A stretch of DNA of 64,000 bases from positions 63,145 through 127,144 of the forward strand of contig CBDICC010000020.1 of the NCBI GenBank assembly GCA_965277185.1. The letters run 5' to 3'. The notes beneath the pieces are model-generated. The model made no database searches, was not told the origin of the DNA, and worked only from the letters and a program-made list of their open reading frames with translations. The stretch is from Cytophagales bacterium. GTDB lineage: Bacteria > Bacteroidota > Bacteroidia > Cytophagales > JAHDFW01. Shown here in pieces: positions 1-64,000 of this stretch; position 1 is the stretch's first letter, and each line of letters opens with the position of its first letter. A program made the translations under genes and the position numbers.

Positions 1-21
1 ATTAATTAATGAATTAATGAA

Positions 22-690
22 TCACTCAATCAATTTTAATTTGCCTGTAATATCGTTTTTCAACTTAGATATGATCAACGTTTTCTTCTCTTCCAAATTC
101 CAGTTCCAATCCCATTCTTTGGATAGGTAAACTTTTCGAATTTCATATAGATCATTTTTTCCCACTGGAAGGTTCAATTCAAAACGATAAAACTCAATAC
201 CAGTCCAACTGTGGAAATAATGCATGGCGCGTGTTTTAGGGTCAAAATAAGCCTGCCATTTATCGTCCATTGAAAGAGACGTTTCCCCTAGTGTTAATAC
301 GTCCACTTCCGTTTTGGAAAGTTGAATATCCACCTCCATCAAATCCGCTGTTGTCGGATCAAGATATTGTGGATTATTCATGTCCTCTTTGGTGGATGGA
401 GTTAAGTTTCTTGATAAAACCTTGCCAGATCCAATGTGTTCGGTTTTTCTAAAATCAGAAAAACAAAATAGTTTAGAACCCTCTGGAATTTCTGAAAAGA
501 ATATTTTCTCATAAAATAATTGAGAATCAACCGATAAAAGATTGGATTCTAACGTGGCATTTTGGAAAATGCATCGAGCCGGTAATTGAGATCTATTTCC
601 CGTATCAAAATAGAGATACTGTTGTGAGAGCAGTTCTTGGATACGGCTCATTACCGCATCATCCAATTGAATTGTGATGCTTTCTTTCAA
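22..690 (-). CDS. hypothetical protein (222 aa). I found no recognisable motif. Start is ambiguous: TTG at 690 or in-frame ATG at 651.
   Basis: Six-frame ORF. It is co-directional with and immediately downstream of the DHFR-family gene. Codon 1 on the minus strand is TTG (plus-strand 688-690 is 'caa'), and the first ATG in frame is at residue 14. Confidence 0.4.
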   Translation of the reverse strand: MKESITIQLDDAVMSRIQELLSQQYLYFDTGNRSQLPARCIFQNATLESNLLSVDSQLFYEKIFFSEIPEGSKLFCFSDFRKTEHIGSGKVLSRNLTPSTKEDMNNPQYLDPTTADLMEVDIQLSKTEVDVLTLGETSLSMDDKWQAYFDPKTRAMHYFHSWTGIEFYRFELNLPVGKNDLYEIRKVYLSKEWDWNWNLEEKKTLIISKLKNDITGKLKLIE

Positions 691-717
691 GAAATAAGCT
701 CTTAACGATGTTAATAA

Positions 718-1266
718 TTAGTTAAGGTCTCTTTTTCGCACAAAATGATTCTGAACAACCTGATCTAAAAACACTTGTGAACCAGCTAATTCAAAATTCA
801 AAACCTCTGGCAATTCGGAAAACAACGAAAATCCTCCTCCTAGCAACATTGGCATCAACGTGATAATCATTTCGTCAATCAAATCTTCCTTTAGAAATCC
901 TTGAATGGTTCTGCCACCGTCGATGTACAATTTCCCGTATCCTTTTGCGTGAATCTCTTCCAATACCTCCTTCAAAGGCCCTTTTGCTAAAAATACCTTT
1001 CCGGCATATTCAGCAGGGATTTCTTTCAACGAGTTGCTCAGTACAAAAACGGGTTTGGTGTAAGGCCATTCTACATCGAATCCACACACCGTTTCAAAGG
1101 TCGTACGTCCCATGATAAGGGCGTCGATTCCTTCCGTAAATGCGGCATATCCCATGTCAATCTGATCTGGATTGGGAACGGCATAAAGCCAATCCAATCC
1201 GCCATTTTTGTCTGCGATACATCCATCCAGACTTGTAGCTATAAATACACAGTTCTTTTTCTCCAT
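718..1266 (-). CDS. dihydrofolate reductase family protein (RibD C-terminal-domain-like reductase)
   Basis: 182 aa with an ATG start. It has a Gly-rich Rossmann-like N-terminus 'VFIATSLDGCIA' and a C-terminal 'IDEMIITLMPMLLGGG' typical of the RibD_C/DHFR-like family. Confidence 0.65.
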   Translation of the reverse strand: MEKKNCVFIATSLDGCIADKNGGLDWLYAVPNPDQIDMGYAAFTEGIDALIMGRTTFETVCGFDVEWPYTKPVFVLSNSLKEIPAEYAGKVFLAKGPLKEVLEEIHAKGYGKLYIDGGRTIQGFLKEDLIDEMIITLMPMLLGGGFSLFSELPEVLNFELAGSQVFLDQVVQNHFVRKRDLN

Positions 1267-1335
1267 AAGACTTAAATTTAAGAGAAAAGTTCCTTTAACA
1301 AGCGATTTGAGTGAAAAAAAATATTTGAAAAAAGC

Positions 1336-1686
1336 CTACATGACACCTGGGCCGCGTCCTCCACAGAGCACATAGGTGATGTAAAGTGAGATGGTTAAGA
1401 ATGAAAGAATAAAAGGTGTAATAGCGATAATAGAAATGACTTTTCCTCCAAAAAACCACTTGTAAAGATGCTTCTTTCCAGCGGTACGGATGTGCAATAT
1501 CAATACATAATTTCCATACAAAAAGGCGATTAGGAAATACATCAAAACAATAAGAATGTAGGTTGGAGCTTCATTTAATCCGGATATAACAGACGTTAGC
1601 AATAATACAATGCCCAATGTGATTGAGAAAAAGTTGAACATGCATCGATTCAAATGTTCTTTTTCAATAAGCGAGTTAAGATTCAT
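1336..1686 (-). CDS. small integral membrane protein (hypothetical)
   Basis: The ORF 1336..1740 starts with TTG. The first ATG, at 1686, gives a protein of about 116 aa with 3-4 hydrophobic helices. Confidence 0.4.
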   Translation of the reverse strand: MNLNSLIEKEHLNRCMFNFFSITLGIVLLLTSVISGLNEAPTYILIVLMYFLIAFLYGNYVLILHIRTAGKKHLYKWFFGGKVISIIAITPFILSFLTISLYITYVLCGGRGPGVM

Positions 1687-1824
1687 TGTTTGAAAATGTT
1701 TGTATTGAATAATTGTGGCAAGAAGTCGGTATGGACGCAATTTTTATCCATACCAACTTAGTGCACTTTGTTAATTAGAGTTGTTGAACCCGTGATTTGT
1801 TTTGATTTAATTTGATTTAATTAT

Positions 1825-2310
1825 TTATTTTTTCAGCCCAGGATCAACAGGACGCGCAGGACGAACGGTGCGAACTGGACTAGCAGTAGGTGTCGGTTTT
1901 TTCTCATCTTCTTCTGACATGGATAGCGTCACACTATCCCGTACATTTTTCTGAACGGAGATTACACCAAACATGCTTAATAGAAATGCAAAGGCGTACA
2001 TCATTTTTTCAGATGGATCAATGGTCGCATTCCAAAGTCCAACCATCATCAATACCACTGACATGATGGTAAACATCCAGCTCACTCCATAATATAGATC
2101 GGTCACAGGAATTTTTTCTAGGCGATCTCTAACCGTTTTTTGGACGGAGATGGCAGAAAATAGCCCCAACATGAGAACAGTGAAATAGTACCCTTTTTCA
2201 TTAAGTTCCATTTCTTGAGATCTCCAAATAGCAACTAGAAATCCAATAACTCCGGCTCCAAGGGCTACCCAAGAAGCCATGATATACGCACCTGATGGTT
2301 TTTGATTCAT
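1825..2310 (-). CDS. YiaA/YiaB two-helix-domain inner membrane protein
   Basis: 161 aa. Two internally repeated hydrophobic two-helix modules ('WVALGAGVIGFLVAIWRS' and 'AFAFLLSMFGVISVQKNVRD') match the YiaAB architecture. It has an ATG start and a Pro/Arg-rich C-terminal tail. Confidence 0.55.
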   Translation of the reverse strand: MNQKPSGAYIMASWVALGAGVIGFLVAIWRSQEMELNEKGYYFTVLMLGLFSAISVQKTVRDRLEKIPVTDLYYGVSWMFTIMSVVLMMVGLWNATIDPSEKMMYAFAFLLSMFGVISVQKNVRDSVTLSMSEEDEKKPTPTASPVRTVRPARPVDPGLKK

Positions 2311-2591
2311 GACATTTATTTTTTGTGTGAATGAATTATATTAAAGTAACTGTGACAAATCTCAGGGTTTTGGGGCGACTACTAAAGCCACAATTATTAA
2401 AAAACGGATTTTTAATAATTGTTATAAAATGGAATTAAAATTAATTTATAGCATATTGTATTCGATATAACGGATTTTTAATTCTTGATTTAGTTTGGAA
2501 TTAATCGTGAAAACACGAATATGGTTTTATATGGGTAAATAATGGTATTTGCTTTATTGTTATGTAAAAAATAACTATAATTGTAATTAGC

Positions 2592-3572
2592 ATGCATACG
2601 TCGTACGCTATTAATACGTCATTTAACCAATTGCTTATGGAATCTCAAACGACTCAACATACAGAAGGAAAGAATAAACCATCGAGCAATGCTCCAAGTA
2701 GAAGTGTGAAATCTGATCGAGCGGCAATTCAACGTAAATCGGCGTCTCATTCTGGCGAATCTAGTCCTGTAGTTATTCCGGATTTTAGAACGAAGGCCGA
2801 TGGAAAAGCAGGTACAATTCAAATGAAATGGATTAGCAATGGCTCTGCGATTTTACGTTGGGATATTCCGGTAAAGGGGGTGATTTGGTTTTATGATGTG
2901 CGATCTAGAAAAATGTACTACCATAATCAAAGTGGACCGGCGATTTACAATGCGAACGAAGGAGTGAAAAACGGAAGACCACGATCCGAATGGTTGAAAA
3001 TGCGGGGAGGATCAGATCCTCTGAAACATCAAGATGCCAGAGTGGTACATGAAGATGAGGTATATACGGATTCAGATTCTGACTCCGATGATCCAACGCA
3101 CGATGGGGTTCGCTTAGTGGAGAAAGGAGGAAAGAAAAAAGATAAGGCTGAATTTGATCGATTGAGATTGATCCGTAGAAAACTATACGAAGATAAACGA
3201 GCTGATTTTAGCGGAGTCCCAGTAGAACATCGAAAGCCCGGAATGATTAAGGCATGGGTGAAAAAACAGATTCTCGGTAAAGTAAGAAGTAAGATTAAAG
3301 CAATTCATGAAAGTAATAATGGAATTACAGTGCGTTGTCATGAGGATACCGGGAAATCAGCGGGATTTCTTATCCAATGGTTTCAACAAACAAGACAATT
3401 TAAAATTGTGTTAGCCGGGGACGACCCAACATTGAGAAATGAACTACGAGCAGCGATTCTTCAATTACGACATGAGTTTCCCGGTTGGAGGATAACAGCA
3501 AAATTGAATGACCCAGTAGCCTTAGAAGATCATAAGCAAATGCATGCAAAGAAGAAAGAGTCGAGAAAATAA
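2592..3572 (+). CDS. hypothetical highly charged protein (326 aa), no signal peptide
   Basis: ATG start. It has a Lys/Arg/Asp-rich middle with a 'DSDSDSDD' tract and no recognisable catalytic motif. It is divergent from the yiaA-like gene across a 281-bp AT-rich spacer. Confidence 0.5.
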   Translation: MHTSYAINTSFNQLLMESQTTQHTEGKNKPSSNAPSRSVKSDRAAIQRKSASHSGESSPVVIPDFRTKADGKAGTIQMKWISNGSAILRWDIPVKGVIWFYDVRSRKMYYHNQSGPAIYNANEGVKNGRPRSEWLKMRGGSDPLKHQDARVVHEDEVYTDSDSDSDDPTHDGVRLVEKGGKKKDKAEFDRLRLIRRKLYEDKRADFSGVPVEHRKPGMIKAWVKKQILGKVRSKIKAIHESNNGITVRCHEDTGKSAGFLIQWFQQTRQFKIVLAGDDPTLRNELRAAILQLRHEFPGWRITAKLNDPVALEDHKQMHAKKKESRK

Positions 3573-3599
3573 ATGCGCTTTAATCGACGGGATGTGAAA

Positions 3600-3636
3600 T
3601 TAAAAAAAAGATGTCCCTTCTTTTCTTAAAAGGGAG
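3600..3636 (-). terminator. rho-independent terminator candidate for the 3643..8358 gene (also a hairpin downstream of 2592..3572)
   Basis: Hairpin tccctt(3614-3619)/aaggga(3630-3635) with an A8 run at 3602-3609. On the minus strand this reads as a stem-loop followed by CATCTTTTTTTT, 7 nt after the stop at 3643. Confidence 0.4.
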
Positions 3637-3642
3637 AATGAG

Positions 3643-6600
3643 CTATTCTCGAATTTCCAACCAACCTTTATAACCTTTCTGTAAATCTCCTTCTTCATGA
3701 ACTGGCCAGAATTCATAATAATAAACGCCATCTAAAAGATCTTGACCAGTAAAGTCATTTTGATAAGACTCATTTTGATAAACGAGTACTCCCCAGCGGT
3801 TAAAGATTTTTAATATTCCACCTGTCCGAAATCCAGTCAGGATAAAGAATTCATTTTGACCATCTCCGTTTGGTGTGATGATATTGGGAATTGTACGAGT
3901 AGGATCTACAATCACTAAAATAGAATCCAACGCTGTACATCCGTTTAAAGAAGTGGTTTCAATATAATACCAATTATTAGAGTCAGGCGAAACGGTAATG
4001 TTTTGGGTAACTTCTCCGGTGTTCCAAAGGTAATTTTGCTCTAGGGTAGAAGTTAGCGTCGTTTGTTCTCCAAAATGAATTGCAGAATCTCCGGTAATAA
4101 GAGGGGTTGGCAGTGGTAATATGACCACATATTGTGAATCGGTAAAAGAACATCCAAATGCATTTGTCACAACCACGGTATAGGTTTGATTGGAATCTGA
4201 ATGGATATCAACGATAGAATTGGTGTCTCCGCTATGCCACAAATAAAAATTGTCTCCTGTCATGTTTAACGTAGCGAATGATCCAGTACAAATTGAATCA
4301 GGTCCGGAAATAGAGTCTACTGCTGTAGAGAACACGGATATAGTAGTAGAAGCCTGTCCAAAACAGCCGTTGCTATCTAAGCCAGTAAGGATGTAATTGA
4401 AGGAAGATCCTGGCGAGACTTGGATAGACGATGTCGTATCTCCTGTTGACCAAGAATAGGATGAAGAACCAGATCCAGTTAAAACGGTAGTGTCACCAAG
4501 ACAAATAGAACTAGAAGGGGCAACGGAAATGGAAGGATTAATAACGGTATACGTCCAAACTTGTACCGTATCTGAATCAAAGCAACCAAAACCATTGTCG
4601 GCTTGTACAATATAGGTTTGATTTGAATTCTGAGCTAGGCTAAAGGAAGCAGTGTTTTGCCCAGAGTTCCAACTATAGTTTGTTGCCCCGAGTGCCGTTA
4701 AAGTAATGTTATCGCCAGGACATACAGTATCTTCAGAAACAGAAGCTTGCACTATTGGGTATTCATGAAATGTGACCGCTATGGAGTCTACTAATGGAGG
4801 ACATTGATTCATAGAATCTGAAACAGATACGATGAAATTAGTAGAACTAGAAGGGTGTCCTGAAGTAGTTGCGGCGAGAGAATCGATTAATTCAATTCCT
4901 GGTGACCAATTATAAACAACTGGATCTACTATAAGGCTTGAAGAGGCAAACTCCCATGCTTCAAAATTCGTATTCCAATGGACGGAATTTCGGTTAAGAG
5001 GAGTATACCCAATGCTGCCATCTTCATTTTCAATTCCCAATGTCTTTGCCGTAGGAAAAAAAGAAGGGGAAACATTTTCTACATGAATTTCAATATTATT
5101 TGTTGATTCAATAAGCCAAATAGATCCGTTTATTGAGAAGAATTGATTGTCGCTAACAATATTGTCAAATCGCACCATGAAAATACGATTTCCCGGAGTA
5201 CCAATCGTTCTGTACTCAATAAGACCAAAAAGGATAGGGTTTAAATCAGTCCAACAAAGTGCGATCAGGTTGTTGGGAGAGGCAGCATCAGGAATAAACT
5301 GAGTAGGAAATGCCCCCGCGGTTAATCCGTCAAAAGATATAAATCCTTCTGAGCTGATATTAACAGTATTATACGTGTTACAAAAGAATCCAAAATCAAA
5401 TCCAATAGGTACACTTGTTTGGACACAGTCGTTGCAATTTGAGACGGTAGAATTATTCCATGCCGTTAACGGAAGACTTGCAGGAGGTGGAGTTTCGGTG
5501 TATGGAATTGAATTGATTTGATAGTCATTACATAGTACGTCCTCGTAAGCAAGGGCGCTAAGAATAACAGAGTCGCCTGCACAAATATCCAAATCTTGTG
5601 ATATAGATAGTTGACTTGGAAAGGGAACAACGGTAACCATTGTTTGGGTTGAATCTACACAACCATATCCACTATCTGCGATCAAGGTGAAATTTAAGGA
5701 TTTTGTGGGGTCATGGGTAAGTGAACTGCCTGTGCTATTCGAATTTTCAAAATTCCATGAATAGGAAATGCCTCCGGTTCCGTTTAACGTAACACTTTCT
5801 CCTAAACAAATGGTGTCATCCGATAAGGTGATTTGTGGGATAGCATTAGGGGTAACTTCGATGAAGATGCTGTCGTAGAGATGGAAACAACGGTCGGAAC
5901 TATCGGTGATCGCTAAATTATATTGAACGTTTTCTAACGGTTTTGTCCCGGTCGGATTTAAAGAGCTATCGGCAAGATAATCGCTTGGAGACCATGTATA
6001 ATGTGCATTGGAAACGGGAGAAAGTAAATCTTCATAGAATCGATAAGCCGAAAGGGACCTACTCCAATTACTTTGATTGAATCCAATAGGAGAGGTGGCG
6101 TATTGACCTGTTTTGTTTTCAACTCCCAACGTTCGGGTCGTAGTTCCATTAAAGTCGATAACTTGTTCGATGTGTAATTCAATTGAATTGTCTATTTCCT
6201 TAAGGTGGATTTCTCCGGAGAAAATAGTACCAAAAAAACCGCCGCTTGAACGGTCATATCGAATGATGAAAGTTTGGTCTCCAGGGGTTCCTTCTAGGCG
6301 ATAGCGAATATTAGGTCCGACGGTGAAACCGATCTGAAGATTTGCCCAAAACAAAGCAATAAGATTATTTGGAGCTGAAGCATTAGGTAGGAATTGAGGA
6401 ATTGGCTCCGCGTTTGTTTGCGGATCAAATGAAACCCAGCCATTAGAAGAGATGTTGATTTCATTATAAGATTCACAATAAAAAGTAAAGTCAAATCCTA
6501 TTGGAACATTGGAATCAATACAATCAACACAATTGGAGGTAGTGGAGCCGATCCATCCGGCCTGTCCAACAAATGGATCGAAAGGGATTTCTTCAACCTG

Positions 6601-8358
6601 ATACACATTGCAAAGTGCCGAATCTAGGAAATAAGTTTTTGCTTCCAATGTGATTGAATCTCCACGACACAAATGCATGGAATCTTCCAAATCGATAAAA
6701 TTAATGTGTTGAGCTACGTAAAAATCGATGTTATTTGGTACAACACAACCTGTATTTACATTCAGGACATGCGATACAATATTCTGGCTTTCGGTTAAGA
6801 TAGCTGAAGTAGAGGCCAAGGTGTCATTTGCGATCAATGAAGCGGGATACCAATTGTATTTATATGTTCCAGTATCCGACGGGACTATATTTAGCAACAC
6901 AGTATCTTCAAAACAAATCTCTGTCCCTATGGAATCAATGGAAGTTGAAAATCCTGGAACTACTTTTACCGTGACGGTATCTTTATTGGAGCAAGCAGGA
7001 TCTGTATCACTAGTTACTTCATACACCGTTAATGTGTCAGGAGTTGGAATGGGGTTGGCACATGGATTACAAGAAAAATTGGTTCCAACAATTATGGAAT
7101 CACCCTCAATTGCTCTCCAAGTAAAAACACTTCCTCCTAGTGCATCTAGTTGGGCAGAAATTCCACCGGGGCAAAAAATTTCCTGATCTTCATTAACTCG
7201 GGTAGAAGAGACAAAATTAATGGTATAAGTATATACTTGTGTGGTATAAACATCACACCCATCATCACTGACAGTAACCGTAAACGACTTTGAACCACTA
7301 AAGTTGGATGAATCCAAATGAATGAAAATTCGTGCTGGATTTCCTGATACCGAAGTATAAGTGGCACCTGAAATAACCAGATTTACATTACTTTGAATGC
7401 TTACCTGATCGCTTCCATCTGGATCTTGATATCCAATTTCAAAGTTGACACTATTTTTGTTACAGAGATCGATTGAATTAGGTCCAGTAATGGTTCCAGC
7501 ATCATTGTTTTGAATCCCTGTGGTTGTACTTGGTTGACTATTAGAACATGCCCGAATGATCATTTGTAAATCGCGCGTTACAAATCCGATGAGTACACCA
7601 TCTCGATATTCCTCTACTTTGATGGCCGTTACGGCAACTTGAGGGGAACTTGGTTCGAACGTCATTTCACCAGTGGTAGAATCAAAAGTGTTGAATCCAC
7701 GATTGTCGATAATTGGATAGGTAGCAGTATTTGGCGCATTAAAAGAAACAGTACCCCCTACACCGGTCAACGGTGTAACAAGGGAAAAAACCAGTGAATC
7801 ACCATCCTGATCCAGTCCGCCATGATTGAAATTAAACGAAAGACCACTGCATGCATATACCAATGGGATGGTGGTAAAAACGGGAGAATTGTTGATTAAT
7901 GTGGAATCTAAGTTGTTGAGCATGGCTTCTACATACATACAAGAATTACCGGGATTATCGATGTTCGTTATCATTGCATTTCGAGCACAATCCTGATAAC
8001 TTAAAATCCAATCGGAACATCCTTGAGGCAGCTCGTAGATCAGGCTATAAGTGAATTCTTGAACCCCAGGAAGGTTCCCACTGTTACAACTACTATTGAT
8101 TATTTGAGAGGGACATAATTGTGAAACTTCACGCGAGGAATCTATATTTAGTTGAATCTCTTGATCAAATCCGCAGTTAACAGAACTCAATTCTATAAAG
8201 GCAGCAGTACCAAGATCAACCCCTTCGCAATCCCGATAAAGTTTAAGGACGAACTTAAAAGAATCACCCTGAATGTGGGTATAATACAGATCAATCGCTG
8301 TAAGGTGGGAAGCATTGGCTTTTTTCAAGCTGGAAATGCTTACAACCAAAAACAACAA
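3643..8358 (-). CDS. giant T9SS type-B (gliding-motility-associated C-terminal domain) cell-surface/adhesin-like protein, 1571 aa
   Basis: The C-terminus 'PNIITPNGDGQNEFFI...IFNRWGVLVY...GVYYYEF' matches the T9SS type-B sorting domain. Two internally duplicated modules ('SNCVDCIDSNVPIGFDFTFYCESYNEINISSNGWVSFD' and 'SNCNDCVQTSVPIGFDFGFFCNTYNTVNISSEGFISFD') and multiple Ig-like Ser/Thr-rich repeats are present. The ORF-track start is TTG at 8358 and there is no upstream in-frame ATG. Confidence 0.8.
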   Translation of the reverse strand: MLFLVVSISSLKKANASHLTAIDLYYTHIQGDSFKFVLKLYRDCEGVDLGTAAFIELSSVNCGFDQEIQLNIDSSREVSQLCPSQIINSSCNSGNLPGVQEFTYSLIYELPQGCSDWILSYQDCARNAMITNIDNPGNSCMYVEAMLNNLDSTLINNSPVFTTIPLVYACSGLSFNFNHGGLDQDGDSLVFSLVTPLTGVGGTVSFNAPNTATYPIIDNRGFNTFDSTTGEMTFEPSSPQVAVTAIKVEEYRDGVLIGFVTRDLQMIIRACSNSQPSTTTGIQNNDAGTITGPNSIDLCNKNSVNFEIGYQDPDGSDQVSIQSNVNLVISGATYTSVSGNPARIFIHLDSSNFSGSKSFTVTVSDDGCDVYTTQVYTYTINFVSSTRVNEDQEIFCPGGISAQLDALGGSVFTWRAIEGDSIIVGTNFSCNPCANPIPTPDTLTVYEVTSDTDPACSNKDTVTVKVVPGFSTSIDSIGTEICFEDTVLLNIVPSDTGTYKYNWYPASLIANDTLASTSAILTESQNIVSHVLNVNTGCVVPNNIDFYVAQHINFIDLEDSMHLCRGDSITLEAKTYFLDSALCNVYQVEEIPFDPFVGQAGWIGSTTSNCVDCIDSNVPIGFDFTFYCESYNEINISSNGWVSFDPQTNAEPIPQFLPNASAPNNLIALFWANLQIGFTVGPNIRYRLEGTPGDQTFIIRYDRSSGGFFGTIFSGEIHLKEIDNSIELHIEQVIDFNGTTTRTLGVENKTGQYATSPIGFNQSNWSRSLSAYRFYEDLLSPVSNAHYTWSPSDYLADSSLNPTGTKPLENVQYNLAITDSSDRCFHLYDSIFIEVTPNAIPQITLSDDTICLGESVTLNGTGGISYSWNFENSNSTGSSLTHDPTKSLNFTLIADSGYGCVDSTQTMVTVVPFPSQLSISQDLDICAGDSVILSALAYEDVLCNDYQINSIPYTETPPPASLPLTAWNNSTVSNCNDCVQTSVPIGFDFGFFCNTYNTVNISSEGFISFDGLTAGAFPTQFIPDAASPNNLIALCWTDLNPILFGLIEYRTIGTPGNRIFMVRFDNIVSDNQFFSINGSIWLIESTNNIEIHVENVSPSFFPTAKTLGIENEDGSIGYTPLNRNSVHWNTNFEAWEFASSSLIVDPVVYNWSPGIELIDSLAATTSGHPSSSTNFIVSVSDSMNQCPPLVDSIAVTFHEYPIVQASVSEDTVCPGDNITLTALGATNYSWNSGQNTASFSLAQNSNQTYIVQADNGFGCFDSDTVQVWTYTVINPSISVAPSSSICLGDTTVLTGSGSSSYSWSTGDTTSSIQVSPGSSFNYILTGLDSNGCFGQASTTISVFSTAVDSISGPDSICTGSFATLNMTGDNFYLWHSGDTNSIVDIHSDSNQTYTVVVTNAFGCSFTDSQYVVILPLPTPLITGDSAIHFGEQTTLTSTLEQNYLWNTGEVTQNITVSPDSNNWYYIETTSLNGCTALDSILVIVDPTRTIPNIITPNGDGQNEFFILTGFRTGGILKIFNRWGVLVYQNESYQNDFTGQDLLDGVYYYEFWPVHEEGDLQKGYKGWLEIRE

Positions 8359-8501
8359 TAAGAATAATCTGTAATGTTTGATAGTTGAAGTTTTAAAATG
8401 GGATCATTAATCGAACTATGCAATATAATCAAAAATGTAGATAGCTTAATATTTAAGGAGTACTACAACTTTGATACATGGGAAAGTTTATTCGTTTGAG
8501 G

Positions 8502-9449
8502 CTAATTCCAATCAAGATGTTTTCGCTCCGTCCAATACTCCTCTGGCTTAACCATTAAACCTTTTAATAAATCAATATCATGGGCACTTAATTCAAAGTT
8601 CAATGCTTTTCGATTATTGTCCAATTGGTTACTTTCCGAAGAGCCACTCAAAATCATACTAGGTTGTAGCGAGTCTTCCACAAATCGAAGTGCGATTGCA
8701 TCAAGTCCTACCTGATACTTTTTTGAAAGCTTTTCCAATAGGTTATAAGCGGATTGATAATTTGAATATTGATCATTTCGAAAAACCCGACCATTGGCCA
8801 ATGCTTCTTTGATGATCAGATATTTTCCTTGTAAAGCATCTTTTAATTGATGTAAGCGTTGTTCAAATATGTTATATGTTACCTGAAAACCATCAAAAAG
8901 TGCTTCGTTGTCAATGTGGATGTCCATTGCAGCTAAAATCACTTCATTTTGATGTGGCCCTGTTGAAGAAAGTCCAATTTTGATATTGTGCTGCTTTTTT
9001 AGTTCATAAAGACGTAGAAGAACAGCTTCATTGATTAAAACGCCAGAATCAAATGTGGCAGAATGAATTTGATAGAAATTCAAATAAGGAAGAAAAGCAC
9101 TTGATTGTTCCCATTGCTCGTTGAGCTTGGCAAGAGAATGTTCTTTGATTTCATGTTTAGTAGCTTTTGGGTCAAAATTCGCGACATAAGTATATCCCCA
9201 TTTTGTAGAGATAGAAATGTCTTTATTCCCACTTTCTTCCAGCCATTCTAATAGAATGGTTTCTGCAATTCCATAGCCTGGAGCCGTATCAAAATGACGA
9301 ATACCCTGATTATAGGCATCGGATAATAGAAGTTTGCCTTTTTCCTTAAAAGTATTCAATGAAAATGGCTGATCCGAAGGGTTTCCGTCTTTTCGAATGT
9401 TGATATAATGGGGACGCCCAATGGCCGCGGTACCTAATCCTATGTTCAT
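8502..9449 (-). CDS. aldo/keto reductase family oxidoreductase
   Basis: 315 aa with an ATG start. AKR-like motifs include 'FDTAPGYG' and a TIM-barrel pattern 'LSSTGPHQ'. Confidence 0.7.
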   Translation of the reverse strand: MNIGLGTAAIGRPHYINIRKDGNPSDQPFSLNTFKEKGKLLLSDAYNQGIRHFDTAPGYGIAETILLEWLEESGNKDISISTKWGYTYVANFDPKATKHEIKEHSLAKLNEQWEQSSAFLPYLNFYQIHSATFDSGVLINEAVLLRLYELKKQHNIKIGLSSTGPHQNEVILAAMDIHIDNEALFDGFQVTYNIFEQRLHQLKDALQGKYLIIKEALANGRVFRNDQYSNYQSAYNLLEKLSKKYQVGLDAIALRFVEDSLQPSMILSGSSESNQLDNNRKALNFELSAHDIDLLKGLMVKPEEYWTERKHLDWN

Positions 9450-9516
9450 TTATCCTTGCTTTACGTATTGGTTAGAATTTCACTCCAAAGATAAGCACAA
9501 CGTATTATCCGGAAGT

Positions 9517-10032
9517 TTATATTTTCAACGATTGCACTTTGTCCATATTCAACTTACTCGAGAATCTTTCTTGTAACAGGGTTAATTTAGGGTGAATATA
9601 CGTTTGACAAAAAGAGGCCTCCGGTCTGGTGTATAAATAATTTAGATACGTTTCTTTATTTAGTTTGAAATCCTGAAACATCAATGTTTGTGTTACAATG
9701 TCGTGTTCAAAATCGTTCTGAAGCAAACGAATAATCAATTCACAGTGGTTTTTTTGTTCTTTTGAATACGCATACACAGCGGATCGATATTTTTGACGCA
9801 TCGAGTGATTCGAAGTACTGGAATGAGTGTATAGGTGAATTTCGATCAAATCTTTTAATGAAATAATTGAAGTGTCGAAATGTACAATCACAGCCTCAGA
9901 AAACGGTCGGTTTTCTCCTTGTGAAGCGATCCATCCTTGTTCGACTTTGTCTATTCCTAATAAAGATTGAAAAACGCCCTCCGTACACCAATGGCATCCA
10001 CCACCAAATCCTATTTTTTCAAAATTAGCCAA
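9517..10032 (-). CDS. divergent MsrA-family (peptide methionine sulfoxide reductase A-like) paralog
   Basis: N-terminal 'FGGGCHWCTEGVF' is a His variant of the MsrA 'GCFWC/GCFWG' active-site motif. The core aligns with the canonical MsrA at 13348..13878 ('VIVHFDTSIISLKDLIEIHLYTHSSTS..KYRSAVY' against 'VVQVTFDADIISLQDLITIFMTSHDPTT..QYRSVIY'). TTG start at 10032 overlaps the thioredoxin stop by 8 nt. Confidence 0.6.
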   Translation of the reverse strand: MANFEKIGFGGGCHWCTEGVFQSLLGIDKVEQGWIASQGENRPFSEAVIVHFDTSIISLKDLIEIHLYTHSSTSNHSMRQKYRSAVYAYSKEQKNHCELIIRLLQNDFEHDIVTQTLMFQDFKLNKETYLNYLYTRPEASFCQTYIHPKLTLLQERFSSKLNMDKVQSLKI

Positions 10033-10345
10033 TCAATTGGTTCATTTTTAATCGCAGAGAATGTTCGGTAACCAAACCGTTGGCACGTTCCATGGATTCA
10101 ATGTTTTTAATGAAAATTAACGTAGGAACAGTCTTTACTCCAAATTGTTGAGCCAATTCCGGATTATGCAAAGCATTGGTTTTGAGAAAAATCGCTTTTC
10201 CCTGAAACTCATGTGCTGCCCGTTCCAAAATAGGAGCAAGTGATCTACAAGGATTACAAGTGTCCGTATAAAAATCGAGTACTATTGGAACATCCTGATT
10301 TTTCAGTTGAGCTTCGAATTCGGAGGGATCTTTTACTTCAATCAT
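10025..10345 (-). CDS. thioredoxin
   Basis: 106 aa with an ATG start. 'DFYTDTCNPCRSLAPIL' is a CxxC active site in a thioredoxin-fold context, and 'VPTLIFIKN' is the classic cis-Pro loop. Confidence 0.8.
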   Translation of the reverse strand: MIEVKDPSEFEAQLKNQDVPIVLDFYTDTCNPCRSLAPILERAAHEFQGKAIFLKTNALHNPELAQQFGVKTVPTLIFIKNIESMERANGLVTEHSLRLKMNQLIG

Positions 10346-10416
10346 AACTATAATTTGATTAAACTTAACTTAATACATTTGATGTGAACTAATCAAATCC
10401 GTTCTAATTAGAAGGG

Positions 10417-11985
10417 CTATGAACTACAAGATAACATAGAGCAACCTACTTTTTCTTTTGCCCAATCAGGACGTTTGGCAAACCATTTTTGCATATCTGG
10501 TTGCTCGTTATAAGGTCGTTGCAGCAATTGATATAATTCATCAATCAATTCATAATTTCCCTTGTCTGCCTCATCGATAGCCAATTGTGCCATGTAATTC
10601 CGAAGGACGTATTTAGGATTTACCAACTTCATCTTTTCGCTTCTTTCGGCCTCATTCAGTCCTTCAGCTTTGATATGTGATTGATATTCTGCAAACCAAG
10701 CGGCCCATTGATCTTTAAATTCCAATAGTTCTGTCTCAGATTTATAGCTAGATTGTTCAATAATACTCCAAAATTGGTCTAAATTAAGTTCTGTTTGAAG
10801 AGTAGATAAATCTCGGAAAAACAACGTCATGTCAATTTCTGAAGTACCCATTAAGTCGGTTAGATTTTGTACAAAAGCAGTAGGCAAGTGACTTTGATAC
10901 AAACCTAATTTTTCCAACATCATCACATGATAATCGTTCAAATAGGATTCTTTGTATTCCATCAGAATGTCTTCCAGCGGTTTAACCTCTTCGATTAGTG
11001 GATATATGGCGTTGGCCAATTGCAAAAGATTCCAAAGACCAATTTCGTGTTGGGCTCCAAAACGATATCTTTTATGCGATGCATCGGTGGTATTGGGTGT
11101 CCAGTATGGATCATAATTCTCCAACCAACCATAGGGACCATAATCAATGGTTAACCCGAGGATGGACATATTATCGGTATTCATTACCCCGTGTACAAAT
11201 CCAACCCGTTTCCAATGAACGATCATGTCTTTGGTTGAAGTGGCAACTTCTTTAAAAAAGGCCAGATAGGACTCTTTTGAAGGAGCACCTAAATGTGGAA
11301 AGTGATGTTTAAGCGTGTAATCAGCCAGTTTACGGAGATTTGGAAGGTCTTTGCGTGAAGCAAAAATTTCAAAATTACCAAAACGAATAAAACTAGGCGA
11401 AACACGGCAAACTACAGCCCCTTTTTCATCTTGTACATTTCCATTATACAATATATCTCTAGGAACTAGATCTCCTGTTTCCACCAATGATAGTGCCCGA
11501 GTTGTAGGAACGCCTAAATGATGCATCGCTTCGCTGCACAAATATTCTCGTACAGACGAGCGCAACACTGCAAGTCCATCGGATCGCCTTGAATAGGGAG
11601 TAGGACCAGAACCTTTCAATTGAAATTTCCAGTTTTGATCCTTGATATCCAATTCGGCAATGGTAATTGCTCGTCCATCACCTAACTGTCCAGCCCAGTT
11701 TCCAAATTGATGTCCACCATAGCACATGGCATAAGATGGAAAATTATGAAAAGGTTTAGCGCCGCTCATGATGTCTCGTAATTCATCCATATTATCTACC
11801 TCCACATCTAATTCCTTCAAAAATTCTTTAGAAAGATGGATTAATGCTGGATTTCCAGGTTTTTTGGTAGGAACATAGGAGAAAAAAGCCTCGTGTACAT
11901 TCCTAGATTCATTGTTCTGAATATCATCCGCGGGAAGTTCCGATACAAAATGAGGACTGGGAGATATATCTAAAAAGTTAATCAT
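10417..11985 (-). CDS. selO: protein adenylyltransferase SelO (YdiU/UPF0061 family)
   Basis: Hallmark 'YGGHQFGNWAGQLGDGRA' motif with the kinase-fold body. The ORF-track start is TTG at 12066. The ATG at 11985 ('MINFLD...') gives an N-terminal length matching E. coli YdiU. Confidence 0.85.
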   Translation of the reverse strand: MINFLDISPSPHFVSELPADDIQNNESRNVHEAFFSYVPTKKPGNPALIHLSKEFLKELDVEVDNMDELRDIMSGAKPFHNFPSYAMCYGGHQFGNWAGQLGDGRAITIAELDIKDQNWKFQLKGSGPTPYSRRSDGLAVLRSSVREYLCSEAMHHLGVPTTRALSLVETGDLVPRDILYNGNVQDEKGAVVCRVSPSFIRFGNFEIFASRKDLPNLRKLADYTLKHHFPHLGAPSKESYLAFFKEVATSTKDMIVHWKRVGFVHGVMNTDNMSILGLTIDYGPYGWLENYDPYWTPNTTDASHKRYRFGAQHEIGLWNLLQLANAIYPLIEEVKPLEDILMEYKESYLNDYHVMMLEKLGLYQSHLPTAFVQNLTDLMGTSEIDMTLFFRDLSTLQTELNLDQFWSIIEQSSYKSETELLEFKDQWAAWFAEYQSHIKAEGLNEAERSEKMKLVNPKYVLRNYMAQLAIDEADKGNYELIDELYQLLQRPYNEQPDMQKWFAKRPDWAKEKVGCSMLSCSS

Positions 11986-12068
11986 ATAATTGTATAAACA
12001 GAGTAGAAAAAGAGGATCAAAGTTCCGAAAATTTAAGGGTAAGAAACGAATCTCACCATTTGTCAAGA

Positions 12069-12320
12069 ACTGAAGAATCGTAAAAAAAAGTTATTCAGTT
12101 GATCAGTTATTCAGTTGTTAGTTAAGAAAGAATAATTGGAAACCGAAGAACTGAAGAATCGTTAAAAAAGTTATTCAGTTATTCAGTTGATCAGTTATTC
12201 AGTTGCTAGTTAAGAAAGAATAATTGGAAACCAAAGAACCGAAGAATCGTAAAAAAAAAGTTATTCAGTTGATCAGTTATTCAGTTGCTAGTTAAGAAAG
12301 AATAATTTGAAACCAAAGAA
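12069..12320. repeat. three tandem copies of a roughly 85-bp A-rich repeat unit (core 'gttattcagttgatcagttattcagttgctagttaagaaagaataattggaaaccgaagaactgaagaatcgtaaaaaaaa')
   Basis: Read directly from the sequence. The copies start near 12069, 12148 and 12238. Copy 2 carries an extra 'gttattcagtt' sub-repeat. Confidence 0.8.
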
Positions 12321-12424
12321 CTGAAGAACCAAAGAACTGAAGAACCGAGAAACCGAAGAACTGAAAAACTGAAAAACTGAAAAACTGAAAAACTGAAAAA
12401 CCGAAGAACCGAAAAACCGAAAAA
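12300..12424. repeat. octanucleotide microsatellite (GAARAACY)n, about 13 units
   Basis: The units read gaagaacc aaagaact gaagaacc gagaaacc gaagaact (gaaaaact)x4 gaaaaacc gaagaacc gaaaaacc gaaaaact. The tract abuts the stop codon of the 12425..12694 gene. Confidence 0.8.
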
Positions 12425-12694
12425 CTAAATTTCCTTATCACAATTCAAGCAAATATATTTATCTTTCAAATTCTTCGTGGTACGAACGTGCTCGTCTACA
12501 ACTTTACTAATGAAGCTATTGTATACAGTCCCTCCAGGTGCAGCTTGCTTGTCCTTTTTAATTTCATAATATTTCCCGTCCCATTCACTATGTCCCCAAC
12601 AAATAGGGCAAGTACCTTCAGGTGACGGTCCAACCGTTTGTCCCGAGTCTTTTTTAGAAAAGTAACTTTTGATATTTTCAAGTATTATGCTCAT
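12425..12694 (-). CDS. small Cys-rich protein (putative zinc-ribbon; 'CPICWGH...CLNCD'), hypothetical
   Basis: 89 aa with an ATG start and two CxxC pairs. It is the last gene of the msrB-msrA-tlpA-like string. Confidence 0.45.
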   Translation of the reverse strand: MSIILENIKSYFSKKDSGQTVGPSPEGTCPICWGHSEWDGKYYEIKKDKQAAPGGTVYNSFISKVVDEHVRTTKNLKDKYICLNCDKEI

Positions 12695-12722
12695 AGTCAG
12701 TGGTGTTATGTGTTAGTTGAGG

Positions 12723-13325
12723 TTATTGTTTCTTATTCTTATCATTGGCAGATCCATCCAGTTGATCGGTGAGATATCGAATCGCTGCTTCTGGATCTAA
12801 ATTAAAATCTTCGAAAACGATGTTATTCTTTTGATCAATAAAAATAAACCAAGGCGTTCCTTTTGTATGATAGTCAGCCATGATCGTAGACATGCCTTTT
12901 CCGGGGTCATGTCCAAAAGGAATGTGCAGCTTATATTTTTCCTGTGTGTGACGGATTTTGTCATAACTGTTCTTTTCAAATCCTTCAAACACCGTTTGCA
13001 CCGCTAAAAACTGAATTTGGTCATTATCTTTGAACGCTTCCGTAATTTTTTGCAAAGCAGGCAATCCGTGACTATGACATCCTGGACACCAATGTTGATA
13101 ACAAAAGATTACTTTAAACTTGCCTTCAAATTGAGCTAATCGATAAGGTTTAGCTTCCTTACCTTCTGCGTCAATCCATTGATCTACCCGCAACTCCGGT
13201 GCAGGTTTGATTTTTTGCTTTTTGGCCACAGGCATAGGATTTCCATTTATATTAATTAATTGCGTCAAAAAAGGACTTTGCATACTTGATAAAACCAACA
13301 AGATTCCTAAATATAAACTGCTCAT
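12723..13325 (-). CDS. secreted TlpA-like/redoxin thioredoxin-fold thiol-disulfide oxidoreductase
   Basis: 200 aa. The N-terminus 'MSSLYLGILLVLSSMQSPFL' is a signal peptide or anchor. The active site is 'WCPGC' ('FCYQHWCPGCHSHGLPAL'). Confidence 0.7.
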   Translation of the reverse strand: MSSLYLGILLVLSSMQSPFLTQLININGNPMPVAKKQKIKPAPELRVDQWIDAEGKEAKPYRLAQFEGKFKVIFCYQHWCPGCHSHGLPALQKITEAFKDNDQIQFLAVQTVFEGFEKNSYDKIRHTQEKYKLHIPFGHDPGKGMSTIMADYHTKGTPWFIFIDQKNNIVFEDFNLDPEAAIRYLTDQLDGSANDKNKKQ

Positions 13326-13347
13326 AATTTCGTGAAATTAAAGTTAA

Positions 13348-13878
13348 TTAGGCTAAGTAATGCGAATACATATTTCGCAACTTTGCAATTTTAGGGTCGA
13401 TGACCACTCTGCAATACCCTGCTCCACTATTTTCTTTATAAAAGTCTTGATGATCTTGGTCAGCTTCAAAAAAGATGCTTGCCTCAGAGACTTCAGTTAC
13501 AATGGGGTCATCGAATATTTCCTGTACCTTTTGAATAACGTTTTCAATCACTTGCTTTTGTTCTGCGTCATGATAATAAATTACCGAACGGTATTGGGTT
13601 CCTGAATCTGCCCCTTGACGATTTAACGTGGTTGGGTCGTGACTGGTCATGAAAATGGTGATCAAATCTTGTAAGCTGATAATATCTGCATCAAACGTAA
13701 CTTGAACAACTTCTGCATGACCTGTTTTTCCTGAACAAATCTCGCGATAAGTCGGAGTTCCTGGGACCGTTCCCCCTGTATAACCGGAGACAACATTTGT
13801 TACTCCTTTTAACTGCTGCACAATGGCTTCTATACACCAAAAGCAACCTCCTCCGAATGTAGTTACTTGAGTTTTCAT
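13348..13878 (-). CDS. msrA: peptide-methionine (S)-S-oxide reductase MsrA
   Basis: 'FGGGCFWCIEA' active site, 'GHAEVVQVTFD' and 'GTQYRSVIYY'. 176 aa with an ATG start, separated from msrB by 2 bp. Confidence 0.9.
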   Translation of the reverse strand: MKTQVTTFGGGCFWCIEAIVQQLKGVTNVVSGYTGGTVPGTPTYREICSGKTGHAEVVQVTFDADIISLQDLITIFMTSHDPTTLNRQGADSGTQYRSVIYYHDAEQKQVIENVIQKVQEIFDDPIVTEVSEASIFFEADQDHQDFYKENSGAGYCRVVIDPKIAKLRNMYSHYLA

Positions 13879-13880
13879 AT

Positions 13881-14327
13881 TTATTTTTTTTCTAATTTAA
13901 TGGATTCTGAGTTAATACAATATCTTAATCCACTTGGTTCAGGTCCATCGGGAAAAACATGCCCTAAGTGTCCGTCGCAAGTGTTGCAAAGTGCTTCTAC
14001 CCGTACCATTCCATACGAAGTATCTTTATGGTATTTGATCGAATTGTCTTTAATAGGCTGAGTGAAACTTGGCCATCCACTTCCAGAATCAAACTTGATA
14101 GTTGAATCAAAAAGTTTGGTGTTGCAGCCAATGCAACTATATTCTCCGGGATCATATGCATGGCATAATTCGCCGCTTCCTGCACGTTCCGTTCCTTTTA
14201 ATCGGCTAATTCGAAATTGTTCCGGAGTAAGTATTGCTTTCCATTCTTCTTCCGTTTTGTCCATCCGTCGTTCTGGTGCCGGACTGCCGTTGTTGGCATA
14301 GTGTATTATATCTTTCCAGGTAAACAT
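13881..14327 (-). CDS. msrB: peptide-methionine (R)-S-oxide reductase MsrB
   Basis: SelR/MsrB motifs 'CIGCNTKLFDS..KFDSGSGWPSF' and 'CNTCDGHLGHVFPDGP', with both Zn-binding CxxC pairs and 'RYCINS'. Confidence 0.9.
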   Translation of the reverse strand: MFTWKDIIHYANNGSPAPERRMDKTEEEWKAILTPEQFRISRLKGTERAGSGELCHAYDPGEYSCIGCNTKLFDSTIKFDSGSGWPSFTQPIKDNSIKYHKDTSYGMVRVEALCNTCDGHLGHVFPDGPEPSGLRYCINSESIKLEKK

Positions 14328-14476
14328 AAGCTTGAGATGATATTAGGTGATAGATGTATAATTGTCTTGTTTTAGGTTATTTTGTGTTTGTTATAATACA
14401 AATATACTACTGGAAAAGTTTAGATTAGGTGTTCAATTTAATAATAGAAGTGTTCAATTTTCTTCTGTCTAAAGTA

Positions 14477-15310
14477 CTATGAATGTTGAGTTCGAAATTG
14501 CTCAGGGGTCTCCTCATTGTGTTTTTTGAAGAAGTGAGAGAAGGATTGTGAATCGGAAAAATTCAATTCATACGCGATGTTTTTGATTAATTCACGGGTA
14601 TGCATCAATTGTTTCTTGGCGTATACATTGCGCCGATGTGTTATTAAATCGCTTGGTTTTCGATGGTAATGTTTACTAAATAATTCAGAAATCCGTTTTG
14701 GAGCTACCCTCATTACCTGCGCATATTCTGAAACTTTGGTCAATTGTTTAAAGTTGGTTTCAACTAAATACTGAAATTCCCGAATGACCCGTAAATCCAT
14801 ATAGTCTACGTGTAAATCAAACTCAGAGGACACGTGGATTTTTTGACTCAACAGCATCAATCGCTGAAATGAATTTTGAACCAAAGGTTTCGAGAATGAA
14901 TTGGACCCTAATGGAAGTTCTTTTACAATGAGCGCCCACAATTGCTCGAATTCGGTCGTTTGATCCTTACTTAACTTAATTTTAGGTACACTATTCAAAA
15001 AATGGTAGCCATAAAAAACCAACAGATAATCTCCTGCCTGATTCAGTGAAGTATCAATTCCCAAAAACGTTTTATCGAAATGAATCACCCGAGCATGATG
15101 AAAGTGAGCCTTCACTTCCATGTGAAATTCGGATATAAATAAGATACAATTTTCCTCTAGAGGATAGATTTTGCCATCGATTTCTATTTCCGCTTGAGCA
15201 TGTTTATTCCAAATGACATATAAACAATCAATTTTCGAATCCGGCATTAAATGAATGGATTGATCTTTTAGATCTTCTGCGATGAAATGACTGTTTGATG
15301 AATTTGGCAT
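14477..15310 (-). CDS. AraC-family transcriptional regulator
   Basis: 277 aa. C-terminal tandem HTH ('ISELFSKHYHRKPSDLITHRRNVYAKKQLMHTRELIKNIAYELNFSDSQSFSHFFKK') with an N-terminal cupin-like effector domain. Confidence 0.8.
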   Translation of the reverse strand: MPNSSNSHFIAEDLKDQSIHLMPDSKIDCLYVIWNKHAQAEIEIDGKIYPLEENCILFISEFHMEVKAHFHHARVIHFDKTFLGIDTSLNQAGDYLLVFYGYHFLNSVPKIKLSKDQTTEFEQLWALIVKELPLGSNSFSKPLVQNSFQRLMLLSQKIHVSSEFDLHVDYMDLRVIREFQYLVETNFKQLTKVSEYAQVMRVAPKRISELFSKHYHRKPSDLITHRRNVYAKKQLMHTRELIKNIAYELNFSDSQSFSHFFKKHNEETPEQFRTQHS

Positions 15311-15436
15311 CGTTCAATTAATAGTTCGAATCGATAAGCAATATAAGTCAATTTACGTAGAGAAAAAATAAGTAATGGCTCAGGGTGGAATGAAGTTTGC
15401 TTTTGTGCTGATATAAAATTCGTAACTTGCTCGCAT

Positions 15437-16339
15437 ATGGCACATAATTTAAATCGTAAAATTCGTCTCTCTTTTTTCCTAGTAGCTGTTTTAACCGCTT
15501 CTATTGTAGGTGTACACTACTTGAATCTTTATGCTGGAGACCGATTCTATAGTAAAATCACTACTGATGCGGCACAATCGGTTATTATTAAGAAAAGTGA
15601 TAGTCAGAAAAAGAAAAATGCCCATGTCCGTACCAATGTGTCGGTGAATGGAAGTTCGTATAAAATTCGATATACATTTAGAGACCATAAAGAGAAGACA
15701 CAAACGATCAATTTAGAATATCCACGTGTAGCCACAGATCAGAAAATCCGAAAATTTGGAATACCCAGCGCCTTTTTAACTGGAATTAAAAATACAGCCG
15801 CAAATCAAGCAATGTTGCAACGTCAAATGAAATCGGGAATGTATATAATGAAAAAAGGAAAATTGACTCCGGATTACAATGCGATGATCAAATTTTACAA
15901 ACCTTATGCTACACCTATTGCGGAATTTATCGAGCGAGCCGTGGGTAAAAATGCAGATATTAATACCAAGGTAGAGTTTGCATTGAAGTTTTGTCAGGAC
16001 ATTCCATATTGCAGACCACCGATTACGTTTAATGGAAAGATAACAGCAGGATTATTCTCTCCACCCCACACATTAGTAAATATGTATAGTGATTGCGACT
16101 CAAAATCACTTTTATTAGCCTCTATTTTAAAACATTTTAAAACCCCTCCACTCGTTTTGGTTCATGTGCCCGGACACATGTTTATGGCGATGAAAGGAGT
16201 GCCAAGAACCTATCAGAAATCCCTTAAGTACGAAAACGAGACTTATATCTTTTTGGAACCAACCGGACCACGTCGATTCAGAATAGGCGAATCGAACAAA
16301 AAATATAAGCGTAATAAAGGAATTACCAGAGTTTTGTAA
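15437..16339 (+). CDS. hypothetical membrane-anchored protein (possible transglutaminase-like Cys/His fold)
   Basis: 300 aa with an N-terminal TM helix 'LSFFLVAVLTASIVGV'. The Cys...His pair 'DCDSKSLLLASIL' ... 'HVPGHMFMAM' is only suggestive. It is divergent from the AraC gene. Confidence 0.4.
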   Translation: MAHNLNRKIRLSFFLVAVLTASIVGVHYLNLYAGDRFYSKITTDAAQSVIIKKSDSQKKKNAHVRTNVSVNGSSYKIRYTFRDHKEKTQTINLEYPRVATDQKIRKFGIPSAFLTGIKNTAANQAMLQRQMKSGMYIMKKGKLTPDYNAMIKFYKPYATPIAEFIERAVGKNADINTKVEFALKFCQDIPYCRPPITFNGKITAGLFSPPHTLVNMYSDCDSKSLLLASILKHFKTPPLVLVHVPGHMFMAMKGVPRTYQKSLKYENETYIFLEPTGPRRFRIGESNKKYKRNKGITRVL

Positions 16340-16591
16340 TTTGCCATTCTTTTTTAACCTAAACATTATTTTAAACCGAACTGGATTGAAATCCAAAACG
16401 TGAAGCGAAATCTTCGGGAGTGATAAGAACCATAGGTAGGGTTGATTTTGCAATTGATGAATGGATCAAGAAGGTGGATTGAGTTTGAGATTTTATAAAA
16501 TTCGAGCGTAGAATCAAAAAACTACTAGATAATTCGGTAATTTTACTTGAAATGAATGAATTAGATTTTAGTTTATTCTGATAAATACAAC

Positions 16592-17176
16592 ATGAGTAAG
16601 CATCAAGCAATAATTGATAATCTGAAAAATTCCATTGCGCTTAAAAACGCCTTACTGGAAGATGAAGCTTTTTTAGAAAAAGTAAGCAATCTGGCTGATC
16701 AAATGATTCTATGCTTTCAAAATGGGGGGAAAGTACTGTTTTGTGGAAATGGAGGGAGTGCAGCTGACGCACAACATTTAGCAGCTGAATTTTCTGGCAG
16801 GTACTATTTTGACAGAGCACCGTTATTTGCAGAAGCACTGCACGTGAATACTTCTTATTTAACCGCCGTGGCAAATGATTATTCATTTGACCATGTGTAT
16901 GCACGAATGGTTCAGGCCATGGGACAAGAAGGTGATTTATTAATTGGGCTTTCTACTTCAGGTAATTCAGGCAATGTTGTCGAGGCGATGAAAGTGGCCA
17001 ATGAACTAAAAATGACCACCATTGCATTTACCGGCAATGGAGGAGGAGCATTGAAAACCCTAAGCGACCTTTTAATTGAAATTCCATCTACAGATACTCC
17101 ACGAATTCAGGAATGCCATATGTTGGTTGGACACACCTTGTGTGAAATAGTGGAGCAGAAGTTGTTTGGAAAGTAA
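16592..17176 (+). CDS. gmhA: D-sedoheptulose-7-phosphate isomerase (SIS domain; GmhA/DiaA family)
   Basis: 'GGKVLFCGNGGSAADAQHLAAEF' and 'GLSTSGNSGNVVEA' are canonical GmhA SIS motifs. 194 aa. Confidence 0.8.
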   Translation: MSKHQAIIDNLKNSIALKNALLEDEAFLEKVSNLADQMILCFQNGGKVLFCGNGGSAADAQHLAAEFSGRYYFDRAPLFAEALHVNTSYLTAVANDYSFDHVYARMVQAMGQEGDLLIGLSTSGNSGNVVEAMKVANELKMTTIAFTGNGGGALKTLSDLLIEIPSTDTPRIQECHMLVGHTLCEIVEQKLFGK

Positions 17177-17239
17177 GTAGGTAACGAACTTAAAGAACTT
17201 AAAGAACTAATCTTGTATGCAATCTAGGTGAATGATTCA

Positions 17240-19888
17240 TTACTCATGAACCAACTTCAATGTCTGCTGACGATCTCCAATCTGAATGGTAACAAAATAA
17301 ACCCCTCTCCCTAAATTCTCAGAAATAGGCAATACTTTTTGGTTAACAGCTGAGCGTTCAAAAACAATTTGACCTAATACATTTCGTACCTGAAGAGAGG
17401 CGTTTTGGGCAATCATCTTTGTTGTAAATTCTACATAGAATTCTCCGTGAGTTGGATTGGGATAGATCCGAACACTTTCTAGGATTTCGTCCTCTAAACC
17501 TTGAAATAAAATATTGAAACATTGGGAGGTATCGACACATCCATCTTCGGTGATTTCTGCGGCATAAATCCCACTATTGCTTGGAGCATAAACCTGATTG
17601 GTTTCACCACCAATTACGCTGTAGCCATTATCACAATTCAACCAACGATAAGAACCTGTGCTACTACTGATGAACAACGTATTGTTTACAGAAGTTACTG
17701 CTGTATTAACGGTTTTGATAGTCAAGTGCAACGTTACGATCGAATCACACCCTAAAGCATTTGTGTACACATGAACTGGCTCTGATGAAGAAGTATACGT
17801 TATTCCATGCCAAGTGAATGATCCGCATTCTACAGCAGTGGTGTCACCGCTTAAGGTATTGAGTACGGTCAGGTGTAATGTGAGTACGGAATCACAACCA
17901 TTCGAAGCAACTAATGTATGTATGTAATCTCCAGCTCCATTATATGTATTGCCATGCCACATGATTGAACTACATACAGTAGCAGAAGTATCTCCCGTTG
18001 TAGCAGAATGAATAGATAAGTGCAATGTTAACACAGAATCACAACCGGTAGCATTTCCACCTATGAAAGTATGTTCGTAGTCTCCGCTTGAAGAATAAGT
18101 ATTTCCGTGCCAATCAAAGTTTCCGCATGCATTGGCTGTAGTATCTCCCGTTGTAGCAGAATGAATAGATAAGTGCAATGTTAACACAGAATCACAACCG
18201 GTAGCATTCCCACCTATGAAAGTATGTTCGTAGTCTCCGCTTGAAGAATAAGTATTCCCGTACCAATCAAAGTTTCCGCATGCACTTACGGTAGTATCCC
18301 CAGTAGTACCGGCACTAGAGTTGATGGTTAGATGCAATGTTAACACAGAATCACAACCAGTAGCATTTCCACCTATGAAAGTATGATCGTAGTCTCCGCT
18401 CGAAGAATAGGTATTCCCGTACCAGTCAAAGTTTCCGCATGCACTGGCTGTAGTATCACCATTGGTATTTCCGCTAGAATTAATCGTTAAATGTAAGGTT
18501 AAAACGGAGTCACATCCTCCTGCATTCCCACCAATAAATGTATAATTATAATCTCCACTTGAAGAATAAGTTGAACCATACCAGTTTATGCTATTGCATA
18601 CCGTTGCGGATGTATCACCGGTTGTATTTCCTCCTGGCACGATGGTTAAATGCAATGTCAAGACGGAATCACATCCAGCAGCATTCCCACCGGGGAAAGT
18701 ATGGTTGTAATCCCCACTTATTGAATAATTGGTTCCATACCATGTAAAATCACTGCATTGCGTTGCAGATGTATCGCCAACGGTATTAGACGAATCAATT
18801 ACTAAATGCAATGTAACTACGGAATCACAACCAGCAGCATTCCCACCAACGAAAGTATGATCATAATCTCCGCTTGAAGAATACGTATTCCCATACCAAG
18901 CAAAGCTTCCGCATTTTGTTACATTCGTGTCTCCTGTTGTGGGCAAATGGACGTCCAAATGGATGGTTAAGATTGAATCTCCACCCCAAATATTGGGAAT
19001 CGTATCTGTATAAATTCCGGCAGTAGTATATACGTCATTTCCACTAGGAACTGTGTAAGAAGCACCTTGACAAATCGTCGGATTAATAACGCCATAACTT
19101 AAAGGAATTCCACCAATTCGAGTCAAATGACCAAAAGCATTCGACCAGGTATTGTCAGTCCCTAATACTCGCAGATAGAAGACATGTAATCCCGTATCCG
19201 AAGGAAAAGAAGAAGGCGATTCTGAAATGCATTCAAGTGCGTGGTCAAGTGTACCATTAACCATAAGCAAAGCGAAGCCATTTCCTTGATCAGGATCGAC
19301 ATCCCAAAAATATTCGGCCTGAGTCAATTGAGTAGTACGCGTTATAATGGTGTTGTTTTTTACATTCACCGCATAACTAAATGCGTTCGACCAAAACCCA
19401 TCCTCGCCAAGAACACGTAAATGAAAACTATGCAGTCCTGCTGAAGGCAAGGAAACACTATCTGCGAATAACTGTTCGATTATTTCATTAAATCCTCCGT
19501 CCTGGGCTAGAATTGAAGTAGCTAGTCCTTGTCCCGGATCGGTATCCCAATAATATTCGGCTTGGGTGACTTGAGCGATCCGCGTGGTCAGAGTGTTGTT
19601 TTTGACATTTATTACATGGGTAAAAAGATTACTCCATGTTCCATTTAATCCTAAAACTCTAAGATTAAATGAATGAATTCCTACAGAAGGTAAATTGACG
19701 GAATCGCTTAATACTTGTTCAATGGCTTCGTCCATTGCTCCGTCCAAGGCCAAAATCGCAGTTCCATTTCCTTGTCCCGGATCGGTATCCCAGAAATATT
19801 CTGCATTTGTAATTTGTTGTGCTGTGCCAAAGGAACAGGTTAAAATCACAAAGGTGAATAAAAAAACTATTTTAGGAATGAATCTCAA
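17240..19888 (-). CDS. T9SS type-A C-terminal-sorting-domain repeat protein (882 aa)
   Basis: The C-terminus 'VRIYPNPTHGEFYVEF...GVYFVTIQIGDRQQTLKLVHE' is a Por_Secre_tail. Three N-terminal roughly 95-aa repeats ('AEYFWDTDPGQG...') are followed by at least 8 tandem roughly 51-aa repeats ('GDTxAxxCxxFxWYGxTYSSSGDYxHTFxGGNAxGCDSVLTLHLTI'). It has a signal peptide and a TTG start. Confidence 0.8.
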   Translation of the reverse strand: MRFIPKIVFLFTFVILTCSFGTAQQITNAEYFWDTDPGQGNGTAILALDGAMDEAIEQVLSDSVNLPSVGIHSFNLRVLGLNGTWSNLFTHVINVKNNTLTTRIAQVTQAEYYWDTDPGQGLATSILAQDGGFNEIIEQLFADSVSLPSAGLHSFHLRVLGEDGFWSNAFSYAVNVKNNTIITRTTQLTQAEYFWDVDPDQGNGFALLMVNGTLDHALECISESPSSFPSDTGLHVFYLRVLGTDNTWSNAFGHLTRIGGIPLSYGVINPTICQGASYTVPSGNDVYTTAGIYTDTIPNIWGGDSILTIHLDVHLPTTGDTNVTKCGSFAWYGNTYSSSGDYDHTFVGGNAAGCDSVVTLHLVIDSSNTVGDTSATQCSDFTWYGTNYSISGDYNHTFPGGNAAGCDSVLTLHLTIVPGGNTTGDTSATVCNSINWYGSTYSSSGDYNYTFIGGNAGGCDSVLTLHLTINSSGNTNGDTTASACGNFDWYGNTYSSSGDYDHTFIGGNATGCDSVLTLHLTINSSAGTTGDTTVSACGNFDWYGNTYSSSGDYEHTFIGGNATGCDSVLTLHLSIHSATTGDTTANACGNFDWHGNTYSSSGDYEHTFIGGNATGCDSVLTLHLSIHSATTGDTSATVCSSIMWHGNTYNGAGDYIHTLVASNGCDSVLTLHLTVLNTLSGDTTAVECGSFTWHGITYTSSSEPVHVYTNALGCDSIVTLHLTIKTVNTAVTSVNNTLFISSSTGSYRWLNCDNGYSVIGGETNQVYAPSNSGIYAAEITEDGCVDTSQCFNILFQGLEDEILESVRIYPNPTHGEFYVEFTTKMIAQNASLQVRNVLGQIVFERSAVNQKVLPISENLGRGVYFVTIQIGDRQQTLKLVHE
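17750..18960. repeat. in-CDS tandem DNA repeats with a period of about 153 bp (at least 8 copies). Two adjacent copies at about 17989-18142 and 18143-18296 are nearly identical.
   Basis: Direct reading: the block 'tatctcccgttgtagcagaatgaatagataagtgcaatgttaacacagaatcacaaccggtagcatt' recurs at 17989 and 18143 with only 2-3 mismatches over about 150 bp. Flanking copies are more diverged. Confidence 0.75.
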
Positions 19889-19951
19889 GGTTATATTGAA
19901 TTTAAATTTTACGAAATGAAAACGGATTAATGTGATGCAATTAGTTCGTTG

Positions 19952-21151
19952 TTATCGATCAAATGAATATCCTTTTACGGCATTGGAGTTTCCTATGATG
20001 ATTTCCTGTGGCATTTCTAGAAAATATACTTTGGAGCTTGTACCCGTAATCGGATGAAAATTATTGATAGTATAGGAGCCGCCTAGGCATCCCGCATCGT
20101 TACGAGTAAGATCAAGGTCATAATAATCTAATCCTGGAGCACCTCCATCAATGGTGTTGGATGCTGTATTAGAACCATCCGAATTTATATCGAAGGAAAA
20201 AGGAGTACTGTTGCTGATTAGAGAAGATACTCCCACAATTGTAGCCATATTGAAGCCATATTCAATGTAATTATAAGCAGCTGTGACAGTTCCAGTGGAG
20301 AGATTTTGAATCCCATAATCCGCAGTCCCATGATCCGCAATAACGTTGTTGAAAATATAAAAACTTCCCGCAGATCCAGTGTTAAGGACGATTCCGTAAT
20401 CATTGGTAGTGATCGAGTTATTTCGAATGATGTTTTCCTTCGGACCAACCTTGGACCCTCTGATATGAATAGAATAAGCAAGATAATTGACTGTATTTCG
20501 CATGTAGTTATTACTTATTAATACATAATGACTTTGCGTATAGGAAGTAATGTATCGAATAGACATGTTGCCTATAACTTTGACGGTTTTGGTTCCACTC
20601 ACATTATCACTGTAAATTTCAACATCCCCACCACCTAAGTCGTTTCCAATAATGCTTCCATCGGTCAGTCGAATGTAGGTTCCATATCCAAAATTACAGC
20701 TGGCAACATTCAATTCGAAGTAATATGCATTGAACGAAATGTTTGCCGCCAGAAACTTACATGACATAAGATTCACAATTGTAGCGGAGGTGGCACCACT
20801 GCCACTCGCATTCACCGTACCTCCGGAATTATCCATACCAATGATATTTACTTCCCGACCAGGAGCATGTTCAACAGTATATGTACCTAATACTAAGAAT
20901 TGTTGATTATCCACCGCGCTAAGAAAGGTGAGAGATTTATTAATGGTGATATCTTCTATCCAGGGAAGGGCTGAAACCTTATTATTAATAATAATACGAT
21001 CTCCATCTACAGAGGCAGTAACTGCTGCACCAATGGATGCATAGGTTCCTACGGGACCACTATCCTGAACAACCAAATCCGTTCCGCTTGCGGTACAGGT
21101 GATCATCATGATAAGACCTAAAACACTAAGTAAAGATGTAATCTTTTTCAT
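19952..21151 (-). CDS. secreted hypothetical protein, probable right-handed beta-helix (pectin-lyase-like) fold
   Basis: 399 aa with an ATG start. The signal peptide is 'MKKITSLLSVLGLIMMITCTASG'. The sequence is Asn/Gly/Ser/Thr-rich with periodic 'NNxI/GxxxxN' beta-helix-like rungs, and there is no T9SS tail. Confidence 0.5.
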   Translation of the reverse strand: MKKITSLLSVLGLIMMITCTASGTDLVVQDSGPVGTYASIGAAVTASVDGDRIIINNKVSALPWIEDITINKSLTFLSAVDNQQFLVLGTYTVEHAPGREVNIIGMDNSGGTVNASGSGATSATIVNLMSCKFLAANISFNAYYFELNVASCNFGYGTYIRLTDGSIIGNDLGGGDVEIYSDNVSGTKTVKVIGNMSIRYITSYTQSHYVLISNNYMRNTVNYLAYSIHIRGSKVGPKENIIRNNSITTNDYGIVLNTGSAGSFYIFNNVIADHGTADYGIQNLSTGTVTAAYNYIEYGFNMATIVGVSSLISNSTPFSFDINSDGSNTASNTIDGGAPGLDYYDLDLTRNDAGCLGGSYTINNFHPITGTSSKVYFLEMPQEIIIGNSNAVKGYSFDR

Positions 21152-21397
21152 TTTATATAATGTATGTGAAGAGAATCAACTTGCCGCGTAGCAGTAGTTA
21201 ATTAGTTAAAGATACAGGCTTTACTTACTAAATAAGCAATGTGGAGCAGCTTAATTAGTAAGTGGCATAGAAAATGAGTATGCGGGATAAATTAGTTCAA
21301 GTTGTTGGTCCACAAGGAGGTAAGCCACTTGGAAATAAGAAGGGGATGAATTGAATTGAAGATTACCATGAATAAAGGAATTCCTCCTAAATTAGAC

Positions 21398-22108
21398 TTA
21401 ACATCGAGCAACCTTGCGCTTTTTTCCAATTTGTCCCTTTCCTTCCATTTTTATAATATAATCTGTAGCTACAGGAACTTTACAAGAAGTTTCGCCCATA
21501 AACACCTCTACCTTTCCAATCTTATCAGCTACCGCTTTGGCTTGGTCTAATAAAGGTGGTAAGTAGCTCCCAACAGAAATCACAAAGTTATTCATCGTAT
21601 ATCGAACTCGATTTTCTGCTTGGTGTACAGTATTGCCTACTCGCTCCAACAATTCAGCGTACTTTTTCAAATCTAATTCTTCAGTAGGTTTTATCGAAGC
21701 CATTCCCGATAAAGTGGCCCAACCAGCAGAAGTGATGAACTCGTTTTCGGTATTTTCAATCCATTTAAGACCCATTTCCCAACCATGTTCGGATTCTGCG
21801 CACACGGCTGATACGGCATAATCACTTAAATAATACCAATAAGCCGCTTCTACCCATTCTTGTAATTCCGCTTTGGTGATTTTGGTTTCATCCGCGATTA
21901 ATCCACCTAAATACATGGCGTCCGAGTTTCCTGTTTTGAAAAGCTGCAATGCTAATTCATGGTCTTTTTTAACCTTCTTAACAATGGTCTTTAAGTCGGC
22001 CACTTTTACACCATAAAATGGTTCTTTGGCTCCGTGACGGACGAGTACTTTCTTGGTTTGAGCGTTTCCCCATTCCTCCAACTTCGTCATTACTTCCTGA
22101 AATTCCAT
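21398..22108 (-). CDS. DNA alkylation repair enzyme (AlkC/AlkD-like HEAT-repeat DNA glycosylase family)
   Basis: 236 aa. The N-terminal pattern 'LEEWGNAQTKKVLVRHGAKEPFYGVKVADLKTIVKKVKKDHELALQLFKTGNSDAMYLGGLIAD' fits the DNA_alkylation family profile. Confidence 0.65.
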   Translation of the reverse strand: MEFQEVMTKLEEWGNAQTKKVLVRHGAKEPFYGVKVADLKTIVKKVKKDHELALQLFKTGNSDAMYLGGLIADETKITKAELQEWVEAAYWYYLSDYAVSAVCAESEHGWEMGLKWIENTENEFITSAGWATLSGMASIKPTEELDLKKYAELLERVGNTVHQAENRVRYTMNNFVISVGSYLPPLLDQAKAVADKIGKVEVFMGETSCKVPVATDYIIKMEGKGQIGKKRKVARC

Positions 22109-22202
22109 ATTAGTAAGTTTAATGTAATGTAATTTAATTTAATTGTTTAGTTCTTTTCCTCGTAGTTGTCCAATTTCATTGTGTGAAGATGGAACTATAA
22201 AA

Positions 22203-23618
22203 CTAAAATTTTATTCCTAAAATACAAATATCATCTAATTGTTCATGTCCACCTTTCCAGTTTAAAAACTCTTTATGAAAGCGAATTTTTTGTCGTTCAA
22301 GTGGTTTTTGACATACAGAACCAATGAAGTTTCGCAATCGCTTATAGGAATATTTTCTTCCTAAGTCTCCACCAAATTGATCTGCAAAACCATCACTAAA
22401 TACATAAATTAAATCCCCTTTCTCAAGTTGAACATTATGGTTTTGATAGGGATACATGGCTATGGAATGCCCTATAGTTGATTTGGTGGCTTTAGTTTCT
22501 GTTAATTGTCCGTCTCGTACATGGTATAATGGGTTATATGCACCAGAATATTCCAATTCCAAAGTGTCTAAATTGACTTTAATTAAAGCAATGTCCATTC
22601 CATCCAAGCTATAGATTAGCTCCTCACGATTTCCAAGAACATGAATGAATTGGGTACGGAGTCTTTCCAGGACATCACTTGGTTTGATGTCGGGATTTTC
22701 TTTTATAATTTCATTGAGATAAGATATGCCCAACAAACTTAAGAATGCACCAGAAACGCCGTGGCCTGTACAATCGGCAGCAGCAACATACCAGGTGTTG
22801 TCCTTTTGGTAGTTCCAGTAAAAATCCCCACTGACAATATCCTTAGGGTGAAAAAATACAAAATGCTCGGGCAAATGCTTGCTCACATAAGACTCCTCGT
22901 CCATTAATGCATTTTGAATCCGTTGTGCATACATTAGGTTGTCGGTTAAATCCTTGTTTTTTTCATTCAGAAGGGCATTGGCTGTTTTGACTTCGTCCTG
23001 ACGAACATTGAGAGCATTGTTTTTAAGCTTAACCTGATTAATTATGGCCGCACGTACATCAATATATCGAATCAGAATATACGCCAACACACCCACCATC
23101 AGAATAAAATTAAAGAGCAAAGCCCATTGATTGTTCGTGGTCGCAACTATGGCATTTTGATGATAAATATCAAATTGGCGGAGTGCATAAAGAACCGTGA
23201 CAATGCATACGTCTAAAATGGCGAAAAAAATGGTAACGCGTTTACTTAACAAAAACGATACGATCACGATGTGAATAATGTAATAGGGAGCGGCCAAAAA
23301 ATCAATACTACTTCCCATCTGAATGAAACTGATTGTAGTAGAAATTAAATTGGCGATCGCAAAAAACAAAGATGCTTTATGTGTAGAACGAGTCCATTTT
23401 AAAACTAAGGGTGTAGCAAGAAGAAGAGATAATGCAAGAAATGTGAAAACAAGCAGGTGCCAAGCGCCATAATAGATCATTAGCGGCACAGAAGACAATG
23501 TAATTAACCCATAGCCAACCGGAAGATAGATAACTAGTTTAGCCTTAGCTATCCCTAAATGATCATCCAAGCCAATTTGGAGTAATCGAATTAACCAAGC
23601 ATGAATTTTGCGTTTCAA
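22203..23618 (-). CDS. membrane-anchored PP2C-family Ser/Thr phosphatase (SpoIIE-like) with an N-terminal multi-TM sensor and coiled coil
   Basis: About 6 N-terminal TM helices, then a coiled coil ('KLKNNALNVRQDEVKTANALLNEKNKDL'), then the PP2C core 'SGDFYWNY...YVAAADCTGHGVSGAFLS' ... 'DGMDIALIKV' ... 'YVFSDGFADQFG'. TTG start at 23618. An alternative ATG lies at residue 47. Confidence 0.75.
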   Translation of the reverse strand: MKRKIHAWLIRLLQIGLDDHLGIAKAKLVIYLPVGYGLITLSSVPLMIYYGAWHLLVFTFLALSLLLATPLVLKWTRSTHKASLFFAIANLISTTISFIQMGSSIDFLAAPYYIIHIVIVSFLLSKRVTIFFAILDVCIVTVLYALRQFDIYHQNAIVATTNNQWALLFNFILMVGVLAYILIRYIDVRAAIINQVKLKNNALNVRQDEVKTANALLNEKNKDLTDNLMYAQRIQNALMDEESYVSKHLPEHFVFFHPKDIVSGDFYWNYQKDNTWYVAAADCTGHGVSGAFLSLLGISYLNEIIKENPDIKPSDVLERLRTQFIHVLGNREELIYSLDGMDIALIKVNLDTLELEYSGAYNPLYHVRDGQLTETKATKSTIGHSIAMYPYQNHNVQLEKGDLIYVFSDGFADQFGGDLGRKYSYKRLRNFIGSVCQKPLERQKIRFHKEFLNWKGGHEQLDDICILGIKF

Positions 23619-23657
23619 AAAAATAGAATTTTTTCCAGTTGGAAGATACTATTAATT

Positions 23658-24527
23658 TTACTTACTAACTAAATATACACCGGTGAAAATCAGTGAACTA
23701 AGCAATAGCGTACGGACAAGGTCGATTTCTAATCCTAATACCAAGGTTAAAATCGTCGTGATCACCGGTTGAAGATAAATATAGAATCCAACAACCGATG
23801 CGTTTACAAATCGGAGCGACCAGGCGTTGAGAAGATACGCCATAAATGTTGTAAATAGAATTATAAAACCCATAGCCCAAAGAACCTTGGGGGTGAAAAC
23901 GGCAAGTTTCAATTCCATTGCTTCTGAAAAACCAAAGGGAAGAATCATTAAAAAACCAAAGGAGAAGGTCCATCTTACAACGGTCAAGGCTTTATATTTG
24001 TTCATTAAGGGTTTTACCAATACTAAATAGATTCCGTAGGAAGAAGCATTGATTAAAATGAATAAATCACCCCAAATGGTTTCGGAACCAAAGGAAAAAT
24101 CAGAACCAGCGATCAATAAAACAGCACCGGTAGCCCCAAGTATAATTCCTAATATCTTTTTCCATGTAATTGCTTCTTTGAGGAAAATAGCTGAAACAAT
24201 TAGAACTAAAATGGGCGTAGTTGTCATAATTAGAGAAGCATTGACAGCCCGTGTAATACTTAGTCCTTTGAAGAACATAAGTTGATTTAATGCCACCCCA
24301 AAAAAGGCACATAATGCAAGCTTAAGGTAATCTTTGCGCTCTACTTTTTCTCTAACAAATAAGACATGTACAAGGATAAAGAGTGCTGAGCCAAAAGCTA
24401 CTCGAATCAAGATGGCCCCAAAAGGTTTTATGTATTCAGGGACAACGGATTTAGTTACGAAATAGTTAATTCCATAAATCAGGGCAACGATTAACATCGC
24501 CAAATGAGCTTTCCATTGCTGAATCAA
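23658..24527 (-). CDS. EamA/DMT-family transporter
   Basis: 289 aa with 10 predicted TM helices and duplicated EamA halves. The ORF-track start is TTG at 24527. A likely ATG at 24497 gives 'MLIVALIYGINYF'. Confidence 0.75.
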   Translation of the reverse strand: MIQQWKAHLAMLIVALIYGINYFVTKSVVPEYIKPFGAILIRVAFGSALFILVHVLFVREKVERKDYLKLALCAFFGVALNQLMFFKGLSITRAVNASLIMTTTPILVLIVSAIFLKEAITWKKILGIILGATGAVLLIAGSDFSFGSETIWGDLFILINASSYGIYLVLVKPLMNKYKALTVVRWTFSFGFLMILPFGFSEAMELKLAVFTPKVLWAMGFIILFTTFMAYLLNAWSLRFVNASVVGFYIYLQPVITTILTLVLGLEIDLVRTLLLSSLIFTGVYLVSK

Positions 24528-24566
24528 TTGAATTTTTGTTCTTAAGGGTTAAAAAGAAAAAACGAA

Positions 24567-25343
24567 CTACCAGGTTAATTTTTCCTTGTTCAAAAAAGCA
24601 CCAATTCCTGCTTTGCAATCCGCTGAATCGCGTGCAGTGGCATTCATGGCCGCAGCATAATTAAGCCCTTCGTCCAAGTTCATATTCTGAACGTTCGCAA
24701 TCATTTTTTTCGTGAGGGCCATGGATTCTCCGGAATTTTCCGTGCATAACTTTTCCGCAAATGATTGCACATACTCCGTTAGATCTCCTTCCACCACTTG
24801 ATTGACTAATCCCATTTGAAGGGCAGTTTGCGCATCAATTAAATCTCCACTTAACAACAGTTGTTTTGATTTACCCTCCCCAATTTTTCGAATTAGAAAT
24901 ACTTTCACAATGGCCGGAATAAATCCGATTTTCACTTCTGTATATCCAAACTTGGCTTCGGGTATGGTAAAAGCAAAATCACAAACAGTAGCTAGTCCAC
25001 ATCCACCAGCAATGGCATGTCCGTGCACCTGCGCAATGATTACTTTCGAAGATTGATAAATCATCTTGAAAAGTTCCATTAGATGCCGGGAGTCCTCCAG
25101 GTTTTCGTCGTAGCTATTCTTTTGTAATTGTTGTAAATATTCCAAATCTGCCCCTGCACAAAAGACTTTTCCAGCAGCTCGGAGTACGATAACCTTGCAA
25201 TCGCTGCTTTCTTCGGCATGTCGAAAGGTTTCTTTTAATTCTGTTACCACCTGAGAGTTCAAGGCGTTTCGTTTTTCGGGTCGATTCAATGTAATGTATC
25301 CAACCCGATTGTTTAGTTCAAAATTAACATATTGATGCTGCAT
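24567..25343 (-). CDS. enoyl-CoA hydratase/isomerase family protein
   Basis: The crotonase fold shows 'ITLNRPEKRNAL', 'VIVLRAAGKVFCAGADL' and 'IAQVHGHAIAGGCGLATVCDF'. 258 aa with an ATG start. Confidence 0.8.
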   Translation of the reverse strand: MQHQYVNFELNNRVGYITLNRPEKRNALNSQVVTELKETFRHAEESSDCKVIVLRAAGKVFCAGADLEYLQQLQKNSYDENLEDSRHLMELFKMIYQSSKVIIAQVHGHAIAGGCGLATVCDFAFTIPEAKFGYTEVKIGFIPAIVKVFLIRKIGEGKSKQLLLSGDLIDAQTALQMGLVNQVVEGDLTEYVQSFAEKLCTENSGESMALTKKMIANVQNMNLDEGLNYAAAMNATARDSADCKAGIGAFLNKEKLTW

Positions 25344-25569
25344 GGAGTAAAATTAGTAAGCTCCATGGAAAGTAAGCCGAATTTCAGCGGTTTTTTACCA
25401 AATAAATTAAGGAATGGAGAATGCAAGTTGCAGTTTCCCATTAGACTTGATGTTGATTACGTTAGTCCATCTTATTTGATAGATGATAATTTAATTAGCC
25501 TATTAGGTGCTTTTTTTTGAGTAAATATATAAGAATGTCGCATGCCTTCTAAAATGAAATAGAATGAGG

Positions 25570-25611
25570 AATCTATATTATTGAAAACTCCTAATAATAT
25601 AGATTCCTGAT
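25570..25611. promoter_or_regulatory. perfect 16-bp inverted repeat (aggaatctatattatt / aataatatagattcct) with a 10-nt loop
   Basis: Read directly. It lies about 100-140 bp downstream of the giant AAA+ gene stop (25708) and about 230 bp upstream of the enoyl-CoA hydratase start. The AT-rich stem is followed on the minus strand by a T-rich stretch. It could be a terminator or an operator. Confidence 0.3.
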
Positions 25612-25707
25612 ATTTATCGTCTTAAATCTAGGAGGATGATGTTTTGCTATGCCGAACAAACTAGGTCGTAGTTTGTAGTTTGATTTTAAGACATCCAACA
25701 GGTTAAA

Positions 25708-28700
25708 TTACTTTGATTTAGACGGTTTTGAACGTTTAATTAATTCATCTTGATTTGCTTCCAACTTAGCTAAAACGCGAAGTAATAGTTGATATGATAC
25801 ATTATCAGAGGATTGTTGTAGTTGCACCGGCTGTCCAGGTTGATCAGAAGTCTTAGGTTGCTCTGTAGGTTGTGGTGCTTGTGCAAGTGTTCCATGAATT
25901 TCATTTAAGCTATTGCCCAATGATTCCAATTGACTTTCTAGTCCGGAGAAATCTACTCCATCAGAATGTTTGGATCGATTGTTTTGCACAAAAGTGGTTG
26001 TGATGTTTTTCCAACGCTCTTGTTCTTCTTCTGTAATTATTCCGAAAATTTGCTTGAACTTTAGCATGTTTGCCTCCGCTCCTGTGGTCAAGGTCTGACT
26101 TTCGTTTTCATAATGAGAAGAAAGCAACGTTTTCAACTCCTGATCATTCATGATAGGAGATAAGCGCTCTACAATTTTGTTCATATTACGATAGGACCCT
26201 TGTAGTTTAAATGGTGGTTCTTCTCGATATTCGTCCGATTGTCCTGCCGATTCGATATACTGAAGATTGACCTTTAATACAATTTTTTGAACTTCCAGTA
26301 CTTTTTGAAGCAATGAAACACACTCACTAATCTCCTCAGGTGAATAATTGCCAGTTAAATCAATCCCAGTCATGTCGCCTGTACGTGCAGCTTTGACCAA
26401 CTTCAAGAAATCTTCTTGATCTTTTGAAGCGACTTTATTCAATATTGAGTTAGAAGAGGTGCTATTTTCGATGTAACTTAATTTGAAGGATTCGTCATTG
26501 TCCCCCATGATATCTCCTAGATTGTAAATGTCGGCCCGATTGGCTAACATATCCGGAATACGGAATTTTTCGCCACTTTCAGTGTATGGGTTTCCAGCCA
26601 TAATTACGGCGACTTTTTTACCTCTAAAGTCGTACGTTTTTGCCTTTCCTTTGTAAACTCCTTCTACTTTTCGTTGAGCATCACATAATGAAATGAATTT
26701 TTGTAAAAACTCAGGATTACAATGCTGAATATCGTCAAGATATATCATTACGTTATCCCCCATTTCGAAGGCGAGATTTAATTTTTTCAATTCCTCCCGG
26801 GCACTTGCATTTCCAGCCTGTTCCGGATCCATTGAGGTAACTTCATGCCCAATGGAAGGACCATTGATTTTCATGAAAACAACGCCTAAACGACTAGCGA
26901 TATATTCCATTAAGGTCGTTTTACCATAACCTGGAGGAGAGATCAATAGAAGCATTCCCATTAAGTCGGTCCGTTTGTCTTCTCCTGCCGTACCAATTTG
27001 TTTGGCCAAGTTAGCCCCAATTAAAGGCAAGTAAACCTTGTCTATAAGTTGGTTTCGGACAAAGGAGCCCATCACCCTTGGTTTGAATTCTTTTAGGCGT
27101 AATTCGGATTCAAATCGGTGCAATAGGTCTTGCTTATATTCTCTGAATTGTAAGAATTCAGGCACTTGTATATTTACAAAATCCTTTAATCGGGAAGAAA
27201 GACTACGGTAGTTTAAAATATATTTTTCCTCACTAATAACCGAATGAGAGCCATTCATGCCATCAATTTCTTGTTCAGTAGCGACTCTAACTACATTTTT
27301 ACTCTTTGGTTTACCGTTTAATAGGATGAAGGCAATTTCATCTGTGTAATTTTCATATTGAGGATGCTTAAGCATCCAAGACTCTATCCAACTCCGAACC
27401 AAATGCAATTTTTTAGAAATAGATTCATTTAACTCGTTAATGGAGGTTTCAAAAGAGCTTAAGGCTCGTTTTTCCTTTAAATAAGCATTGAATTCTCCAA
27501 ATCCGTCAAAGGCAGCACCCTCAACTATGAATTCATCGTGGCATGAAATCTCTTCAAAGAGATATTCAGCCGCAGAATCAATTAGGTCTTCTGAAAATAG
27601 CTTGGTTTCGTCAATAAATGCGCTGAGTTGTATTTTTAAATGCGCAAGTAAATTGTCGAAAACATTGGAGTCAGGAAAGACAGATAATACTGCTCCTGCA
27701 CCTTTTAACTGTTTTTCCATGGTGGACTTATCTTCCGCAAAATACGTCCAATAGATCGAAGCAAGAGCTCTTGCACTCGAACTGAAACGAAGACGTTTAG
27801 CCTCTAAATGGAGGGAAATTAGTTGGAATAATATTTTTGCAGCATCAAAATCATGAATTCCTTTCACATATCCTTCGTTGTATCTCAACGACATTTTTGT
27901 CTGCGTAAAAAGAATCAACTCCTTTTCCGTCTGGGTATGTAATGTTTGGAGCGTAAATAGATTATTATCGGGATCATCTAATTTAGCGAGCAATGCTTCT
28001 TGGAAAATGGTGTAGGCTAAATATTCTGCTCGATACACTTGTGAATTTTCCGATACTACAGATTGACTCCAAATTGCTTGGCTGTCATTGATTTTTGCAT
28101 CCTCAATTTCTTCGAAAAAATTTGTGCCTGTAATATGGAAGTGCATTTTTTCATTTCGCTCAATCATTGATACTCCAACAGATTGATCATTGACCAGGAA
28201 ATTATGATTACCAAAAGAAAGAGTGCTTCCATCCTCTGTGAAGAGTTCTTTTTTGTCTTTTAATTGGCGTACAGATTCTTCCTTGGCTGTATTAAGTTTA
28301 CTTTGGATGTCATCTGATTTTATCGAATCACCTAATTTTAAAAGCTGATCAATAATAGATCGGGCCTTTTCTACCATCAAATCAGAAGCCATGTAACCAT
28401 TAATCTCATTGACATCTTGTAGTTGGGCAAGGCGATTTTTGATGGCTTTTATCAATCGTTCAGCAGATTGATAGAGCGCATTATTCTTTTTATCAAGTGC
28501 TTCTTTGATTTCAATTTTTCGACCGTCAAACGCATTATAAATTTCTTCTCGCTTAATGGCTAACTTTTCGATGTACTCGTCGAAATCAGAAAACTTCCCT
28601 TCCAATTCCTCCACTTGAATCATTAATTTGGTCAGGTATTCTTCACACTTGGATGTGGTGTCACATAAATCCAAATAGTTTATTAAACCTTGTCCAATCA

Positions 28701-30783
28701 AATTCATTTGAGCAGTGAACTCTGCTTTTCCTTCCACAGAAAGTAATTCTTTCCGTCTCTTTTTTAACGCAGCACGAAGGGTGTTGTACTGAGCATAAAT
28801 GGAAGAGATTTGATCGATAATGGAGGTAGTTTGCGTGGCGTCCTCAATTTTCAAATTACTTACCACATCTATTAATAATTCAAGCTCTTTTGCACGATCG
28901 TTGATGTTTTGATCTACTTCATTTGCTTCAACGACCTTCTTGGTGTCTTTGATGTCTTGTTCAAGAACTCCAATTTTATCTTGATAGGGTGTAAGGGCAT
29001 TGGGTTTTATTAGGAAGTTAACGCATCCTTGCGAGAGCAATTCATTTTGCTTGCCAAGTTGAGTTTCGAACGCTTCTACTGCTTCAATGTCGATGTACCT
29101 AAGTTCTTTAAGCGAAATAACTTCTCCTCGAAGAATTCTAAATGCCGCAAGATCTTCCACAAACTCACTGACCGCTTTTCGATTTGCACGCTTAACTTTT
29201 GCAATAAGTGTAGTTACATTTTCGCCCACTTTTTCGAATTGATCAGTAGTGTTCTTTCGGATTTGAACAACTTTTTCGAATTCTTCAATGGCCGTATTGG
29301 AAGTGCCTTTGATTTCAGTAATGGGTGCCGCAAGATTGTACGTTTCTTCCTGATTAAGCCAGAAATAAGCATCCAAGGTGTTTGTAGATGACTTTAAAAG
29401 ATCGGCATACAAACCGCCATAGGAGTCATCTTTGTCAATTAAATTGAGGAGGTCATTGCATTCAGCCATAGCTCGAACAACTTCCTTATTTCCAATCTTC
29501 TGTAAATAACTATCTGAATTGGATGCAATTTGAAAATCAGCGTGTGTGTAAGGCGTTTGCCAAATTTGAATTTGATGGATCTTTTTAGGTTCTGTGTCTT
29601 CTTTGAAAAAAGCCAGTTCCCCATTTTCAAATAAGGAGTATCCATTACACGTAATAGGTGTTTTGACGGATTGATCAATAATATTGTAGGAAAGAAGTAA
29701 GTATCTTCCGAATTCCAAATTGTAAAAGACAAACAAGAAATCCTCTCCATTTGGGGATGGGATTTTACGTTCAAATAGCGTCTCATTTACATTGTGTTCT
29801 ATTATTTTAAATTCACCAGATTGAAGACAATATCCCGTTGAAAAAATAATACCCTGATCATCAGGAAGTAAAACGCATCCATTCGCAATGGCATCAATTC
29901 GTTTCGCTTTTTGTGTCTTTTTGTTAAATACAATGTACCGCCATTCTTTTTCCTGAAATGGTAGAATTTTGAAAAGAAATAGATTCCCAACGCGTGCATA
30001 AAAGATATCCGCATCATCTAATGTTTGATCGGCTTGATCCACTAATTCGGCATATACTCCTTTGCCTGTGGCAGTGTTGTTTTCAACTTTGATGGTAATG
30101 TCACCGCCAATTGATTCCACAAATACTTCGTCTTCAATCGATACATGTGGATGTTCTCCATCCATGTGCATGTCACGGGTTGTTTTTGTCCACTGAAATT
30201 CCGTTTGTTCTGGAAAACGAAATTCATGGTCACTTCGAGCATCTTGGTATTCAATGGTATCTTCTTTTATCAACCATTTGAACGTTTTAATGTCTTTCAC
30301 ATTTTTTCCAGATCGAAAAACCATGTAAAGGAAAGTGCCAATCTTAGAAAACTTTACAAATTGAGTATGTTTATAATATTTGTAGAGATTGTCGAAATCA
30401 TTTAAGAAAGTAGGATCTTTTAGAGGCTCTAAAGAGGTCTCTGTGTACTGATGATTTTCATACGCATAGGTACTAATTACATCGGCAACGTCTATTTTAG
30501 TTTTTAGGCCAAATTGTACGTTGTAGCCAAAGAGAATCATCTTTCCTATGGAAATCATATCCCACGGAACACAGTTGTTTTGAGTACTAATGCGTTCGGT
30601 AGTAATGATTTTTGTGTCAATAGATCCAAATGCGGTCTTTCGCTCGTCGTTAAGCTTGCCTAATCGAAGCCTAAGATCTTCGCCTTGTTTATTAAGCCGA
30701 TTTCTTAAAATTTCATAGGTGCCACCCTCTAATTCGACATTAGCTGGATTATTGGTTGTATCGTTGGATTTGCTTTCTGACAT
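25708..30783 (-). CDS. giant cytoplasmic multidomain protein (1691 aa) with a MoxR/AAA_5-type AAA+ ATPase module
   Basis: ATG start with no signal peptide or TM segment. The first roughly 430 residues are beta-rich and a helical/coiled-coil region of about 700 aa follows. The AAA+ core carries Walker A 'ISPPGYGKTTLMEY', Walker B 'VMIYLDDIQHCNPE' and a sensor region 'VAVIMAGNPYTESGEKFRIPDMLANRADIYNL' (MoxR-like 'ATQNP...LPEA.LDRF'). A Gln/Pro-rich C-terminal tail completes it. Confidence 0.7.
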   Translation of the reverse strand: MSESKSNDTTNNPANVELEGGTYEILRNRLNKQGEDLRLRLGKLNDERKTAFGSIDTKIITTERISTQNNCVPWDMISIGKMILFGYNVQFGLKTKIDVADVISTYAYENHQYTETSLEPLKDPTFLNDFDNLYKYYKHTQFVKFSKIGTFLYMVFRSGKNVKDIKTFKWLIKEDTIEYQDARSDHEFRFPEQTEFQWTKTTRDMHMDGEHPHVSIEDEVFVESIGGDITIKVENNTATGKGVYAELVDQADQTLDDADIFYARVGNLFLFKILPFQEKEWRYIVFNKKTQKAKRIDAIANGCVLLPDDQGIIFSTGYCLQSGEFKIIEHNVNETLFERKIPSPNGEDFLFVFYNLEFGRYLLLSYNIIDQSVKTPITCNGYSLFENGELAFFKEDTEPKKIHQIQIWQTPYTHADFQIASNSDSYLQKIGNKEVVRAMAECNDLLNLIDKDDSYGGLYADLLKSSTNTLDAYFWLNQEETYNLAAPITEIKGTSNTAIEEFEKVVQIRKNTTDQFEKVGENVTTLIAKVKRANRKAVSEFVEDLAAFRILRGEVISLKELRYIDIEAVEAFETQLGKQNELLSQGCVNFLIKPNALTPYQDKIGVLEQDIKDTKKVVEANEVDQNINDRAKELELLIDVVSNLKIEDATQTTSIIDQISSIYAQYNTLRAALKKRRKELLSVEGKAEFTAQMNLIGQGLINYLDLCDTTSKCEEYLTKLMIQVEELEGKFSDFDEYIEKLAIKREEIYNAFDGRKIEIKEALDKKNNALYQSAERLIKAIKNRLAQLQDVNEINGYMASDLMVEKARSIIDQLLKLGDSIKSDDIQSKLNTAKEESVRQLKDKKELFTEDGSTLSFGNHNFLVNDQSVGVSMIERNEKMHFHITGTNFFEEIEDAKINDSQAIWSQSVVSENSQVYRAEYLAYTIFQEALLAKLDDPDNNLFTLQTLHTQTEKELILFTQTKMSLRYNEGYVKGIHDFDAAKILFQLISLHLEAKRLRFSSSARALASIYWTYFAEDKSTMEKQLKGAGAVLSVFPDSNVFDNLLAHLKIQLSAFIDETKLFSEDLIDSAAEYLFEEISCHDEFIVEGAAFDGFGEFNAYLKEKRALSSFETSINELNESISKKLHLVRSWIESWMLKHPQYENYTDEIAFILLNGKPKSKNVVRVATEQEIDGMNGSHSVISEEKYILNYRSLSSRLKDFVNIQVPEFLQFREYKQDLLHRFESELRLKEFKPRVMGSFVRNQLIDKVYLPLIGANLAKQIGTAGEDKRTDLMGMLLLISPPGYGKTTLMEYIASRLGVVFMKINGPSIGHEVTSMDPEQAGNASAREELKKLNLAFEMGDNVMIYLDDIQHCNPEFLQKFISLCDAQRKVEGVYKGKAKTYDFRGKKVAVIMAGNPYTESGEKFRIPDMLANRADIYNLGDIMGDNDESFKLSYIENSTSSNSILNKVASKDQEDFLKLVKAARTGDMTGIDLTGNYSPEEISECVSLLQKVLEVQKIVLKVNLQYIESAGQSDEYREEPPFKLQGSYRNMNKIVERLSPIMNDQELKTLLSSHYENESQTLTTGAEANMLKFKQIFGIITEEEQERWKNITTTFVQNNRSKHSDGVDFSGLESQLESLGNSLNEIHGTLAQAPQPTEQPKTSDQPGQPVQLQQSSDNVSYQLLLRVLAKLEANQDELIKRSKPSKSK

Positions 30784-30949
30784 ACTATCTCAAAAACAGT
30801 TGTTGAACTTCTGTATATATTAATTTTCTATGCACTATTAGGCAACATCCTAAATTAGATTGAAGGGGGCATAGTTTAATTAGGTAATTTAATTGCCCCC
30901 TTAACAAATTTGTTGCCATCAACTCACTTTTCAGCGAGAAGGGACTTCA

Positions 30950-33052
30950 TTAAATAAGTCCCAAGTCTCCTACCGCTTTATTGGCAATTCCTAAGAAATT
31001 GGCCATGTTTAGCAAGCTTCCTAAAGAGTTTTGAGTCTCTTCATTCGTAGATTTGTTGGCCATCGTGTTCAATAAGTTAGCGACAGAAAGATTTTTGACG
31101 TCATCGGAATTCATTCCGAATTGGCCAATGAAATCTTTAAGATTCTCTTTAAATGAAAGACCATTTTTAGTATCGAAGAAGGTGTCCTTGATTTGAGTAA
31201 GGGTTTGGCTATTATCCATTAATCGATCCGTTGATTTACCTTTAGTAATGGAGTTTACAATTTTGTCAAAGAATTGCCCATCACCACCAACAATATCGAT
31301 GTTGGCTTGCGCTAATGCTTGAGCGAGTACTTTGGCTTGAGCTTCCGCTATATCGGACTGAATATTGATGTGTGCCAATTCAATTTCTTTGTCTTTGTCC
31401 AATCTTAATTTGAATTCCTCATGATCTCTTCCAACTCCATCAAGCTTTTGCATAGCGTTTGCTTTCTGCTCAATTCCTTTTGCTTCAGCTTCGTATTTTA
31501 ACTCATCAACTTTCGCTTCTGCAGTACCTTGCTTTTCAATGGCACTAGCCTTCGTTTCAATTACCTCGGCTTCTGCAAAACCTTTTTCTTTGTCTCCAGT
31601 GGCATAGGCGAGAGCTTCTAATTCGATTATTTTCGCATCCGATTCACCTTTTTTGATCATGGCAGAGGCTGTAGCTTCGATCACTTGAGCTTCTCCCATT
31701 CCTTTTGCAGCTACTTCAGCGGCTTCTGCTTCAGCCATTATTTTCTTAGCTTCAGCTTGCTTGACGGCCGCTTCTTTTTGAGCTTCCGCCTGGATTAATA
31801 ATTCTTTCGCTAAATGCTCAGCCGATGCCTTGCGTGCTTCTGCTGCTTTAATTTCCTTCACAAGATTTTCTTGCGCTTCTTGTTCTGCTTTTGTTAAAGC
31901 GACAGTCTTTTCACGATCCGCTCCGGCAAATGCCACAGTATCTTTGATTTTCTCTTGCTCTTCGACAACGGCCTTTTCAACTACAACCCGTTCTCTGATT
32001 ACCTCTTGAATATCTCTACGCTCTTCCTCTACCGCTTTTTCTTTTGCAATTTGAGCTAGTGTAACAATCTTTTCTCTTTCAGTAATTTCAAGTTCTTGCT
32101 CTTTCTTTACGCGTTCCTCTTCAATCACTTTCGCCCGCTCCATGTTTAATCTAGCTATTTCGATTTGACGAATTTTGTTTTGTTCTAAAACGGCTATTTC
32201 TTCAGTGGCTGAAATTCGTGCACGTTCCGATTTTTGGAATTCTTCTTCTTTTACTTTATCGATTTCCGCTTGTTCACGAGAATGGATCGTTTCTATTTCA
32301 CGACGTTGCTCTTCCTCTTTTTCTTTCAATTGCTTTTCGAGTTCCAAAACGGTTTCTCGAGCTTCAACATCTTGTTTTTTGATTGTTTTTTCTTTGTCAC
32401 GTTCGATTAAATTGGATTTTACTTTTTCCTGAGATGTTAAATCAATAATCTTTTTGATCCCTTCTGCATCAAGAATATTGAACTCATCCAATTGAGTCAT
32501 TGGTGTCTGTTCTAAGTAATCAATAGCACAATCGTCCAAAACATAACCATTTAAGTCCGTTCCGATTACTTGTAGAATTTCCTTCTTAAACTCATCTCGA
32601 GCATTATACAATTCTACAAAGTCGAATCGCTTACCGACTGTTTTTAATGCTTCAGAAAACTTTGCATCAAACAAAGATTCCAGCATTTTTGGATCTGAGG
32701 CACGAGGAGCTCCAATGGATTGAGCTACGGTGACGACATCTTCCTTGGTTTTATTTACTCGAACAAAGAACGTTACTTTGATGTCAGCACGCATATTGTC
32801 TTTGCAAATCAGACCGTCTCCCCCTTCTCGGGCTGTAATAATTTTCTTTACCGTTATGTCCATCAATTCATGGCGATGGAGAACGGGGATAATAATGATC
32901 CCGTTAAAACTGACTTTGGTGCCTCCGACACCTGTCCGTACAATTGATTGTCCTTGCTTGGCTTTTTTGTACCATGTGGCAATCATTACAAGTATTGCTA
33001 TGGAAAAGAGTACCAAGACTCCGATGGAAATGTATAAGGTTGAACCTAGCAT
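30950..33052 (-). CDS. flotillin / SPFH (band-7) family protein, YqiK-like, with a long Ala/Glu/Lys-rich coiled coil
   Basis: 700 aa. An N-terminal TM helix is followed by an SPFH domain ('VRTGVGGTKVSFNGIIIIPVLHRHELMDI..KDNMRADIKVTFFVRV'), then a long EA-repeat coiled coil ('EAKKIMAEAEAAEVAAKGMGEAQ'). Confidence 0.8.
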   Translation of the reverse strand: MLGSTLYISIGVLVLFSIAILVMIATWYKKAKQGQSIVRTGVGGTKVSFNGIIIIPVLHRHELMDITVKKIITAREGGDGLICKDNMRADIKVTFFVRVNKTKEDVVTVAQSIGAPRASDPKMLESLFDAKFSEALKTVGKRFDFVELYNARDEFKKEILQVIGTDLNGYVLDDCAIDYLEQTPMTQLDEFNILDAEGIKKIIDLTSQEKVKSNLIERDKEKTIKKQDVEARETVLELEKQLKEKEEEQRREIETIHSREQAEIDKVKEEEFQKSERARISATEEIAVLEQNKIRQIEIARLNMERAKVIEEERVKKEQELEITEREKIVTLAQIAKEKAVEEERRDIQEVIRERVVVEKAVVEEQEKIKDTVAFAGADREKTVALTKAEQEAQENLVKEIKAAEARKASAEHLAKELLIQAEAQKEAAVKQAEAKKIMAEAEAAEVAAKGMGEAQVIEATASAMIKKGESDAKIIELEALAYATGDKEKGFAEAEVIETKASAIEKQGTAEAKVDELKYEAEAKGIEQKANAMQKLDGVGRDHEEFKLRLDKDKEIELAHINIQSDIAEAQAKVLAQALAQANIDIVGGDGQFFDKIVNSITKGKSTDRLMDNSQTLTQIKDTFFDTKNGLSFKENLKDFIGQFGMNSDDVKNLSVANLLNTMANKSTNEETQNSLGSLLNMANFLGIANKAVGDLGLI

Positions 33053-33137
33053 ATAATATTATTTAGTTAAGTGAAAAATAAAGGGTTGTATAGTATAGTT
33101 AGTTATTGGTGTTTTCAATAAGTTGAATTTAATATAT

Positions 33138-33818
33138 TTAACTGTCAAAAGGAGCAATGATGAAATAATCTGCACTTGCTTGCTCCACAATGATGGCTTG
33201 AGCACCTTTGGGGATTTCAATGCCTTCTCGTGTTTTAGCTGTGAGAATAAATGACTCTCCTTCAAGCCTAACTTCAATTTGGCCAATACTTTTAGAGTCA
33301 CATCGAAGTGTAACTCGGCCAATTTTTCCGACTAATTCACTTTTGTGCATCGCATCGTCGTTCAATCGATTGAAAATTCCCACAAAAGGAGTAGTTGCTA
33401 TTTTTGAAATCATTAAGCTGACCATGAAGTTTGGGATCAAAATTAAAAAAGAGATCCAAAATACAGAAATGCCCATGTAATGATTGACATTCATTGATAT
33501 AAACCATAAAGGAAGACATAACGCTGTCATGAAGACCATAAAAGGCACTTTTCCCAAATTGAAAAAAGAGAGTATTTCGTTAAATAATCCCGGACCTGAG
33601 CTGACTTCGGCATTCGTCTCTACATGACCATCTACCTCAATGTGTGTGTCAACATCAAAATCAGCATCTACATCTACTTCCATTTCAATGTCAAAATCCC
33701 CAAAACCAAGGTCCAGCGCGCCCACAATTACCATGATCCAGTAAAGGATTACAAGAAGCAGTAATATGGTTGGCAGCAAATTTACTTGGTGGAATGCAGC
33801 ATGAAATAAGTCGGACAT
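33138..33818 (-). CDS. NfeD-like membrane protein (YqiJ-like; C-terminal OB-fold)
   Basis: 226 aa. N-terminal TM helices are followed by an acidic linker ('DFDIEMEVDVDADFDVDTHIEVDGHVE'), more TM helices, then a C-terminal OB-like beta domain ('LVGKIGRVTLRCDSKSIGQIEVRLEGESFILTAKT'). It sits immediately upstream of the flotillin gene, like the E. coli yqiJ-yqiK and B. subtilis nfeD-floT pairs. Confidence 0.6.
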   Translation of the reverse strand: MSDLFHAAFHQVNLLPTILLLLVILYWIMVIVGALDLGFGDFDIEMEVDVDADFDVDTHIEVDGHVETNAEVSSGPGLFNEILSFFNLGKVPFMVFMTALCLPLWFISMNVNHYMGISVFWISFLILIPNFMVSLMISKIATTPFVGIFNRLNDDAMHKSELVGKIGRVTLRCDSKSIGQIEVRLEGESFILTAKTREGIEIPKGAQAIIVEQASADYFIIAPFDS

Positions 33819-33891
33819 TATAGGTAGTTAGTGGTTAGTTGAGTTGAAAATTTAGGCATTTAGAATTTGAAAGAAGAGACCAAAATATTAA

Positions 33892-34617
33892 TTAATTTTG
33901 ATCTTTCTCTTCCTTTTTGGTATTCATTTTTTCTTTGAGAGCAGCAAGTTCGTCTTGCACCTCATTTTTGGCAGTGTCTCCCAAAGCTTTGTCAATTTCC
34001 TCATCGATTGACTTAGCTTCGTTGGCCATTTCACCGTAAGACTGAGCAAGCGCTTCTTCTTGTGCTACCTTTTCTTTCATTCTTTCTAGCATTGAAACAG
34101 TACTGGAAGAATCGATGTTCGCCATTTGTTTATTTATGTTTTTGGTAGCCTTGCTTACTTTTGCACGTGCAGTAAGAGTCTTTAACTCACTTTCCCATTT
34201 TGCAATGTCAGACTTAAGTCTTTTCACGTTTGTTTCAAGATTATTCACAGATGTTTCGTGCTTTTCTAAATTTCCTTTAGAAACACCATATGCTTCCAAA
34301 CATTCTTTTTTTCTAAGCAGGGATTCTGTTGCCAGTCGATCTGCTTCCGCAGAATCCATCTCTCCATTTCCTCCTTTTTTTATGAGTAACATGGCTTTGT
34401 GTTCATAATCGTTCGATTGGGACATTTTAGCATCCGCTTCGCTTTTTGTTCGAATAGCCAAAGCTTTAATTTCTGCCAACGCCATCATTGCTTTTTCTAA
34501 GTCCTCTTTTAATTCTCTGATTCCTTGCTCAGTCATATTAATAGGATCTTCTAATTTGTCTACTGCAGCATGTGATTCTGCTGTTCCTATTCTAAAAATT
34601 CGTTTAAATATGTTCAT
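33892..34617 (-). CDS. pspA: PspA/IM30 family protein (phage-shock protein A / Vipp1-like; bacterial ESCRT-III)
   Basis: From the ATG at 34617, 'MNIFKRIFRIGTAESHAAVDKLEDPINMTEQGIRELKEDL' matches the PspA N-terminus ('M.IFsR..di..a...a.ld..EDP....eQ'). The protein is fully coiled-coil and about 241 aa. The ORF-track start at 34683 is an upstream extension. Confidence 0.8.
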   Translation of the reverse strand: MNIFKRIFRIGTAESHAAVDKLEDPINMTEQGIRELKEDLEKAMMALAEIKALAIRTKSEADAKMSQSNDYEHKAMLLIKKGGNGEMDSAEADRLATESLLRKKECLEAYGVSKGNLEKHETSVNNLETNVKRLKSDIAKWESELKTLTARAKVSKATKNINKQMANIDSSSTVSMLERMKEKVAQEEALAQSYGEMANEAKSIDEEIDKALGDTAKNEVQDELAALKEKMNTKKEEKDQN

Positions 34618-34669
34618 GGTATTTGGGTTTAATAATAAATGTTTTGTGATAAAATAAGAGTTAACTATG

Positions 34670-35065
34670 CTATGCGTAAGCAAACTTGATTAACTCATCT
34701 GAATATTCACTTAACAATAGGCTTAGTGAATTAATGGTTCCTTCAATTTCATTTGAATCAAGATTTTCTAATTGCAACGTGTCTCTGAAAATAACCTTGG
34801 TTCCTGTTTCGTCCAGTACAAATGCTCCATGAATGATATCTCTGTTTTTTTGAAGCAGGCTTTTGCAAATTTCTCCTGAGTTGCCTTTTAATTCAAATAT
34901 GAACTGCTCGAAAATAATTAATGGATCTGCGATCCCTACAACTAAATTGTTGAGCCCAGATGACTCATCATTGATGACGAATACTCCTTCATTTTCATCT
35001 TGAAAGGAAACATCATAGCCGAGGTCTAATAGTTGTTGTTGTACTTTTTTAAATTGATCTTTCAT
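34670..35065 (-). CDS. YbjN-clan / DUF2170-like small protein (YjfI-like partner of the PspA-like gene)
   Basis: About 131 aa from the ATG at 35065 (the ORF track gives TTG at 35107). The mixed alpha/beta pattern 'LLDLGYDVSFQDENEGVFVINDESSGLNNLVVGIADPLIIFEQFIFEL' resembles the YbjN/T3SS-chaperone-like fold. Gene order mirrors E. coli yjfI-yjfJ. Confidence 0.45.
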   Translation of the reverse strand: MKDQFKKVQQQLLDLGYDVSFQDENEGVFVINDESSGLNNLVVGIADPLIIFEQFIFELKGNSGEICKSLLQKNRDIIHGAFVLDETGTKVIFRDTLQLENLDSNEIEGTINSLSLLLSEYSDELIKFAYA

Positions 35066-35196
35066 CTGTGTGTTAGTTTTGCTACTCCTATTGCTTGTTT
35101 TAATCAATATTGCGGCGTTTTACTATTATTTACGCAGACAATATACAAAAGTTTCATATATTTGCTAAAATATTTAGCAAAATTAATTTTTAACAG

Positions 35197-35991
35197 ATGT
35201 CGTACATTGGAAAAAACATAAAGAAGCTGAGAAGTGTAAAAAAGCTTACTCAAGTTGCTTTCGGAGATATATTCGGTGTAAAAAGGGCTAATGTAGGGGC
35301 TTATGAAGAGGGGAGGGCCGAACCTAAATTTGAATTACTGATAAAAATTGCTAATTATTTTAACATTTCTACCGACGCCTTGTTAACCAAGGAGTTAACG
35401 GTAAATGATATTGCTAAATTTAATATCTTTAAGGAAGAGTATTTAGTGAAATCGATTGGGCATAATGAACCCCAAGCTATCATAAAGGATCAAACGATTG
35501 AAATGGCTTTAGTGGATCAATCAAGTATCTATGCATATATTGAATATCACAGGGACAATGCTTTTTTAGAGTCATTGCCAACTATAAAATTGCCTTTTCG
35601 AATTAATATGACCACTCGTGCGTTCGCCTATGAGTCAAATAATTTATCTTCTAATGTATTTAATCTGATCAACAACGATGTTGTGATAGGAGCGATTGTG
35701 CAACAGAAATTTTGGAAGAATATAACATTGGATCAATGTTATTTGATGATAACAAAGGATGCAGTGGTTACTCAAACAATTATAGATCAAGAGGAGAATT
35801 TCTTTGTTTTGGCAAGTGATAAGCCAGAAGAAATAAACGCAAGAATAGCAAAATTAGAAGTGGTGGAGTTATGGAAGGTTGTAGGGTATTATACTATGAA
35901 TTTAAGAACTCCAGATTCGAATGCGGATCGCCTTCAATCTTTGGAAGATAAGATTGATACAGTTCTGAAAAGACTAGATGATAGTAAATAA
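35197..35991 (+). CDS. XRE-family HTH transcriptional regulator with a C-terminal domain of unknown function
   Basis: The N-terminus 'IKKLRSVKKLTQVAFGDIFGVKRANVGAYEEGRAEPKFELLIKIANYFNISTDALL' is a Cro/C1-type HTH. 264 aa. It is divergent from the pspA-cluster, 89 bp away. Confidence 0.7.
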   Translation: MSYIGKNIKKLRSVKKLTQVAFGDIFGVKRANVGAYEEGRAEPKFELLIKIANYFNISTDALLTKELTVNDIAKFNIFKEEYLVKSIGHNEPQAIIKDQTIEMALVDQSSIYAYIEYHRDNAFLESLPTIKLPFRINMTTRAFAYESNNLSSNVFNLINNDVVIGAIVQQKFWKNITLDQCYLMITKDAVVTQTIIDQEENFFVLASDKPEEINARIAKLEVVELWKVVGYYTMNLRTPDSNADRLQSLEDKIDTVLKRLDDSK

Positions 35992-36018
35992 AGCCAATTT
36001 TTCGCTGTAGCTCCTAAG

Positions 36019-37011
36019 CTAGCAAAACACGTAATAAGAAGCACCCAGTTTTCGGAGCCGCTCCAAAATGATTTTTTGCTCTTCATCGTTAGAAACCGCA
36101 ATAAGAACTTGATGATTCGCTGTTAAGCTGTTTGGATCTTGCACAATTAGATCATAGATGTTGTGTCCAATCTTCGTTGGAGAATCCGTTACCCAGCTGA
36201 GATCACTTGTGTGTTTCTTTAATTTTTGAACCAATATTTTCCCCTTTCGTCCAGCTCCCCAAACGGCTAATTTCTTTGTTGAATCAACGTCAATTTTAAA
36301 GAAGTAGTCCAATTTTAAATCAAAAAATAATTGATCTGCGTAATTTGGATCCGTTCGTGAATTCCGAGTTGAATAGTCACGCCATTCAAGCATGACTTCG
36401 TTTGACGCAATGACCTGAAGTTGCTTTTCGTAAAATCGGAAACAAAGATCATAGTCCTCCGGATATACGTCTGGATCAAAGGCTCCACACTGGATTAAAT
36501 CCGATCGCCATACCATCCAGCAAGGAGAAGGAATTACACATTCCTTATAAATTTGAGAAAAGTTGGAGTTGGATTCGCTGAGTTGATTCAGCCATTGTTC
36601 GTAACGCGCAAAACCTCCACCTAGTTCTGCTTCCTCTGAAAAATAATGAACTTTACCAGTGCAGATAAATCCTTTGCCAGAAGATATAAGTAGTCCCGAC
36701 ATGATTTTTAGACGATTTGACGTCATTTTATCATCGGAATCCATTCGGGTGATAAGTGCTCCGGAGCTATGTGAAAAAGAAAGTCTCAAGGCAGAGATCA
36801 AATCTGAATTGGTGTTATCCCAAATTCGAATTCGCGCATCAGCAGCTGAATAATCCCCTAAAATGGCGCGAGACTCATCGGTAGATTGGTTGTTAATGGC
36901 AATAAGTTCCCAATTAGTGTAAGATTGGTCCACAATAGAATCCAAACAAGCCCGTAAATACTTCGCAGTATTTCGAACAGGCATGATGATGGAAATTAAC
37001 GGATCTTCCAA
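36019..37011 (-). CDS. family-2 glycosyltransferase (GT2)
   Basis: 'ISIIMPVRNTAKYLRACLDSIVDQSYTNWELIAINNQSTDES' is the GT-A N-terminal signature, and 'DSDD' is a DxD motif. TTG start. Confidence 0.8.
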   Translation of the reverse strand: MEDPLISIIMPVRNTAKYLRACLDSIVDQSYTNWELIAINNQSTDESRAILGDYSAADARIRIWDNTNSDLISALRLSFSHSSGALITRMDSDDKMTSNRLKIMSGLLISSGKGFICTGKVHYFSEEAELGGGFARYEQWLNQLSESNSNFSQIYKECVIPSPCWMVWRSDLIQCGAFDPDVYPEDYDLCFRFYEKQLQVIASNEVMLEWRDYSTRNSRTDPNYADQLFFDLKLDYFFKIDVDSTKKLAVWGAGRKGKILVQKLKKHTSDLSWVTDSPTKIGHNIYDLIVQDPNSLTANHQVLIAVSNDEEQKIILERLRKLGASYYVFC

Positions 37012-37072
37012 TTTTTTCTTTCTTACTTACTACTTGGTGAATGTGATTAGATTTGATTCCAATGTATTGAAT

Positions 37073-38203
37073 TTATTTTTCTATTGGTGTTTCTTTCACA
37101 AATATCAAAATTACGAATGCGATGAATGCTATACATCCTGCCAACCAGAACGTATATGGGAACATAGATGAGTCATTGCTATAAAGTAAGCTGGCGGCTA
37201 ATGAACTTACAATGATGCCTACTTCCAATGCAGAAAGCATGGTTGAGACCGCAGGTCCACGTTCATCATCAGGAGCCAAATCAATAGTCCATGCAAAGAT
37301 CGTAGGAGAGTTGATTCCAACGGAAACCCCACAGATGCAGGCAGCAGCAGCCAATGACCAATAGTCGAATGCAAATCCTGTAGCGAGCATACCAATAGAT
37401 AAAATTAACAGGCCAACCCGCAAAGTCTTTTTTCGTCCATATTTATCGGACATTTTACCTGCAAAGAATCGGGTTCCAATAGAGGATAAAACCATAAACA
37501 ACATAAACGTGCCTCTATTTTTTATGCCTAAGAAATCATGAAAATCTGGAATAATGACCAATATGGTTCCAAACGAAAAGATGGAAAACATCATCATAAG
37601 TGAAGGGAGCCAGACCCGTTTTGAATACACGTCTTTCATGGAAATTTTCAGCAATTTTGGGCTAAATTTCTGACGATTTTGAAGACTTTCCTTCATTCCT
37701 AGAACCGTGATTAGTGAAACAACCGCTAAACATGAAGAGGTGATAAACATGGCGTTAGTAGAAAAGTTAGTGGCGATAAAGCTGCCTACATAAGGTCCAG
37801 CCGCCATTCCTGTGCTTCCAGCCATTCCAAGATAGCCCAATGCTTCCCCCCTAAAATCTTTATGCACAATATCAGCAAGATAAGCGGTAGTGCCAATTGG
37901 TTTGAAGCCGGAAGAAAATCCGTGAAAATAACGAAGAAAAAGAAAAGCGGTCAAATAACCTGTGAGTGGATACAATATGCCGGCTATAATTCCTATAACC
38001 GAACCAATTACCATAACCGAAATTCGTCCAACCGTATCCGTTAAGCGACCACTTATAGGTCGAATCATTAATGCGCCCAACCCGTATAATAAGAAAATTA
38101 GCCCTTTGTATTCTGCTCCACCAAGTTCGGTGATGTATCGATTCAATTCAGGAGTAATCATACTGAAACTACCCATAAACATGATCGAGCTTAAGCAAAG
38201 CAT
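37073..38203 (-). CDS. MFS transporter
   Basis: 376 aa with 12 TM helices. MFS motif-A-like 'GRLTDTVGRISVMVIGS' and second-half 'GKMSDKYGRKKTL'. Confidence 0.8.
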   Translation of the reverse strand: MLCLSSIMFMGSFSMITPELNRYITELGGAEYKGLIFLLYGLGALMIRPISGRLTDTVGRISVMVIGSVIGIIAGILYPLTGYLTAFLFLRYFHGFSSGFKPIGTTAYLADIVHKDFRGEALGYLGMAGSTGMAAGPYVGSFIATNFSTNAMFITSSCLAVVSLITVLGMKESLQNRQKFSPKLLKISMKDVYSKRVWLPSLMMMFSIFSFGTILVIIPDFHDFLGIKNRGTFMLFMVLSSIGTRFFAGKMSDKYGRKKTLRVGLLILSIGMLATGFAFDYWSLAAAACICGVSVGINSPTIFAWTIDLAPDDERGPAVSTMLSALEVGIIVSSLAASLLYSNDSSMFPYTFWLAGCIAFIAFVILIFVKETPIEK

Positions 38204-38424
38204 CCAAAACTGTCGGTTATATATATTCTTCCCTTCGATGTGGTTTGTACAATTAATTATTTAAGTTCGTGCTCTACGAACTTTTGATTCATTTCACAGC
38301 AACAACTAAACAGGATTTTAAATTCCCTTGTTTACTTTTTAGTATGTGACGGACAGAAAGGAAGTGGTTCCAAACGATACGAGCAGACAAAGATATCAAC
38401 ATTAGCAAAGCAATACCATTTTTT

Positions 38425-39219
38425 TTGAACAGCAGTTTTTTTATTGCTATTTGTTCATTGTGTCTAACGTATGCGACGTTTGTTTCATGGGGAGTCGCTC
38501 CTGATGAACATATTTTGGTATTGGTGTTTTTTGCGACCTTGTTTATTTATAATCTGACGCGTGTATTGCCATTACTACTTGACAAAAAATCGTTGCTTAA
38601 TCAAAATGATTGGTTTGGTGAAAATCGATCTTTCACGGTAGTTCTAACTATTTTTTCGGGTTTCGTAGTTTGTTGGGAAGGGTGGAATTTAAGTTGGGAT
38701 TGCATATTCTTTTTGGTGCATTTAGGAGTTATATCTGCGCTTTATTCCTTGCCAATGGGATGGATTGGAATGAAGCCACTTCGCGACCTTCCCTATTTGA
38801 AAATATTTTTGATTGCGTATGTATGGGGAGCGGTCAGTGTAGGATTGCCAGGCGTGAGTTTGGGATATGAATTCTTTGATTCAAAAGTACTCCGCACAGT
38901 AATAGAGATTACTTTTTTTATTTTTGCGATCACCGTTCCTTTTGATATTCGGGATGTACGTTCCGATCAAAACCAATCCTTGAAAACATTACCACATACA
39001 GTAGGGCTCAAAAATGCCTTGTTACTAGCCACAGTCATTTTGTGTGTTTCTTCTGGAATTTCAGTTTACAGCAGACCAGAAAAGTGGTTGCCTGAATTGC
39101 TGTTCTTTTTAGTAACCGTTGGATTAATCAATTACAGTTCATCCGAGAGACCCAATTGGTATTATTTGGGGTTAATAGACGGCACCATCATTTTGAAAAG
39201 CGTAGTAATCTGGATCTAA
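38425..39219 (+). CDS. polytopic membrane protein (possible UbiA-like prenyltransferase fold), hypothetical
   Basis: 264 aa with about 8 TM helices. 'TVPFDIRDVRSDQ' resembles the second Asp-rich motif of the UbiA superfamily, but the first NDxxDxxxD motif is not clear. TTG start. Confidence 0.35.
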   Translation: MNSSFFIAICSLCLTYATFVSWGVAPDEHILVLVFFATLFIYNLTRVLPLLLDKKSLLNQNDWFGENRSFTVVLTIFSGFVVCWEGWNLSWDCIFFLVHLGVISALYSLPMGWIGMKPLRDLPYLKIFLIAYVWGAVSVGLPGVSLGYEFFDSKVLRTVIEITFFIFAITVPFDIRDVRSDQNQSLKTLPHTVGLKNALLLATVILCVSSGISVYSRPEKWLPELLFFLVTVGLINYSSSERPNWYYLGLIDGTIILKSVVIWI

Positions 39220-39225
39220 GAATCA

Positions 39226-39313
39226 AAAATCAAGAATCAAAAATCAAGAATCAAAAACCAAGAATCAAAAACCAAGAACCAAAAACCAAAAACCAAAAAC
39301 CAAAACCCCCAGC
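39226..39313. repeat. heptanucleotide microsatellite (AARAAYC)n, about 13 units
   Basis: The units read aagaatc aaaaatc aagaatc aaaaatc aagaatc aaaaacc aagaatc aaaaacc aagaacc (aaaaacc)x3. The tract starts 6 nt after the stop of 38425..39219 and ends 7 nt before the stop of the convergent 39321..40715 gene. Confidence 0.8.
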
Positions 39314-39320
39314 TTTCAAC

Positions 39321-40715
39321 CTAATCTTCTTTGTTTCCAATCTCTTTTACCATTCGAAATGAAACAACTGCTAAAATGATTCCAATCCCTCCAAGGACAC
39401 TCCAAAGTACATAGGGGTCTGATAGAAAGGACTTCTCTTCTTCTTTGACCACTGGTAGACTGTTAGCAGGGATTAAATTCTTAATAGGTCCATGTTTCAC
39501 CGTCGCAATATCCTCCGGAATGTTGGTTCGAAAATAGGTTAAATCATATTTTGGAACCTCCGCTTCATTATCGCTAAACTTCAACGTGTATTGGCCCTGT
39601 GGATTTAAATCTGCAATCAGATAATGTTTCAGAAACGAACCAGTTACTTTTTTGATTTGCAGTGGTTGATCATCATTATTCTGTACTTCAAAATACAACG
39701 TCTTTACTCTTCTGCCTTGCAGATTGAGTTCAAACTCATTAATGCTATTGGAATTGAACTCAAACGATTTGATGTTCTGCCTATAAGTCTTGACCTTTTT
39801 CTTTTTGTCAAAATAGGAATCTTCAATTTGAACCACGCCACTACGTAAATAATAATCAGCTCCTTCTATGTCAAATTGGAGTTTTTCAATGTAGCGTTCC
39901 TGAGGAAACTCAACTTTTAAATAGGTGACTTTGTTGCTGTCTTTTTGCTCGACATTGGCCGCTTCAAATTCATGTCTCTGACCACGTCGTTGTTTGTAAT
40001 CGAAAAATCCAACTTTTTGAATATCAATCGGTAACCTCCAATAGTCGTTCAGTTCCAGTCGAAAATATTCGTAGTTGCTTAGCGGGAAACCAAGAATGTT
40101 GAGTTCGGAAGTTTCGTTTCTACTATACATAGAATGAAGCAGGTAGTCATTTTTAATCACAAACCAGTTTTCTTTATCGTCGCTCCCGCTTAACCGGGCT
40201 CGTTTTCGAACATCCGTATTACGGACTAAAAAGTTGATATTGTCCACCTCATCCCGATTTGGATTATGAAAAATCAAGTAGGAAACTCCATCTTCTACAT
40301 AGTGTTTTTCAATGATTTCATACTCTTTGAACAACCTTGTGGTCTCAAATGGATTTTCATGGTCCATCAAATAAGGAATTTGTTTATTTGATTGATCATA
40401 AATTCGAATGTCCGTCTTGTTTCTTCGGAGCTGTCCAAGAATTTCGGGTGATAAAACAATTTTATGGAACCCGGTATAATTTACTTTGTCAAGCTTCGCC
40501 ATTTTACGAAACCCTTTAATTTCGGGTTGCTCCATTTCTGTATTAGAAGGCTGTGCTAAAAGAGTAGAACTTAAGCCAGTACTGACCAAAGTCAGTACTG
40601 GAATAAGCCATGTCTTAAACAAGAAGCGAAATGCATCGCTTCTTGTTTTATGATTTACCTTAGATTTAGATTTACAATTATATTTCATCACTTTCATCTT
40701 TATCTGTTTCAGCAT
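39321..40715 (-). CDS. DUF3999-like secreted protein with a C-terminal TM anchor (hypothetical)
   Basis: 464 aa with an N-terminal signal peptide ('LIPVLTLVSTGLSSTLLAQ'). The body is beta-rich and ends in a TM helix plus a charged tail ('VLWSVLGGIGIILAVVSFRMVKEIGNKED'). It overlaps the upstream DUF2339-like gene. Confidence 0.45.
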   Translation of the reverse strand: MLKQIKMKVMKYNCKSKSKVNHKTRSDAFRFLFKTWLIPVLTLVSTGLSSTLLAQPSNTEMEQPEIKGFRKMAKLDKVNYTGFHKIVLSPEILGQLRRNKTDIRIYDQSNKQIPYLMDHENPFETTRLFKEYEIIEKHYVEDGVSYLIFHNPNRDEVDNINFLVRNTDVRKRARLSGSDDKENWFVIKNDYLLHSMYSRNETSELNILGFPLSNYEYFRLELNDYWRLPIDIQKVGFFDYKQRRGQRHEFEAANVEQKDSNKVTYLKVEFPQERYIEKLQFDIEGADYYLRSGVVQIEDSYFDKKKKVKTYRQNIKSFEFNSNSINEFELNLQGRRVKTLYFEVQNNDDQPLQIKKVTGSFLKHYLIADLNPQGQYTLKFSDNEAEVPKYDLTYFRTNIPEDIATVKHGPIKNLIPANSLPVVKEEEKSFLSDPYVLWSVLGGIGIILAVVSFRMVKEIGNKED

Positions 40716-43479
40716 TCGTGTCCGTATTTGGATCTACATTTGTGTCTTTATCATTTTGAACTGTAGCATCCGATTCAATCAAATCTGAATTTCCATTTAT
40801 TAATTCTTGTTTATCTGTTAGTCCGTCAGACTCAACAATGGCTTCCTTGTCATCATCCTGAACAATAAACTTCAGTTTTTGATATAGGAATGAGACTACA
40901 AGTAAAATTACTCCTAATGATATCATGGCAATTACTCTACCCGTATCATTGTCTTTTAAATCCCAGAACCCTAGTTTTACCAAAGTAACAAAGAACAATA
41001 CCAATGCCGAAAGACGAAGCGTTTTAATTTTGTGCTTCATACCAAATGCCATGAAAACAAATGCCGAAACTCCCCAAATGATTGGATAAAAAGTTTTGAC
41101 CGCCATTCGATGAATTGCATGGATTCCTTGATCAATTGATCCTGCTTCGAATTGATTCATTATAACCAAATGAGTCACTTCTGTACTGGCAACAGCTACG
41201 GATATTAGGGTCAAAAACCATAGAGATAATTTCCCTCCAATTGATTTAAACGTGTACGTTTTGTAGATGTATAGATATTGGAAAACGACAATGCCAATAA
41301 ACAAAGCAAACAAAACATAGTGCCACATGAATCCAGACAAATCAACTTCATTTATTGTAAGAAAGTCATTTCTCGTGAGTTTAATGAAATAGAAATAGTA
41401 AGTCAAATAAGCAATAATGGCAGGGAAACGAAGAATAAATAGAAAATTGTTAAACGTATTACGCTTAATGACTTGTCCATACGCCGAAAGTCCTGCTAGG
41501 AACCCAAAATGAAATACCCCTAGGATTATGGCCTTTTTTGCTTCGGCAATATCATAGGAAAGTAATTGATAATTCAATTCAAGGAAAATTCCTAAATACA
41601 TGATGAGAATCGTAATTATTTTCAATAAAATCCCATAGTGCTCAGTAATGATACCCATGAACGTTTCCTTATTCGCCTTTTGTATTAATACATTGCTAGC
41701 GATCAGTGATCCTATGGAAACAATGGTGGTAACAAATACTTTGTTTAATACTGGATTTAGAACAAAATCTGTGCTTTGATATCCTAAATAGTATTTATAC
41801 CAATCCATGCCTAAGCTAATAAGCATTAACCCACCAATAAGCGAAGAGGCACCTTCTATTAATTTGATTTTGGACTTTTGCCCCAGCCACAATAACAATA
41901 CAGCTTCAATTGCCCAGAATAAGGTGATTTGATTTCCGTCTAGTTGGATCGGTGCGATTAAACTTGCAAAAGTTAGAACCATCCCAATCAACATGTAAAG
42001 GAGGTTTTTGTCAATGTTTTTGCGTTTGTACAGCACAAACACAAAGATCACATTGAACACCGCAATAAGCGCAGTGAATAATCCTTTCAACGGAGCGGCT
42101 TCATATCCATGTAGGAGAGAGAGACCCAGTCCAAAATATATAGCCGAGTTACTTAAGAGTAAACTCACTTCAATAAAACCGAATTTTCGATTGTTCCGAA
42201 CATTGTACAGAATGGACATCAAATGAAAGATTAAATAGAATCCTGTTAAGAATAAGAAGAACCCCATTCGATCGGGAGTGTCGTTTTCTACAAATCGAGT
42301 AGTAAACATATATGCGTAAAGTGCATATGTAAAAATATACGTGATGTAATTAATGAGGTTCCACTTCTTAAAGTAAACAAGAAGCAACATGCCAATGTCA
42401 AGAATTAGAACGTACGCAAAAAGATCAATGTGACTTCCGGTTCCGTCACTGACAATAACAGGCGTAATAAATCCTCCGATCAATGCGATAACAGCAAGTT
42501 CAATTCGATTGTAGGCGAGAGATAAAACAATTCCAAATCCAGTGACAATGGTCATTAGTATAAATGGGATGGTTTTATTGCCAAACAAGTCATATTCCTT
42601 GTGTGCCAATCCGATGGTGAAATATAGCGTAGCAATTCCACCACCGATCAATACGGAGCTAAATGCCGCATAAGATTTTCGTAGATAATGCGCCAATCCA
42701 ATTAGGGCTCCACCGGTAACTAATCCGATGATCACACGCATTTGTTCATTGATTACGCCATGGTCGATTCCTAGTTTCACCAAATAGGCAATTCCAAGCA
42801 CGAATATGCCAATCCCTATTTTACTAATAAGGTTTTCTCCAATGAATTTTTCCATGTCTGGATTTCGTTCCCAAAAACCAGGTTTTTTCTCCTTTGGCTT
42901 ATTTGCCGGCGCCGCTTTTTTAGGAGGCGAAGTAGGAGTGCTTGGATTTTGAGTTTGTGGCGTTTCAAACACCGGAGTACTTACTGGTTTAACGTTGGAC
43001 GCATGAGATTTGGATTTGATGGCTTCTTTTGCTGCTTTTTCCTTATCTACGCGTTCTTGTTCAATTTTAGCTTTTGCCAATTGAATTTTACGTTGTTTCT
43101 CCGCTTCTATAGTTAATGCAAGTCGTTGTTCTTGCTCAATTTCTTCAGGTGTCTTTTCGACTGGTTTTAAAGGATCAATACCAACATGTATTGGTGTTGG
43201 AGTAGGTAAGGACTCTTTTATCGGATCTGGAACGGGTTCCGTTTTTTGTGGTTCCGGAGGGATCGATTGTGTTGTTTGACGATCCGGTTGGCTTGAGGCT
43301 GACTTTTGTTGCGCAAGCCAGTTTATTTGTTTTTCCAATGCCGATTTACTATCAATAACCCGTTTATTAAGGTCATTCATTTTCTTATCGACGGTGGAGA
43401 CTTTCGACTGAATGTTGGCAATCATAATAATAAGTATGACCAGTCCGACAATCAGAAAAAATATGATTATTCCTTCCAT
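40678..43479 (-). CDS. DUF2339-like large polytopic membrane protein (933 aa)
   Basis: An N-terminal TM helix is followed by a coiled coil, a Pro/Thr/Lys-rich linker ('PEPQKTEPVPDPIKESLPTPTP...'), a second coiled coil, then 'KKPGFWERNPDMEKFIGENLISKIGIGIFVLGIAYLV' and roughly 20 further TM helices. An acidic Asp/Thr-rich C-terminal tail completes it. ATG start. Confidence 0.55.
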   Translation of the reverse strand: MEGIIIFFLIVGLVILIIMIANIQSKVSTVDKKMNDLNKRVIDSKSALEKQINWLAQQKSASSQPDRQTTQSIPPEPQKTEPVPDPIKESLPTPTPIHVGIDPLKPVEKTPEEIEQEQRLALTIEAEKQRKIQLAKAKIEQERVDKEKAAKEAIKSKSHASNVKPVSTPVFETPQTQNPSTPTSPPKKAAPANKPKEKKPGFWERNPDMEKFIGENLISKIGIGIFVLGIAYLVKLGIDHGVINEQMRVIIGLVTGGALIGLAHYLRKSYAAFSSVLIGGGIATLYFTIGLAHKEYDLFGNKTIPFILMTIVTGFGIVLSLAYNRIELAVIALIGGFITPVIVSDGTGSHIDLFAYVLILDIGMLLLVYFKKWNLINYITYIFTYALYAYMFTTRFVENDTPDRMGFFLFLTGFYLIFHLMSILYNVRNNRKFGFIEVSLLLSNSAIYFGLGLSLLHGYEAAPLKGLFTALIAVFNVIFVFVLYKRKNIDKNLLYMLIGMVLTFASLIAPIQLDGNQITLFWAIEAVLLLWLGQKSKIKLIEGASSLIGGLMLISLGMDWYKYYLGYQSTDFVLNPVLNKVFVTTIVSIGSLIASNVLIQKANKETFMGIITEHYGILLKIITILIMYLGIFLELNYQLLSYDIAEAKKAIILGVFHFGFLAGLSAYGQVIKRNTFNNFLFILRFPAIIAYLTYYFYFIKLTRNDFLTINEVDLSGFMWHYVLFALFIGIVVFQYLYIYKTYTFKSIGGKLSLWFLTLISVAVASTEVTHLVIMNQFEAGSIDQGIHAIHRMAVKTFYPIIWGVSAFVFMAFGMKHKIKTLRLSALVLFFVTLVKLGFWDLKDNDTGRVIAMISLGVILLVVSFLYQKLKFIVQDDDKEAIVESDGLTDKQELINGNSDLIESDATVQNDKDTNVDPNTDTNAETDKDESDEI

Positions 43480-43721
43480 AGTATCTAATGTGTGGTGTAG
43501 ATTAAATTAAATCTTTTAACTGTGTTGGTTGTGTGAGCGGAATTCAAAACACGCAATTTTTACAATCTGTATAAAGGTAGAAACTCAACTTGAATTTCAT
43601 AATGGTAATCCAAACTTAATGGATCAGTACAGAAAGTAAAATCCAATGTTTATAAATTACGGACTTTACTAAATAGTCTGTTTGATTGTAAATGTGATTT
43701 TGCTCACGTGATAGGGTGTGT

Positions 43722-44747
43722 CTACGGACTTTTGTTCCGAGGAGAACGAATGGAATCGGCGCTGGATAGGAATGCCTGAATTTCTTCTTTCCATTCTTTT
43801 TCGTATTTGAATAAATAACTTTCGTGACCCGAACGGGCAAATGTGACCTGCTTTTTCGGCCCTTTGAGGTGTTTATATATTAAGTCAATTTCTGCCTGTG
43901 ACACATAGGGATCTGATCCTCCCGTCATTAATAAAGTCTTGCATTTGACATTCCTGGCATAGCGCTCCGGAGAAAATGAAAATCCCCAATATCCATTTTG
44001 AACGCCTCCCCAGAAAACAAGCATGGCCGCAAGTGGAACCGGAGGTACTTTTATCTTTTTAAATCGAGCCTGAACCGTTTTATACATGGTGCCAAATGGA
44101 CACTCAAGCATTATTCCTTTTGGACGAACCGACTTGGGATGATCATGAATTGATTTTAAAATGGCGGCAGCACCCATCGAAGATCCAAACAGCCAAATGT
44201 TTTTGGCGCCTAATTGATTTTGAGCAAAAGAATAACAATCCCTTACTTGTTGAGCTTCTTGAAATCCAAGTGTGGTACGATTCCCTTCAGAGGCTCCCGC
44301 ACCCATGAAATCAACTAATAATACCTTATAATTTAGCCCGAGGAAATGACGCGCTTTTCGGAGCATTCCCGTTTTCTCCCCACCATAACCATGAAACATG
44401 ATGATGGTTCCCAACGGGTTTCTCATCCGTTGATAGGGATTTCTTTTGGCTGCGTGGGGTATTAAGTGCCAAGCATCCAATAATACTTGACTTGGAATTT
44501 TGTATCGTTTTCCTAGTTTGGAGGGGAGCGTAGTTTTGTTTTTTGGACGGGGTAACGAAACACCCGTGATAAGTACCTGAGCCTTTTGTCTGAATGACAA
44601 TGCTTCGGGTTTCCCGGTTTTGGAAACATTAGAGTCTTTGAAGTGTGTAAAGTGGTATGCGTGTAGATTGGTAGCTATATTTACCAAGACAAACACTGCA
44701 AGCACAATCCACCCAAGACGCTTTATTGCACGTTTTCTCTTCCCCAT
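43722..44747 (-). CDS. alpha/beta-fold hydrolase (membrane-anchored)
   Basis: 341 aa with an N-terminal TM helix. 'IIMFHGYGGEK' and the nucleophile elbow 'LFGSSMGAAA' (GxSxG), with Asp/His downstream. Confidence 0.75.
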   Translation of the reverse strand: MGKRKRAIKRLGWIVLAVFVLVNIATNLHAYHFTHFKDSNVSKTGKPEALSFRQKAQVLITGVSLPRPKNKTTLPSKLGKRYKIPSQVLLDAWHLIPHAAKRNPYQRMRNPLGTIIMFHGYGGEKTGMLRKARHFLGLNYKVLLVDFMGAGASEGNRTTLGFQEAQQVRDCYSFAQNQLGAKNIWLFGSSMGAAAILKSIHDHPKSVRPKGIMLECPFGTMYKTVQARFKKIKVPPVPLAAMLVFWGGVQNGYWGFSFSPERYARNVKCKTLLMTGGSDPYVSQAEIDLIYKHLKGPKKQVTFARSGHESYLFKYEKEWKEEIQAFLSSADSIRSPRNKSP

Positions 44748-44811
44748 TGGGACTAAAACGAAGGTTTGTGTATTTTCGTCTATTCTTATTTCAAATAAAC
44801 AAAAAATATCA

Positions 44812-45276
44812 ATGCAAAACGCCTTTGAAATCCTTCAAATTACTAGACAGAATACGTTGACATTGTTGGACGATTTAACCTTAGATCAATTAAACGAAAT
44901 CCCAGAAGGGTATTCCAATAGCATTATTTGGAATGTAGCGCACGTGGTTACTACACAGCAATTATTATGTTATGGGCTTAGCAATAATGAAAAATTAATT
45001 GCGGCAGATCGAATTGATCAAAATCGAAAAGGGACCAAACCCGAGAGATATTACTCAGAGGAAGAAGTCGCGTTTTGGAAAGAGCAAATGATATATACTG
45101 CTGGAAAAATTAAAGAAGATTATAGTGCGGGTATATTCAAAGAGTTCAATGAATATACCACTAGTTATAACATCACGTTAACCGATATTGAAAAAGCCAT
45201 CGAGTTTAATAATGTACACGAAGGGGTACATTATGGTTACATTTTAGCACTACGCAAAAGCATAAAAGACAGCTAA
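44812..45276 (+). CDS. DinB/YfiT-family (DinB_2) metal-dependent protein
   Basis: About 154 aa from the ATG at 44812. The ORF-track start at 44620 overlaps the hydrolase gene. 'SIIWNVAHVV' and the C-terminal 'HEGVHYGYIL' form a His-triad pattern typical of DinB_2. Confidence 0.55.
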   Translation: MQNAFEILQITRQNTLTLLDDLTLDQLNEIPEGYSNSIIWNVAHVVTTQQLLCYGLSNNEKLIAADRIDQNRKGTKPERYYSEEEVAFWKEQMIYTAGKIKEDYSAGIFKEFNEYTTSYNITLTDIEKAIEFNNVHEGVHYGYILALRKSIKDS

Positions 45277-45339
45277 ATCAGGGCTTTTAGGCCTGATTTT
45301 GATCAAAACTAGCGTAATCTGAAAAAAGGAAGGAATGAT

Positions 45340-45804
45340 TTATCTTGTTGGCCGGATATGTCGACAAGCTGAATTCTCCTCAAATTGTATTAAATCAGAC
45401 TCTGCCAAGAACGCTTTTGATTTAGCAATAAAACCTGTTTGTTCCACATCAGAAAGCTCAGAAAGTTTAAAACAAAGATCCGTTTCGCCCTCTCGACCCC
45501 AAGGCACTTTTTGATAAGATACATTCGGATACTCCTTAGCTAAAAACGCTCCATAAGCAGCTTTCTTCTCTCGATCTGTGCCAGCTCCACGACTTGTAAA
45601 TCCCACAATAAAACGGAAGTAATTCGTGGTATCAGCTGCTTCACCATTGACTGCTGGCTCCTTTGTTCCATCGCTGTCTGCAAGTTTTTCCGATTGAGAA
45701 TTGTTTGAATCCGAATCGGCAACTGTTTTCTTTGAACTTTTACAAGACATTGCAACTAGTACAACGCATAAAATGACAAAACTATATTTCAAATGGGAAA
45801 TCAT
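45340..45804 (-). CDS. lipoprotein, hypothetical
   Basis: 154 aa. 'MISHLKYSFVILCVVLVAMSCKSS' is a lipobox-like signal with Cys. A Ser/Asp-rich linker follows. Confidence 0.5.
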   Translation of the reverse strand: MISHLKYSFVILCVVLVAMSCKSSKKTVADSDSNNSQSEKLADSDGTKEPAVNGEAADTTNYFRFIVGFTSRGAGTDREKKAAYGAFLAKEYPNVSYQKVPWGREGETDLCFKLSELSDVEQTGFIAKSKAFLAESDLIQFEENSACRHIRPTR

Positions 45805-45864
45805 ATGTAGAATTGAATAAATAGTGTGGATATTGTATTCGTTAATTTAAATCTGTAAATAATA

Positions 45865-47163
45865 TTATTTGGTCAAAATAAGCCTTAAATGGCTGCTTTT
45901 GGAATTGTCGCTAGACACGGAAACAAAGTAAACCCCTGCTTCTGCATTGGAAAGATCAATCTCCATGTTTTGCTGGCCTTGAGAAATATGACTGTTGGAA
46001 TAAACAACAGCTCCCAATACATTTCGAACAACAATATTAATGCCAGCAGCAGCATGTCTTGATCCCAATTGCAAATTAAATTTTCCGTTCGTTGGATTTG
46101 GATAAAGCTGTACGGAATATGCGTGGGGTTTATGTGTAATACCGGTAATTGCGGCACAAGAACCAATACTGGTACTTAGAGCAGTTCGAGTCCCTTCTAA
46201 GACGGCACGCATTCGATTTTTTTGTCCGAAGGTAAACATACTCATGCAATTGTCATCTACGTAGTCCATGTAGTTCATGTACATTTCACCATTCGTATCA
46301 CTTCCACAAGTGTTATTGGCATTATGAGGGAATGTTGGACAAAATGAATTATCCTGCTCTTGAGGAGGTGTGTCTGCCACTAAATCATCACCGCAGGTTG
46401 CGTCACCCCAGATATGACTTAAGTTGAGCCAATGTCCAACCTCATGGGTTGCTGTTCGTCCAAGGTTGTTAAATGTAAATCCACCAGTACCTGCCGTACC
46501 TGTTGTTCCAAATGCTCTGTAATCAATTACGATTCCATCATCATTAGGCCAAGCAGCCAAATCTGAAGGAAAAGTAGCGTAACCTAGTGTGCCAGGATCA
46601 CCATCTAAATTGCACACCCACATGTTCATAAATTGTGCAGGGTCCCAATTATCTTTTCCATTGCTGCTACTAAACTTCACATCTCCGTTCCCAGTGAAAT
46701 TGGTGTTCGAAGTGTTGGTTCGGGTTATACCGGTTGTTGCGTCTCCATTTTCATCAATGCTAGCAAGACAAAATTCAATTTGACAATTAGCCGAGTTTGT
46801 CCAAAAGGCGTGACCTAAAGGAAGTGAATCGGAATTTTGCAGGGTAAAATCTGCATTTAATACGTCTATTTGAGATAAAATTTGAGCGTCAGATACATTT
46901 TCCGCCGCCGCATTATATACTACATGTACAACCACCGGAATCCGAATGATTGTGTCACTTAATTTAAGTCCTTGATGTGCAGCAATCCATTGTTGGGTTT
47001 GGGTTTCCAATTGCTGCTTTCGAGCGAGGGCATTTGGATCTTTTTGGGTCCGTTCTTGCCATAATTTAAAGGAAGCACATTTTTCCTGAGCGTGTAAAAC
47101 GCTTGTTGAAAGAATTAAAAGCGCCAATCCACTGAGTAGGTTAAGTAAAGATTTATTCTTCAT
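45865..47163 (-). CDS. M43-family (ulilysin/pappalysin-type) zinc metalloprotease with a T9SS type-A C-terminal sorting domain
   Basis: 432 aa. Signal peptide; mature-domain start 'IIRIPVVVHVVYN'; zinc site 'HEVGHWLNLSH' (HExxHxxGxxH); Met-turn region; C-terminal 'LYPNPTNGKFNLQL...GVYFVSVSS...LRLILTK'. Confidence 0.75.
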   Translation of the reverse strand: MKNKSLLNLLSGLALLILSTSVLHAQEKCASFKLWQERTQKDPNALARKQQLETQTQQWIAAHQGLKLSDTIIRIPVVVHVVYNAAAENVSDAQILSQIDVLNADFTLQNSDSLPLGHAFWTNSANCQIEFCLASIDENGDATTGITRTNTSNTNFTGNGDVKFSSSNGKDNWDPAQFMNMWVCNLDGDPGTLGYATFPSDLAAWPNDDGIVIDYRAFGTTGTAGTGGFTFNNLGRTATHEVGHWLNLSHIWGDATCGDDLVADTPPQEQDNSFCPTFPHNANNTCGSDTNGEMYMNYMDYVDDNCMSMFTFGQKNRMRAVLEGTRTALSTSIGSCAAITGITHKPHAYSVQLYPNPTNGKFNLQLGSRHAAAGINIVVRNVLGAVVYSNSHISQGQQNMEIDLSNAEAGVYFVSVSSDNSKSSHLRLILTK

Positions 47164-47251
47164 AGGTCCAATTTTATACGAATAGATAAGTATAAATATA
47201 AGCGAATTTTTTGAATATAAAATCGGTACTATTGGAATGGACTCTGAAGAC

Positions 47252-48322
47252 TCATAGAGTCGATGTTTTCCATTCTTTCATAAGTAAAGAAGTGAAATTC
47301 TTTCTGCGACTTAGTCGAAGATGCCAAGTATCAGGAAAGTCTGAGTCATCAAATACGAATTGAGATGATTCCAATACCTTTATATCGTGACTCGCAATCC
47401 AATTTAAAAATACTGTTTGATTTTGAAGGGCCTTACTTGATTCATGAACTGATTTCTGGATCGTATGAAGCGGCATTTTATATAAATGCATCGTACCACC
47501 ATTTTGCTTAATCAAAATATGAAATGCGGATAAGGTACTACTATCCAATTGGGATAAAGTGATCACTGGACTGTTTTCGATTTCGGAAGCATGGATTTTG
47601 GCAATGGCAATGGCTTCTTGATTTGCTCGTTTGAATCCATTATTTTTAATTCCTCCTCCTGATGCAACGGCATTGGTTTCACTCTTTTTATTTAACGAAA
47701 ACACTCGATTTTGGAAGCCTCGAATTTTTTCATTTAAATAATTTTTGGTTTTATAGAGTGAGCTGATCTTTTCAAAAAATACCTGCAATTTGATTTTCCA
47801 GTTGTTTTCCGATTCTCGAAAGAAGGAGGGTAAATCGGTGATTGCCAAATGTGGAATCAAAAATTGGGTGCGGGCAATGTCCTTTGGACCTGTGGGTTCA
47901 GAAACACGTAATCTTGCTTGGGTAAATGGTTCAGTATAAGTGCCCCAACCAGAATATTCAATGAACACTTTAGCGCCTTTTAGGAAATCTGGATAATCAT
48001 CAAGTTTATGTTTCAAAGCTTGGTAATGAACACCAGGAGTCATGTATGCCCGTCCGGTAATTAGCGTAGTTTTAGATGGATAATTCTCTTTAAGAGTTTC
48101 CCAATCAATGGTGGCATGGACTCTTGAACTTCCAATAAACAAGAAATCAGCATGGGTTGTTTCTTGTAACCCGTAGATTTTAAGTCCTGGATTAGGGGAA
48201 CGTTCGTTATACACATTGATCGAATATAAAAAAGCAGGATCCACCACAACCCGACAAAACAATTCCGTAAGGATCAAAAAGATCCCGGAAAACGTGACAA
48301 ATTTTAGCACGAACCTGCGCAT
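47252..48322 (-). CDS. hypothetical membrane-anchored protein
   Basis: 356 aa with an N-terminal TM helix 'FVTFSGIFLILTELF'. I recognised no motif with confidence. Confidence 0.4.
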   Translation of the reverse strand: MRRFVLKFVTFSGIFLILTELFCRVVVDPAFLYSINVYNERSPNPGLKIYGLQETTHADFLFIGSSRVHATIDWETLKENYPSKTTLITGRAYMTPGVHYQALKHKLDDYPDFLKGAKVFIEYSGWGTYTEPFTQARLRVSEPTGPKDIARTQFLIPHLAITDLPSFFRESENNWKIKLQVFFEKISSLYKTKNYLNEKIRGFQNRVFSLNKKSETNAVASGGGIKNNGFKRANQEAIAIAKIHASEIENSPVITLSQLDSSTLSAFHILIKQNGGTMHLYKMPLHTIQKSVHESSKALQNQTVFLNWIASHDIKVLESSQFVFDDSDFPDTWHLRLSRRKNFTSLLMKEWKTSTL

Positions 48323-48400
48323 TTTTCAATGATGTAATGTAAAGTGAATAACCCCGTTTATCAAAAGATTGATAGGAGGGGCTATTCTCTGAATTTTCAC

Positions 48401-49711
48401 TTAGGCAACAACGTGCTGACCAGCCATGATTGCTTCAATTTCATTCACTTCTTTTGGGATGTTTCTCATGAAGTTCATCGGTGCACCAGAGGTAACAAGA
48501 ACGTCGTCTTCGATTCGAATACCAATACTTTCTTCCTGAATGTAGATTCCTGGTTCACAAGTGAAGACCATTCCTTCTTGGATTTCCATATCATGCGCCC
48601 ATGTACCAACATCATGTACGTCTAATCCCATATAATGGGATGTTCCATGCATGAAGTACTTCTTATAAGCAGGTTTAGCCGGATCTTGATTTTTCACGTC
48701 TTCTTCGGTGATCAAGCCCAATCCGATTAGTTCTTTTTCCATCATAAGACCAACCTCTTTGTGGTAATCATGAATATTCATGCCCGGTCTTAATAAATCA
48801 ATAGCAGCTTTTTGGACCCGTAAAACAGCATTGTAAACATCTTTTTGACGATCCGTAAATTTTCCATTTACTGGAATGGTACGAGATAAATCCGATGCAT
48901 AGTTGGCATATTCTGCGCCAAAGTCCATCAGCAATAAATCTCCATCTTTGCATTCCTGATTATTGTCAATATAGTGCAATACACAGGCAGAATATCCTGA
49001 GGCGATGATGGATTCATAAGCAGAACCTCTGGATCGGTTGCGTAAAAATTCATGTTGCATTTCCGCTTCAATTTCATATTCCATCACACCCGGCTTTACA
49101 AATTTAAGAATTCGTTTAAAGCCTTTTTCAGTAATGTCGCAAGCTGTTTGAATGGCATCAATTTCTTCCTGCCCTTTGATAGCTCTTAAGTCATGCATTA
49201 TAGGAGCTACACGCAAATAATTATGCATGTTATAGGTCTCCTTGCAGAATTTGATAAATCGTGCATCACGTGTTTCTACCTCCACATTTGCCCGAAGATG
49301 TTCGTTGGTATTTAAGTATACATTCTCACATTCCGACATTAAAATTCTCAAAGTGTTTTCGAAATCGGTCAACCACATAATTGTTTCAACTCCAGACTGC
49401 TCAATCGCTTCTTCTTTGGTGTATTTATGTCCCTCCCAAATGGCGATTAAATCACTGGTTTCTTTCAAAAATAGAATCGCTCGATGCGCCTTCTTTTTAG
49501 CGTCTGGAAATACGATTAAAATAGATTCTTCCTGATCAATCCCGCTTAAGTATAACAAATCATTATTTTGCCGAAAAGGCATATGTCCGTCCGCATTTGT
49601 TGGCATGATGTCATTTGAATTGAACACAGCCAATGAATTTGGTTTCATAGCAGCAGCTAGTTTTGAACGGTTTCGTATATAAAGTGTTTTGTTTAGTGGA
49701 ATGTATTTCAT
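48401..49711 (-). CDS. pepP: Xaa-Pro aminopeptidase (M24B, aminopeptidase P family)
   Basis: 436 aa. M24 pita-bread motifs 'DFGAEYANYASDLSRT', 'HGTSHYMGLDVHD' and 'VFTCEPGIY' are present, with an N-terminal creatinase-like domain. Confidence 0.85.
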   Translation of the reverse strand: MKYIPLNKTLYIRNRSKLAAAMKPNSLAVFNSNDIMPTNADGHMPFRQNNDLLYLSGIDQEESILIVFPDAKKKAHRAILFLKETSDLIAIWEGHKYTKEEAIEQSGVETIMWLTDFENTLRILMSECENVYLNTNEHLRANVEVETRDARFIKFCKETYNMHNYLRVAPIMHDLRAIKGQEEIDAIQTACDITEKGFKRILKFVKPGVMEYEIEAEMQHEFLRNRSRGSAYESIIASGYSACVLHYIDNNQECKDGDLLLMDFGAEYANYASDLSRTIPVNGKFTDRQKDVYNAVLRVQKAAIDLLRPGMNIHDYHKEVGLMMEKELIGLGLITEEDVKNQDPAKPAYKKYFMHGTSHYMGLDVHDVGTWAHDMEIQEGMVFTCEPGIYIQEESIGIRIEDDVLVTSGAPMNFMRNIPKEVNEIEAIMAGQHVVA

Positions 49712-49834
49712 AGTAATCCTTGTTTTTTGCTAAGATACTAAAAAACAGATGTTGTTGCATTTCACTCATAAAAAAATGAAAATTTTGTACCAGTTCGTTT
49801 GTTTGCGTATCTTAGGTCGATTTTGTAATTATCA

Positions 49835-52800
49835 ATGAGTAAAGAAATTTTATCGGCACTGGTTCAACTGTTTGCGATTTTTGCAAAGCAGGATGACGGC
49901 GTTACGGAAGAAGAACGTAAGCTGGTAGGTTGGTTTCTTCGTCAACAATTAAATAAAAAATCTGTCGAAGAATATCTGGCAGAATTTGATAAACACGCCG
50001 GGATGAGTAAAAATACTCGTACCAAGCGACGTTCGATGGTGAGTGACTCCACCAAAACCCTCCGAATTTGCGGCCAAATCAATAAAGAACTAACGCATGT
50101 CCAAAAGATTATTGTAACCTTTAATCTCTTGGAAATGATTGCTGCAGGGGGCACGGGAATTACAGTGGCGGAAGATGATTTTTTAACTACTGCCGTTGAT
50201 ATCTTTAACATTCAAAAAGAAGAATTTGAATCCATTCGAGAGTTTATTCTTAGCAGTAAATTATACGAAGTAGATCAAGAGAATGTATTGTTGTTAGATG
50301 CGTTGGCAATTAATGACAAAGAACATACACGACACATTAAGATTCCAGGATTAGAAGGAGTTATGGGTGTGTTGCGAATTACTAGTGCAGATATTTATTT
50401 GATCCGATATTTGGGACCCCAAGAATTGCAATTGAATGGCATGGGGATTCGATCTCATAAAACCTATGTGTTTCCAAATGGAAGTACAATTCGAAATCCA
50501 AAAACCAGTACAATCTATTACAGTGATGTGGTTACGGAGTTTTTGAAGGATGAAACACCTAATCCACTATCTTTTGTAGCGGAGAATATTCAATATCGAT
50601 TTGCAAATCAAAAATTAGGACTTAGAGGAGTAGATATAAAAGAGGGGAGCGGCAAGCTTGTAGGGATAATGGGAGCAAGTGGTTCTGGAAAATCTACATT
50701 GCTTAATGTATTGAACGGAACGGAGAAACCATCAGAAGGTTCTGTTCGAATCAATGGAATTGACATTCATCAGTACCCTAAGAAAATTGAAGGTGTGATC
50801 GGACATATTCCGCAGGATGATCTTCTGATGGAAAACCTAACGGTCTTTGAGAACTTGTATTTTTCGGCAAAACTTTGCTTTAAAGATAAATCCAAGAAAG
50901 AGATCGTGGAGTTGGTTCAAGATACACTTGCAAAGATTGGTTTGACGGAAATTCAAGATTTGAAAGTAGGTTCGGTACTTGAAAAAATGATCAGTGGTGG
51001 CCAACGAAAACGAGTCAATATTGCGTTAGAATTATTGCGTGAACCGGCCATACTATTTGTAGATGAACCTACATCAGGACTTTCTTCCAGAGATTCAGAG
51101 AACATCATGGATTTGCTGAAAGAACTTTCATTGTCAGGAAAATTGATTTTTGTCGTAATTCATCAACCCGCTTCAGATATCTTTAAGTTGTTTGATCAAT
51201 TATTGATTATGGATACGGGTGGATATCCCATTTACTATGGAAATCCGATAGATTCGCTAATCTATTTCAAGCAAGAAGCAAACCAAATTAATGCAGAACA
51301 AGGGGAATGCAATGTTTGTGGAAATGTAAATCCAGAACAAATTTTCAACATTGTCGAAACTCATGTGGTGGATGAATATGGAAATTTCACCGAAGAACGC
51401 AGAGTTGGGCCTGAGGATTGGAATGAAGCCTATAAGGTTAATCGGTTAAAGCGAGAAAAAGAACATTCCGAAGAACCTGAAATTGAATCCGAGATCGTTC
51501 GAAAAATAAGCATTCCAAGCTTGATGTCGCAATGGATTATCTTCATGAAGCGAGATGTCTTGTCTAAAATCGCTAACAAGCAGTATTTGTTGATCAATTT
51601 TTTAGAAGCACCGGTATTGGCGATTCTTCTGGCTTACATTATTCGTTATTATAATGCATCGGAAGGGAATCAAGTCTATAGTTATGCGAAGAATGAAAAT
51701 GTTGCAGCATATATATTTATGAGCATTATTGTCGCGCTTTTTATGGGACTGACGGTAAGTGCAGAGGAAATCATCAATGATCGAAGGATTCTAAAGAGAG
51801 AGCGGTTTTTAAATTTAAGTTGGCTGAGTTATTTATATTCTAAAGTAGGAATTTTGTTTTTTCTCTCTGCCGTGCAAACACTTACGTTTGTATTGATTGG
51901 GAATACAATTTTAGGCATCCAAGGAATGTATTTTCATTATTGGTTCATGTTATTTTCGATTTCTTGTTTTGCAAATTTGCTAGGGTTAAATATTTCCGCT
52001 TCGTTTCGATCAGTTGTCACGATTTACATCCTGATTCCGTTGTTATTAATCCCACAGATTATCTTAAGTGGAGTGGTCGTCAACTTTGACAAGTTGAACC
52101 CGTCGCTTAGCTCTGTGAATAGTGTGCCATTAATTGGAGACGCTATGGCTTCTAGATGGGCATTTGAAGGAATTGCAGTTCAACAAGCAAGAAATAACGA
52201 TTATACTCAACAGATGTATCCGTTTGATCAAAAGCTAGCGCAGTTGAATTATGGGAAAATATACCATTTGCCCCATTTGAAAAAAGACTTAGACTATTGT
52301 GTTAATCATCTTGGAGAACCTATAACAGCTCATAAAATAAATGTACTTCATAGTGAGATAAGTAAAATATCAGATAAGATCAGCGGCGCTGAATTTGCAC
52401 ATGAAGATGAATTGACATTGGAGAAATTCGATGCTGCCATGGCTGAAGAAATTAAAGTGTACTTGGATCAAATTAAGCATTATTACATTCTTTCCTATAA
52501 TGATGTAATTGAGCAAAAGCAGGCATATCTTAGAGATTTAAACGCCAAAGATCCCAATTTCCTTCAGAATCTAAAAAAGGAGCATTACAATGTGACCTTA
52601 GATGATATGGTACAGAATGCGGAGGAAGATGAGCGAATTTTCGAAGATGAAGGAGAATTGCTACAAAAGATTTATCAAATCTATCAGGAGCCGCGGTCAA
52701 AAAACTTATTGGATTACAGAGCGCAGTTTTACCTTCCTCAAAAACATTTCATGGGTGTGCATTTTGACACCTTTTGGTTTAACTTGAGTGTGATTTGGTT

Positions 52801-52903
52801 TATGTGCTTCACGTTATTCATTATGTTGTATTTCAACTTACTTGAAAAACTAGTAGCATTCATTGAACGATTAAGGTTCGGTCTTCCTCATACGGTGGAG
52901 TAG
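49835..52903 (+). CDS. ABC transporter, fused ATP-binding cassette plus ABC-2/ABCG-type permease, with an N-terminal tandem TerB-like domain
   Basis: 1022 aa. The N-terminus 'ALVQLFAIFAKQDDGVTEEERKLVGWF' and 'IVTFNLLEMIAAGGTGITVAEDDFLTTAVDIF' fit the TerB pattern (hydrophobic helix, DG, acidic). Walker A 'GASGSGKSTLLNVLNG', signature 'ISGGQRKRVNIALELL', Walker B 'LFVDEPTSGL'. The C-terminal roughly 450 aa carry about 6 TM helices of ABC-2 type. Confidence 0.75.
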   Translation: MSKEILSALVQLFAIFAKQDDGVTEEERKLVGWFLRQQLNKKSVEEYLAEFDKHAGMSKNTRTKRRSMVSDSTKTLRICGQINKELTHVQKIIVTFNLLEMIAAGGTGITVAEDDFLTTAVDIFNIQKEEFESIREFILSSKLYEVDQENVLLLDALAINDKEHTRHIKIPGLEGVMGVLRITSADIYLIRYLGPQELQLNGMGIRSHKTYVFPNGSTIRNPKTSTIYYSDVVTEFLKDETPNPLSFVAENIQYRFANQKLGLRGVDIKEGSGKLVGIMGASGSGKSTLLNVLNGTEKPSEGSVRINGIDIHQYPKKIEGVIGHIPQDDLLMENLTVFENLYFSAKLCFKDKSKKEIVELVQDTLAKIGLTEIQDLKVGSVLEKMISGGQRKRVNIALELLREPAILFVDEPTSGLSSRDSENIMDLLKELSLSGKLIFVVIHQPASDIFKLFDQLLIMDTGGYPIYYGNPIDSLIYFKQEANQINAEQGECNVCGNVNPEQIFNIVETHVVDEYGNFTEERRVGPEDWNEAYKVNRLKREKEHSEEPEIESEIVRKISIPSLMSQWIIFMKRDVLSKIANKQYLLINFLEAPVLAILLAYIIRYYNASEGNQVYSYAKNENVAAYIFMSIIVALFMGLTVSAEEIINDRRILKRERFLNLSWLSYLYSKVGILFFLSAVQTLTFVLIGNTILGIQGMYFHYWFMLFSISCFANLLGLNISASFRSVVTIYILIPLLLIPQIILSGVVVNFDKLNPSLSSVNSVPLIGDAMASRWAFEGIAVQQARNNDYTQQMYPFDQKLAQLNYGKIYHLPHLKKDLDYCVNHLGEPITAHKINVLHSEISKISDKISGAEFAHEDELTLEKFDAAMAEEIKVYLDQIKHYYILSYNDVIEQKQAYLRDLNAKDPNFLQNLKKEHYNVTLDDMVQNAEEDERIFEDEGELLQKIYQIYQEPRSKNLLDYRAQFYLPQKHFMGVHFDTFWFNLSVIWFMCFTLFIMLYFNLLEKLVAFIERLRFGLPHTVE

Positions 52904-52978
52904 GAGTAAATAATCGATCTATTTCATTGCTCGATTACCCTTTTTAGTCTTGTATTGGTAATTAGATAATTGTTATCC

Positions 52979-53383
52979 TTACAAAAACATTTTTTGCAAT
53001 TCGCCCCAAAGCTTGCCTTTCAACGCTTTGTCAGTTGCAACTTTATCCAATCCATCGCACTTCAAAACAGTCATTGCACCTTCTTTAACTTTGGTGTGCG
53101 CGTAATTATCTACTTTTTCAGCGTGGGTTTCATCAAAAATCAAGACAACTTTGGTTTCCAATTCCGTACAGGAAGGAACATGTTCACTGTATAAAATAGA
53201 AGTATTGAAAAGAGAGAGCTTCACCGCATTCAAAATCTTCCCAAGGAAGAGTTCGTTTTTAGCAGTTAGTTTTTTATCTAGAACAATGCAGACATCTTTC
53301 AAATCCGCGCCGCCTTCATCCAAAAGATAAAACTCATCCTCAGCAAATAACTCCTTATAAAAGCCTGGTTCGATTTCTTCCAT
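52979..53383 (-). CDS. hypothetical protein (134 aa)
   Basis: ORF with an ATG start. It is acidic and I recognised no motif. Confidence 0.4.
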   Translation of the reverse strand: MEEIEPGFYKELFAEDEFYLLDEGGADLKDVCIVLDKKLTAKNELFLGKILNAVKLSLFNTSILYSEHVPSCTELETKVVLIFDETHAEKVDNYAHTKVKEGAMTVLKCDGLDKVATDKALKGKLWGELQKMFL

Positions 53384-53520
53384 GTTTATATTCGTAATTT
53401 ATTCTGAATTGAAAATGACTAATGTGCACTGCTTAACGGTACCATATTACAAAAATAAGATATCTTCCTTAAATTCAATATACTCTGGACCGAGTATTAA
53501 TTAAAATCACCTTTTCGACC

Positions 53521-54039
53521 TCAATCGTCCATAAAAATAGCTTTCAATTCGTTGGCATCTTTTGGTTTCATTTTACCAGCAAGAATTAAACGGAGTTGTC
53601 TTCTTCGCAATGCTCCTTCGTAAAACTTGATTTCATTTTCAGTTTCTGGTTGAATAGGAGGCACATTGATCGGATTTCCATTCTGATCCACCGCTACAAA
53701 GGTAAAGAACGCTTCATTTGATTTAGCTTTTGTATTACGAGTCAAATCTTCCACCCAAACTTCGATGCGCACTTCCATAGAAGAAGTAAATGCACGAGTA
53801 ACAAATGATTGTAATGTCACAACGCTGCCTAACGAAATTCCTTTCTCAAATGATACATGATCTACTGAAGCTGTTACGACAATTCGATTGCAATGCTTTT
53901 GCGCTGATATAGCAGCGGCAATATCCATGAAATGCATCATCCGTCCACCCATCAGATTATTCAAGGTATTGGTGTCATTTGGTAACACGAATTCCGTCAT
54001 GTTCACAAAGGAGTCTTTTACATATTTTGTAGCTGCCAT
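53521..54039 (-). CDS. acyl-CoA thioesterase (hotdog fold, YciA/Acot-like)
   Basis: 172 aa. 'LPNDTNTLNNLMGGRMMHFMDIAAAISAQKH' and 'VTASVDHVSFEKGISLGSVV' are typical of hotdog-fold acyl-CoA hydrolases. Confidence 0.75.
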   Translation of the reverse strand: MAATKYVKDSFVNMTEFVLPNDTNTLNNLMGGRMMHFMDIAAAISAQKHCNRIVVTASVDHVSFEKGISLGSVVTLQSFVTRAFTSSMEVRIEVWVEDLTRNTKAKSNEAFFTFVAVDQNGNPINVPPIQPETENEIKFYEGALRRRQLRLILAGKMKPKDANELKAIFMDD

Positions 54040-54175
54040 AATATTCTGCTTTAATTCTGTTCTATTCTGCGAAATTAGTCCGAAACCATTCAGTCACAAA
54101 ACAATCTGTTCTTTTAAATAGTTTACTAGAAAGATAAATAATAAAAGAAGGTCAAAAATGAGGTGGGTTTTGCCA

Positions 54176-54215
54176 ATAAAAAAAGGCAGTCAATGAATAA
54201 ATGTCATTGACTGCC
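54176..54215 (-). terminator. rho-independent terminator of the 54263..56413 metalloprotease gene
   Basis: Perfect 12-bp stem ggcagtcaatga(54185-54196)/tcattgactgcc(54204-54215) with a 7-nt loop. On the minus strand it is followed by T7-T9 (the plus-strand A-run is at 54176-54184). Confidence 0.6.
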
Positions 54216-54262
54216 TATCTTAAATTAAATTAAATAGTATTTTCTATTCGATCTATTTGATT

Positions 54263-56413
54263 TTAGAATCGAATTACTTTTTTCGTAATCGTACCAGACT
54301 GAGTTTTGATTTTAACAAAATATACACCAGAATTGGATACATCAATTAGCTCGCTTAGCTTAACTGTGTGACGACCGTTTGCGTAGAAAGCAGTGTTGCT
54401 ATAAAGTTGAGCTCCAACCACGTTATATACGCTGATTTCCATGTCAGATCCTTTCATCACATTCAAGTTAATGTTTGCATCATCACTAAATGGATTTGGA
54501 TATACATCCATAAATACATTTTGCTCTTCAGCAATACCAACTTTGTCACTGCATCCTACGTTAATGTCATCAATGTAGAAGTAGTTTCCACCTCCTGTAG
54601 TAAATTCAATTTTTACAAGGATATTGTCCTGACCAGCATATTGAGAAAGACCAATTACCTCTTCATTCCATTGCTCAGATGTAGGAATAAAATCCGAAGT
54701 ATTGTTATCACTTCCAGAAGTGTTTATTCCACTTGCAGAAGCAGCATGTACAAATGTCCAGTTTTCACCACAATTTTTACTTACGTAAATTCCAATTTGA
54801 TCTACACTTCCACTAAAACGAGGAGCATATGCGTATTTGTAGCTCATTTCAAAACAATCGGCATTTGTGAAATCAATAGTAGGGGAAGTCATGGAGTATA
54901 CATAGTTACTCCCAACACCCGATAGTTTTAAGCTGTAACTTAACAAACCAGAAGCGGAAGCCTTGTCACTTAAAGTCCAAGATGCATTTTGATGTCCATC
55001 TGCTACTACCCATTCTTTCACAGGATCAGAAACTGTTGGGAAATTACCGTTTTCAAAGTTTTCATAGAAAGGAGCTTCTTCTCCGCCTGCTACTGCACCT
55101 ACCGTAATAATACTGGTCTTGCTATTTTCATCAGAACCACCAGAATTGGAAGCCGTTAATTTTACCGTATACGTTCCAGGATTTGGATATGCATATACAG
55201 GATCTTGATCCGTAGAAGTTCCAGTACCATCACCAAAATCCCATGCCCACGTATCAGGAGTACCATCGTATGAAATATCCGTAAATGTTACGTTTGCATT
55301 TGCACAAACTAAATCATCACTCCACTGAAATTCAGCAGTTGGAGGGTAATTGTAAGGTCCACATGTATCACAATTTCCTGTCGAGATCAAGTTACTTTCA
55401 GTCCAGATATTGGTTCGACCATTATATGGAGAAGAAGATAAAGTAGATCGCACATATGCTTTCTGACCATTTGTAAAGTTTTCAGCAGAACAAAATGCGT
55501 AATCCATGATGTTGTTAATGTTGTCATGAATTTCACCATTACCTGCAGGCCATACATCGTATGTGTCAAGGTAGTCTCTAAAAGGTACTGGAGAATCACT
55601 ACAAGAATTACGTGTTGTACTTAACCCACTTGTACAATTGTAAGAATTCCCTCTAGTATTTGGAGTGTCGTCAATACCATCATCTAAACTACAGTTCGTA
55701 GATAAATCAGCATCGTTGCTAGGACCCCATGGGTGCTCTAGTCCTAACCAGTGTCCACATTCGTGAGCTAAATCGGTTAACTGATTATTTAACATTACAA
55801 TTCCATCCAAATTGTTGGAAATTCCAGGAAGATGAGACCATCCACCAGCGCCAGAAGCAATACTTCTTACAATCCAAATGTTTAGATATCTAGTGTTATC
55901 CCACTGAACAACGCTTTTTACAGTGTTTGAAGCATCAACGGTAAGAGGAGTGTGATTTAGGGTAATTCCTTGCGTCAAGTTTCCAGCCGGATCTTTACTA
56001 GCCAATACAAATTCAATATTAGTGTTCCCTGAGATCAAATCAAAAGGAGCTTGGATGCTTAAACTATCTTCATTTCGGAAGTGTGCATTGATCTCATCCA
56101 TAGCGTTAAAATATCTTGAACGATTATTAATGAAATCAGTATAAACCGATCCATAATCATGCATAATATGAATTACCACAGGAATTTTGTAAACATATTC
56201 TCCCGTTTTAACTCCAGGGTTAGCTTTTTGCTTTGCCACATATTTTCTGTAAAGATCATGTGTGATTTGATGTTTTAAGCTAAGTGTTGGATCTTGAGCA
56301 CGTGCCTCGGCATCATGTTCCGACTGGCTACAAGTCCGATGATTCGTCTGCGATGATTGACCAAAAGCAATCACACTGCTAATAACCCCTAATAGTAAAA
56401 ATAACTTTTTCAT
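54263..56413 (-). CDS. M43-family zinc metalloprotease with a PKD domain and a T9SS type-A C-terminal sorting domain
   Basis: 716 aa. Signal peptide; 'YKIPVVIHIMHD'; zinc site 'HECGHWLGLEHPWGP'; PKD 'WAWDFGDGTGTSTDQDPVYAYPNPGTYTVKLTASN'; C-terminal 'VYPNPFSDDANINL...GVYFVKIKTQSGTITKKVIRF'. Confidence 0.8.
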   Translation of the reverse strand: MKKLFLLLGVISSVIAFGQSSQTNHRTCSQSEHDAEARAQDPTLSLKHQITHDLYRKYVAKQKANPGVKTGEYVYKIPVVIHIMHDYGSVYTDFINNRSRYFNAMDEINAHFRNEDSLSIQAPFDLISGNTNIEFVLASKDPAGNLTQGITLNHTPLTVDASNTVKSVVQWDNTRYLNIWIVRSIASGAGGWSHLPGISNNLDGIVMLNNQLTDLAHECGHWLGLEHPWGPSNDADLSTNCSLDDGIDDTPNTRGNSYNCTSGLSTTRNSCSDSPVPFRDYLDTYDVWPAGNGEIHDNINNIMDYAFCSAENFTNGQKAYVRSTLSSSPYNGRTNIWTESNLISTGNCDTCGPYNYPPTAEFQWSDDLVCANANVTFTDISYDGTPDTWAWDFGDGTGTSTDQDPVYAYPNPGTYTVKLTASNSGGSDENSKTSIITVGAVAGGEEAPFYENFENGNFPTVSDPVKEWVVADGHQNASWTLSDKASASGLLSYSLKLSGVGSNYVYSMTSPTIDFTNADCFEMSYKYAYAPRFSGSVDQIGIYVSKNCGENWTFVHAASASGINTSGSDNNTSDFIPTSEQWNEEVIGLSQYAGQDNILVKIEFTTGGGNYFYIDDINVGCSDKVGIAEEQNVFMDVYPNPFSDDANINLNVMKGSDMEISVYNVVGAQLYSNTAFYANGRHTVKLSELIDVSNSGVYFVKIKTQSGTITKKVIRF

Positions 56414-56517
56414 AATGACATTATTTGATGGTAAAATAGAAAATGAATTCGGGTAAATCTTTTAAGAATTTAACCGAAAACATCTACATTATCGTTTTTT
56501 ATCCCCTTCGTTCAAAA

Positions 56518-58653
56518 TTAATACTTAATCAACTTACGGGTAACATTTTGTCCTTGTGTATTAAGTGATACAAAATAAACACCTTTTTCCAATTTGGCAA
56601 GAATTTCAGGTCGTAAATCATTGCTTCCAGTACGTAATGTTACTTGTTCCGAATGGAGCAATTGTCCAACAGTATTACGAATGGTCAATTGTGTTTGCTG
56701 AGTACTGGCAGATTCAATATGCAATGTGGCAGATTGATCAAACGGATTTGGGAAGATGGAGAAATGATTAAATAAAACATCCTCAATCCCTGTAATGTCT
56801 GCACATCCTACATTGATATCATCTAGGTAGATGTAATTTCCTCCACTACCTGTACCAACTTCTATTCGTAATAAAATATGATCCTGACCAGCAACAGATG
56901 TTAATGAAACATTTGCTTCCTCCCATTGAGAACTGTCTGGTACAAACACTCCACTATAAAAATTACCATTTACAGTACTCAAATTGCTTCCGCTTCGGCT
57001 AAATACTTTTGTCCATTTTTGACCGCAATTTTTACTTGCATAAACGTTCAATTCATCGTTTTCTGCTGTTTGAAATTGTTCTGCGTATGCATATTTAAAT
57101 GTAAGATTCAAGCAGTTCGAGGCATCAGAAAAATCAATCGTTGGAGAGAGAAGTTCCACAGAATGTCCCGGAGGCATATTTCCTAGACGTAGCGAGATGG
57201 ATTTAGACCCAGAAGATGCAGCGGCAGTTGTCACGGCAAACTTGGATGATGTTGTACTTGAGATTGCCCAATCCTTTTCAGGTACGCTTCCGCTAGGAAA
57301 TCCTGAATTTTCAAAACTCTCAACAACCGGCGCAATTTCACCACCTACGGTTGCTAATACCGTAATGATACCAAATTTAGTTTCCGTATTTCCTCCAAAG
57401 GAGTTGGTAGCGGTTAGCTTTACAGTATAAGTACCTGTAGTCGTATATGTGTGCGCTGGGTTTTCATCGCTAGATACATTCCCATCTCCGAAATCCCAAG
57501 AATACGTATCAACGTCCGCGTTGTAAGTAAAGTTGGTAAATTGGATGGCTGCATTTTGACAAACAGTTTCAGCATCGTAAATAAAATCTGGAATAGGTTT
57601 ACAAGCTCCAGTAGTGGAAGTGTCGGTTGTACCTGTCGCAATTAAGTTTGCTTCTGTCCAAAGGTTATCTCGGCTAGACACCCCGGACTCTAATGTTCCA
57701 CGCATCCACAATTTCTGTCCTTCTGTAAAGTTTTCTGCTGAACAAAAAGCATAGCCCATGTAATTTTGAACATTGTCATACAATTCACCACTTGACGAAG
57801 GCCACAATACGGTATTGTCCATTTTTAGAAATGGAATTGGGTCTCCAGGACATGAATTCGGAACAGTGTTTCCACAGCTTTGTGCTCCAATTGTATTTGG
57901 TGTATCGTCTACTCCATCGTCGAAATTACAGTTGGACGCAACTCCTGGGTCATTGGTTGGTCCCCAAGGGTGATCCAATCCTAAATAATGTCCTAATTCA
58001 TGGATTAAAGAGCTTAATTGCCCTGCCAGAATTACGATCCCGTCACTGGTTGCATTGATTGGTGGAGTAAAAGAATATCCACCTGCACCACTTGCAATTG
58101 TTTTAACCACCCAAACATTCAAATATTTAGATCGATCCCACGTAGGAGCAACGCTTGATTTCATTCCTTCTCCTCCGGCATTGGTCCAAGTAGGGGAATA
58201 AACTCTATTGATTCCTCCCGTACATTCACCATTTGGGTCAATTTTTGCGAGTTGAAGTTCAATTCTTGTATCAGGATGAATCTGGTCAAAAGGAGATTGA
58301 ATAAAAGATGTATCCGCATTTCGCTTTCTAAATGCGTCATTGGTTTCTTTGATTGTAGCTAAAATTGTTTGTTCAGATATATTTGCCGTTCCATATTCAT
58401 GAATTACATGAAATACAACTGGAATCCGATAAAGTGGCTCAGCTGTTTTATTTCCCGATTGCCTGTGTTGCTCTGTATATGCTTTTCGAAACTGATTTAG
58501 CTTCGCTTTTTCAACCTCATACTGTGGGTTATTTTGAATAAACTCATCGGACATGGAATGGGTGTGACACCATCCAGATCCAGTCTGGTTTTGGGCAAAC
58601 GCAAAATTCAAACCAATGATTCCTGCAAATGCCAGTAGTAAACTTTTTTTCAT
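56518..58653 (-). CDS. M43-family zinc metalloprotease with a PKD domain and a T9SS type-A C-terminal sorting domain (paralog)
   Basis: 711 aa. 'YRIPVVFHVIHE'; 'HELGHYLGLDHPWGP'; PKD 'YSWDFGDGNVSSDENPAHTYTTTGTYTVKLTATN'; C-terminal 'IFPNPFDQSATLHI...GVYFVSLNTQGQNVTRKLIKY'. Confidence 0.8.
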   Translation of the reverse strand: MKKSLLLAFAGIIGLNFAFAQNQTGSGWCHTHSMSDEFIQNNPQYEVEKAKLNQFRKAYTEQHRQSGNKTAEPLYRIPVVFHVIHEYGTANISEQTILATIKETNDAFRKRNADTSFIQSPFDQIHPDTRIELQLAKIDPNGECTGGINRVYSPTWTNAGGEGMKSSVAPTWDRSKYLNVWVVKTIASGAGGYSFTPPINATSDGIVILAGQLSSLIHELGHYLGLDHPWGPTNDPGVASNCNFDDGVDDTPNTIGAQSCGNTVPNSCPGDPIPFLKMDNTVLWPSSSGELYDNVQNYMGYAFCSAENFTEGQKLWMRGTLESGVSSRDNLWTEANLIATGTTDTSTTGACKPIPDFIYDAETVCQNAAIQFTNFTYNADVDTYSWDFGDGNVSSDENPAHTYTTTGTYTVKLTATNSFGGNTETKFGIITVLATVGGEIAPVVESFENSGFPSGSVPEKDWAISSTTSSKFAVTTAAASSGSKSISLRLGNMPPGHSVELLSPTIDFSDASNCLNLTFKYAYAEQFQTAENDELNVYASKNCGQKWTKVFSRSGSNLSTVNGNFYSGVFVPDSSQWEEANVSLTSVAGQDHILLRIEVGTGSGGNYIYLDDINVGCADITGIEDVLFNHFSIFPNPFDQSATLHIESASTQQTQLTIRNTVGQLLHSEQVTLRTGSNDLRPEILAKLEKGVYFVSLNTQGQNVTRKLIKY

Positions 58654-58759
58654 AACAACTAGATTTAATTATATTATAAAACTCCAAAGAAACTATTTTG
58701 GTTCATTTAGCTACTTAGCTAGTGCCTATGCGACTAAATGAACACCATTCTTATGTGTC

Positions 58760-60892
58760 TTAGAATTGGATAATTTTCTTGTAAAAATGCGTTTGACCTT
58801 GTCGAGATCCTGAATTTTCAGATTTGATCGATAAGAAATAAACCCCTTTACCTTCTAATTCCTGAGAAGGAATAAGCACATTGTTGGCTCCAGGAGTACT
58901 AAGTATATTTCGAGAATATACTTGCTTACCAATTGAATTGAATACTTCCATCGTTAGATTCTCGACTACTCCAGTGTTAAATTCGACATTAAATGATCCG
59001 CTGGAAGGGTTTGGATGCACATTGAAAGCATTATTTGTAAATTCTTCAGTGACATCCAAGAAGTTCGAAGCATCCGCACATCCGATATTGATGTCATCCA
59101 CATATATAATGTTCCCTGCACCGCTAATCGCTTCAAAACGAACTAATACATGATCGTCTCCAACATAACTGCTAATATTGATTTCTGTTTCACGCCATTC
59201 ATCATCGCTTTGTGGAACATATGAGTAGGAAATTAAATCAGATGTAGTAGCCAATTGTCCACCCGAAACGAAGTACGCTACGTCCCAGCTTTTTCCGCAA
59301 TCGGTAGAGATCATTACTTTTAAAACATCATTGTCAAACGCAGTTTTTTGTGCGTATGCGTGACGGAAAGTAATGGTATTACAATTCATTACCGTTGAAA
59401 AATCAAGATATGGACTAATAATACTGGAACTTTCTCCGGTTGGGATAGAGGAGTTTTTCACTCGTACACTTTGATTTCCTGTAGAACTGGCAAAGCTATT
59501 CTGAATCCATCCAGAAGTAGAAGTATTAACCAAGCTCCATGATTCATCAAGATTGTTGAAGATGTCATCAGATTCAAACCCTTCACCATAAGGAGAAGGT
59601 AAACTTTGATCTGTACCTATTACTTCTATATAGGAAGTTCGAGTAGTGGTATCGGAACCATATGTATTATTTGTAACAGCAAGTGTTACTTGATAAATTC
59701 CAGGTGTGTTGTAAATGATGGAAGGGTTCGTTGCCGATGAAGTGGCAGGAGTACCTCCTTCAAAATCCCAAGCATAGCTATGTACTGTTTCACCAAAGGA
59801 TTCATCCGCGAACAATACGTTCTCGCCTTGACAAACGATTTGAGTATTTGAAGCAAAATCAGCCGTAGGTGGACACGTTACTATGGAATGACCATCTTCC
59901 GTACCTGTTTCAAGTCGATTGGTAGGTGTCCATAGATTATTTCTGCCATTAACCGAATTATTAAGCGTAGCACGCACATAATCCATTTGACCATTTGTAA
60001 AGTTCTCAGCTGAACAGAATCCATAATCCATTATGTTTTGAGCATTGTCAATTACATCCCCAGTCCAGTAAGTTACTCCAGCGGTATCTACATAAGTTAC
60101 ATCTGTGCAAGAGTTACGACTAGTAGAACAAAAAGACTGACCTAATGTATTTGGCGTATCGTCGATGTCGTCATCCAAACTACAATTTCCTGAAGCATTT
60201 GCGTCATTAGAAGGTCCCCATGGATGATTTAATCCTAACCAATGACCAGCTTCGTGACTCAATGCAGATAATTGACCGTATCGAACGACGATTCCATCAA
60301 TATTGTCGTTTACTGGAGGAGTATAAGAATAACCTCCTGCTCCACTACCAATATTACGAACTACCCAAATATTTAAGTATTTTTCATTATCCCATCTAAC
60401 GAGATTTTTCACGCCATCATCAGCTCCAGAAGTCATTGAAGATTGAGTTCTAGTGATTCCGTTTGAACATTTTCCGTCAGGATCAAGTCGAGCTCTTCTA
60501 AATTCAATACGCGTATCAGGATGGAAATTTCGAAATGGGAGTACTACGTTGACTGAATCGGCATTGTCCTTTCGGAAATCGCGATTCATGAAATCAATTG
60601 CGCTCTGTACCGTATTCTCAGAGATGTTTTCCGGACCATTATCATGTATTATATGAAAAACAATTGGAATGACTAATACAGGCTCTCCAGTCTTATTTGC
60701 AGAATAATGTGAGGCAATATAAGATTTAATTGAAGCCTTATATTGATCTCGCTTGATTAAAAGTGACGGATCTTCCGCAGCTCGTTCGTCCCACTTGGAA
60801 TGTGCGTGACACCAGTTTGTAATTTGTTGAGCTTCCGAGGAAGCCATGCAAATGGTAAGTATACCAAAAACAATAAGTACCCTTCTCATCAT
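58760..60892 (-). CDS. M43-family zinc metalloprotease with a PKD domain and a T9SS type-A C-terminal sorting domain (paralog)
   Basis: 710 aa. 'LVIPIVFHIIHD'; 'HEAGHWLGLNHPWGP'; PKD-like 'YAWDFEGGTPATSSATNPSIIYNTPGIYQVTLAVTN'; C-terminal 'VHPNPSSGSFNVEF...GVYFLSIKSENSGSRQ...KKIIQF'. Confidence 0.8.
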   Translation of the reverse strand: MMRRVLIVFGILTICMASSEAQQITNWCHAHSKWDERAAEDPSLLIKRDQYKASIKSYIASHYSANKTGEPVLVIPIVFHIIHDNGPENISENTVQSAIDFMNRDFRKDNADSVNVVLPFRNFHPDTRIEFRRARLDPDGKCSNGITRTQSSMTSGADDGVKNLVRWDNEKYLNIWVVRNIGSGAGGYSYTPPVNDNIDGIVVRYGQLSALSHEAGHWLGLNHPWGPSNDANASGNCSLDDDIDDTPNTLGQSFCSTSRNSCTDVTYVDTAGVTYWTGDVIDNAQNIMDYGFCSAENFTNGQMDYVRATLNNSVNGRNNLWTPTNRLETGTEDGHSIVTCPPTADFASNTQIVCQGENVLFADESFGETVHSYAWDFEGGTPATSSATNPSIIYNTPGIYQVTLAVTNNTYGSDTTTRTSYIEVIGTDQSLPSPYGEGFESDDIFNNLDESWSLVNTSTSGWIQNSFASSTGNQSVRVKNSSIPTGESSSIISPYLDFSTVMNCNTITFRHAYAQKTAFDNDVLKVMISTDCGKSWDVAYFVSGGQLATTSDLISYSYVPQSDDEWRETEINISSYVGDDHVLVRFEAISGAGNIIYVDDINIGCADASNFLDVTEEFTNNAFNVHPNPSSGSFNVEFNTGVVENLTMEVFNSIGKQVYSRNILSTPGANNVLIPSQELEGKGVYFLSIKSENSGSRQGQTHFYKKIIQF

Positions 60893-61132
60893 TTTATTAT
60901 AGTTTAAATTAATGAATTAAATATTGGTGGTAATACGACTTTCCCTACGTATACGATATGTTCGCTTAAGTTTACTTTGCGTAACGAAAACTTAAATGCT
61001 TCGCAATATAAGCAAATTAATTACAAATCAATTCCAATTTTAGTTCAAATCGACCAAAGAAAATAGCTATTCGACGAACATATTAGTGTTAAAATAACGG
61101 TCTGTTTTATAGCTTGTTAAGGGGGAAAGGTT

Positions 61133-61166
61133 GAAAAAAAAAGAGCCTGACATTTGTCAGGCTCTC
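61133..61166 (-). terminator. rho-independent terminator of the 61195..63324 metalloprotease gene
   Basis: Stem agagcctgac(61142-61151)/gtcaggctct(61156-61165) with a 4-nt loop. The plus-strand A9 run at 61134-61142 gives a T9 run after the hairpin on the minus strand, 30 nt after the stop. Confidence 0.6.
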
Positions 61167-61194
61167 CAGTCTTTTGAATATGTTCTATTTCTTA

Positions 61195-63324
61195 TTAGAA
61201 TTTCACAATTTTTCTGGTTACGAAATCATCTCCATTTCCAATTCGTAAGAAGTAAACACCATTATCTAATTTCATTAAAGAAGACAACGCAAAATTGTTT
61301 TTACCCGCTGTAAATACTTTTTGCTTGTTGTAAATAACTTTACCAACCACGTCCACAATTTGAATGTTCATTGTGTTGGTCTTACTTAAGTTTAACTCAA
61401 TAAAAGCATCTTCTTCAAACGGATTTGGGTAAATGCTAAGATCAGTGCTTAGAGATTCTTCAATTCCTGTCGTTTTACAACCTATATCAATATTGTCTAG
61501 ATAAAAATAATTTCCAGCACCGGTAGTTAATTCAAATTTAATTAATCCATGATCTCTACCTACAAGAGAAATTAAAGAAACGGTTTCCCTTTTCCATTCA
61601 GTATCTGTAGGGGTAAATATTCCAGAAATTAAGTTGCCTCCAACGGTTGAAAGAGTACTGGCAGGTCTGGCAAGTAATAAATTCCAAGTAACACCACAAT
61701 CACGACTAGAATAAACACGCAATTCATCGGAACTCAATGAAGTTCGCTGCGCGTAAGCATAATCAAATGTCATGTCATTACAATCCGCATTGGTGAAATC
61801 CAGAGTAGGAGATATTATTTCGTATTCATAGAAACTTCCAATCGAAGACAGCTTTAAAGCGAAACTCGCATCTAAACTGGAAGAAACACTTGTATTACGG
61901 GTCCAGCTTGAATTGTTATTTCCGTTTATAACGGTCCATTCCTTATTAGGGTCTGAAACCGTTGGGAAATTTTCATCTTCGAAGTTCTCAACAAAAGGAG
62001 CAACTTCGCCACCGGACGTAGGCAATACATTTATAAAGTTTGTTTTCGTATGTGTGTTTGGATTTGATCCATCACTAACCGTCAATGAAACAGTATACGT
62101 TCCTGCTGTAGCAAATAAAACGTTACTAGGATTTTGTACATTTGAAGTTGTTCCATTTCCAAAATCCCATAACCATGAAGTGATTGTACCTCCACCAGAC
62201 AAGTCCGTAAATTGAAGCGTAGAACCTTCACATAGTATTTCCTGGCAATTACTTTCCTTAAAATTAGCACATGGAGTTTCAACAAAAGCATCATCGGTCC
62301 CGGTAGCAATTAAATTGGCACTGGTATACAAATCTTTTAGCTCAACACTTCCAGCTAAAGCAGCATCTGTTCTTTCTTTTTGACCTAAACTAAACATATT
62401 TTGGCAATCGGCATAACTCATGTAATTTTCAATAGGATTTACTGGATTGCTTGGTAAGCCTCCGTCTAAACCAGTTCCCGAGTCATTACAATTATTCAAG
62501 GAAGTAGGGCATCCAAATGTGGCTTGAGCTTCTTGAGGTGTGTCACAAACTTCATCACCTCCGGAAGTACAACTATTCGTACATCCATCTTGATGCGTAT
62601 GATACAATCCAAAGCAATGACCGATCTCATGTGTGGCAGTACGACTATTAGAATTGCTAAATTCAGAAGCAATTACAACAAATCCGAAGGTGTTTAGGGA
62701 ACTTCCAAATCCAGTCCAACTTGGGAACTGTGCATAACCTAAAGTTATACCTCCGCCAAAGCCACCATCAATACTTTGTACAACCCAAATATTGAAATAT
62801 TTGGTAGCATTCCAGTAACTAACTGATTTTACAGCATCATCTGCATCATACGTAAGATCGGAATTGGAACGCGTAATACCGCTGGTGCAATTTCCATTTG
62901 GATCTATTTTAGCAAGCTTAAATTCCACTTCTAAATCCGTTGCATAAGGCTTGAAAACGGCCCTGGTATCAACGGTGTCTGAATTCTCTCTTCTGAAATC
63001 TTCGTTTAACGTTTCTACCGATGCTTTTATTTGCGCATCTGTAATGATATCACTACAAGAATTAGCAGGGTTTATAATGTGAACTACAATGGGAATCGTA
63101 TAAGAAGCAGGTCCGGTTCCTTTGTTTCCAGTTGGATGAGTATCGATCCACTCTCGTACTTTCTGATTGTAATGATCACGTTGCAATTGGAGGTTCGGAT
63201 CTTGAGCAGCTTTCTCTTGAAACTTTGATTCCGCTGCACACCAGCCTGGACCTCTTTGAGCAATACCGTTAAATGGCATTAAGGCAATAATTCCCAATAA
63301 AAGGAATAAGTAATTTTTTTTCAT
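61195..63324 (-). CDS. M43-family zinc metalloprotease with a PKD domain and a T9SS type-A C-terminal sorting domain (divergent paralog)
   Basis: About 710 aa from the ATG at 63324 ('MKKNYLFLLLGIIALMPFNGIAQ'). The ORF-track extension to 63393 is unlikely. 'YTIPIVVHIINP'; zinc site 'HEIGHCFGLYHTHQD' (ulilysin-like); PKD 'WLWDFGNGTTSNVQNPSNVLFATAGTYTVSLTVSD'; C-terminal 'IYPNPFEEDAFIEL...GVYFLRIGNGDDFVTRKIVKF'. Confidence 0.8.
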   Translation of the reverse strand: MKKNYLFLLLGIIALMPFNGIAQRGPGWCAAESKFQEKAAQDPNLQLQRDHYNQKVREWIDTHPTGNKGTGPASYTIPIVVHIINPANSCSDIITDAQIKASVETLNEDFRRENSDTVDTRAVFKPYATDLEVEFKLAKIDPNGNCTSGITRSNSDLTYDADDAVKSVSYWNATKYFNIWVVQSIDGGFGGGITLGYAQFPSWTGFGSSLNTFGFVVIASEFSNSNSRTATHEIGHCFGLYHTHQDGCTNSCTSGGDEVCDTPQEAQATFGCPTSLNNCNDSGTGLDGGLPSNPVNPIENYMSYADCQNMFSLGQKERTDAALAGSVELKDLYTSANLIATGTDDAFVETPCANFKESNCQEILCEGSTLQFTDLSGGGTITSWLWDFGNGTTSNVQNPSNVLFATAGTYTVSLTVSDGSNPNTHTKTNFINVLPTSGGEVAPFVENFEDENFPTVSDPNKEWTVINGNNNSSWTRNTSVSSSLDASFALKLSSIGSFYEYEIISPTLDFTNADCNDMTFDYAYAQRTSLSSDELRVYSSRDCGVTWNLLLARPASTLSTVGGNLISGIFTPTDTEWKRETVSLISLVGRDHGLIKFELTTGAGNYFYLDNIDIGCKTTGIEESLSTDLSIYPNPFEEDAFIELNLSKTNTMNIQIVDVVGKVIYNKQKVFTAGKNNFALSSLMKLDNGVYFLRIGNGDDFVTRKIVKF

Positions 63325-63626
63325 AACAACAACATTTAGTTTAAAGTATGTTAAGTAGCTTATAAAAGATAATAAAGCACTTAACAATAACAAATAGGAC
63401 TATAAAACTACGAAAAACTGTCGGATCTACAATAGATAAAAGGCAAAATGAAATATATCACTTTACTAAGAAGTATGTATTAGAACGAAGCGTTCCTAAT
63501 TTTAAACTAATAAGATGTAATTAGAGGGAAATAAACAAAAACAAAAAGGAATTGCTAAAGGAATGCGTTTTTTAGAGCAGAGCGCGAAAATTTGTTAAAG
63601 AGGTACAAAATCCTCTTTAAGCAAAA

Positions 63627-63664
63627 CGCTCGGATCCTCTGCCTTGTGACAAAGAATCCGAGCG
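63627..63664 (-). terminator. terminator candidate downstream of the partial paralog
   Basis: Stem cgctcggat(63627-63635)/atccgagcg(63656-63664) with a 20-nt loop. On the minus strand it is followed by TTTTGCTT. It lies about 60 nt after the stop at 63723. Confidence 0.35.
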
Positions 63665-63722
63665 AGTTCAGTTTGTTTCTATTTGGGGAAAACCTTTTTA
63701 AATAAAGGAATTCTAGTCCGTT

Positions 63723-64000
63723 TTAGAATTTAACAATTTTTTTAGTAACACTTTCGTCTCCTTTTCCAATTCGTAAGAAGTATACTCCATTTTCCAATGT
63801 GGTAAGTGAAGATAGCGTAAAACTGTTTTTTCCAGCAGAAAATACTTTTTGCTCGTTGTAAAGGGTCTTACCAACTACATCTACAATTTGTATATTCATT
63901 GTTTTCGCTTGATCAATGTCAAATTCAATAAGTGCGTCTTGATCAAAAGGATTTGGATAAACGCTAAGCGCATTGGAAAGTGATTCCTTGATTCCAGTTG
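63723..64000 (-). CDS. 3' end (C-terminal roughly 90 aa) of a further M43/T9SS paralog, truncated by the window edge
   Basis: Minus-strand translation from the stop at 63723-63725 gives '...VYPNPFDQDALIEFDIDQAKTMNIQIVDVVGKTLYNEQKVFSAGKNSFTLSSLTTLENGVYFLRIGKGDESVTKKIVKF'. This is a near-copy of the C-terminus of 61195..63324, and the DNA is highly similar to 61195-61470. Confidence 0.65.
   Translation of the reverse strand, partial: TGIKESLSNALSVYPNPFDQDALIEFDIDQAKTMNIQIVDVVGKTLYNEQKVFSAGKNSFTLSSLTTLENGVYFLRIGKGDESVTKKIVKF

What the first reader, a model, noticed from the sequence alone, without database searches (positions are those of the whole stretch)
9517..12066. selO - thioredoxin - MsrA-like paralog operon with overlapping, translationally coupled reading frames
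SelO (a protein AMPylase implicated in redox homeostasis) is followed after 71 nt by a CNPC thioredoxin. The thioredoxin stop overlaps by 8 nt the TTG start of an MsrA-family paralog. This physically links an AMPylating pseudokinase to the thiol and methionine-sulfoxide repair machinery. It sits next to a second msrB-msrA-tlpA unit, which makes the 9.5-15.3 kb region an oxidative-protein-repair island.
Basis: partly seen in the sequence, partly recalled or inferred. Interest (0 to 1): 0.55.

Follow-up and report, generated by a model that had tools for sequence, protein, structure and literature searches.

The report
Oxidative protein-repair island with SelO
The three genes are real and lie in a gene cluster for repairing oxidised proteins that many Bacteroidota share; what is new is a divergent repair enzyme (MsrA-like) paired with its own unusual thioredoxin, and not the SelO link, which was already reported.

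Summary
On the minus strand lie selO (10417-11985; the ORF extension to 12066 is probably spurious), then a 71-nt gap, a CNPC thioredoxin (10025-10345), and an MsrA-family paralogue (9517-10032). The paralogue's only possible start, a TTG, overlaps the trx stop by 8 nt.

- The unit is one segment of a co-directional island: AraC, msrB, msrA, tlpA-like, a 4-Cys ORF, selO, trx, msrA-like, AKR (8502-15310).
- In 80 species-representative loci centred on the MsrA-like gene, selO lies within 10 kb in 30, msrA in 48 and msrB in 44.
- In 80 selO-centred metagenome loci, an msr gene is nearby in 14. That is 13 of the 21 loci whose SelO is at least 54% identical to this one.
- No selO-centred locus has a thioredoxin next to selO.
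- The CNPC thioredoxin belongs to a small subfamily (DFYT[DE]xCNPC). In 8 of 8 arrangements it sits next to, or one gene from, an MsrA-family gene.
- The MsrA-like protein belongs to an uncharacterised subfamily with motif GCHWC. It has Phe->His and Tyr->Trp changes in the substrate pocket and two loop deletions.

Enrichment of msr genes near selO was published in 2012. SelO AMPylation of Grx and Trx proteins is also published. Interest is modest.

The parts
14477..15310 (-). AraC-family transcription regulator at the head of the island; the likely regulator (inferred)
   Evidence: Pfam HTH_18 61 bits. An orthologous AraC lies directly upstream of msrB on the same strand in L007 and L008 (65% identity). 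AraC/HTH_18-family regulators occupy the same position in L163 and L165.
13881..14327 (-). msrB (methionine-R-sulfoxide reductase)
   Evidence: Pfam SelR 159 bits; TIGR00357 171.9 bits against a cutoff of 113. The only exact Bacteroidetes-type -7 motif (TAnnTTTG) in the upstream half of the island lies 71 nt before its start.
13348..13878 (-). Canonical msrA (GCFWC type)
   Evidence: Pfam PMSR 202 bits; TIGR00401 185.8 bits against a cutoff of 108. It starts 2 nt after the msrB stop.
12723..13325 (-). TlpA/ResA-like thiol:disulfide oxidoreductase (WCPGC) with a hydrophobic N-terminus
   Evidence: Pfam AhpC-TSA 41 bits and Redoxin 40 bits. Orthologues (44-60% identity) follow msrA in 11 of 80 MsrA-like-centred loci.
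12425..12694 (-). Conserved 89-aa four-cysteine ORF (CPICWGH...CLNCDK) of unknown function
   Evidence: No Pfam or NCBIfam hit. Homologues are present in 10 of 80 MsrA-like-centred loci. One lies directly after the CNPC trx in L165 and L167, and 88-aa ORFs without Pfam hits occupy the same position in L171 and L172.
12065..12426 (.). Tandem-repeat block filling the 439-nt gap before selO: an ~88-nt unit x3.2 and an 8-nt unit x13.5
   Evidence: It is unique within the window and has no Rfam match. In relatives the gene upstream of selO is only about 10-60 nt away.
10417..11985 (-). selO/ydiU (protein AMPylase), 522 aa from the ATG at 11985, ending ...GCSMLSCSS
   Evidence: Pfam SelO 410 bits; NF000658 533 bits against a cutoff of 431. 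324 bits to solved SelO/YdiU structures (6k20, 6iii, 6eac), with GQLGDGRA, LKGSGPTPYSR, HGVMNTDNM and IDYGP conserved.
10025..10345 (-). CNPC thioredoxin, a member of the DFYT[DE]xCNPC[KR] subfamily
   Evidence: Pfam Thioredoxin 78 bits; below the TIGR01068 cutoff (81.7 against 96.8). The subfamily comprises about 25 clusters. It is next to, or one gene from, a PMSR gene in 8 of 8 arrangements.
9517..10032 (-). MsrA-like paralogue (GCHWC subfamily) with a TTG start overlapping the trx stop by 8 nt
   Evidence: Pfam PMSR 66.8 bits; below the TIGR00401 cutoff (61.8 against 108.1). The subfamily alignment has 36 invariant columns. The AF2 model has pLDDT 91.4, and only MsrA folds match it, at TM about 0.7.
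8502..9449 (-). Aldo/keto reductase, a recurrent partner of the MsrA-like gene
   Evidence: Pfam Aldo_ket_red 78 bits. Orthologues (45-56% identity) are present in 27 of 80 loci, 26 of them within 3 kb and all on the same strand. P0241 is a 483-aa MsrA-like+AKR fusion. An exact TAnnTTTG motif lies 36 nt upstream, so the gene may also have its own promoter.

Best explanation
The selO-trx-msrA-like unit is the downstream half of a conserved Bacteroidota island for repairing oxidative damage to proteins. All genes in the island run in the same direction: AraC, msrB, msrA, tlpA-like, a 4-Cys ORF, selO, trx, msrA-like and AKR.

The CNPC thioredoxin is most likely the dedicated electron donor that recycles the oxidised MsrA-family enzyme encoded next to it. 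Here that enzyme is the GCHWC MsrA-like protein, and the overlapping stop and start codons probably couple its translation to that of trx.

The MsrA-like protein keeps the MsrA fold, the catalytic Cys, a CxxC-positioned second Cys, and the Glu and Tyr that bind the sulfoxide oxygen. Two substrate-pocket residues are changed in every subfamily member (Phe->His, Tyr->Trp) and two loops are shortened. It is therefore probably an active sulfoxide reductase with a shifted substrate preference, not a redundant copy or a dead enzyme.

SelO is a co-regulated member of the island. By analogy with published SelO substrates (E. coli GrxA; yeast Trx3, Grx2 and Prx1), it probably AMPylates a small redoxin. 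In Flavobacteriaceae the candidate is the Grx-like protein encoded directly upstream of selO. In this genome, which lacks that gene in the window, the CNPC thioredoxin is the obvious candidate.

Shown here: gene identities, conserved synteny, the trx-Msr pairing, and the state of the active-site residues. Inferred: co-transcription, electron flow from Trx to the MsrA-like protein, and any AMPylation.
For: Synteny:
- MsrA-like-centred loci from 80 species carry, within 10 kb, canonical msrA in 48, msrB in 44, selO in 30 (29 on the same strand, 28 within 3 kb), an alpha/beta-hydrolase+OsmC fusion in 34, AKR in 27 and a Grx-like gene in 21.
- selO-centred loci have an msr gene nearby in 14 of 80. 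That is 13 of 21 where SelO is at least 54% identical to this one, and 1 of 59 below that.
- Naive binomial P is 7e-10 or lower. This ignores shared ancestry.

trx-Msr pairing:
- CNPC-trx subfamily members are followed by a GCHWC MsrA-like gene in the window, L008, L161/162 and L163/164.
- In L168-170 the trx is followed by a 170-aa PMSR gene whose motif was not checked.
- L003 has the MsrA-like gene one gene away.
- In L165/166 (with a 1-nt gap) and L167 (with a 4-nt overlap) the trx is preceded by a canonical GCFWC msrA; in L171 and L172 it is preceded by PMSR genes whose motif was not checked.
- Junctions range from an 8-nt overlap to a 2-nt gap.

MsrA-like active site:
- C13, W15, C16, E46 and Y82 are invariant.
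- H14 replaces the Phe of GCFW. W34 replaces the Tyr of the GY motif.
- There are 11-residue and 4-residue deletions relative to MsrA.
- The fold is confirmed.

Other support:
- Fusions exist: TlpA-like+MsrA-like+MsrB (P0245, with the PilB domain order), TlpA-like+MsrA-like (P0248) and MsrA-like+AKR (P0241).
- Up to three PMSR paralogues (GCFWC, GCFWG, GCHWC) sit in one cluster in L061, which argues for non-redundant roles.
- The SelO catalytic motifs are intact.
- Published SelO substrates are Trx-fold redoxins (PMC8097203; PMC12663964; PMC11140801).
- A Grx-like gene lies directly upstream of selO in at least 14 loci.
Against: - There are no expression data, so the operon structure is inferred from gene direction, gaps and synteny.
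- A 439-nt repeat-filled gap separates selO from the upstream half of the island, but no exact Bacteroidetes -7 motif is seen there. An exact TAnnTTTG motif lies upstream of AKR.
- selO and the CNPC trx are adjacent only in this genome. The sole other co-occurrence found is L168, where selO lies about 6 kb upstream.
- Many MsrA-like loci have neither selO nor any msr neighbour, for example L001, L002, L016, L017 and L037.
- Many MsrA-like genes have no Trx-fold gene beside them, so a dedicated thioredoxin is not obligatory.
- The synteny counts are dominated by Flavobacteriaceae and are not corrected for phylogeny.
- The fusion proteins come from an unannotated representative library and could be gene-calling artefacts.
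Confidence: 0.6

Rival explanations
1. SelO, the CNPC thioredoxin and the MsrA-like protein form a specific regulatory module, in which SelO AMPylates this Trx (or the MsrA-like enzyme) to switch methionine-sulfoxide repair on or off. Their adjacency reflects that direct enzyme-substrate relationship.
For: - SelO AMPylates Trx-fold redoxins in other organisms: GrxA at active-site Tyr13 (PMC8097203) and yeast Trx3, Grx2 and Prx1 (PMC11140801).
- A Grx-like gene is the commonest immediate upstream neighbour of Msr-linked selO.
- This window has no such Grx-like gene, and the CNPC Trx is the only small redoxin in the island.
- The subfamily motif YTDTCNPC places Tyr and Thr next to the active site.
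Against: - selO-trx adjacency occurs in none of 80 selO-centred loci. No other locus examined has them adjacent, and only L168 carries both, about 6 kb apart.
- The CNPC trx goes with PMSR genes whether or not selO is present.
- No MsrA has been reported as a SelO substrate in the papers read.
Confidence: 0.2
2. The GCHWC MsrA-like enzyme is not a protein-methionine repair enzyme. It reduces a different, probably small-molecule, sulfoxide or a related oxidised sulfur compound. It works with the AKR and, in other genomes, with the hydrolase-OsmC fusion as a detoxification unit. The CNPC Trx is its specific reductant.
For: - Two substrate-pocket residues are replaced in every member (Phe->His, Tyr->Trp), and the loop that carries the conserved Asp before QYRS is shortened.
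- It scores below the MsrA equivalog cutoff.
- It coexists with one or two canonical MsrAs in the same cluster.
- AKR is adjacent or fused.
- An alpha/beta-hydrolase+OsmC fusion lies directly downstream in 34 of 80 loci.
- Ergothioneine genes egtB and egtD, whose pathway passes through a sulfoxide intermediate (my own knowledge), follow in about 10 loci.
Against: - PilB-like fusions, TlpA-like+MsrA-like+MsrB, put this enzyme exactly where MsrA sits in protein-repair enzymes.
- Its commonest neighbours are msrB and msrA.
- The catalytic Cys, Glu and Tyr are all retained.
Confidence: 0.25
3. The local order selO-trx-msrA-like is a lineage-specific rearrangement inside a stress island and has no functional meaning beyond shared regulation. 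The 8-nt overlap is incidental.
For: - Gene order within the island is fluid among lineages.
- In the closest relatives of this Trx (58-60% identity) the order is msrB-msrA-trx-4Cys ORF-BrxC-family (PF11009) gene, without selO.
- The repeat block upstream of selO suggests recent rearrangement.
Against: The tight trx/PMSR junctions recur in independent arrangements. That is hard to explain without selection for co-expression.
Confidence: 0.1

Closest known systems
Msr-thioredoxin operons and fusion proteins (Neisseria PilB: Trx-MsrA-MsrB; msrAB operons)
   Same: An MsrA-family enzyme is encoded beside, or fused to, a Trx-fold reductant and MsrB. The tri-domain protein P0245 (TlpA-like+GCHWC MsrA-like+MsrB) has the PilB domain order. 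PilB MsrA structures are among the best fold matches (3bqh and 3bqe, TM 0.71).
   Different: Here the parts are separate genes. The MsrA member belongs to a divergent GCHWC subfamily and the Trx has TCNPC instead of WCGPC. The cluster also carries selO, an AKR and an AraC regulator.
Canonical MsrA (PF01625 / TIGR00401)
   Same: The fold is the same. The catalytic Cys within G-C-x-W, the second Cys at +3 as in GCFWC-type MsrAs, and the Glu and Tyr that bind the sulfoxide oxygen are all retained.
   Different: - Identity is 31% to the cluster's own MsrA and 18-26% to solved MsrAs.
- Phe->His and Tyr->Trp are invariant in the subfamily, and two loops are deleted.
- It scores 61.8 bits against the TIGR00401 cutoff of 108.1.
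- No publication mentioning the GCHWC motif in this context was found.
SelO/YdiU neighbourhoods and substrates (Dudkiewicz 2012; Sreelatha 2018 as cited in reviews; Fmp40 2024)
   Same: Enrichment of msrB (significant) and msrA (a trend) near bacterial selO was reported from 265 genomes (PMC3281104). SelO modifies Grx and Trx proteins. This island fits both findings.
   Different: That earlier analysis worked at COG level over a 22-kb window. It did not resolve the GCHWC paralogue, the Grx-like gene directly upstream of selO, or the CNPC thioredoxin, and it sampled few or no Bacteroidota. No SelO substrate has been tested in Bacteroidota.
E. coli thioredoxin TrxA (WCGPC)
   Same: The length is about 106 aa. 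The Trx fold signature, the CxxC motif and the cis-Pro region (VPT) are conserved.
   Different: The active-site stretch is DFYTDTCNPCR where TrxA has DFWAEWCGPCK. Both Trp residues are lost and Gly is replaced by Asn. The subfamily is small and discrete, with profile scores falling from 144 bits or more to 116, 97 and lower.

Membership tests
SelO/YdiU protein adenylyltransferase (PF02696, NF000658) | Profile match above the curated cutoffs | tested here: met
   Pfam 410 bits (gathering score 22.8); NF000658 532.9 bits against a cutoff of 431. The equivalog models NF045949 and NF040880 are below their cutoffs (392 against 850; 380 against 900).
SelO/YdiU protein adenylyltransferase (PF02696, NF000658) | Kinase-like catalytic motifs: the Gly-rich GQLGDGRA, the Lys in LKG(S/A)G, the catalytic loop HGVMNTDN, and the metal-binding Asp in (I/L)DYGP | tested here: met
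   All are identical or conservative in the alignment to the solved SelO 6k20. The assignment of roles to these motifs rests on my own knowledge of the SelO structures.
SelO/YdiU protein adenylyltransferase (PF02696, NF000658) | C-terminal redox Cys or Sec at the third-from-last position (the Cxx> motif) | tested here: met
   The protein ends ...GCSMLSCSS. The motif is described in PMC3281104.
SelO/YdiU protein adenylyltransferase (PF02696, NF000658) | AMP (or UMP) transfer to protein substrates | not testable with these tools
   This needs a biochemical assay.
MsrA, peptide-methionine (S)-S-oxide reductase (PF01625, TIGR00401) | Domain match and fold | tested here: met
   Pfam PMSR 66.8 bits (gathering score 23.7). 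The AF2 model has pLDDT 91.4, and the 45 PDB hits with E <= 0.001 are all MsrA apart from one entry (7c13_A) whose title names a monothiol glutaredoxin; TMq 0.57-0.71.
MsrA, peptide-methionine (S)-S-oxide reductase (PF01625, TIGR00401) | Equivalog-level profile score (TIGR00401 cutoff 108.1) | tested here: not met
   It scores 61.8 bits. The cluster's canonical MsrA scores 185.8.
MsrA, peptide-methionine (S)-S-oxide reductase (PF01625, TIGR00401) | Catalytic Cys in the N-terminal G-C-F-W-G/C motif | tested here: met
   C13 in GGGCHWC is invariant in 20 of 20 subfamily members.
MsrA, peptide-methionine (S)-S-oxide reductase (PF01625, TIGR00401) | The hydrophobic methyl pocket Phe (GCFW) and the sulfoxide-binding Tyr of the GY motif (E. 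coli F52 and Y82; numbering from my own knowledge) | tested here: not met
   These positions are His14 (invariant) and Trp34 (present in at least 90% of members) instead.
MsrA, peptide-methionine (S)-S-oxide reductase (PF01625, TIGR00401) | The sulfoxide-binding Glu (HxE) and Tyr (QYRS) | tested here: met
   E46 and Y82 are invariant and align with the Glu and Tyr of poplar MsrA, S. meliloti MsrA and the window's own MsrA.
MsrA, peptide-methionine (S)-S-oxide reductase (PF01625, TIGR00401) | Reduction of Met-S-sulfoxide | not testable with these tools
   This needs an enzyme assay.
Thioredoxin (PF00085, TIGR01068) | Domain match above the curated cutoffs | tested here: inconclusive
   Pfam 78.4 bits is above the gathering score of 23.5. 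The TIGR01068 equivalog score of 81.7 is below its cutoff of 96.8.
Thioredoxin (PF00085, TIGR01068) | The WCGPC active-site motif | tested here: not met
   The motif is TCNPC. The CxxC pair is kept but both flanking Trp residues and the Gly are replaced, and this holds across the subfamily.
Conserved Bacteroidota Msr/SelO stress island (defined in this work) | Co-directional msrB, msrA, selO and the GCHWC MsrA-like gene within about 10 kb | tested here: met
   The window carries all four on one strand within 4.8 kb. The same set occurs in loci such as L007, L014, L031, L053, L059, L061 and L075-L077.

The most novel reading that the evidence does not exclude
GCHWC MsrA-like proteins are a functionally distinct class of sulfoxide reductase. 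Their remodelled pocket (His for Phe, Trp for Tyr, shortened loops) targets a substrate other than ordinary protein Met-S-sulfoxide. Candidates are a small-molecule sulfoxide, or a sulfoxide or sulfenate from the ergothioneine pathway or from lipid oxidation. In some lineages they are served by a private CNPC thioredoxin. SelO tunes the system by AMPylating that thioredoxin, or the Grx-like protein that replaces it in Flavobacteriaceae. If so, this island would be a natural entry point to the physiological substrates of bacterial SelO.
Probability: 0.15. Interest if true: 0.65.

Novelty: new variant of a known kind. Interest (0 to 1): 0.38.

Why it matters
The physiological targets of bacterial SelO are still poorly defined, and known substrates come mainly from E. 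coli extracts and yeast. A conserved island places selO directly beside small redoxins and three kinds of MsrA-family enzyme. That gives concrete candidates to test: the CNPC Trx, the monothiol Grx-like protein and the GCHWC MsrA-like enzyme.

Separately, the GCHWC subfamily is present in at least 598 species genomes. It is currently annotated simply as MsrA although it fails the equivalog model and has changed pocket residues. Its real substrate is an open and easily tested question.

None of this overturns current understanding. It refines a known association.

Tried and rejected
- Exact-sequence look-ups of the window's MsrA-like protein and Trx, meant to identify the source contig, found nothing. 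The organism is inferred only from best hits: Crocinitomix and Putridiphycobacter, i.e. Flavobacteriales near Crocinitomicaceae.
- A single-sequence homologue search with the Trx returned only itself and one relative, because of the word-index limit. It was repeated with a 4-sequence alignment.
- The sigma-70 promoter and terminator scan found fewer promoter-like sites than in shuffled sequence and no convincing terminator, so it was uninformative for a Bacteroidota genome. I replaced it with a search for the TAnnTTTG -7 motif, which is only suggestive.
- An Rfam scan of 8000-16000 found nothing.
- A literature search for 'GCHWC' gave only irrelevant hits. Searches for selO together with msrA/msrB operons returned only the 2012 paper. 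A 2026 YdiU paper mentions MsrA only as background.
- P0262, which looked like a high-scoring 'fusion', is a tandem of two canonical GCFWC MsrA domains and not a GCHWC member. It was discarded.
- Pseudogene or dead-enzyme reading: rejected. All 36 subfamily-invariant residues, including the catalytic Cys, are present in the window copy.
- Reading the CNPC Trx as a general housekeeping thioredoxin: rejected, because of its discrete small subfamily and its exclusive Msr context.


Full report
**1. Observation**

ORF listing and direct reading of the minus strand confirm every stated feature.

- selO occupies the ORF 10417-12066 (Pfam SelO 410 bits; NCBIfam NF000658 'YdiU family' 533 bits against a cutoff of 431). 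Homologues align from residues 1-13 of the 522-aa form that begins at the ATG at 11985. The further 27 codons up to the TTG at 12066 run into a tandem-repeat block, so I take 11985 as the start.
- After a 71-nt gap (10346-10416) comes a 106-aa thioredoxin (10025-10345) with the active site TCNPC.
- Its last codons are ATT GGC TAA. Shifted by one base, the same stretch reads TGA TTG GCT AAT, which opens the 171-aa MsrA-family ORF (9517-10032). The TTG is therefore the first codon after an in-frame stop. It is also the only start codon upstream of the subfamily-invariant N-terminus KIGFGGGCHWC. The 8-nt overlap is real.
- The neighbouring msrB (13881-14327), msrA (13348-13878) and TlpA-like gene (12723-13325) are also as described.

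**2. The three proteins**

*SelO.* It matches solved SelO/YdiU structures at 324 bits. The Gly-rich loop, LKGSGPTPYSR, HGVMNTDNM and IDYGP are all conserved. It ends in ...SCSS, the Cxx> motif discussed for this family (PMC3281104). It looks catalytically competent.

*The MsrA-like protein.*
- It is 31% identical to the island's canonical MsrA. It passes the Pfam PMSR threshold but scores 61.8 bits against the TIGR00401 equivalog cutoff of 108.1, whereas the canonical copy scores 185.8.
- It has many relatives at 53-67% identity in Bacteroidota and in marine Gammaproteobacteria such as Colwellia, Psychromonas and Vibrio.
- An alignment of 20 members has 36 invariant columns.
- Compared with MsrA, the catalytic Cys, the Trp of GCxW, a second Cys at +3, the sulfoxide-binding Glu and the Tyr of (Q/K)YRS are kept.
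- The Phe of GCFW is always His. The Tyr of the GY motif is Trp in at least 90% of members. An 11-residue loop and a 4-residue loop are deleted, the latter including the Asp before QYRS.
- An AlphaFold2 model is confident (pLDDT 91.4). It matches only MsrA structures in the PDB, at TM about 0.7 and 18-26% identity.
- A profile search of 1.84 billion representatives finds 96 representatives at E <= 1e-30.
- The motif GCHWC does not occur in this context in the searchable literature.

*The thioredoxin.*
- It is below the TIGR01068 cutoff (81.7 against 96.8).
- It belongs to a small, discrete subfamily. A profile of four members retrieves about 25 clusters at 144 bits or more, after which scores fall to 116, 97 and lower.
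- Nearly all members carry DFYT[DE]xCNPC[KR] in place of DFWAxWCGPCK.

**3. Neighbourhoods centred on the MsrA-like gene**

I took 80 loci, one per species, with flanks of up to 10 kb, and compared them with the window's proteins by tblastn and by ORF clustering.

| Gene within 10 kb | Loci (of 80) |
|---|---|
| Canonical msrA | 48 (all on the same strand) |
| msrB | 44 (all on the same strand) |
| selO | 30 (29 on the same strand, 28 within 3 kb) |
| Alpha/beta-hydrolase+OsmC fusion | 34 (within 3 kb in all 34; directly downstream in at least 27) |
| Window-type AKR | 27 |
| 81-aa monothiol Grx-like gene (Pfam Glutaredoxin 27.7 bits) | 21 |
| TlpA-like gene | 11 |
| 89-aa four-Cys ORF | 10 |
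| CNPC thioredoxin | 2 |

The typical Flavobacteriaceae order is msrB> msrA> (tlpA>) grx-like> selO> (small genes / second msrA / AKR>) msrA-like> hydrolase-OsmC> AKR or egtB-egtD. Gammaproteobacteria have msrB> msrA> msrA-like>.

The window has AraC> msrB> msrA> tlpA> 4-Cys ORF> [repeats] selO> trx> msrA-like> AKR>. The finding is therefore one segment of a conserved island spanning 8502-15310.

**4. Neighbourhoods centred on selO**

I took 80 metagenome loci whose SelO is 47-63% identical to the window's.

- An Msr-family gene lies within the available flanks in 14.
- The association is clade-specific: 13 of the 21 loci with SelO at least 54% identical, against 1 of the 59 below that.
- In the linked loci, msrA or the Grx-like gene typically ends 10-60 nt before selO.
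- An HMM for thioredoxins finds a classical Trx within 10 kb of selO in only 2 of 80 loci, and never adjacent.
- Naive binomial probabilities are very small, but they ignore shared ancestry. The linkage is seen in Flavobacteriaceae and Saprospiraceae (including Lewinella), with selO about 8 kb away in one Chitinophaga locus, and in the window's own lineage, which is near Crocinitomicaceae judging by best hits.

**5. What the CNPC thioredoxin goes with**

I recovered eight distinct arrangements.

- Followed by a GCHWC MsrA-like gene at junctions from an 8-nt overlap to a 2-nt gap: the window, L008 (Crocinitomix), L161/162 and L163/164.
- L168-170 have the same layout, but I did not check the motif of that 170-aa PMSR gene.
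- L003 (Saprospiraceae) has the MsrA-like gene one gene away.
- Preceded by a canonical GCFWC msrA with a 1-nt gap (L165/166) or a 4-nt overlap (L167); L171 and L172 share the L167 layout, but the motif of their PMSR genes was not checked. In all of these a homologue of the four-Cys ORF, or an ORF of the same size in the same position, follows.
- selO is present in only two of the eight: the window, and L168, where it lies about 6 kb away.

This thioredoxin is an Msr-cluster thioredoxin, not a selO partner. Because Msr enzymes are recycled by thioredoxins (established biochemistry), the simplest reading is that it is the dedicated reductant of the adjacent MsrA-family enzyme.

**6. Fusions**

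Among high-scoring representatives of the GCHWC family:
- P0245 is TlpA-like + GCHWC MsrA-like + MsrB, the PilB domain order.
- P0248 is TlpA-like + MsrA-like.
- P0241 is MsrA-like + AKR.
- P0250 is MsrA-like (GSCYWC) + an Acetyltransf_CG (GNAT) domain.

The first two argue that the enzyme works as an MsrA-type partner of MsrB with a Trx-fold donor. The AKR fusion and the frequent AKR adjacency argue that the AKR at 8502-9449 belongs to the unit. These fusions come from an unannotated library and have not been checked for assembly or gene-calling errors.

**7. Transcription**

No expression data are available.

- The sigma-70 scan is uninformative.
- Exact Bacteroidetes -7 motifs (TAnnTTTG) occur only upstream of msrB (14406) and AKR (9493).
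- The 439-nt gap before selO holds two tandem-repeat arrays that are absent elsewhere in the window. It has only weak motif matches.
- Whether selO-trx-msrA-like is read through from msrB or has its own promoter cannot be decided.

**8. Comparison with what is known**

- Dudkiewicz et al. 2012 reported msrB as significantly enriched, and msrA as a trend, within 22-kb windows around selO/ydiU in 265 genomes (PMC3281104). The general association is therefore not new.
- SelO AMPylates E. coli GrxA at active-site Tyr13 and thereby affects S-glutathionylation (review PMC8097203; PMC12663964).
- Yeast Fmp40 AMPylates Trx3, Grx2 and Prx1 (PMC11140801).
- The Grx-like gene directly upstream of selO in Flavobacteriaceae, and the CNPC Trx directly downstream of it here, fit that biochemistry. 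Neither has been tested.
- No paper I read reports an MsrA as a SelO substrate.

**9. Verdict**

- The selO-Msr linkage is recurrent, though already known in outline.
- The island reading is right but should extend to the AKR and the AraC regulator.
- The thioredoxin is better explained as the reductant of the MsrA-like enzyme than as evidence for a SelO-Trx module.
- What is new is the resolution of two uncharacterised subfamilies, GCHWC MsrA-like and CNPC thioredoxin, and their tight pairing.

I rate this a new variant of a known kind, with modest interest (0.38).

Noticed in passing
window 12065-12426: Two tandem-repeat arrays fill the 439-nt gap upstream of selO: an ~88-nt unit x3.2, each copy containing AACTGAATAACTGATCAACTGAATAAC, and an 8-nt unit AACTGAAA/AACCGAAG x13.5. 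They occur nowhere else in the 64-kb window and have no Rfam match. Relatives have only 10-60 nt at this position.
   Followed up: partly
window 12425-12694 (minus strand): An 89-aa ORF with four Cys (CPICWGH...CLNCDK) has no Pfam or NCBIfam match. Homologues recur in Msr islands: in 10 of 80 MsrA-like-centred loci, and directly after the CNPC trx in L165 and L167 (with same-sized unannotated ORFs in that position in L171 and L172). It may be a zinc-ribbon-like redox or regulatory partner.
   Followed up: partly
L014, L018, L031, L032, L042, L053, L059, L061, L063, L064, L084, L085, L090, L135 (the gene directly upstream of selO): An 81-aa monothiol glutaredoxin-like protein (active site CHKT) is the commonest immediate upstream neighbour of Msr-linked selO. 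In L034, L054 and L077 it is fused to an Acetyltransf_CG (GNAT) domain. In L007, L078 and L095 the GNAT domain alone sits upstream of selO. The gene is absent from this window.
   Followed up: partly
L006, L031, L054, L057, L068 and others; L089:1564-2325: An ~84-aa ORF without a Pfam match, carrying a conserved ...LKPCEMP... motif, often lies directly upstream of the MsrA-like gene. In L089 it is in frame with the MsrA-like gene with no intervening stop, so it may be a fusion.
   Followed up: no
L003:3632-4858, L031:10497-11717 and about 32 other loci: A ~406-aa alpha/beta-hydrolase+OsmC fusion lies within 3 kb of the MsrA-like gene, and directly downstream of it in at least 27 loci (34 of 80 loci in all; 33 on the same strand). 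It is absent from this window.
   Followed up: partly
L013, L042, L048, L063, L075, L168, L169 (downstream of the MsrA-like gene): Genes resembling the ergothioneine biosynthesis genes egtB (FGE-sulfatase+DinB_2) and egtD (Methyltransf_33) follow the MsrA-like/hydrolase-OsmC pair in several lineages. The pathway's sulfoxide intermediate (my own knowledge) makes this a lead to the MsrA-like substrate.
   Followed up: no
L165:2617-4023, L168:4560-5966: A 468-aa Grx-Grx-pyridine-nucleotide-disulfide-oxidoreductase fusion lies in the same islands, and directly upstream of the CNPC trx in L168-170. It may be a dedicated reductase for the CNPC thioredoxin.
   Followed up: no
L014, L018, L025, L031-L033, L042, L053, L059 (upstream of msrB): In Flavobacteriaceae the island is preceded by an ~800-aa protein of unknown function and a divergently oriented protein with HD and PycTM (Pycsar-effector-like transmembrane) domains.
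   Followed up: no
window 3643-8358 (minus strand): A 1571-aa ORF rich in repeated beta-type domains lies directly downstream of the AKR. It is probably a secreted or surface protein. It appears unrelated to the island and was not analysed.
   Followed up: no

Follow-up and report, generated by a model that had tools for sequence, protein, structure and literature searches.

A giant AAA+ protein of the DUF3686-DUF7902 family encoded with flotillin, NfeD-like and PspA genes: a candidate remodeller of bacterial membrane scaffolds

What might a soluble ATPase of 1691 residues do at the end of an operon for flotillin, NfeD-like and PspA proteins? This question is raised by a 64,000-nucleotide stretch of DNA from a Cytophagales bacterium (GCA_965277185.1 CBDICC010000020.1:63145-127144), referred to here as the window (Table 1). 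The ATPase reading frame is intact and begins with ATG, and translation and back-translation bear out its length and all the motifs quoted in a first-pass annotation of the sequence. That annotation assigned neither the N-terminal 430 residues nor the central helical region to a named family, but Pfam covers the former and part of the latter. Residues 36-474 match PF12458 (DUF3686) along all 448 positions of the model (609.1 bits, cut-off 25, E=5e-183), and residues 595-679 match PF25472 (DUF7902; 95 bits against a cut-off of 26, E=3e-27). More than 3,236 homologues are found at E<=1e-10; the best 120 of these have query coverages of 94-100% and all share one Pfam set, namely DUF3686, DUF7902 and a single AAA domain. 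The N-terminal 860 residues are matched by 1,103 clusters formed at 50% identity, homologues being colinear with the giant ATPase over its full length and down to 26-28% identity over this N-terminal part, and a full-length alignment was made with 61 members at 28-47% identity. A scan of species-representative genomes gave no match above 57% identity. Given these homologue numbers, the feature lies far beyond what chance could produce. Judged by its sequence, the 1691-residue soluble ATPase is a member of a DUF3686-DUF7902-AAA+ family that is widespread in bacteria.

The operon of this experimentally uncharacterised family was described computationally in 2024, and our literature search found no paper mentioning DUF3686 or PF12458. 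The 'beta-propeller + coiled-coil + AAA-ATPase' protein of Ravi et al. (mSystems 2024, PMC11237479) has the same architecture, and the window protein is another member with no essential difference from theirs. Since Pfam and Ravi et al. already cover the domain architecture, little of it is new; new in the present analysis are the quantified synteny, the AF2 models, the invariant Asp-Asp Walker B, the conserved motif in the middle domain and a test of the AAA+ clade.

Table 1. Features of the giant ATPase and its operon; positions are counted from the first letter of the window, residues from the ATPase start.
Feature	Position	Strand	Details and basis
Giant AAA+ protein gene	25708..30783	-	1691 aa; operon's last gene; ORF list and translation
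N-terminal helix, residues 20-52	30628..30726	-	Conserved R48, F52, G53; AF2 model and conservation
Beta-propeller, residues 58-409	29557..30612	-	About 7 blades (predicted); core of DUF3686; Pfam, AF2, Foldseek
Long-helix stalk, residues 427-845	28249..29505	-	Includes DUF7902 (window 28747-29001); AF2, PF25472
Small beta element (~846-892) and compact all-helical middle domain (~918-1156)	27304..28248	-	
Pre-AAA segment, residues 1170-1264	26992..27276	-	Conserved FVRNxLIDxVYLPLIG motif; AF2 model
AAA+ alpha/beta core, residues 1277-1425	26509..26955	-	Pfam AAA_5 and AAA, AF2, invariant columns
Walker A SPPGYGKTT, residues 1282-1290	26914-26940	-	Back-translation
Walker B VMIYLDD, residues 1345-1351, within IYLDDIQHCNPE	26731-26751	-	Back-translation
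Pre-sensor-1 beta-hairpin (predicted), residues 1372-1385	26629-26670	-	AF2
Sensor-1 N1398 to candidate Arg finger R1416	26536-26595	-	
Lid and C-terminal helical domain, residues 1430-1634	25882..26496	-	AF2 model; invariance
Variable tail, residues 1635-1691	25711..25881	-	Q/P-rich stretch, then terminal helix; pLDDT <50 at 1636-1660
YqiK-type flotillin (SPFH) gene	30950..33052	-	700 aa; directly upstream of the ATPase gene; hhalign
YqiJ/YuaF-type (short NfeD-like) 3-TM membrane protein gene	33138..33818	-	226 aa; Pfam, BLASTP
PspA/IM30 (bacterial ESCRT-III) gene	33892..34683	-	263 aa; Pfam PspA_IM30 E=4.5e-41
CesT/Tir-like chaperone-fold gene	34670..35107	-	145 aa; first in operon; Pfam CesT_Tir_1 E=1e-51
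Divergent Cro/XRE-type HTH regulator gene	35197..35991	+	264 aa; Pfam HTH_3, HTH_19
Perfect 9-3-9 palindrome TTTGCTAAATATTTTAGCAAA, candidate operator	35161..35181		89-nt divergent promoter region
Hairpin, 17-bp stem	25567..25608		~100 nt 3' of the ATPase stop codon; terminator scan and sequence

The N-terminal domain had been recognized as beta-rich, and about 29 strands are indeed predicted in it by AF2 (pLDDT ~85-93). The DUF3686 domain models as a roughly seven-bladed beta-propeller, whose top Foldseek matches in the PDB are WD40-type propellers, among them those of DCAF1 (3e-6), the clathrin terminal domain, Vps18 and BamB. The region that follows was described as a helical spacer of about 700 residues; it is long and helical but not one unit, and consists of the stalk with helices of 20-58 residues (pLDDT ~70-94), a beta element, the compact middle domain and, in the pre-AAA segment, two short strands and two long helices (1192-1264) that run into the ATPase. 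As in clathrin heavy chain, the clathrin terminal domain plus linker and Vps18, which are returned as Foldseek matches, a propeller is thus followed by extended helices. However, unlike the alpha-solenoids of clathrin and Vps18, the model of the giant ATPase has long single helices or coiled coil, and with TM-scores of 0.12-0.19 the predicted likeness is one of architecture only.

The middle domain is predicted to be all-helical with a pLDDT above 90 and carries the invariant motif GxHDxDA (G975-x-H977-D978-x-D980-A981, window 27841-27861); E912, R1005, E1149 and H1180 are likewise invariant in the middle region. A reading of its 'HDxD' as an HD phosphohydrolase was rejected, the domain having no upstream invariant His, no rightly placed downstream invariant Asp and no Pfam match. 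Another PspA-linked ATPase with a second, degenerate AAA domain has been mentioned by Ravi et al. (PMC11237479); such a domain was ruled out here, residues 918-1156 being all-helical in a confident AF2 model. The lid domain contains the invariant R1520 and QGSYR (1528-1532, window 26188-26202). The Q/P-rich tail pointed out earlier is present at about 1635-1660 but is not conserved: over the last ~90 residues the mean column identity is 0.19, and most homologues have gaps there. A hydropathy scan (Kyte-Doolittle, 19 residues) revealed neither a TM segment nor a signal peptide, in agreement with the first-pass annotation: the ATPase peaks at 1.09, whereas TM segments in the proteins encoded next to it reach 2.8, and it is predicted to be cytoplasmic.

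The protein contains one P-loop module, as had been noted, with a single Pfam AAA/AAA_5 match (1278-1402) and a single alpha/beta core in the AF2 model (~1277-1425). It bears the marks of the AAA+ superfamily: a Walker A of the form GxxGxGK[ST], a Walker B of the form hhhhD[DE], a polar sensor-1 residue after beta4 and a candidate Arg finger before beta5, the last two lying within the block IMAGNPYTE...IPDMLANRADIYNL at residues 1394-1422, as located by back-translation. These motifs are intact and invariant among members of 28-47% identity, and therefore catalysis or nucleotide binding is under selection. The Walker B ends in Asp-Asp rather than Asp-Glu and has no catalytic Glu, which could mean that hydrolysis is slow and switch-like. 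Between beta2 and alpha2 (GPSIGHEVTS) no canonical aromatic pore-loop residue is evident, and hence it is uncertain whether substrates are threaded.

To which AAA+ clade does this module belong? The classical AAA clade, with Vps4, FtsH and Cdc48/p97, is defined by the absence of both a pre-sensor-1 hairpin and a sensor-2 arginine, and the pre-sensor-1 hairpin, a mark of the MoxR family, also occurs in the Clp-D2, RuvB and Lon clades. In the AF2 model of the giant ATPase, strands 1372-1377 and 1380-1385 form such a hairpin between alpha3 and beta4, and the invariant R1532, a candidate sensor 2, opens lid helix 1531-1539, so that the protein falls outside the classical definition. The first-pass annotation had placed it in the MoxR/AAA_5 clade and not in the classical one. 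That assignment is partly supported. The predicted hairpin and R1532 speak for it, and AAA_5 is marginally the best Pfam match of the isolated module (36.1 bits against 34.8 for AAA). On the other side, AAA and AAA_5 each match 34 of the 34 isolated modules at about equal strength (best E of 2e-9 and 7.6e-9, respectively), whereas AAA_3, the family of MoxR proper, matches none of the 34. When the PDB was searched with single sequences and with profile HMMs, taking the whole protein, the C-terminal alignment or the isolated AAA module as query, the matches were to p97/Cdc48 and RuvB only, and they cannot assign a clade because the alignments span just ~40 residues around the P-loop. When the family AAA profile was compared by local hhalign with eight E. 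coli ATPases (RavA, RuvB, FtsH, ClpX, Lon, ClpB, YifB and PspF), RuvB ranked first and RavA last, a ranking that is driven by the P-loop alone and is weak evidence. The AAA-module sequence thus does not appear to single out MoxR. In the helix-2 region, the AF2 monomer model has a short helix (1308-1311), a 14-residue loop and a second helix (1326-1341), and no hairpin is predicted.

MoxR proteins such as NorQ, CbbQ and RavA differ further from the giant ATPase, which adds about 1,270 N-terminal residues, has Asp-Asp in its Walker B and lacks a vWA partner, an AAA_3 match and a predicted helix-2 insert. The first-pass annotation had seen no vWA gene adjacent to it; a vWA domain is absent from the 14 flanking genes that were scanned, and all-versus-all clustering of neighbouring ORFs at 80 loci revealed no recurring vWA gene. 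It is highly improbable that the protein is a canonical MoxR-type chaperone that, together with a vWA partner, inserts a cofactor or matures a target complex. The AAA module is most fittingly described as an orphan lineage within AAA+, of the type with a pre-sensor-1 hairpin.

The ATPase gene closes an operon. Five co-directional genes, for the CesT-like protein, PspA, the YqiJ/NfeD-like protein, the YqiK-type flotillin and the AAA+ protein, in this order, are preceded by a divergent HTH regulator gene. The same operon has been described by Ravi et al., who proposed a role in the assembly or dynamics of a membrane-associated complex; their prototype of the CesT/Tir-PspA-YqiJ/YuaF-flotillin operon is that of Dokdonia donghaensis (ANH61663.1), and they call an abbreviated flotillin-YqiJ-ATPase form widespread (PMC11237479). 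The window operon fits their group 1 in its gene order, its divergent HTH gene and its Table S3 entry, in which the regulator is listed as 'cHTH+Protease' (PMC11237479). The flotillin combines a single TM segment near its N-terminus with an SPFH domain, a coiled coil rich in E and A, and a C-terminal module that is conserved. As a single sequence it found no match in Pfam, NCBIfam and PDB searches, and Band_7 is matched by only 1 of 22 family members; the family profile matches QmcA at E=1e-3 and E. coli YqiK with a probability of 100% (hhalign; E=4e-40, 394 columns), and it is the comparison with YqiK that settles its identity. Since its only TM segment (residues 1-31) is followed by KKAK, the bulk of the protein is predicted to be cytoplasmic. 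The YqiJ-like protein has three hydrophobic segments, weak Pfam matches to YqiJ_N and NfeD, and a BLASTP match to E. coli YqiJ at E=1e-5.

This linkage is conserved across at least six phyla. In 68 of 70 related loci the ATPase gene is immediately preceded by a flotillin gene in the same orientation, and a YqiJ-like gene is present in 65 of 67; the linkage spans Bacteroidota, Planctomycetota, Verrucomicrobiota, Desulfobacterota, Clostridia and Chitinispirillaceae, and the shortened flotillin-YqiJ-ATPase form is widespread among the loci. The genes for PspA (24 of 62 loci, upstream), the CesT-like protein and the divergent HTH regulator (22 of 62 each) are found less often, the full operon order being kept in 22-24 related Bacteroidota loci, and the clustering of the 80 loci revealed no other conserved neighbour. 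In Streptomyces a flotillin gene immediately precedes the ATPase gene, and on the Pseudomonas plasmid pQBR103 the order is PspA ... SPFH, then ATPase, which indicates that linkage to PspA arose in two operon types; the RefSeq labels of the equivalent gene in these two genera are 'SPFH domain-containing' or 'flotillin family'. Hence, a three-gene membrane module of a YqiJ/NfeD-like 3-TM protein, a YqiK-type flotillin and a giant AAA+ protein is conserved, and is extended in Bacteroidota by the CesT-like, PspA and divergent HTH genes. That the window itself belongs to Bacteroidota is indicated by the best homologues of the ATPase and by a T9SS sorting domain encoded in a neighbouring gene.

Such neighbours are difficult to reconcile with the current name of the family. 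Pfam titles DUF3686 'ATPase involved in DNA repair' and the NCBI product name is 'DNA repair ATPase', weak RuvB_N matches occur at the P-loop, and a DNA_alkylation repair gene is located 3.6 kb downstream in the window. However, searches of the ATPase turned up no domain for DNA binding, nuclease or helicase activity, every conserved neighbour is a membrane-scaffold protein, the likeness to RuvB is confined to ~45 residues around the P-loop, the three downstream genes tested (ECH, EamA and PP2C) are conserved in no related locus, and our literature search found no paper that ties the family to repair. We regard a function in DNA repair as extremely improbable and the widely propagated annotation as unsupported and misleading.

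Large NTPases whose sensor domains are propellers or repeats are common in defence systems, and the ATPase might by analogy sense phage infection and trigger a membrane perturbation that leads to abortive infection. A few family copies reside on megaplasmids, and the divergent HTH protein resembles the RmrA and CapH regulators in PADLOC, though by its generic HTH only. Among the six proteins none has a specific match in PADLOC-DB v2, the hits being to generic AAA and HTH models (E of at least 9e-5 for the ATPase), and the family is found in 0 of 50,697 phage records. It is carried by 13 of 72,556 plasmid records, of which 10 are typed as non-mobilizable; all those listed are at least 169 kb and several are Mb-sized. 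The stable gene order within Bacteroidota, with ~50-55% identity over the whole ATPase length, agrees with a housekeeping or stress function that is passed on vertically, and a role in defence is very unlikely.

What, then, does the ATPase act on? Because its gene almost always follows flotillin and NfeD-like genes, and PspA in addition in Bacteroidota, a scaffold-remodelling motor is most likely, and we give about even chances to the hypothesis that it uses ATP to remodel membrane scaffolds of flotillin and PspA and is the ATPase subunit of the conserved membrane module. The soluble protein would oligomerise through its single AAA+ module, presumably into a hexamer, its propeller and long helical stalk would reach the cytoplasmic face of the membrane, and ATP would be spent to remodel, open or disassemble the flotillin/NfeD scaffold that faces the cytoplasm. 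Where PspA is present, the ATPase may act jointly with the PspA polymer when the envelope is under stress. Three points of this model are inferred: the oligomeric state, that the ATPase physically touches flotillin or PspA, and which way the remodelling runs. Functional parallels would be the action of Vps4 on ESCRT-III or of FtsH with the HflK/C cage. Flotillin has been described as building large cages (PMC13000311, PMC11260169), and the pairing of an SPFH-family scaffold with an AAA+ machine recurs in the complex of FtsH with HflK/C and in the m-AAA protease with prohibitin (PMC13220708, PMC12005517). Whereas the giant ATPase is soluble and has no protease domain, FtsH has a membrane anchor and a zinc protease domain and is a member of the classical clade.

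Several observations weigh against a remodeller. Neither an aromatic pore loop nor a catalytic Glu in the Walker B is evident, and the flotillin gene is missing in two loci that have more than 7 kb of upstream sequence (L019 and L069). The first two genes of the triad are homologous to E. coli yqiJ-yqiK and B. subtilis yuaF-floT, yet no ATPase gene follows yqiK in E. coli and YqiJK works there without one; to our knowledge, YuaF-FloT of B. subtilis also works without such an ATPase. Flotillins linked to the ATPase exceed YqiK in length by about 150 residues, and their C-terminal module has conserved HEEFKL, GG, F594 and R610.

The same synteny with flotillin and YqiJ would apply if the substrate were not the scaffold but its clients. 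According to a report on S. aureus, FloA-NfeD binds unfolded proteins and keeps them stable in the absence of ATP (PMC11222466). Flotillin-NfeD could be a holdase that takes up unfolded or damaged membrane proteins independently of ATP, and from which the AAA+ protein extracts, unfolds or releases these clients. The pairing of SPFH cages with AAA+ proteases, e.g. FtsH-HflK/C (PMC13220708), agrees with this model, and a beta-propeller is plausible as a client- or adaptor-binding domain. Against it, there is neither a protease domain in the ATPase nor a protease gene in the conserved module, and the missing aromatic pore-loop residue counts here as well. Although client and scaffold as substrates are not told apart by the present data, we consider a client-processing motor unlikely.

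A third possibility is that the ATPase is a dedicated PspA disassemblase, i.e. a functional analogue of Vps4, with flotillin merely as its membrane platform. As in the Vps4/ESCRT-III (Snf7/CdvB) systems, an AAA+ protein would be coupled, here genetically, to a protein of the ESCRT-III superfamily at the membrane, and its role could be analogous. PspA is encoded in the window operon, in 24 of the 62 loci and again in the unrelated operon type of pQBR103, Ravi et al. have drawn the ESCRT analogy (PMC11237479), and according to a 2025 review a Vps4-like ATPase is apparently absent in bacteria (PMC7619361). However, in most of the loci from outside Bacteroidota (38 of 62) the flotillin-ATPase pair has no PspA gene nearby, although PspA could be encoded elsewhere in those genomes. 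The invariant partner is therefore flotillin. In contrast to Vps4, the giant ATPase has a propeller in place of an MIT-like domain and is coupled to flotillin rather than to PspA, and its predicted pre-sensor-1 hairpin argues against the Vps4 clade. We therefore hold a dedicated PspA disassemblase to be quite doubtful.

As a possible scaffold remodeller, the DUF3686 family offers a concrete candidate answer to the question of how flotillin scaffolds and PspA/ESCRT-III polymers are dismantled or reset in bacteria. Taken further, and only tentatively, the family might be the missing ATP-driven remodelling or disassembly machine for both flotillin (SPFH) cages and PspA/ESCRT-III polymers, a counterpart of Vps4 that comes from an unrelated orphan AAA+ lineage with a pre-sensor-1 hairpin and an Asp-Asp Walker B, is recruited by a clathrin-like arm of propeller and helical leg, and has a second activity or docking site in its GxHDxDA-containing middle domain. 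Bacteroidota, Pseudomonas and Streptomyces offer members of the family that are amenable to genetics.

Two sequence elements flank the operon. The palindrome TTTGCTAAATATTTTAGCAAA in the divergent promoter region is unique within the window, with 0.03 matches expected by chance; it is not kept exactly in related loci, where only loosely similar palindromes occur. The hairpin downstream of the ATPase gene likely marks the end of the operon.

The giant AAA+ protein (the ATPase) is encoded by the last gene of a co-directional operon, following genes for a CesT_Tir_1/YbjN-like protein, PspA/IM30, a YqiJ/NfeD-like protein and a 700-aa protein. The 700-aa protein gives no match as a single sequence; a profile of 22 orthologues aligns with E. 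coli YqiK, a member of the flotillin family, over 394 columns (hhalign probability 100%, E=4e-40). This operon, overlooked in the first-pass annotation, links the ATPase to the membrane biology of flotillin and PspA. It has already been published: it is explicitly described by Ravi et al. (mSystems 2024; PMC11237479), whose Table S3 contains the same gene string from Dokdonia donghaensis and who note a wider distribution for abbreviated flotillin-YqiJ-ATPase operons. Our literature search found no paper naming DUF3686 or PF12458 and no experimental work on any family member; the ATPase joins a kind that is already described computationally and is experimentally uncharacterised. The NCBI product name 'DNA repair ATPase' agrees with the Pfam entry title 'ATPase involved in DNA repair', and a role in DNA repair is unsupported by the domain content or the conserved gene context. 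Downstream of the operon, the minus strand encodes a SpoIIE/PP2C-type phosphatase with a 270-aa N-terminal region lacking assignment (22203-23618) and a DNA_alkylation repair-domain protein (21398-22108); the nearness of the latter does not evidently bear on the 'DNA repair' label.

Features of the operon and of the ATPase (positions in the window unless marked as residues; residue ranges without other remark are from the AlphaFold2 models)
Feature	Position	Strand	Remark
Cro/XRE-type HTH gene	35197-35991	+	divergently transcribed
Palindrome TTTGCTAAATATTTTAGCAAA	35161-35181		perfect, 9-3-9; 89-nt region between HTH and CesT-like genes
CesT_Tir_1/YbjN-like protein	34670-35107	-	Pfam E=1e-51
PspA/IM30	33892-34683	-	Pfam E=4.5e-41
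YqiJ/NfeD-like protein	33138-33818	-	226 aa, 3-TM; E. coli YqiJ match E=1e-5
YqiK-type flotillin	30950-33052	-	700 aa; profile against E. coli YqiK
Hairpin AAGGGGGCA - 22 nt - TGCCCCCTT	~30868-30907	-	flotillin-ATPase gap (166 nt), inside operon
ATPase ORF	25708-30783	-	intact; 5,076 nt, 1,691 aa
Hairpin, AT-rich	25567-25608	both	17-bp perfect stem; ~100 nt downstream of ATPase stop
Helix	residues 20-52
Beta-propeller	residues 58-409		~29 strands
Long helices	residues 427-845
Small beta element	residues ~846-892
Compact all-helical middle domain	residues ~918-1156		pLDDT >90
Middle domain with surroundings	27304-28248		all-helical part confidently modelled
GxHDxDA motif	27841-27861		residues 975-981; invariant
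Two short strands and two long helices	residues 1170-1264
Single AAA+ alpha/beta core	residues 1277-1425
Helical lid and C-terminal domain	up to residue 1634
Disordered Q/P stretch, then terminal helix	C-terminal end

A scan of species-representative genomes returned 483 relatives, the best 80 loci of which were fetched; these span Bacteroidota, Planctomycetota, Verrucomicrobiota, Desulfobacterota, Clostridia and Chitinispirillaceae. When their six-frame ORFs are searched with the window's proteins, 68 of the 70 loci having enough upstream DNA show a same-strand flotillin gene immediately upstream, and 65 of 67 show a YqiJ-like gene. PspA (24/62 loci), the CesT-like protein (22/62) and the divergent HTH gene (22/62) occur in Bacteroidota wherever the lineage of the locus is named. 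The three downstream genes tested (ECH, EamA and PP2C) are kept beside the ATPase gene in none of the related loci, and all-against-all clustering of the neighbour ORFs of the 80 loci yields no further conserved partner. The lack of a vWA partner, remarked on in the first-pass annotation, extends to the conserved partners and the 14 flanking genes scanned. Annotated records bear the arrangement out independently. In Streptomyces, a hypothetical gene and a flotillin family protein precede the 'DNA repair ATPase'. The SPFH-ATPase pair of the 425-kb Pseudomonas fluorescens SBW25 plasmid pQBR103 (L089, 1-12226) follows PspA, rhomboid, DUF2491, DUF350, DUF1190, glutathionylspermidine synthase and hypothetical genes. 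Linkage to PspA therefore arose in two different operon types, and the cluster unites two PspA operon types kept apart by Ravi et al. It could be argued from this linkage that the ATPase is a dedicated PspA disassemblase, a rival reading that we regard as improbable. The family is found in just 13 of 72,556 plasmid records, where every one of those listed measures 169 kb or more and several are Mb-sized, and in no phage records; PADLOC gives no specific defence-system match for the operon proteins. The flotillin-ATPase gap measures 0.6-2.3 kb in several other loci versus 166 nt in the window, and in Nibribacter koreensis (L003) the two genes are separated by three additional ORFs for small membrane proteins (6650-8800; 226, 180 and 191 aa, of which the 180- and 191-aa ones are alike in sequence).

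Back-translation confirms the three ATPase motifs quoted in the first-pass annotation: Walker A SPPGYGKTT (residues 1282-1290), Walker B VMIYLDD (1345-1351, window 26731-26751, followed by IQHCNPE) and the IMAGNPYTE...IPDMLANRADIYNL block (1394-1422). The protein was rightly said to lack TM segments, as it has no hydrophobic segment: its Kyte-Doolittle maximum is 1.09, whereas the TM segments of both upstream membrane proteins reach 2.8. Its N-terminal region, which the first-pass annotation could not place in a named family, matches the whole of Pfam DUF3686/PF12458 (residues 36-474, 609 bits, E=5e-183), and DUF7902/PF25472 matches residues 595-679 (E=3e-27). Two AlphaFold2 models, both from a 58-sequence alignment, cover residues 1-860 (mean pLDDT 84.7) and 861-1691 (80.0). 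The predicted beta-rich N-domain is modelled as a propeller, for which strand counting suggests about seven blades. Foldseek matches the N-terminal model to WD40-type propellers in the PDB (DCAF1 at 3e-6) and, with low TM-scores, to propeller-plus-helical-leg proteins such as clathrin heavy chain and Vps18. The proposed 700-aa spacer is helical, as claimed, and is divided into at least two distinct units instead of one. A single AAA+ module is recovered, and the layout rules out a second, degenerate ATPase domain. The Q/P-rich stretch is real (~1635-1660), the tail being gapped or unconserved in most homologues.

The assignment of this module to the MoxR/AAA_5 clade and not the classical one holds in part. 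It is favoured by a pre-sensor-1 hairpin between alpha3 and beta4 (residues 1372-1385) in the AlphaFold2 model, by an invariant QGSYR motif whose R1532 begins a lid helix, in the place of a sensor-2 arginine, and by AAA_5 as the top Pfam model for the isolated module, ahead by about one bit. Against it, AAA and AAA_5 both match 34/34 members equally strongly while the MoxR model AAA_3 matches none of them, PDB profile searches align p97/Cdc48 and RuvB over the P-loop region only, E. coli RavA ranks last among eight reference ATPases in hhalign, no helix-2 insert hairpin is predicted in the model, and Foldseek returns a mix of RuvB, NorQ and MCM (E about 1e-3), structural matches to be read with the caveat that the core's two best-conserved stretches have the lowest pLDDT of the monomer model (<50). 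We place the ATPase in an orphan lineage of AAA+ proteins that is of the pre-sensor-1-hairpin type and is neither classical nor demonstrably MoxR. Its Walker B is of the form hhhhDD, with Asp replacing the usual catalytic Glu, in all 62 members (28-47% identity); this Asp-Asp arrangement is unusual among AAA+ proteins and may indicate slow or regulated hydrolysis. The middle domain has neither a Pfam match nor a PDB sequence match and contains the invariant polar residues E912, G975-x-H977-D978-x-D980-A981, R1005, E1149 and H1180; it could act either as an interface for binding or as an active site that has escaped recognition.

The invariant partners, an NfeD-like membrane protein and a flotillin predicted to lie mostly in the cytoplasm, together with the solubility of the ATPase and its invariant nucleotide-binding motifs, therefore lead us to propose, with about an even chance of being right, that the ATPase remodels the flotillin/NfeD scaffold, with PspA where co-encoded. 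The ATPase would oligomerise via its AAA+ module, the propeller and helical arm would bring it to the membrane scaffold, and ATP would power the remodelling or disassembly of the flotillin/NfeD assembly, jointly with PspA where co-encoded, analogous to Vps4 with ESCRT-III and to FtsH with HflK/C. Should the family prove to be the ATPase that remodels SPFH and ESCRT-III scaffolds in bacteria, the finding would be of greater interest. In a rival reading, which we consider unlikely, the ATPase is a motor that extracts client proteins from a flotillin-NfeD holdase (compare PMC11222466). No aromatic pore loop is evident, and because of this, the Asp-Asp Walker B and the unexplained GxHDxDA motif, we caution against a simple threading model. 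As a candidate for where the ATPase docks, we point to the flotillin C-terminal module (residues ~520-700, window 30950-31500), which aligns poorly to YqiK: ATPase-linked flotillins have ~150 more C-terminal residues than YqiK, with invariant HEEFKL (544-549), GG (589-590), F594 and R610.

Judged from sequence, the palindrome TTTGCTAAATATTTTAGCAAA, unique in the window (0.03 matches expected by chance), is a candidate for the operator bound by the HTH protein; related loci do not keep it exactly, though some (L013, L040, L045 and L070) have loosely similar palindromes with TTAGC/GCTAA. The intra-operon hairpin may set the flotillin:ATPase expression ratio, as an attenuator or through RNA processing or stabilisation, and the hairpin downstream of the ATPase gene likely marks the operon end. 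Further along, a minus-strand gene (17240-19888) encodes an 882-aa protein whose C-terminal Por_Secre_tail domain, a sorting signal for type IX secretion, marks the window as Bacteroidota; the ORF beside it (399 aa, 19952-21151) gives no Pfam match.

What the first reader, a model, noticed from the sequence alone, without database searches (positions are those of the whole stretch)
54263..64000. Head-to-tail array of at least five paralogous M43 metalloprotease-PKD-T9SS genes, each apparently monocistronic
Four complete genes and one truncated by the window edge share the same architecture: signal peptide, propeptide, M43 catalytic domain with HExxHxxGxxH, PKD, a beta-sandwich, then a T9SS type-A tail. 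They are about 710 aa each. Active-site-proximal residues are diversified (HECGHW.., HELGHY.., HEAGHW.., HEIGHCF..), which is consistent with substrate-specificity radiation after duplication. Clean hairpin-plus-T-run terminators follow at least two of them. A sixth, shorter M43/T9SS gene lies at 45865-47163.
Basis: partly seen in the sequence, partly recalled or inferred. Interest (0 to 1): 0.55.

Follow-up and report, generated by a model that had tools for sequence, protein, structure and literature searches.

The report
Tandem array of secreted M43 zinc-protease genes
This is a head-to-tail row of old, diverged gene copies for secreted zinc proteases of a well-known family in a Bacteroidota bacterium; such rows turn out to be common in this phylum, so the finding is real but ordinary.

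Summary
Four complete minus-strand genes (709-716 aa) each encode a signal peptide, a prosegment with a conserved cysteine, an M43 (pappalysin/ulilysin-type) catalytic domain, a PKD domain, a MAM/"choice-of-anchor J"-like beta-sandwich and a type-A T9SS sorting domain. A fifth gene shows only its last 91 residues, which are the T9SS tail. The copies are 37-43% identical, so they are not assembly duplicates.

Sequence and predicted fold match ulilysin and mirolysin (E down to 6e-38, TM 0.71-0.79). All catalytic residues are intact.

- **Monocistronic genes:** strong terminators follow only g5, g4 and g1. g3-g2-g1 are separated by 104-106 nt without a convincing terminator.
- **Diversified HExxH positions:** these positions vary across the whole family. 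The inferred S1' position is the same in g1-g3 and differs only in g4 and in the short sixth gene.

Tandem runs are the norm. Of 46 fully flanked loci from other Bacteroidota, 23 carry two or more head-to-tail copies, and one genome has five. A syntenic relative has three copies. Public sources already name such proteins "M43 family zinc metalloprotease". Verdict: a new member of a known kind, of low interest.

The parts
54263..56413 (-). g1: 716-aa M43 zymogen-PKD-beta-sandwich-T9SS CTD gene. Zinc motif HECGHWLGLEH at 55733-55765, Met-turn NIMDY at 55499-55513, prosegment Cys28 at 56330-56332.
   Evidence: The orthologue in the syntenic locus L001 (10001-12124) is 55% identical, with bootstrap 100.
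56518..58653 (-). g2: 711-aa paralogue. Zinc motif HELGHYLGLDH at 57970-58002, Met-turn NYMGY at 57751-57765, prosegment Cys29 at 58567-58569. This is the only copy that passes the MAM and choice-of-anchor-J thresholds.
   Evidence: AlphaFold2 model pLDDT 89.2. Fold matches to ulilysin and mirolysin, TM 0.71-0.79.
58760..60892 (-). g3: 710-aa paralogue. Zinc motif HEAGHWLGLNH at 60224-60256, Met-turn NIMDY at 60023-60037, prosegment Cys28 at 60809-60811.
   Evidence: The orthologue L001 5235-7388 is 56% identical, with bootstrap 100.
61195..63324 (-). g4: 709-aa paralogue, with its start taken at the ATG that aligns with the other copies. Zinc motif HEIGHCFGLYH at 62599-62631, Met-turn NYMSY at 62413-62427, prosegment Cys29 at 63238-63240. 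It is the copy closest to ulilysin by sequence.
   Evidence: (ulilysin E 5.6e-38).
63723..64000 (-). g5: 3' end only (last 91 codons plus stop) of a further T9SS cargo gene. Its type-A CTD is 70% aa and 76% nt identical to that of g4. The rest lies beyond the window.
54184..54216 (-). Intrinsic-terminator-like hairpin (13-bp stem) plus T-run after g1, at the end of the array.
   Evidence: z -6.0.
61140..61167 (-). Intrinsic-terminator-like hairpin (12-bp stem) plus T9 run after g4.
   Evidence: z -3.8.
63627..63664 (-). Intrinsic-terminator-like hairpin (17-bp stem) plus a short T-run after g5.
   Evidence: z -4.2.
58701..58743 (-). Hairpin in the g3-to-g2 spacer (about 11-bp stem, no U-run). 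It is not a convincing terminator.
   Evidence: z -1.5. The strict scan did not report it.
56414..56517 (-). g2-to-g1 spacer, 104 nt, without significant structure. A perfect Bacteroidota-type -7 box (TAATTTTG) overlaps the g2 stop codon, 107 nt before the g1 ATG.
   Evidence: z 0.17. Calling it a promoter is inference only.
45865..47163 (-). g6: separate, shorter (432 aa) M43 + T9SS CTD gene without PKD or beta-sandwich. Its motif is HEVGHWLNLSH (Asn at the Gly position, as in ulilysin) and it has the canonical M-D-Y-V-D-D-N-C S1' loop.

Best explanation
The region is a chromosomal head-to-tail array of anciently duplicated, still functional paralogues. They encode secreted 'lower pappalysin' (MEROPS M43, ulilysin/mirolysin/cytophagalysin-type) zinc endopeptidases of an uncultured Bacteroidota bacterium.

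Each product is probably made and used as follows.
1. It crosses the inner membrane through Sec, using an N-terminal signal peptide that ends ...A-Q.
2. It folds in the periplasm as a latent zymogen. A roughly 50-residue two-helix prosegment lies over the cleft, and its conserved cysteine caps the catalytic zinc (a cysteine switch).
3. The type-A C-terminal domain is recognised by the type IX secretion system, which exports the protein. The tail is then cut off, and the enzyme is either released or attached to the cell surface.
4. The prosegment is removed, and the metzincin catalytic domain (three His, the Glu general base, the Met-turn and the Tyr switch) becomes active.
5. The PKD and MAM/cleaved-adhesin-like beta-sandwich domains probably serve as spacer and substrate- or surface-binding modules.

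The likely role is extracellular protein degradation for nutrition.

Shown here: domain content, intact catalytic residues, the fold, the divergence and age of the copies, and how common such arrays are. Inferred from characterised relatives: cysteine-switch latency, T9SS dependence, the fate of the CTD, the role of the accessory domains and the physiological role.
For: Family and fold:
- Pfam Peptidase_M43, PKD and Por_Secre_tail are all above curated cut-offs in g1-g4. TIGR04183 is above its cut-off in all five tails.
- Sequence matches to solved structures: g4 against ulilysin E 5.6e-38 and mirolysin 2e-36; g2 against mirolysin 1e-21.
- The AlphaFold2 model of g2 has pLDDT 89.2. Foldseek places it with ulilysin, mirolysin and proulilysin at E about 1e-16, with target-normalised TM 0.71-0.79. 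The beta-sandwich matches MAM domains, CBMs and the Kgp K2 cleaved-adhesin domain.

Conserved residues in 127 full-length homologues:
- The H, E, G, H and H of HExGHxx[N/G/D]LxH are in 127/127.
- The Met-turn Met is in 125/127 and the Tyr switch in 127/127.
- The prosegment Cys is in 126/127, often as C-G-T-[D/E], like mirolysin's C23-G24-S25-E26 (PMC6949598).
- Four conserved Cys in the C-terminal subdomain fit the two disulfides of mirolysin and CPL1 (PMC6949598, PMC11674741).

Age and ancestry:
- The paralogues are 37-43% identical.
- g1 and g3 each have a bootstrap-100 orthologue in the syntenic three-copy array of GCA_020627945.1.
- dS is saturated.

Commonness: 23 of 46 fully flanked loci from other Bacteroidota carry head-to-tail runs of two or more copies, and L030 has five.

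T9SS use by this genome: two other T9SS cargo genes lie in the same window.
Against: - No experiment bears on this locus. No T9SS machinery gene lies in the window, so T9SS dependence rests on the CTD alone.
- The window's four genes lack the Cys-Gly dipeptide of the mirolysin switch (they have C-S, C-H, C-H and C-A). I could not measure the Cys-to-zinc-site distance in the model.
- The S1' Asp described as conserved across pappalysins (PMC6949598) has no aligned counterpart in g1-g3, so specificity cannot be carried over from ulilysin or mirolysin.
- Only g2 passes the curated thresholds for the beta-sandwich domain.
- g5 is known only from its tail.
Confidence: 0.82

Rival explanations
1. 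The array is an assembly artefact or a very recent duplication, with near-identical copies collapsed or expanded by the assembler.
For: None beyond the regular spacing of about 2.2-2.5 kb.
Against: Protein identity is 37-43% and nucleotide identity about 60%. dS is above 2 between copies. Orthologues of individual copies exist in another genome with conserved flanking genes. Even the most similar pair, the g4 and g5 tails, has dS 1.28.
Confidence: 0.01
2. The transcription architecture differs from the reader's: g5 and g4 are monocistronic, but g3-g2-g1 form one operon that ends at the strong terminator after g1.
For: There is no strict terminator in the 106-nt and 104-nt spacers, and their folding z-scores are only -1.5 and 0.17. 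In other genomes the spacers inside such runs are short (median 41 nt), which suggests co-transcription is usual for this family.
Against: Spacers of about 105 nt are long enough for a promoter. A perfect Bacteroidota -7 box (TAATTTTG) lies 107 nt upstream of g1. The g3-to-g2 spacer does hold an 11-bp hairpin. Neither promoters nor terminators can be established from sequence alone.
Confidence: 0.45
3. The proteins are catalytically dead adhesins or surface proteins that only keep a protease-like fold, as in the T9SS-dependent inactivated M6-like family.
For: They have large non-catalytic C-terminal parts (PKD and an adhesin-like beta-sandwich similar to the gingipain K2 domain). g1-g3 lack the canonical S1' Asp.
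Against: Every catalytic residue (three His, Glu, the Met-turn Met and the Tyr switch) is intact in all four copies and essentially invariant in 127 homologues. dN/dS estimates are below 0.3, but dS is saturated, so this is weak evidence.
Confidence: 0.04
4. The array is a specialised attack battery, for virulence, algicidal or predatory action against a host or prey, rather than a general nutritional degradome. The paralogues would have diverged under diversifying selection for different targets.
For: M43 orthologues between the two syntenic genomes have about twice the dN of the flanking housekeeping genes (0.38-0.49 against 0.20-0.23) and lower identity (48-56% against 65-87%). Copy number differs between relatives (at least 5 against 3). 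T9SS M43 proteases are listed among candidate pathogenicity factors of an algicidal Bacteroidota (PMC12998431), and mirolysin is a virulence factor (PMC8259862).
Against: Faster evolution is usual for secreted proteins. The inferred S1' position is the same in g1-g3. The family and its tandem pairs occur across many free-living Bacteroidota from water, soil and sludge MAGs. The Fpp1/Fpp2 metalloproteases, encoded by tandem genes in F. psychrophilum, were suggested to be nutritional, and their mutants kept virulence (PMC4333118).
Confidence: 0.15

Closest known systems
Mirolysin of Tannerella forsythia (MEROPS M43, lower pappalysin; PDB 6R7U/6R7V/6R7W)
   Same: It is a Bacteroidota secreted zymogen with an N-terminal cysteine-switch prosegment and a metzincin catalytic domain with Met-turn, Tyr switch and two disulfides. 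It is described as a secretory protease of a T9SS-bearing organism. The sequence match is E 1e-21 to 2e-36 and the fold match is TM 0.71-0.78.
   Different: - Mirolysin has no PKD or MAM-like domains.
- Its gene is co-transcribed with an upstream potempin inhibitor gene (PMC9890683). No ORF of 60 aa or more lies in the array spacers here.
- It has Asp at the Gly position of the zinc motif and Asp289 in the S1' pocket (PMC6949598). g1-g4 have Gly, and g1-g3 have no aligned Asp.
- Identity is only 25-28%.
Ulilysin / lysargiNase of Methanosarcina acetivorans (PDB 2CKI, 3LUM, 8CDB)
   Same: It is the best sequence match of g4 (E 5.6e-38) and among the best fold matches of g2 (proulilysin TM 0.79, rmsd 3.6 A). 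The zinc-binding and Met-turn architecture is the same.
   Different: Ulilysin is archaeal, has no T9SS tail and no PKD or MAM-like domains. Its motif has Asn at the Gly position, and its M-D-Y-V-D-D-K-C loop carries the S1' Asp. In this window only g6 keeps that loop.
Cytophagalysin CPL1 (Cytophaga sp. L43-1) and the F. psychrophilum relatives WA-1/WA-2
   Same: This is a multidomain Bacteroidota lower pappalysin. It has a signal peptide, a two-helix prosegment with a putative switch cysteine (C24), an ulilysin-like catalytic domain, Ig-like domains and a C-terminal domain resembling a T9SS CTD (PMC11674741). The overall design matches g1-g4, and CPL1 has gelatinolytic activity that the Glu-to-Ala mutant abolishes.
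   Different: CPL1 is 1282 aa with eight Ig-like domains. The proteins here are about 710 aa, with one PKD and one MAM/choice-of-anchor-J-like domain. I did not compare the sequences directly with CPL1.
fpp2-fpp1 tandem metalloprotease genes of Flavobacterium psychrophilum (Perez-Pascual et al. 2011, as cited in PMC4333118)
   Same: It is a precedent for adjacent extracellular metalloprotease genes in a Flavobacteriia genome. A nutritional role was suggested, and the mutants showed no loss of virulence.
   Different: It is only a pair. I did not verify the peptidase families of Fpp1 and Fpp2 here; my recollection that Fpp2 is an M43 enzyme is untested. The primary paper is not in the searchable library.
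Unnamed public homologues annotated 'M43 family zinc metalloprotease', 'PKD domain-containing protein' or 'T9SS type A sorting domain-containing protein'
   Same: They have the same length (about 690-720 aa) and the same Pfam architecture in more than 1,300 database proteins. Half of the fully flanked loci from other species have the same head-to-tail arrangement.
   Different: The nearest non-self relatives are only about 41% identical to g2. The best orthologues are 48-56% identical. A copy number of at least four or five is at the top of the range seen.

Membership tests
MEROPS M43 / pappalysin family (Pfam PF05572), 'lower pappalysin' subgroup | Significant match to the family profile, above the curated threshold. 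| tested here: met
   PF05572 scores are 33.0, 42.7, 33.8 and 67.5 bits for g1-g4 and 56.8 bits for g6, against a cut-off of 23.
MEROPS M43 / pappalysin family | Extended metzincin zinc-binding motif H-E-x-x-H-x-x-G/N-x-x-H/D, with three zinc ligands and the catalytic Glu. | tested here: met
   It is present in g1-g4 (with Gly) and in g6 (with Asn). The H, E, H and H are invariant in 127 homologues.
MEROPS M43 / pappalysin family | Met-turn methionine, with a tyrosine two residues downstream (the Tyr switch). | tested here: met
   N-[I/Y]-M-x-Y is present in all copies. Family-wide, Met is in 125/127 and Tyr in 127/127.
MEROPS M43 / pappalysin family | Catalytic-domain fold superimposable on ulilysin or mirolysin. 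| tested here: met
   For the g2 model (pLDDT 89.2), Foldseek gives E 3e-16 to 3e-15 and target-normalised TM 0.71-0.79. Only g2 was modelled.
MEROPS M43 / pappalysin family | N-terminal prosegment with a zinc-capping cysteine (cysteine switch), typically in a Cys-Gly dipeptide. | tested here: inconclusive
   A single Cys 7-8 residues after the predicted signal-peptide end is present in all copies and in 126/127 homologues. The following Gly is present in about 40% of homologues but in none of g1-g4. The Cys-zinc geometry could not be measured, and latency was not tested.
MEROPS M43 / pappalysin family | Conserved Asp at the bottom of the S1' pocket (mirolysin Asp289, five residues after the Met), which gives Arg/Lys P1' specificity. 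| tested here: not met
   This is not met in g1-g3, which have a shorter loop, Y-[A/G]-F-C. In g4 (Y-A-D-C) the result is ambiguous. g6 meets the feature (Y-V-D-D-N-C). The test is by alignment only. It bears on specificity, not on family membership as Pfam or MEROPS define it.
MEROPS M43 / pappalysin family | Two disulfides and structural calcium site(s) in the C-terminal subdomain. | tested here: inconclusive
   Four Cys (g2 C242, C260, C268, C304) are invariant or nearly so in 56 homologues, which fits two disulfides. Their pairing and the calcium ligands were not examined.
T9SS cargo with type-A C-terminal sorting domain (TIGR04183 / PF18962) | C-terminal domain of about 75 residues that matches the type-A profile above the curated threshold, at the very end of the protein. 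| tested here: met
   TIGR04183 scores are 53.1, 47.1, 31.4, 53.7 and 55.1 bits (g1-g5) and 39.3 bits (g6), against a cut-off of 23. PF18962 is above 27 bits in all. The g2 model shows an all-beta C-terminal domain.
T9SS cargo with type-A C-terminal sorting domain | An N-terminal Sec signal peptide. | tested here: inconclusive
   The N-termini have the form MKK + hydrophobic stretch + A-x-A/G-Q, and Gln at about position 21 is at least 90% conserved. No signal-peptide predictor was available. Reading this as the Bacteroidota 'Q-rule' rests on my own knowledge.
T9SS cargo with type-A C-terminal sorting domain | The genome encodes a T9SS, and secretion depends on it. | not testable with these tools
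   No T9SS machinery gene was identified in the window. Two other CTD-bearing cargo genes are present (3643-8358 type B; 17240-19888 type A). Dependence needs a mutant.
PKD domain (PF18911 / PF00801) | Profile match above the curated threshold. | tested here: met
   PKD_4 scores 49.8-65.7 bits against a cut-off of 27 in g1-g4. There are sequence matches to the ColH PKD domains.
MAM (PF00629) / choice-of-anchor J (NF038128) beta-sandwich | Profile match above the curated threshold. | tested here: inconclusive
   Only g2 meets it (MAM 33.1 against 26.4; choice_anchor_J 38.4 against 30). g1 and g3 are below the cut-off, and g4 has no hit. The domain is about 40% identical among g1-g4. The g2 model matches MAM, CBM and the Kgp K2 cleaved-adhesin folds.
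KLIKK-peptidase / potempin modules (T. forsythia) | The peptidase gene lies immediately downstream of, and is co-transcribed with, a lipoprotein inhibitor gene of 118-152 residues. | tested here: not met
   There are no ORFs of 60 aa or more on the coding strand in the array spacers. The 154-aa lipoprotein-like ORF lies downstream of g6, not upstream, and its few homologues are not consistently next to M43 genes.

The most novel reading that the evidence does not exclude
The roughly 700-aa M43-PKD-beta-sandwich-CTD proteins of Bacteroidota may form a distinct subgroup of lower pappalysins. In this subgroup the S1' aspartate, described as conserved across pappalysins, is usually replaced, and the loop after the Met-turn is often two residues shorter (83 of 127 homologues). 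The enzymes would then not be Arg/Lys-P1'-specific. The conserved tandem pairs and larger arrays would encode complementary cleavage specificities. In this window that would mean at least three classes: g1-g3 with Phe, g4 with Asp, and g6 with the canonical loop.
Probability: 0.3. Interest if true: 0.35.

Novelty: new member of a known kind. Interest (0 to 1): 0.2.

Why it matters
The finding has little importance as a discovery. It adds four or five diverged members to a large, already annotated family of T9SS-secreted M43 metalloproteases.

It has modest practical value. It documents that head-to-tail runs of these genes are the rule in Bacteroidota, with an ancient pair and repeated lineage-specific expansions. 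It also flags that the S1' determinant known from ulilysin and mirolysin is not conserved in this subgroup. If the copies do differ in specificity, such arrays could be a source of proteases with new cleavage preferences, in the way ulilysin became the proteomics enzyme lysargiNase. They would also inform models of protein turnover by environmental Bacteroidota.

Tried and rejected
- **Recovering the source contig to read g5 and whatever lies beyond the window.** Exact look-ups of g4, g2 and g1 found no record. A 47-nt exact pattern from the g5 tail found nothing in the JGI metagenome contigs. The GTDB representative scan did not return the source genome; its best match was 39% identical.
- **Naming the organism from cluster membership.** The proteins are singletons with no names.
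dS is saturated or undefined for all full-length comparisons, so it is not informative.
- **Sigma-70 promoter scan.** It found 34 sites against 34.4 expected, which is no signal, and it is the wrong consensus for Bacteroidota in any case.
- **Potempin-like inhibitor genes.** There are none in the spacers. The 154-aa lipoprotein-like ORF next to g6 has only three homologues. One pair sits after an M32 peptidase gene and another sits in an unrelated context. I dropped this lead.
- **Bootstrapping.** A first Biopython run timed out. I replaced it with a numpy Kimura-distance NJ bootstrap.
- **Horizontal acquisition.** GC content (0.36-0.39) matches the rest of the window and there are no tRNA genes. 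Flanking synteny with L001 also argues for a native locus.


Full report
**What is there.** On the minus strand, 54263-63324 holds four complete ORFs of 716, 711, 710 and 709 aa. I call them g1 to g4, numbered from the downstream end of the array.
- The mechanical ORF for g4 starts at a TTG at 63393. The ATG at 63324 gives an N-terminus (MKKNYLFLLL...) that aligns with the other copies.
- A fifth frame (g5) runs off the window. Its last 91 codons (63723-63998) are visible.
- GC content (0.36-0.39) matches the rest of the window, and there are no tRNA genes.

**Domain content.** Each of g1-g4 passes Pfam's curated thresholds for Peptidase_M43, PKD/PKD_4 and Por_Secre_tail. Each also passes NCBIfam's threshold for the T9SS type-A sorting domain.
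- The g5 fragment is a type-A sorting domain and nothing more can be seen of it.
- Between PKD and the tail lies a beta-sandwich of about 180 residues. Only g2 passes the MAM and choice-of-anchor-J thresholds for it. The domain is about 40% identical among the four copies, so it is homologous in all of them.
- The shorter gene at 45865-47163 (g6, 432 aa) is M43 plus a T9SS tail only.

**Not duplicates of assembly.** Pairwise protein identity among g1-g4 is 37-43%, and nucleotide identity is about 60%.
- By domain, mean identity is 44% for the catalytic domain, 40% for PKD, 40% for the beta-sandwich, 31% for the prosegment and 29% for the T9SS tail.
- The exception is the pair of g4 and g5 tails. 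They are 70% identical in protein and 76% in DNA, within a 288-nt direct repeat of 74% identity at a spacing of 2528 nt.
- g5 is therefore probably the closest paralogue of g4. Even so, dS for that stretch is 1.28.

**Family membership.**
- By sequence, g4 matches ulilysin at E 5.6e-38 and mirolysin at 2e-36. g2 matches mirolysin at 1e-21.
- An AlphaFold2 model of g2, built on 56 homologues, has mean pLDDT 89.2.
- Foldseek against the PDB puts ulilysin, mirolysin, promirolysin and proulilysin on top, at E about 1e-16 and target-normalised TM 0.71-0.79.
- Matches for the beta-sandwich follow: MAM domains of meprin and RPTP-mu, carbohydrate-binding modules and the K2 'cleaved adhesin' domain of Lys-gingipain.

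**Conserved residues.** I extracted 127 full-length homologues from 81 loci. Among them:
- The H, E, G, H and H of HExGHxx[N/G/D]LxH are invariant.
- The Met-turn methionine is present in 125 and the downstream tyrosine in 127.
- A single cysteine shortly after the signal peptide is present in 126.
- All of these residues are present in g1-g4 and in g6.

The published structures show that in mirolysin this cysteine (Cys23, in C-G-S-E) binds the catalytic zinc and keeps the zymogen latent. They also show that Met284, Tyr286 and two disulfides have the roles inferred here (PMC6949598, PMC8259862). Cytophagalysin is predicted to have the same layout plus Ig-like domains and a T9SS-like C-terminal domain (PMC11674741). 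The window's genes have C-S, C-H, C-H and C-A instead of C-G. The switch is therefore inferred, not shown.

The variable x positions of the zinc motif (L/C/A/I and Y/W/W/C in the window) vary in the same way across the whole family: V 64, I 36, A 17 and others at the first; W 59, Y 41, C 12, F 9 at the second. They are not evidence of a local radiation.

A more relevant position is the S1' aspartate of mirolysin, Asp289, five residues after the Met-turn methionine. It explains the Arg/Lys P1' preference and is described as conserved across pappalysins (PMC6949598).
- By alignment, g6 keeps the canonical loop (M-D-Y-V-D-D-N-C).
- g4 has a loop two residues shorter, with Asp before the Cys (Y-A-D-C).
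- g1-g3 have Y-[A/G]-F-C, with no Asp.
- Family-wide, 83 of 127 members have the short loop, and the residue before the Cys is variable.

Any specificity differences in the window therefore lie between g1-g3, g4 and g6, not among all the copies. This rests on alignment only.

**Transcription units.**
- Terminator-like hairpins followed by T-runs lie after g5, g4 and g1. They fold far better than shuffled controls, with z -4.2, -3.8 and -6.0.
- The g3-to-g2 spacer (106 nt) holds a hairpin without a U-run (z -1.5).
- The g2-to-g1 spacer (104 nt) has no significant structure (z 0.17).
- A perfect Bacteroidota-type -7 box (TAATTTTG) overlaps the g2 stop codon, 107 nt upstream of g1. This is only a consensus match.

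'Each monocistronic' is therefore supported for g5 and g4 and remains open for g3-g2-g1.

**Relatives and age.** The closest database proteins to g2, apart from its own neighbours, are only about 41% identical.

One of the closest relatives lies in GCA_020627945.1 (locus L001). There, three such genes stand head to tail, followed by a 4HBT thioesterase, a small ORF, an ABC transporter and an M24 aminopeptidase. The same genes flank the window's array.
- Flanking orthologues are 65-87% identical between the two genomes. The best M43 pairs are 48-56% identical.
- dN is about twice as high in the M43 genes, 0.38-0.49 against 0.20-0.23.
- In a neighbour-joining analysis with 200 bootstraps, g1 pairs with the third L001 gene (100%) and g3 pairs with the first (100%). 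All seven genes form one clade (82%).

The duplications therefore predate the split of these two genomes. Copy number and order changed afterwards.

**How common such arrays are.** A scan of GTDB species representatives returned 80 loci, mostly MAGs of Flavobacteriales, Cryomorphaceae, Crocinitomicaceae, Schleiferiaceae, Hymenobacteraceae and unclassified Bacteroidia.
- tblastn with the catalytic domains found two or more copies in 43 of the 80.
- Counting complete genes, 23 of 46 loci with at least 2.5 kb on both sides have a head-to-tail run of two or more. Four have three, and one end-truncated locus (L030) has five.
- The median spacer within runs is 41 nt.
- The tree shows an old pair, with two large clades to each of which many genomes contribute one gene, plus repeated lineage-specific expansions.

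The window's array is at the upper end of the size range but is not different in kind.

**Mechanism and role.** The likely route is as follows.
1. Sec export.
2. Periplasmic folding as a cysteine-switch zymogen.
3. Recognition of the type-A tail by the T9SS.
4. Export, with removal of the tail.
5. Activation by loss of the prosegment.
6. Extracellular proteolysis, with the PKD and adhesin-like domains acting as spacer or binding modules.

The steps after domain identification are inferred from mirolysin, ulilysin, cytophagalysin and general T9SS knowledge (PMC6949598, PMC8259862, PMC11674741). The window holds two other T9SS cargo genes but no recognisable T9SS machinery gene. A nutritional role is the default. 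The Fpp1/Fpp2 metalloproteases, encoded by tandem genes in F. psychrophilum, were suggested to be nutritional, and their mutants kept virulence (PMC4333118). M43 T9SS proteases have also been listed as candidate pathogenicity factors elsewhere (PMC12998431).

**Comparison with known systems.** These are members of MEROPS M43 (lower pappalysins) by profile, motif and fold. One departure concerns specificity, namely the missing S1' Asp in g1-g3. They are not KLIKK/potempin-type modules, because no inhibitor-sized ORFs lie in the spacers. A 154-aa lipoprotein-like ORF next to g6 has only three homologues, with no consistent link to M43 genes.

**Verdict.** The array is a new member of a known kind, and public sources already name its homologues M43 family zinc metalloproteases. 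Interest is low.

Noticed in passing
window 45340-45804 (-): A 154-aa ORF with a lipoprotein-like N-terminus (...LVAMSC) lies 60 nt downstream of the short M43/T9SS gene g6. It has no Pfam or PDB match and only three database homologues. One pair sits directly after, and overlaps, an M32 peptidase gene. Another lies between a DUF423 gene and PEPCK. There is no consistent link to M43 genes, so the idea that it is a potempin-like inhibitor is unsupported.
   Followed up: partly
window 49835-52903 (+): A 1022-aa ABC transporter carries an N-terminal TerB (tellurite-resistance) domain fused to ABC_tran and ABC2_membrane. The fusion-sized gene (1018 aa) is conserved next to the M43 array in the syntenic locus L001.
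   Followed up: no
window 25708-30783 (-) and 30950-33052 (-): A 1691-aa protein with DUF3686 ('ATPase involved in DNA repair', 609 bits), DUF7902 and an AAA_5 domain lies just downstream of a 700-aa ORF with no Pfam match. The pair was not examined further.
   Followed up: no
window 3643-8358 (-) and 17240-19888 (-): Two further T9SS cargo genes are present. One encodes a 1571-aa protein with a type-B (CHU_C) tail and an Ig_7 domain. The other encodes an 882-aa protein with a type-A tail and no other recognisable domain.
   Followed up: no
window 39321-43479 (-): Adjacent genes encode DUF2339 (a 933-aa predicted membrane protein) and a weak DUF3999 match (464 aa). Their function is unknown.
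   Followed up: no
window 46414-46446 (-), in g6: The zinc motif of g6 is HEVGHWLNLSH, with Asn in place of the metzincin Gly, as in ulilysin. Family-wide, Asn is actually the commonest residue at this position (68 of 127), while g1-g4 have Gly.
   Followed up: yes
window 58641-58670 and 63312-63341: The start regions of g2 and g4 (the start codon plus about 17 nt upstream) are 87% identical over 30 nt. This is more than the roughly 60% identity of the genes overall. It may reflect a conserved translation-initiation context, or it may be chance.
   Followed up: no
L030 3430-14165 (MAG Bacteroidetes bacterium Ww66, JAHEMF010000009.1): This is the only other locus found with five head-to-tail family genes. 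In the tree they fall into the two ancient clades, three in one and two in the other. It is an independent expansion, not related to the window's array.
   Followed up: partly
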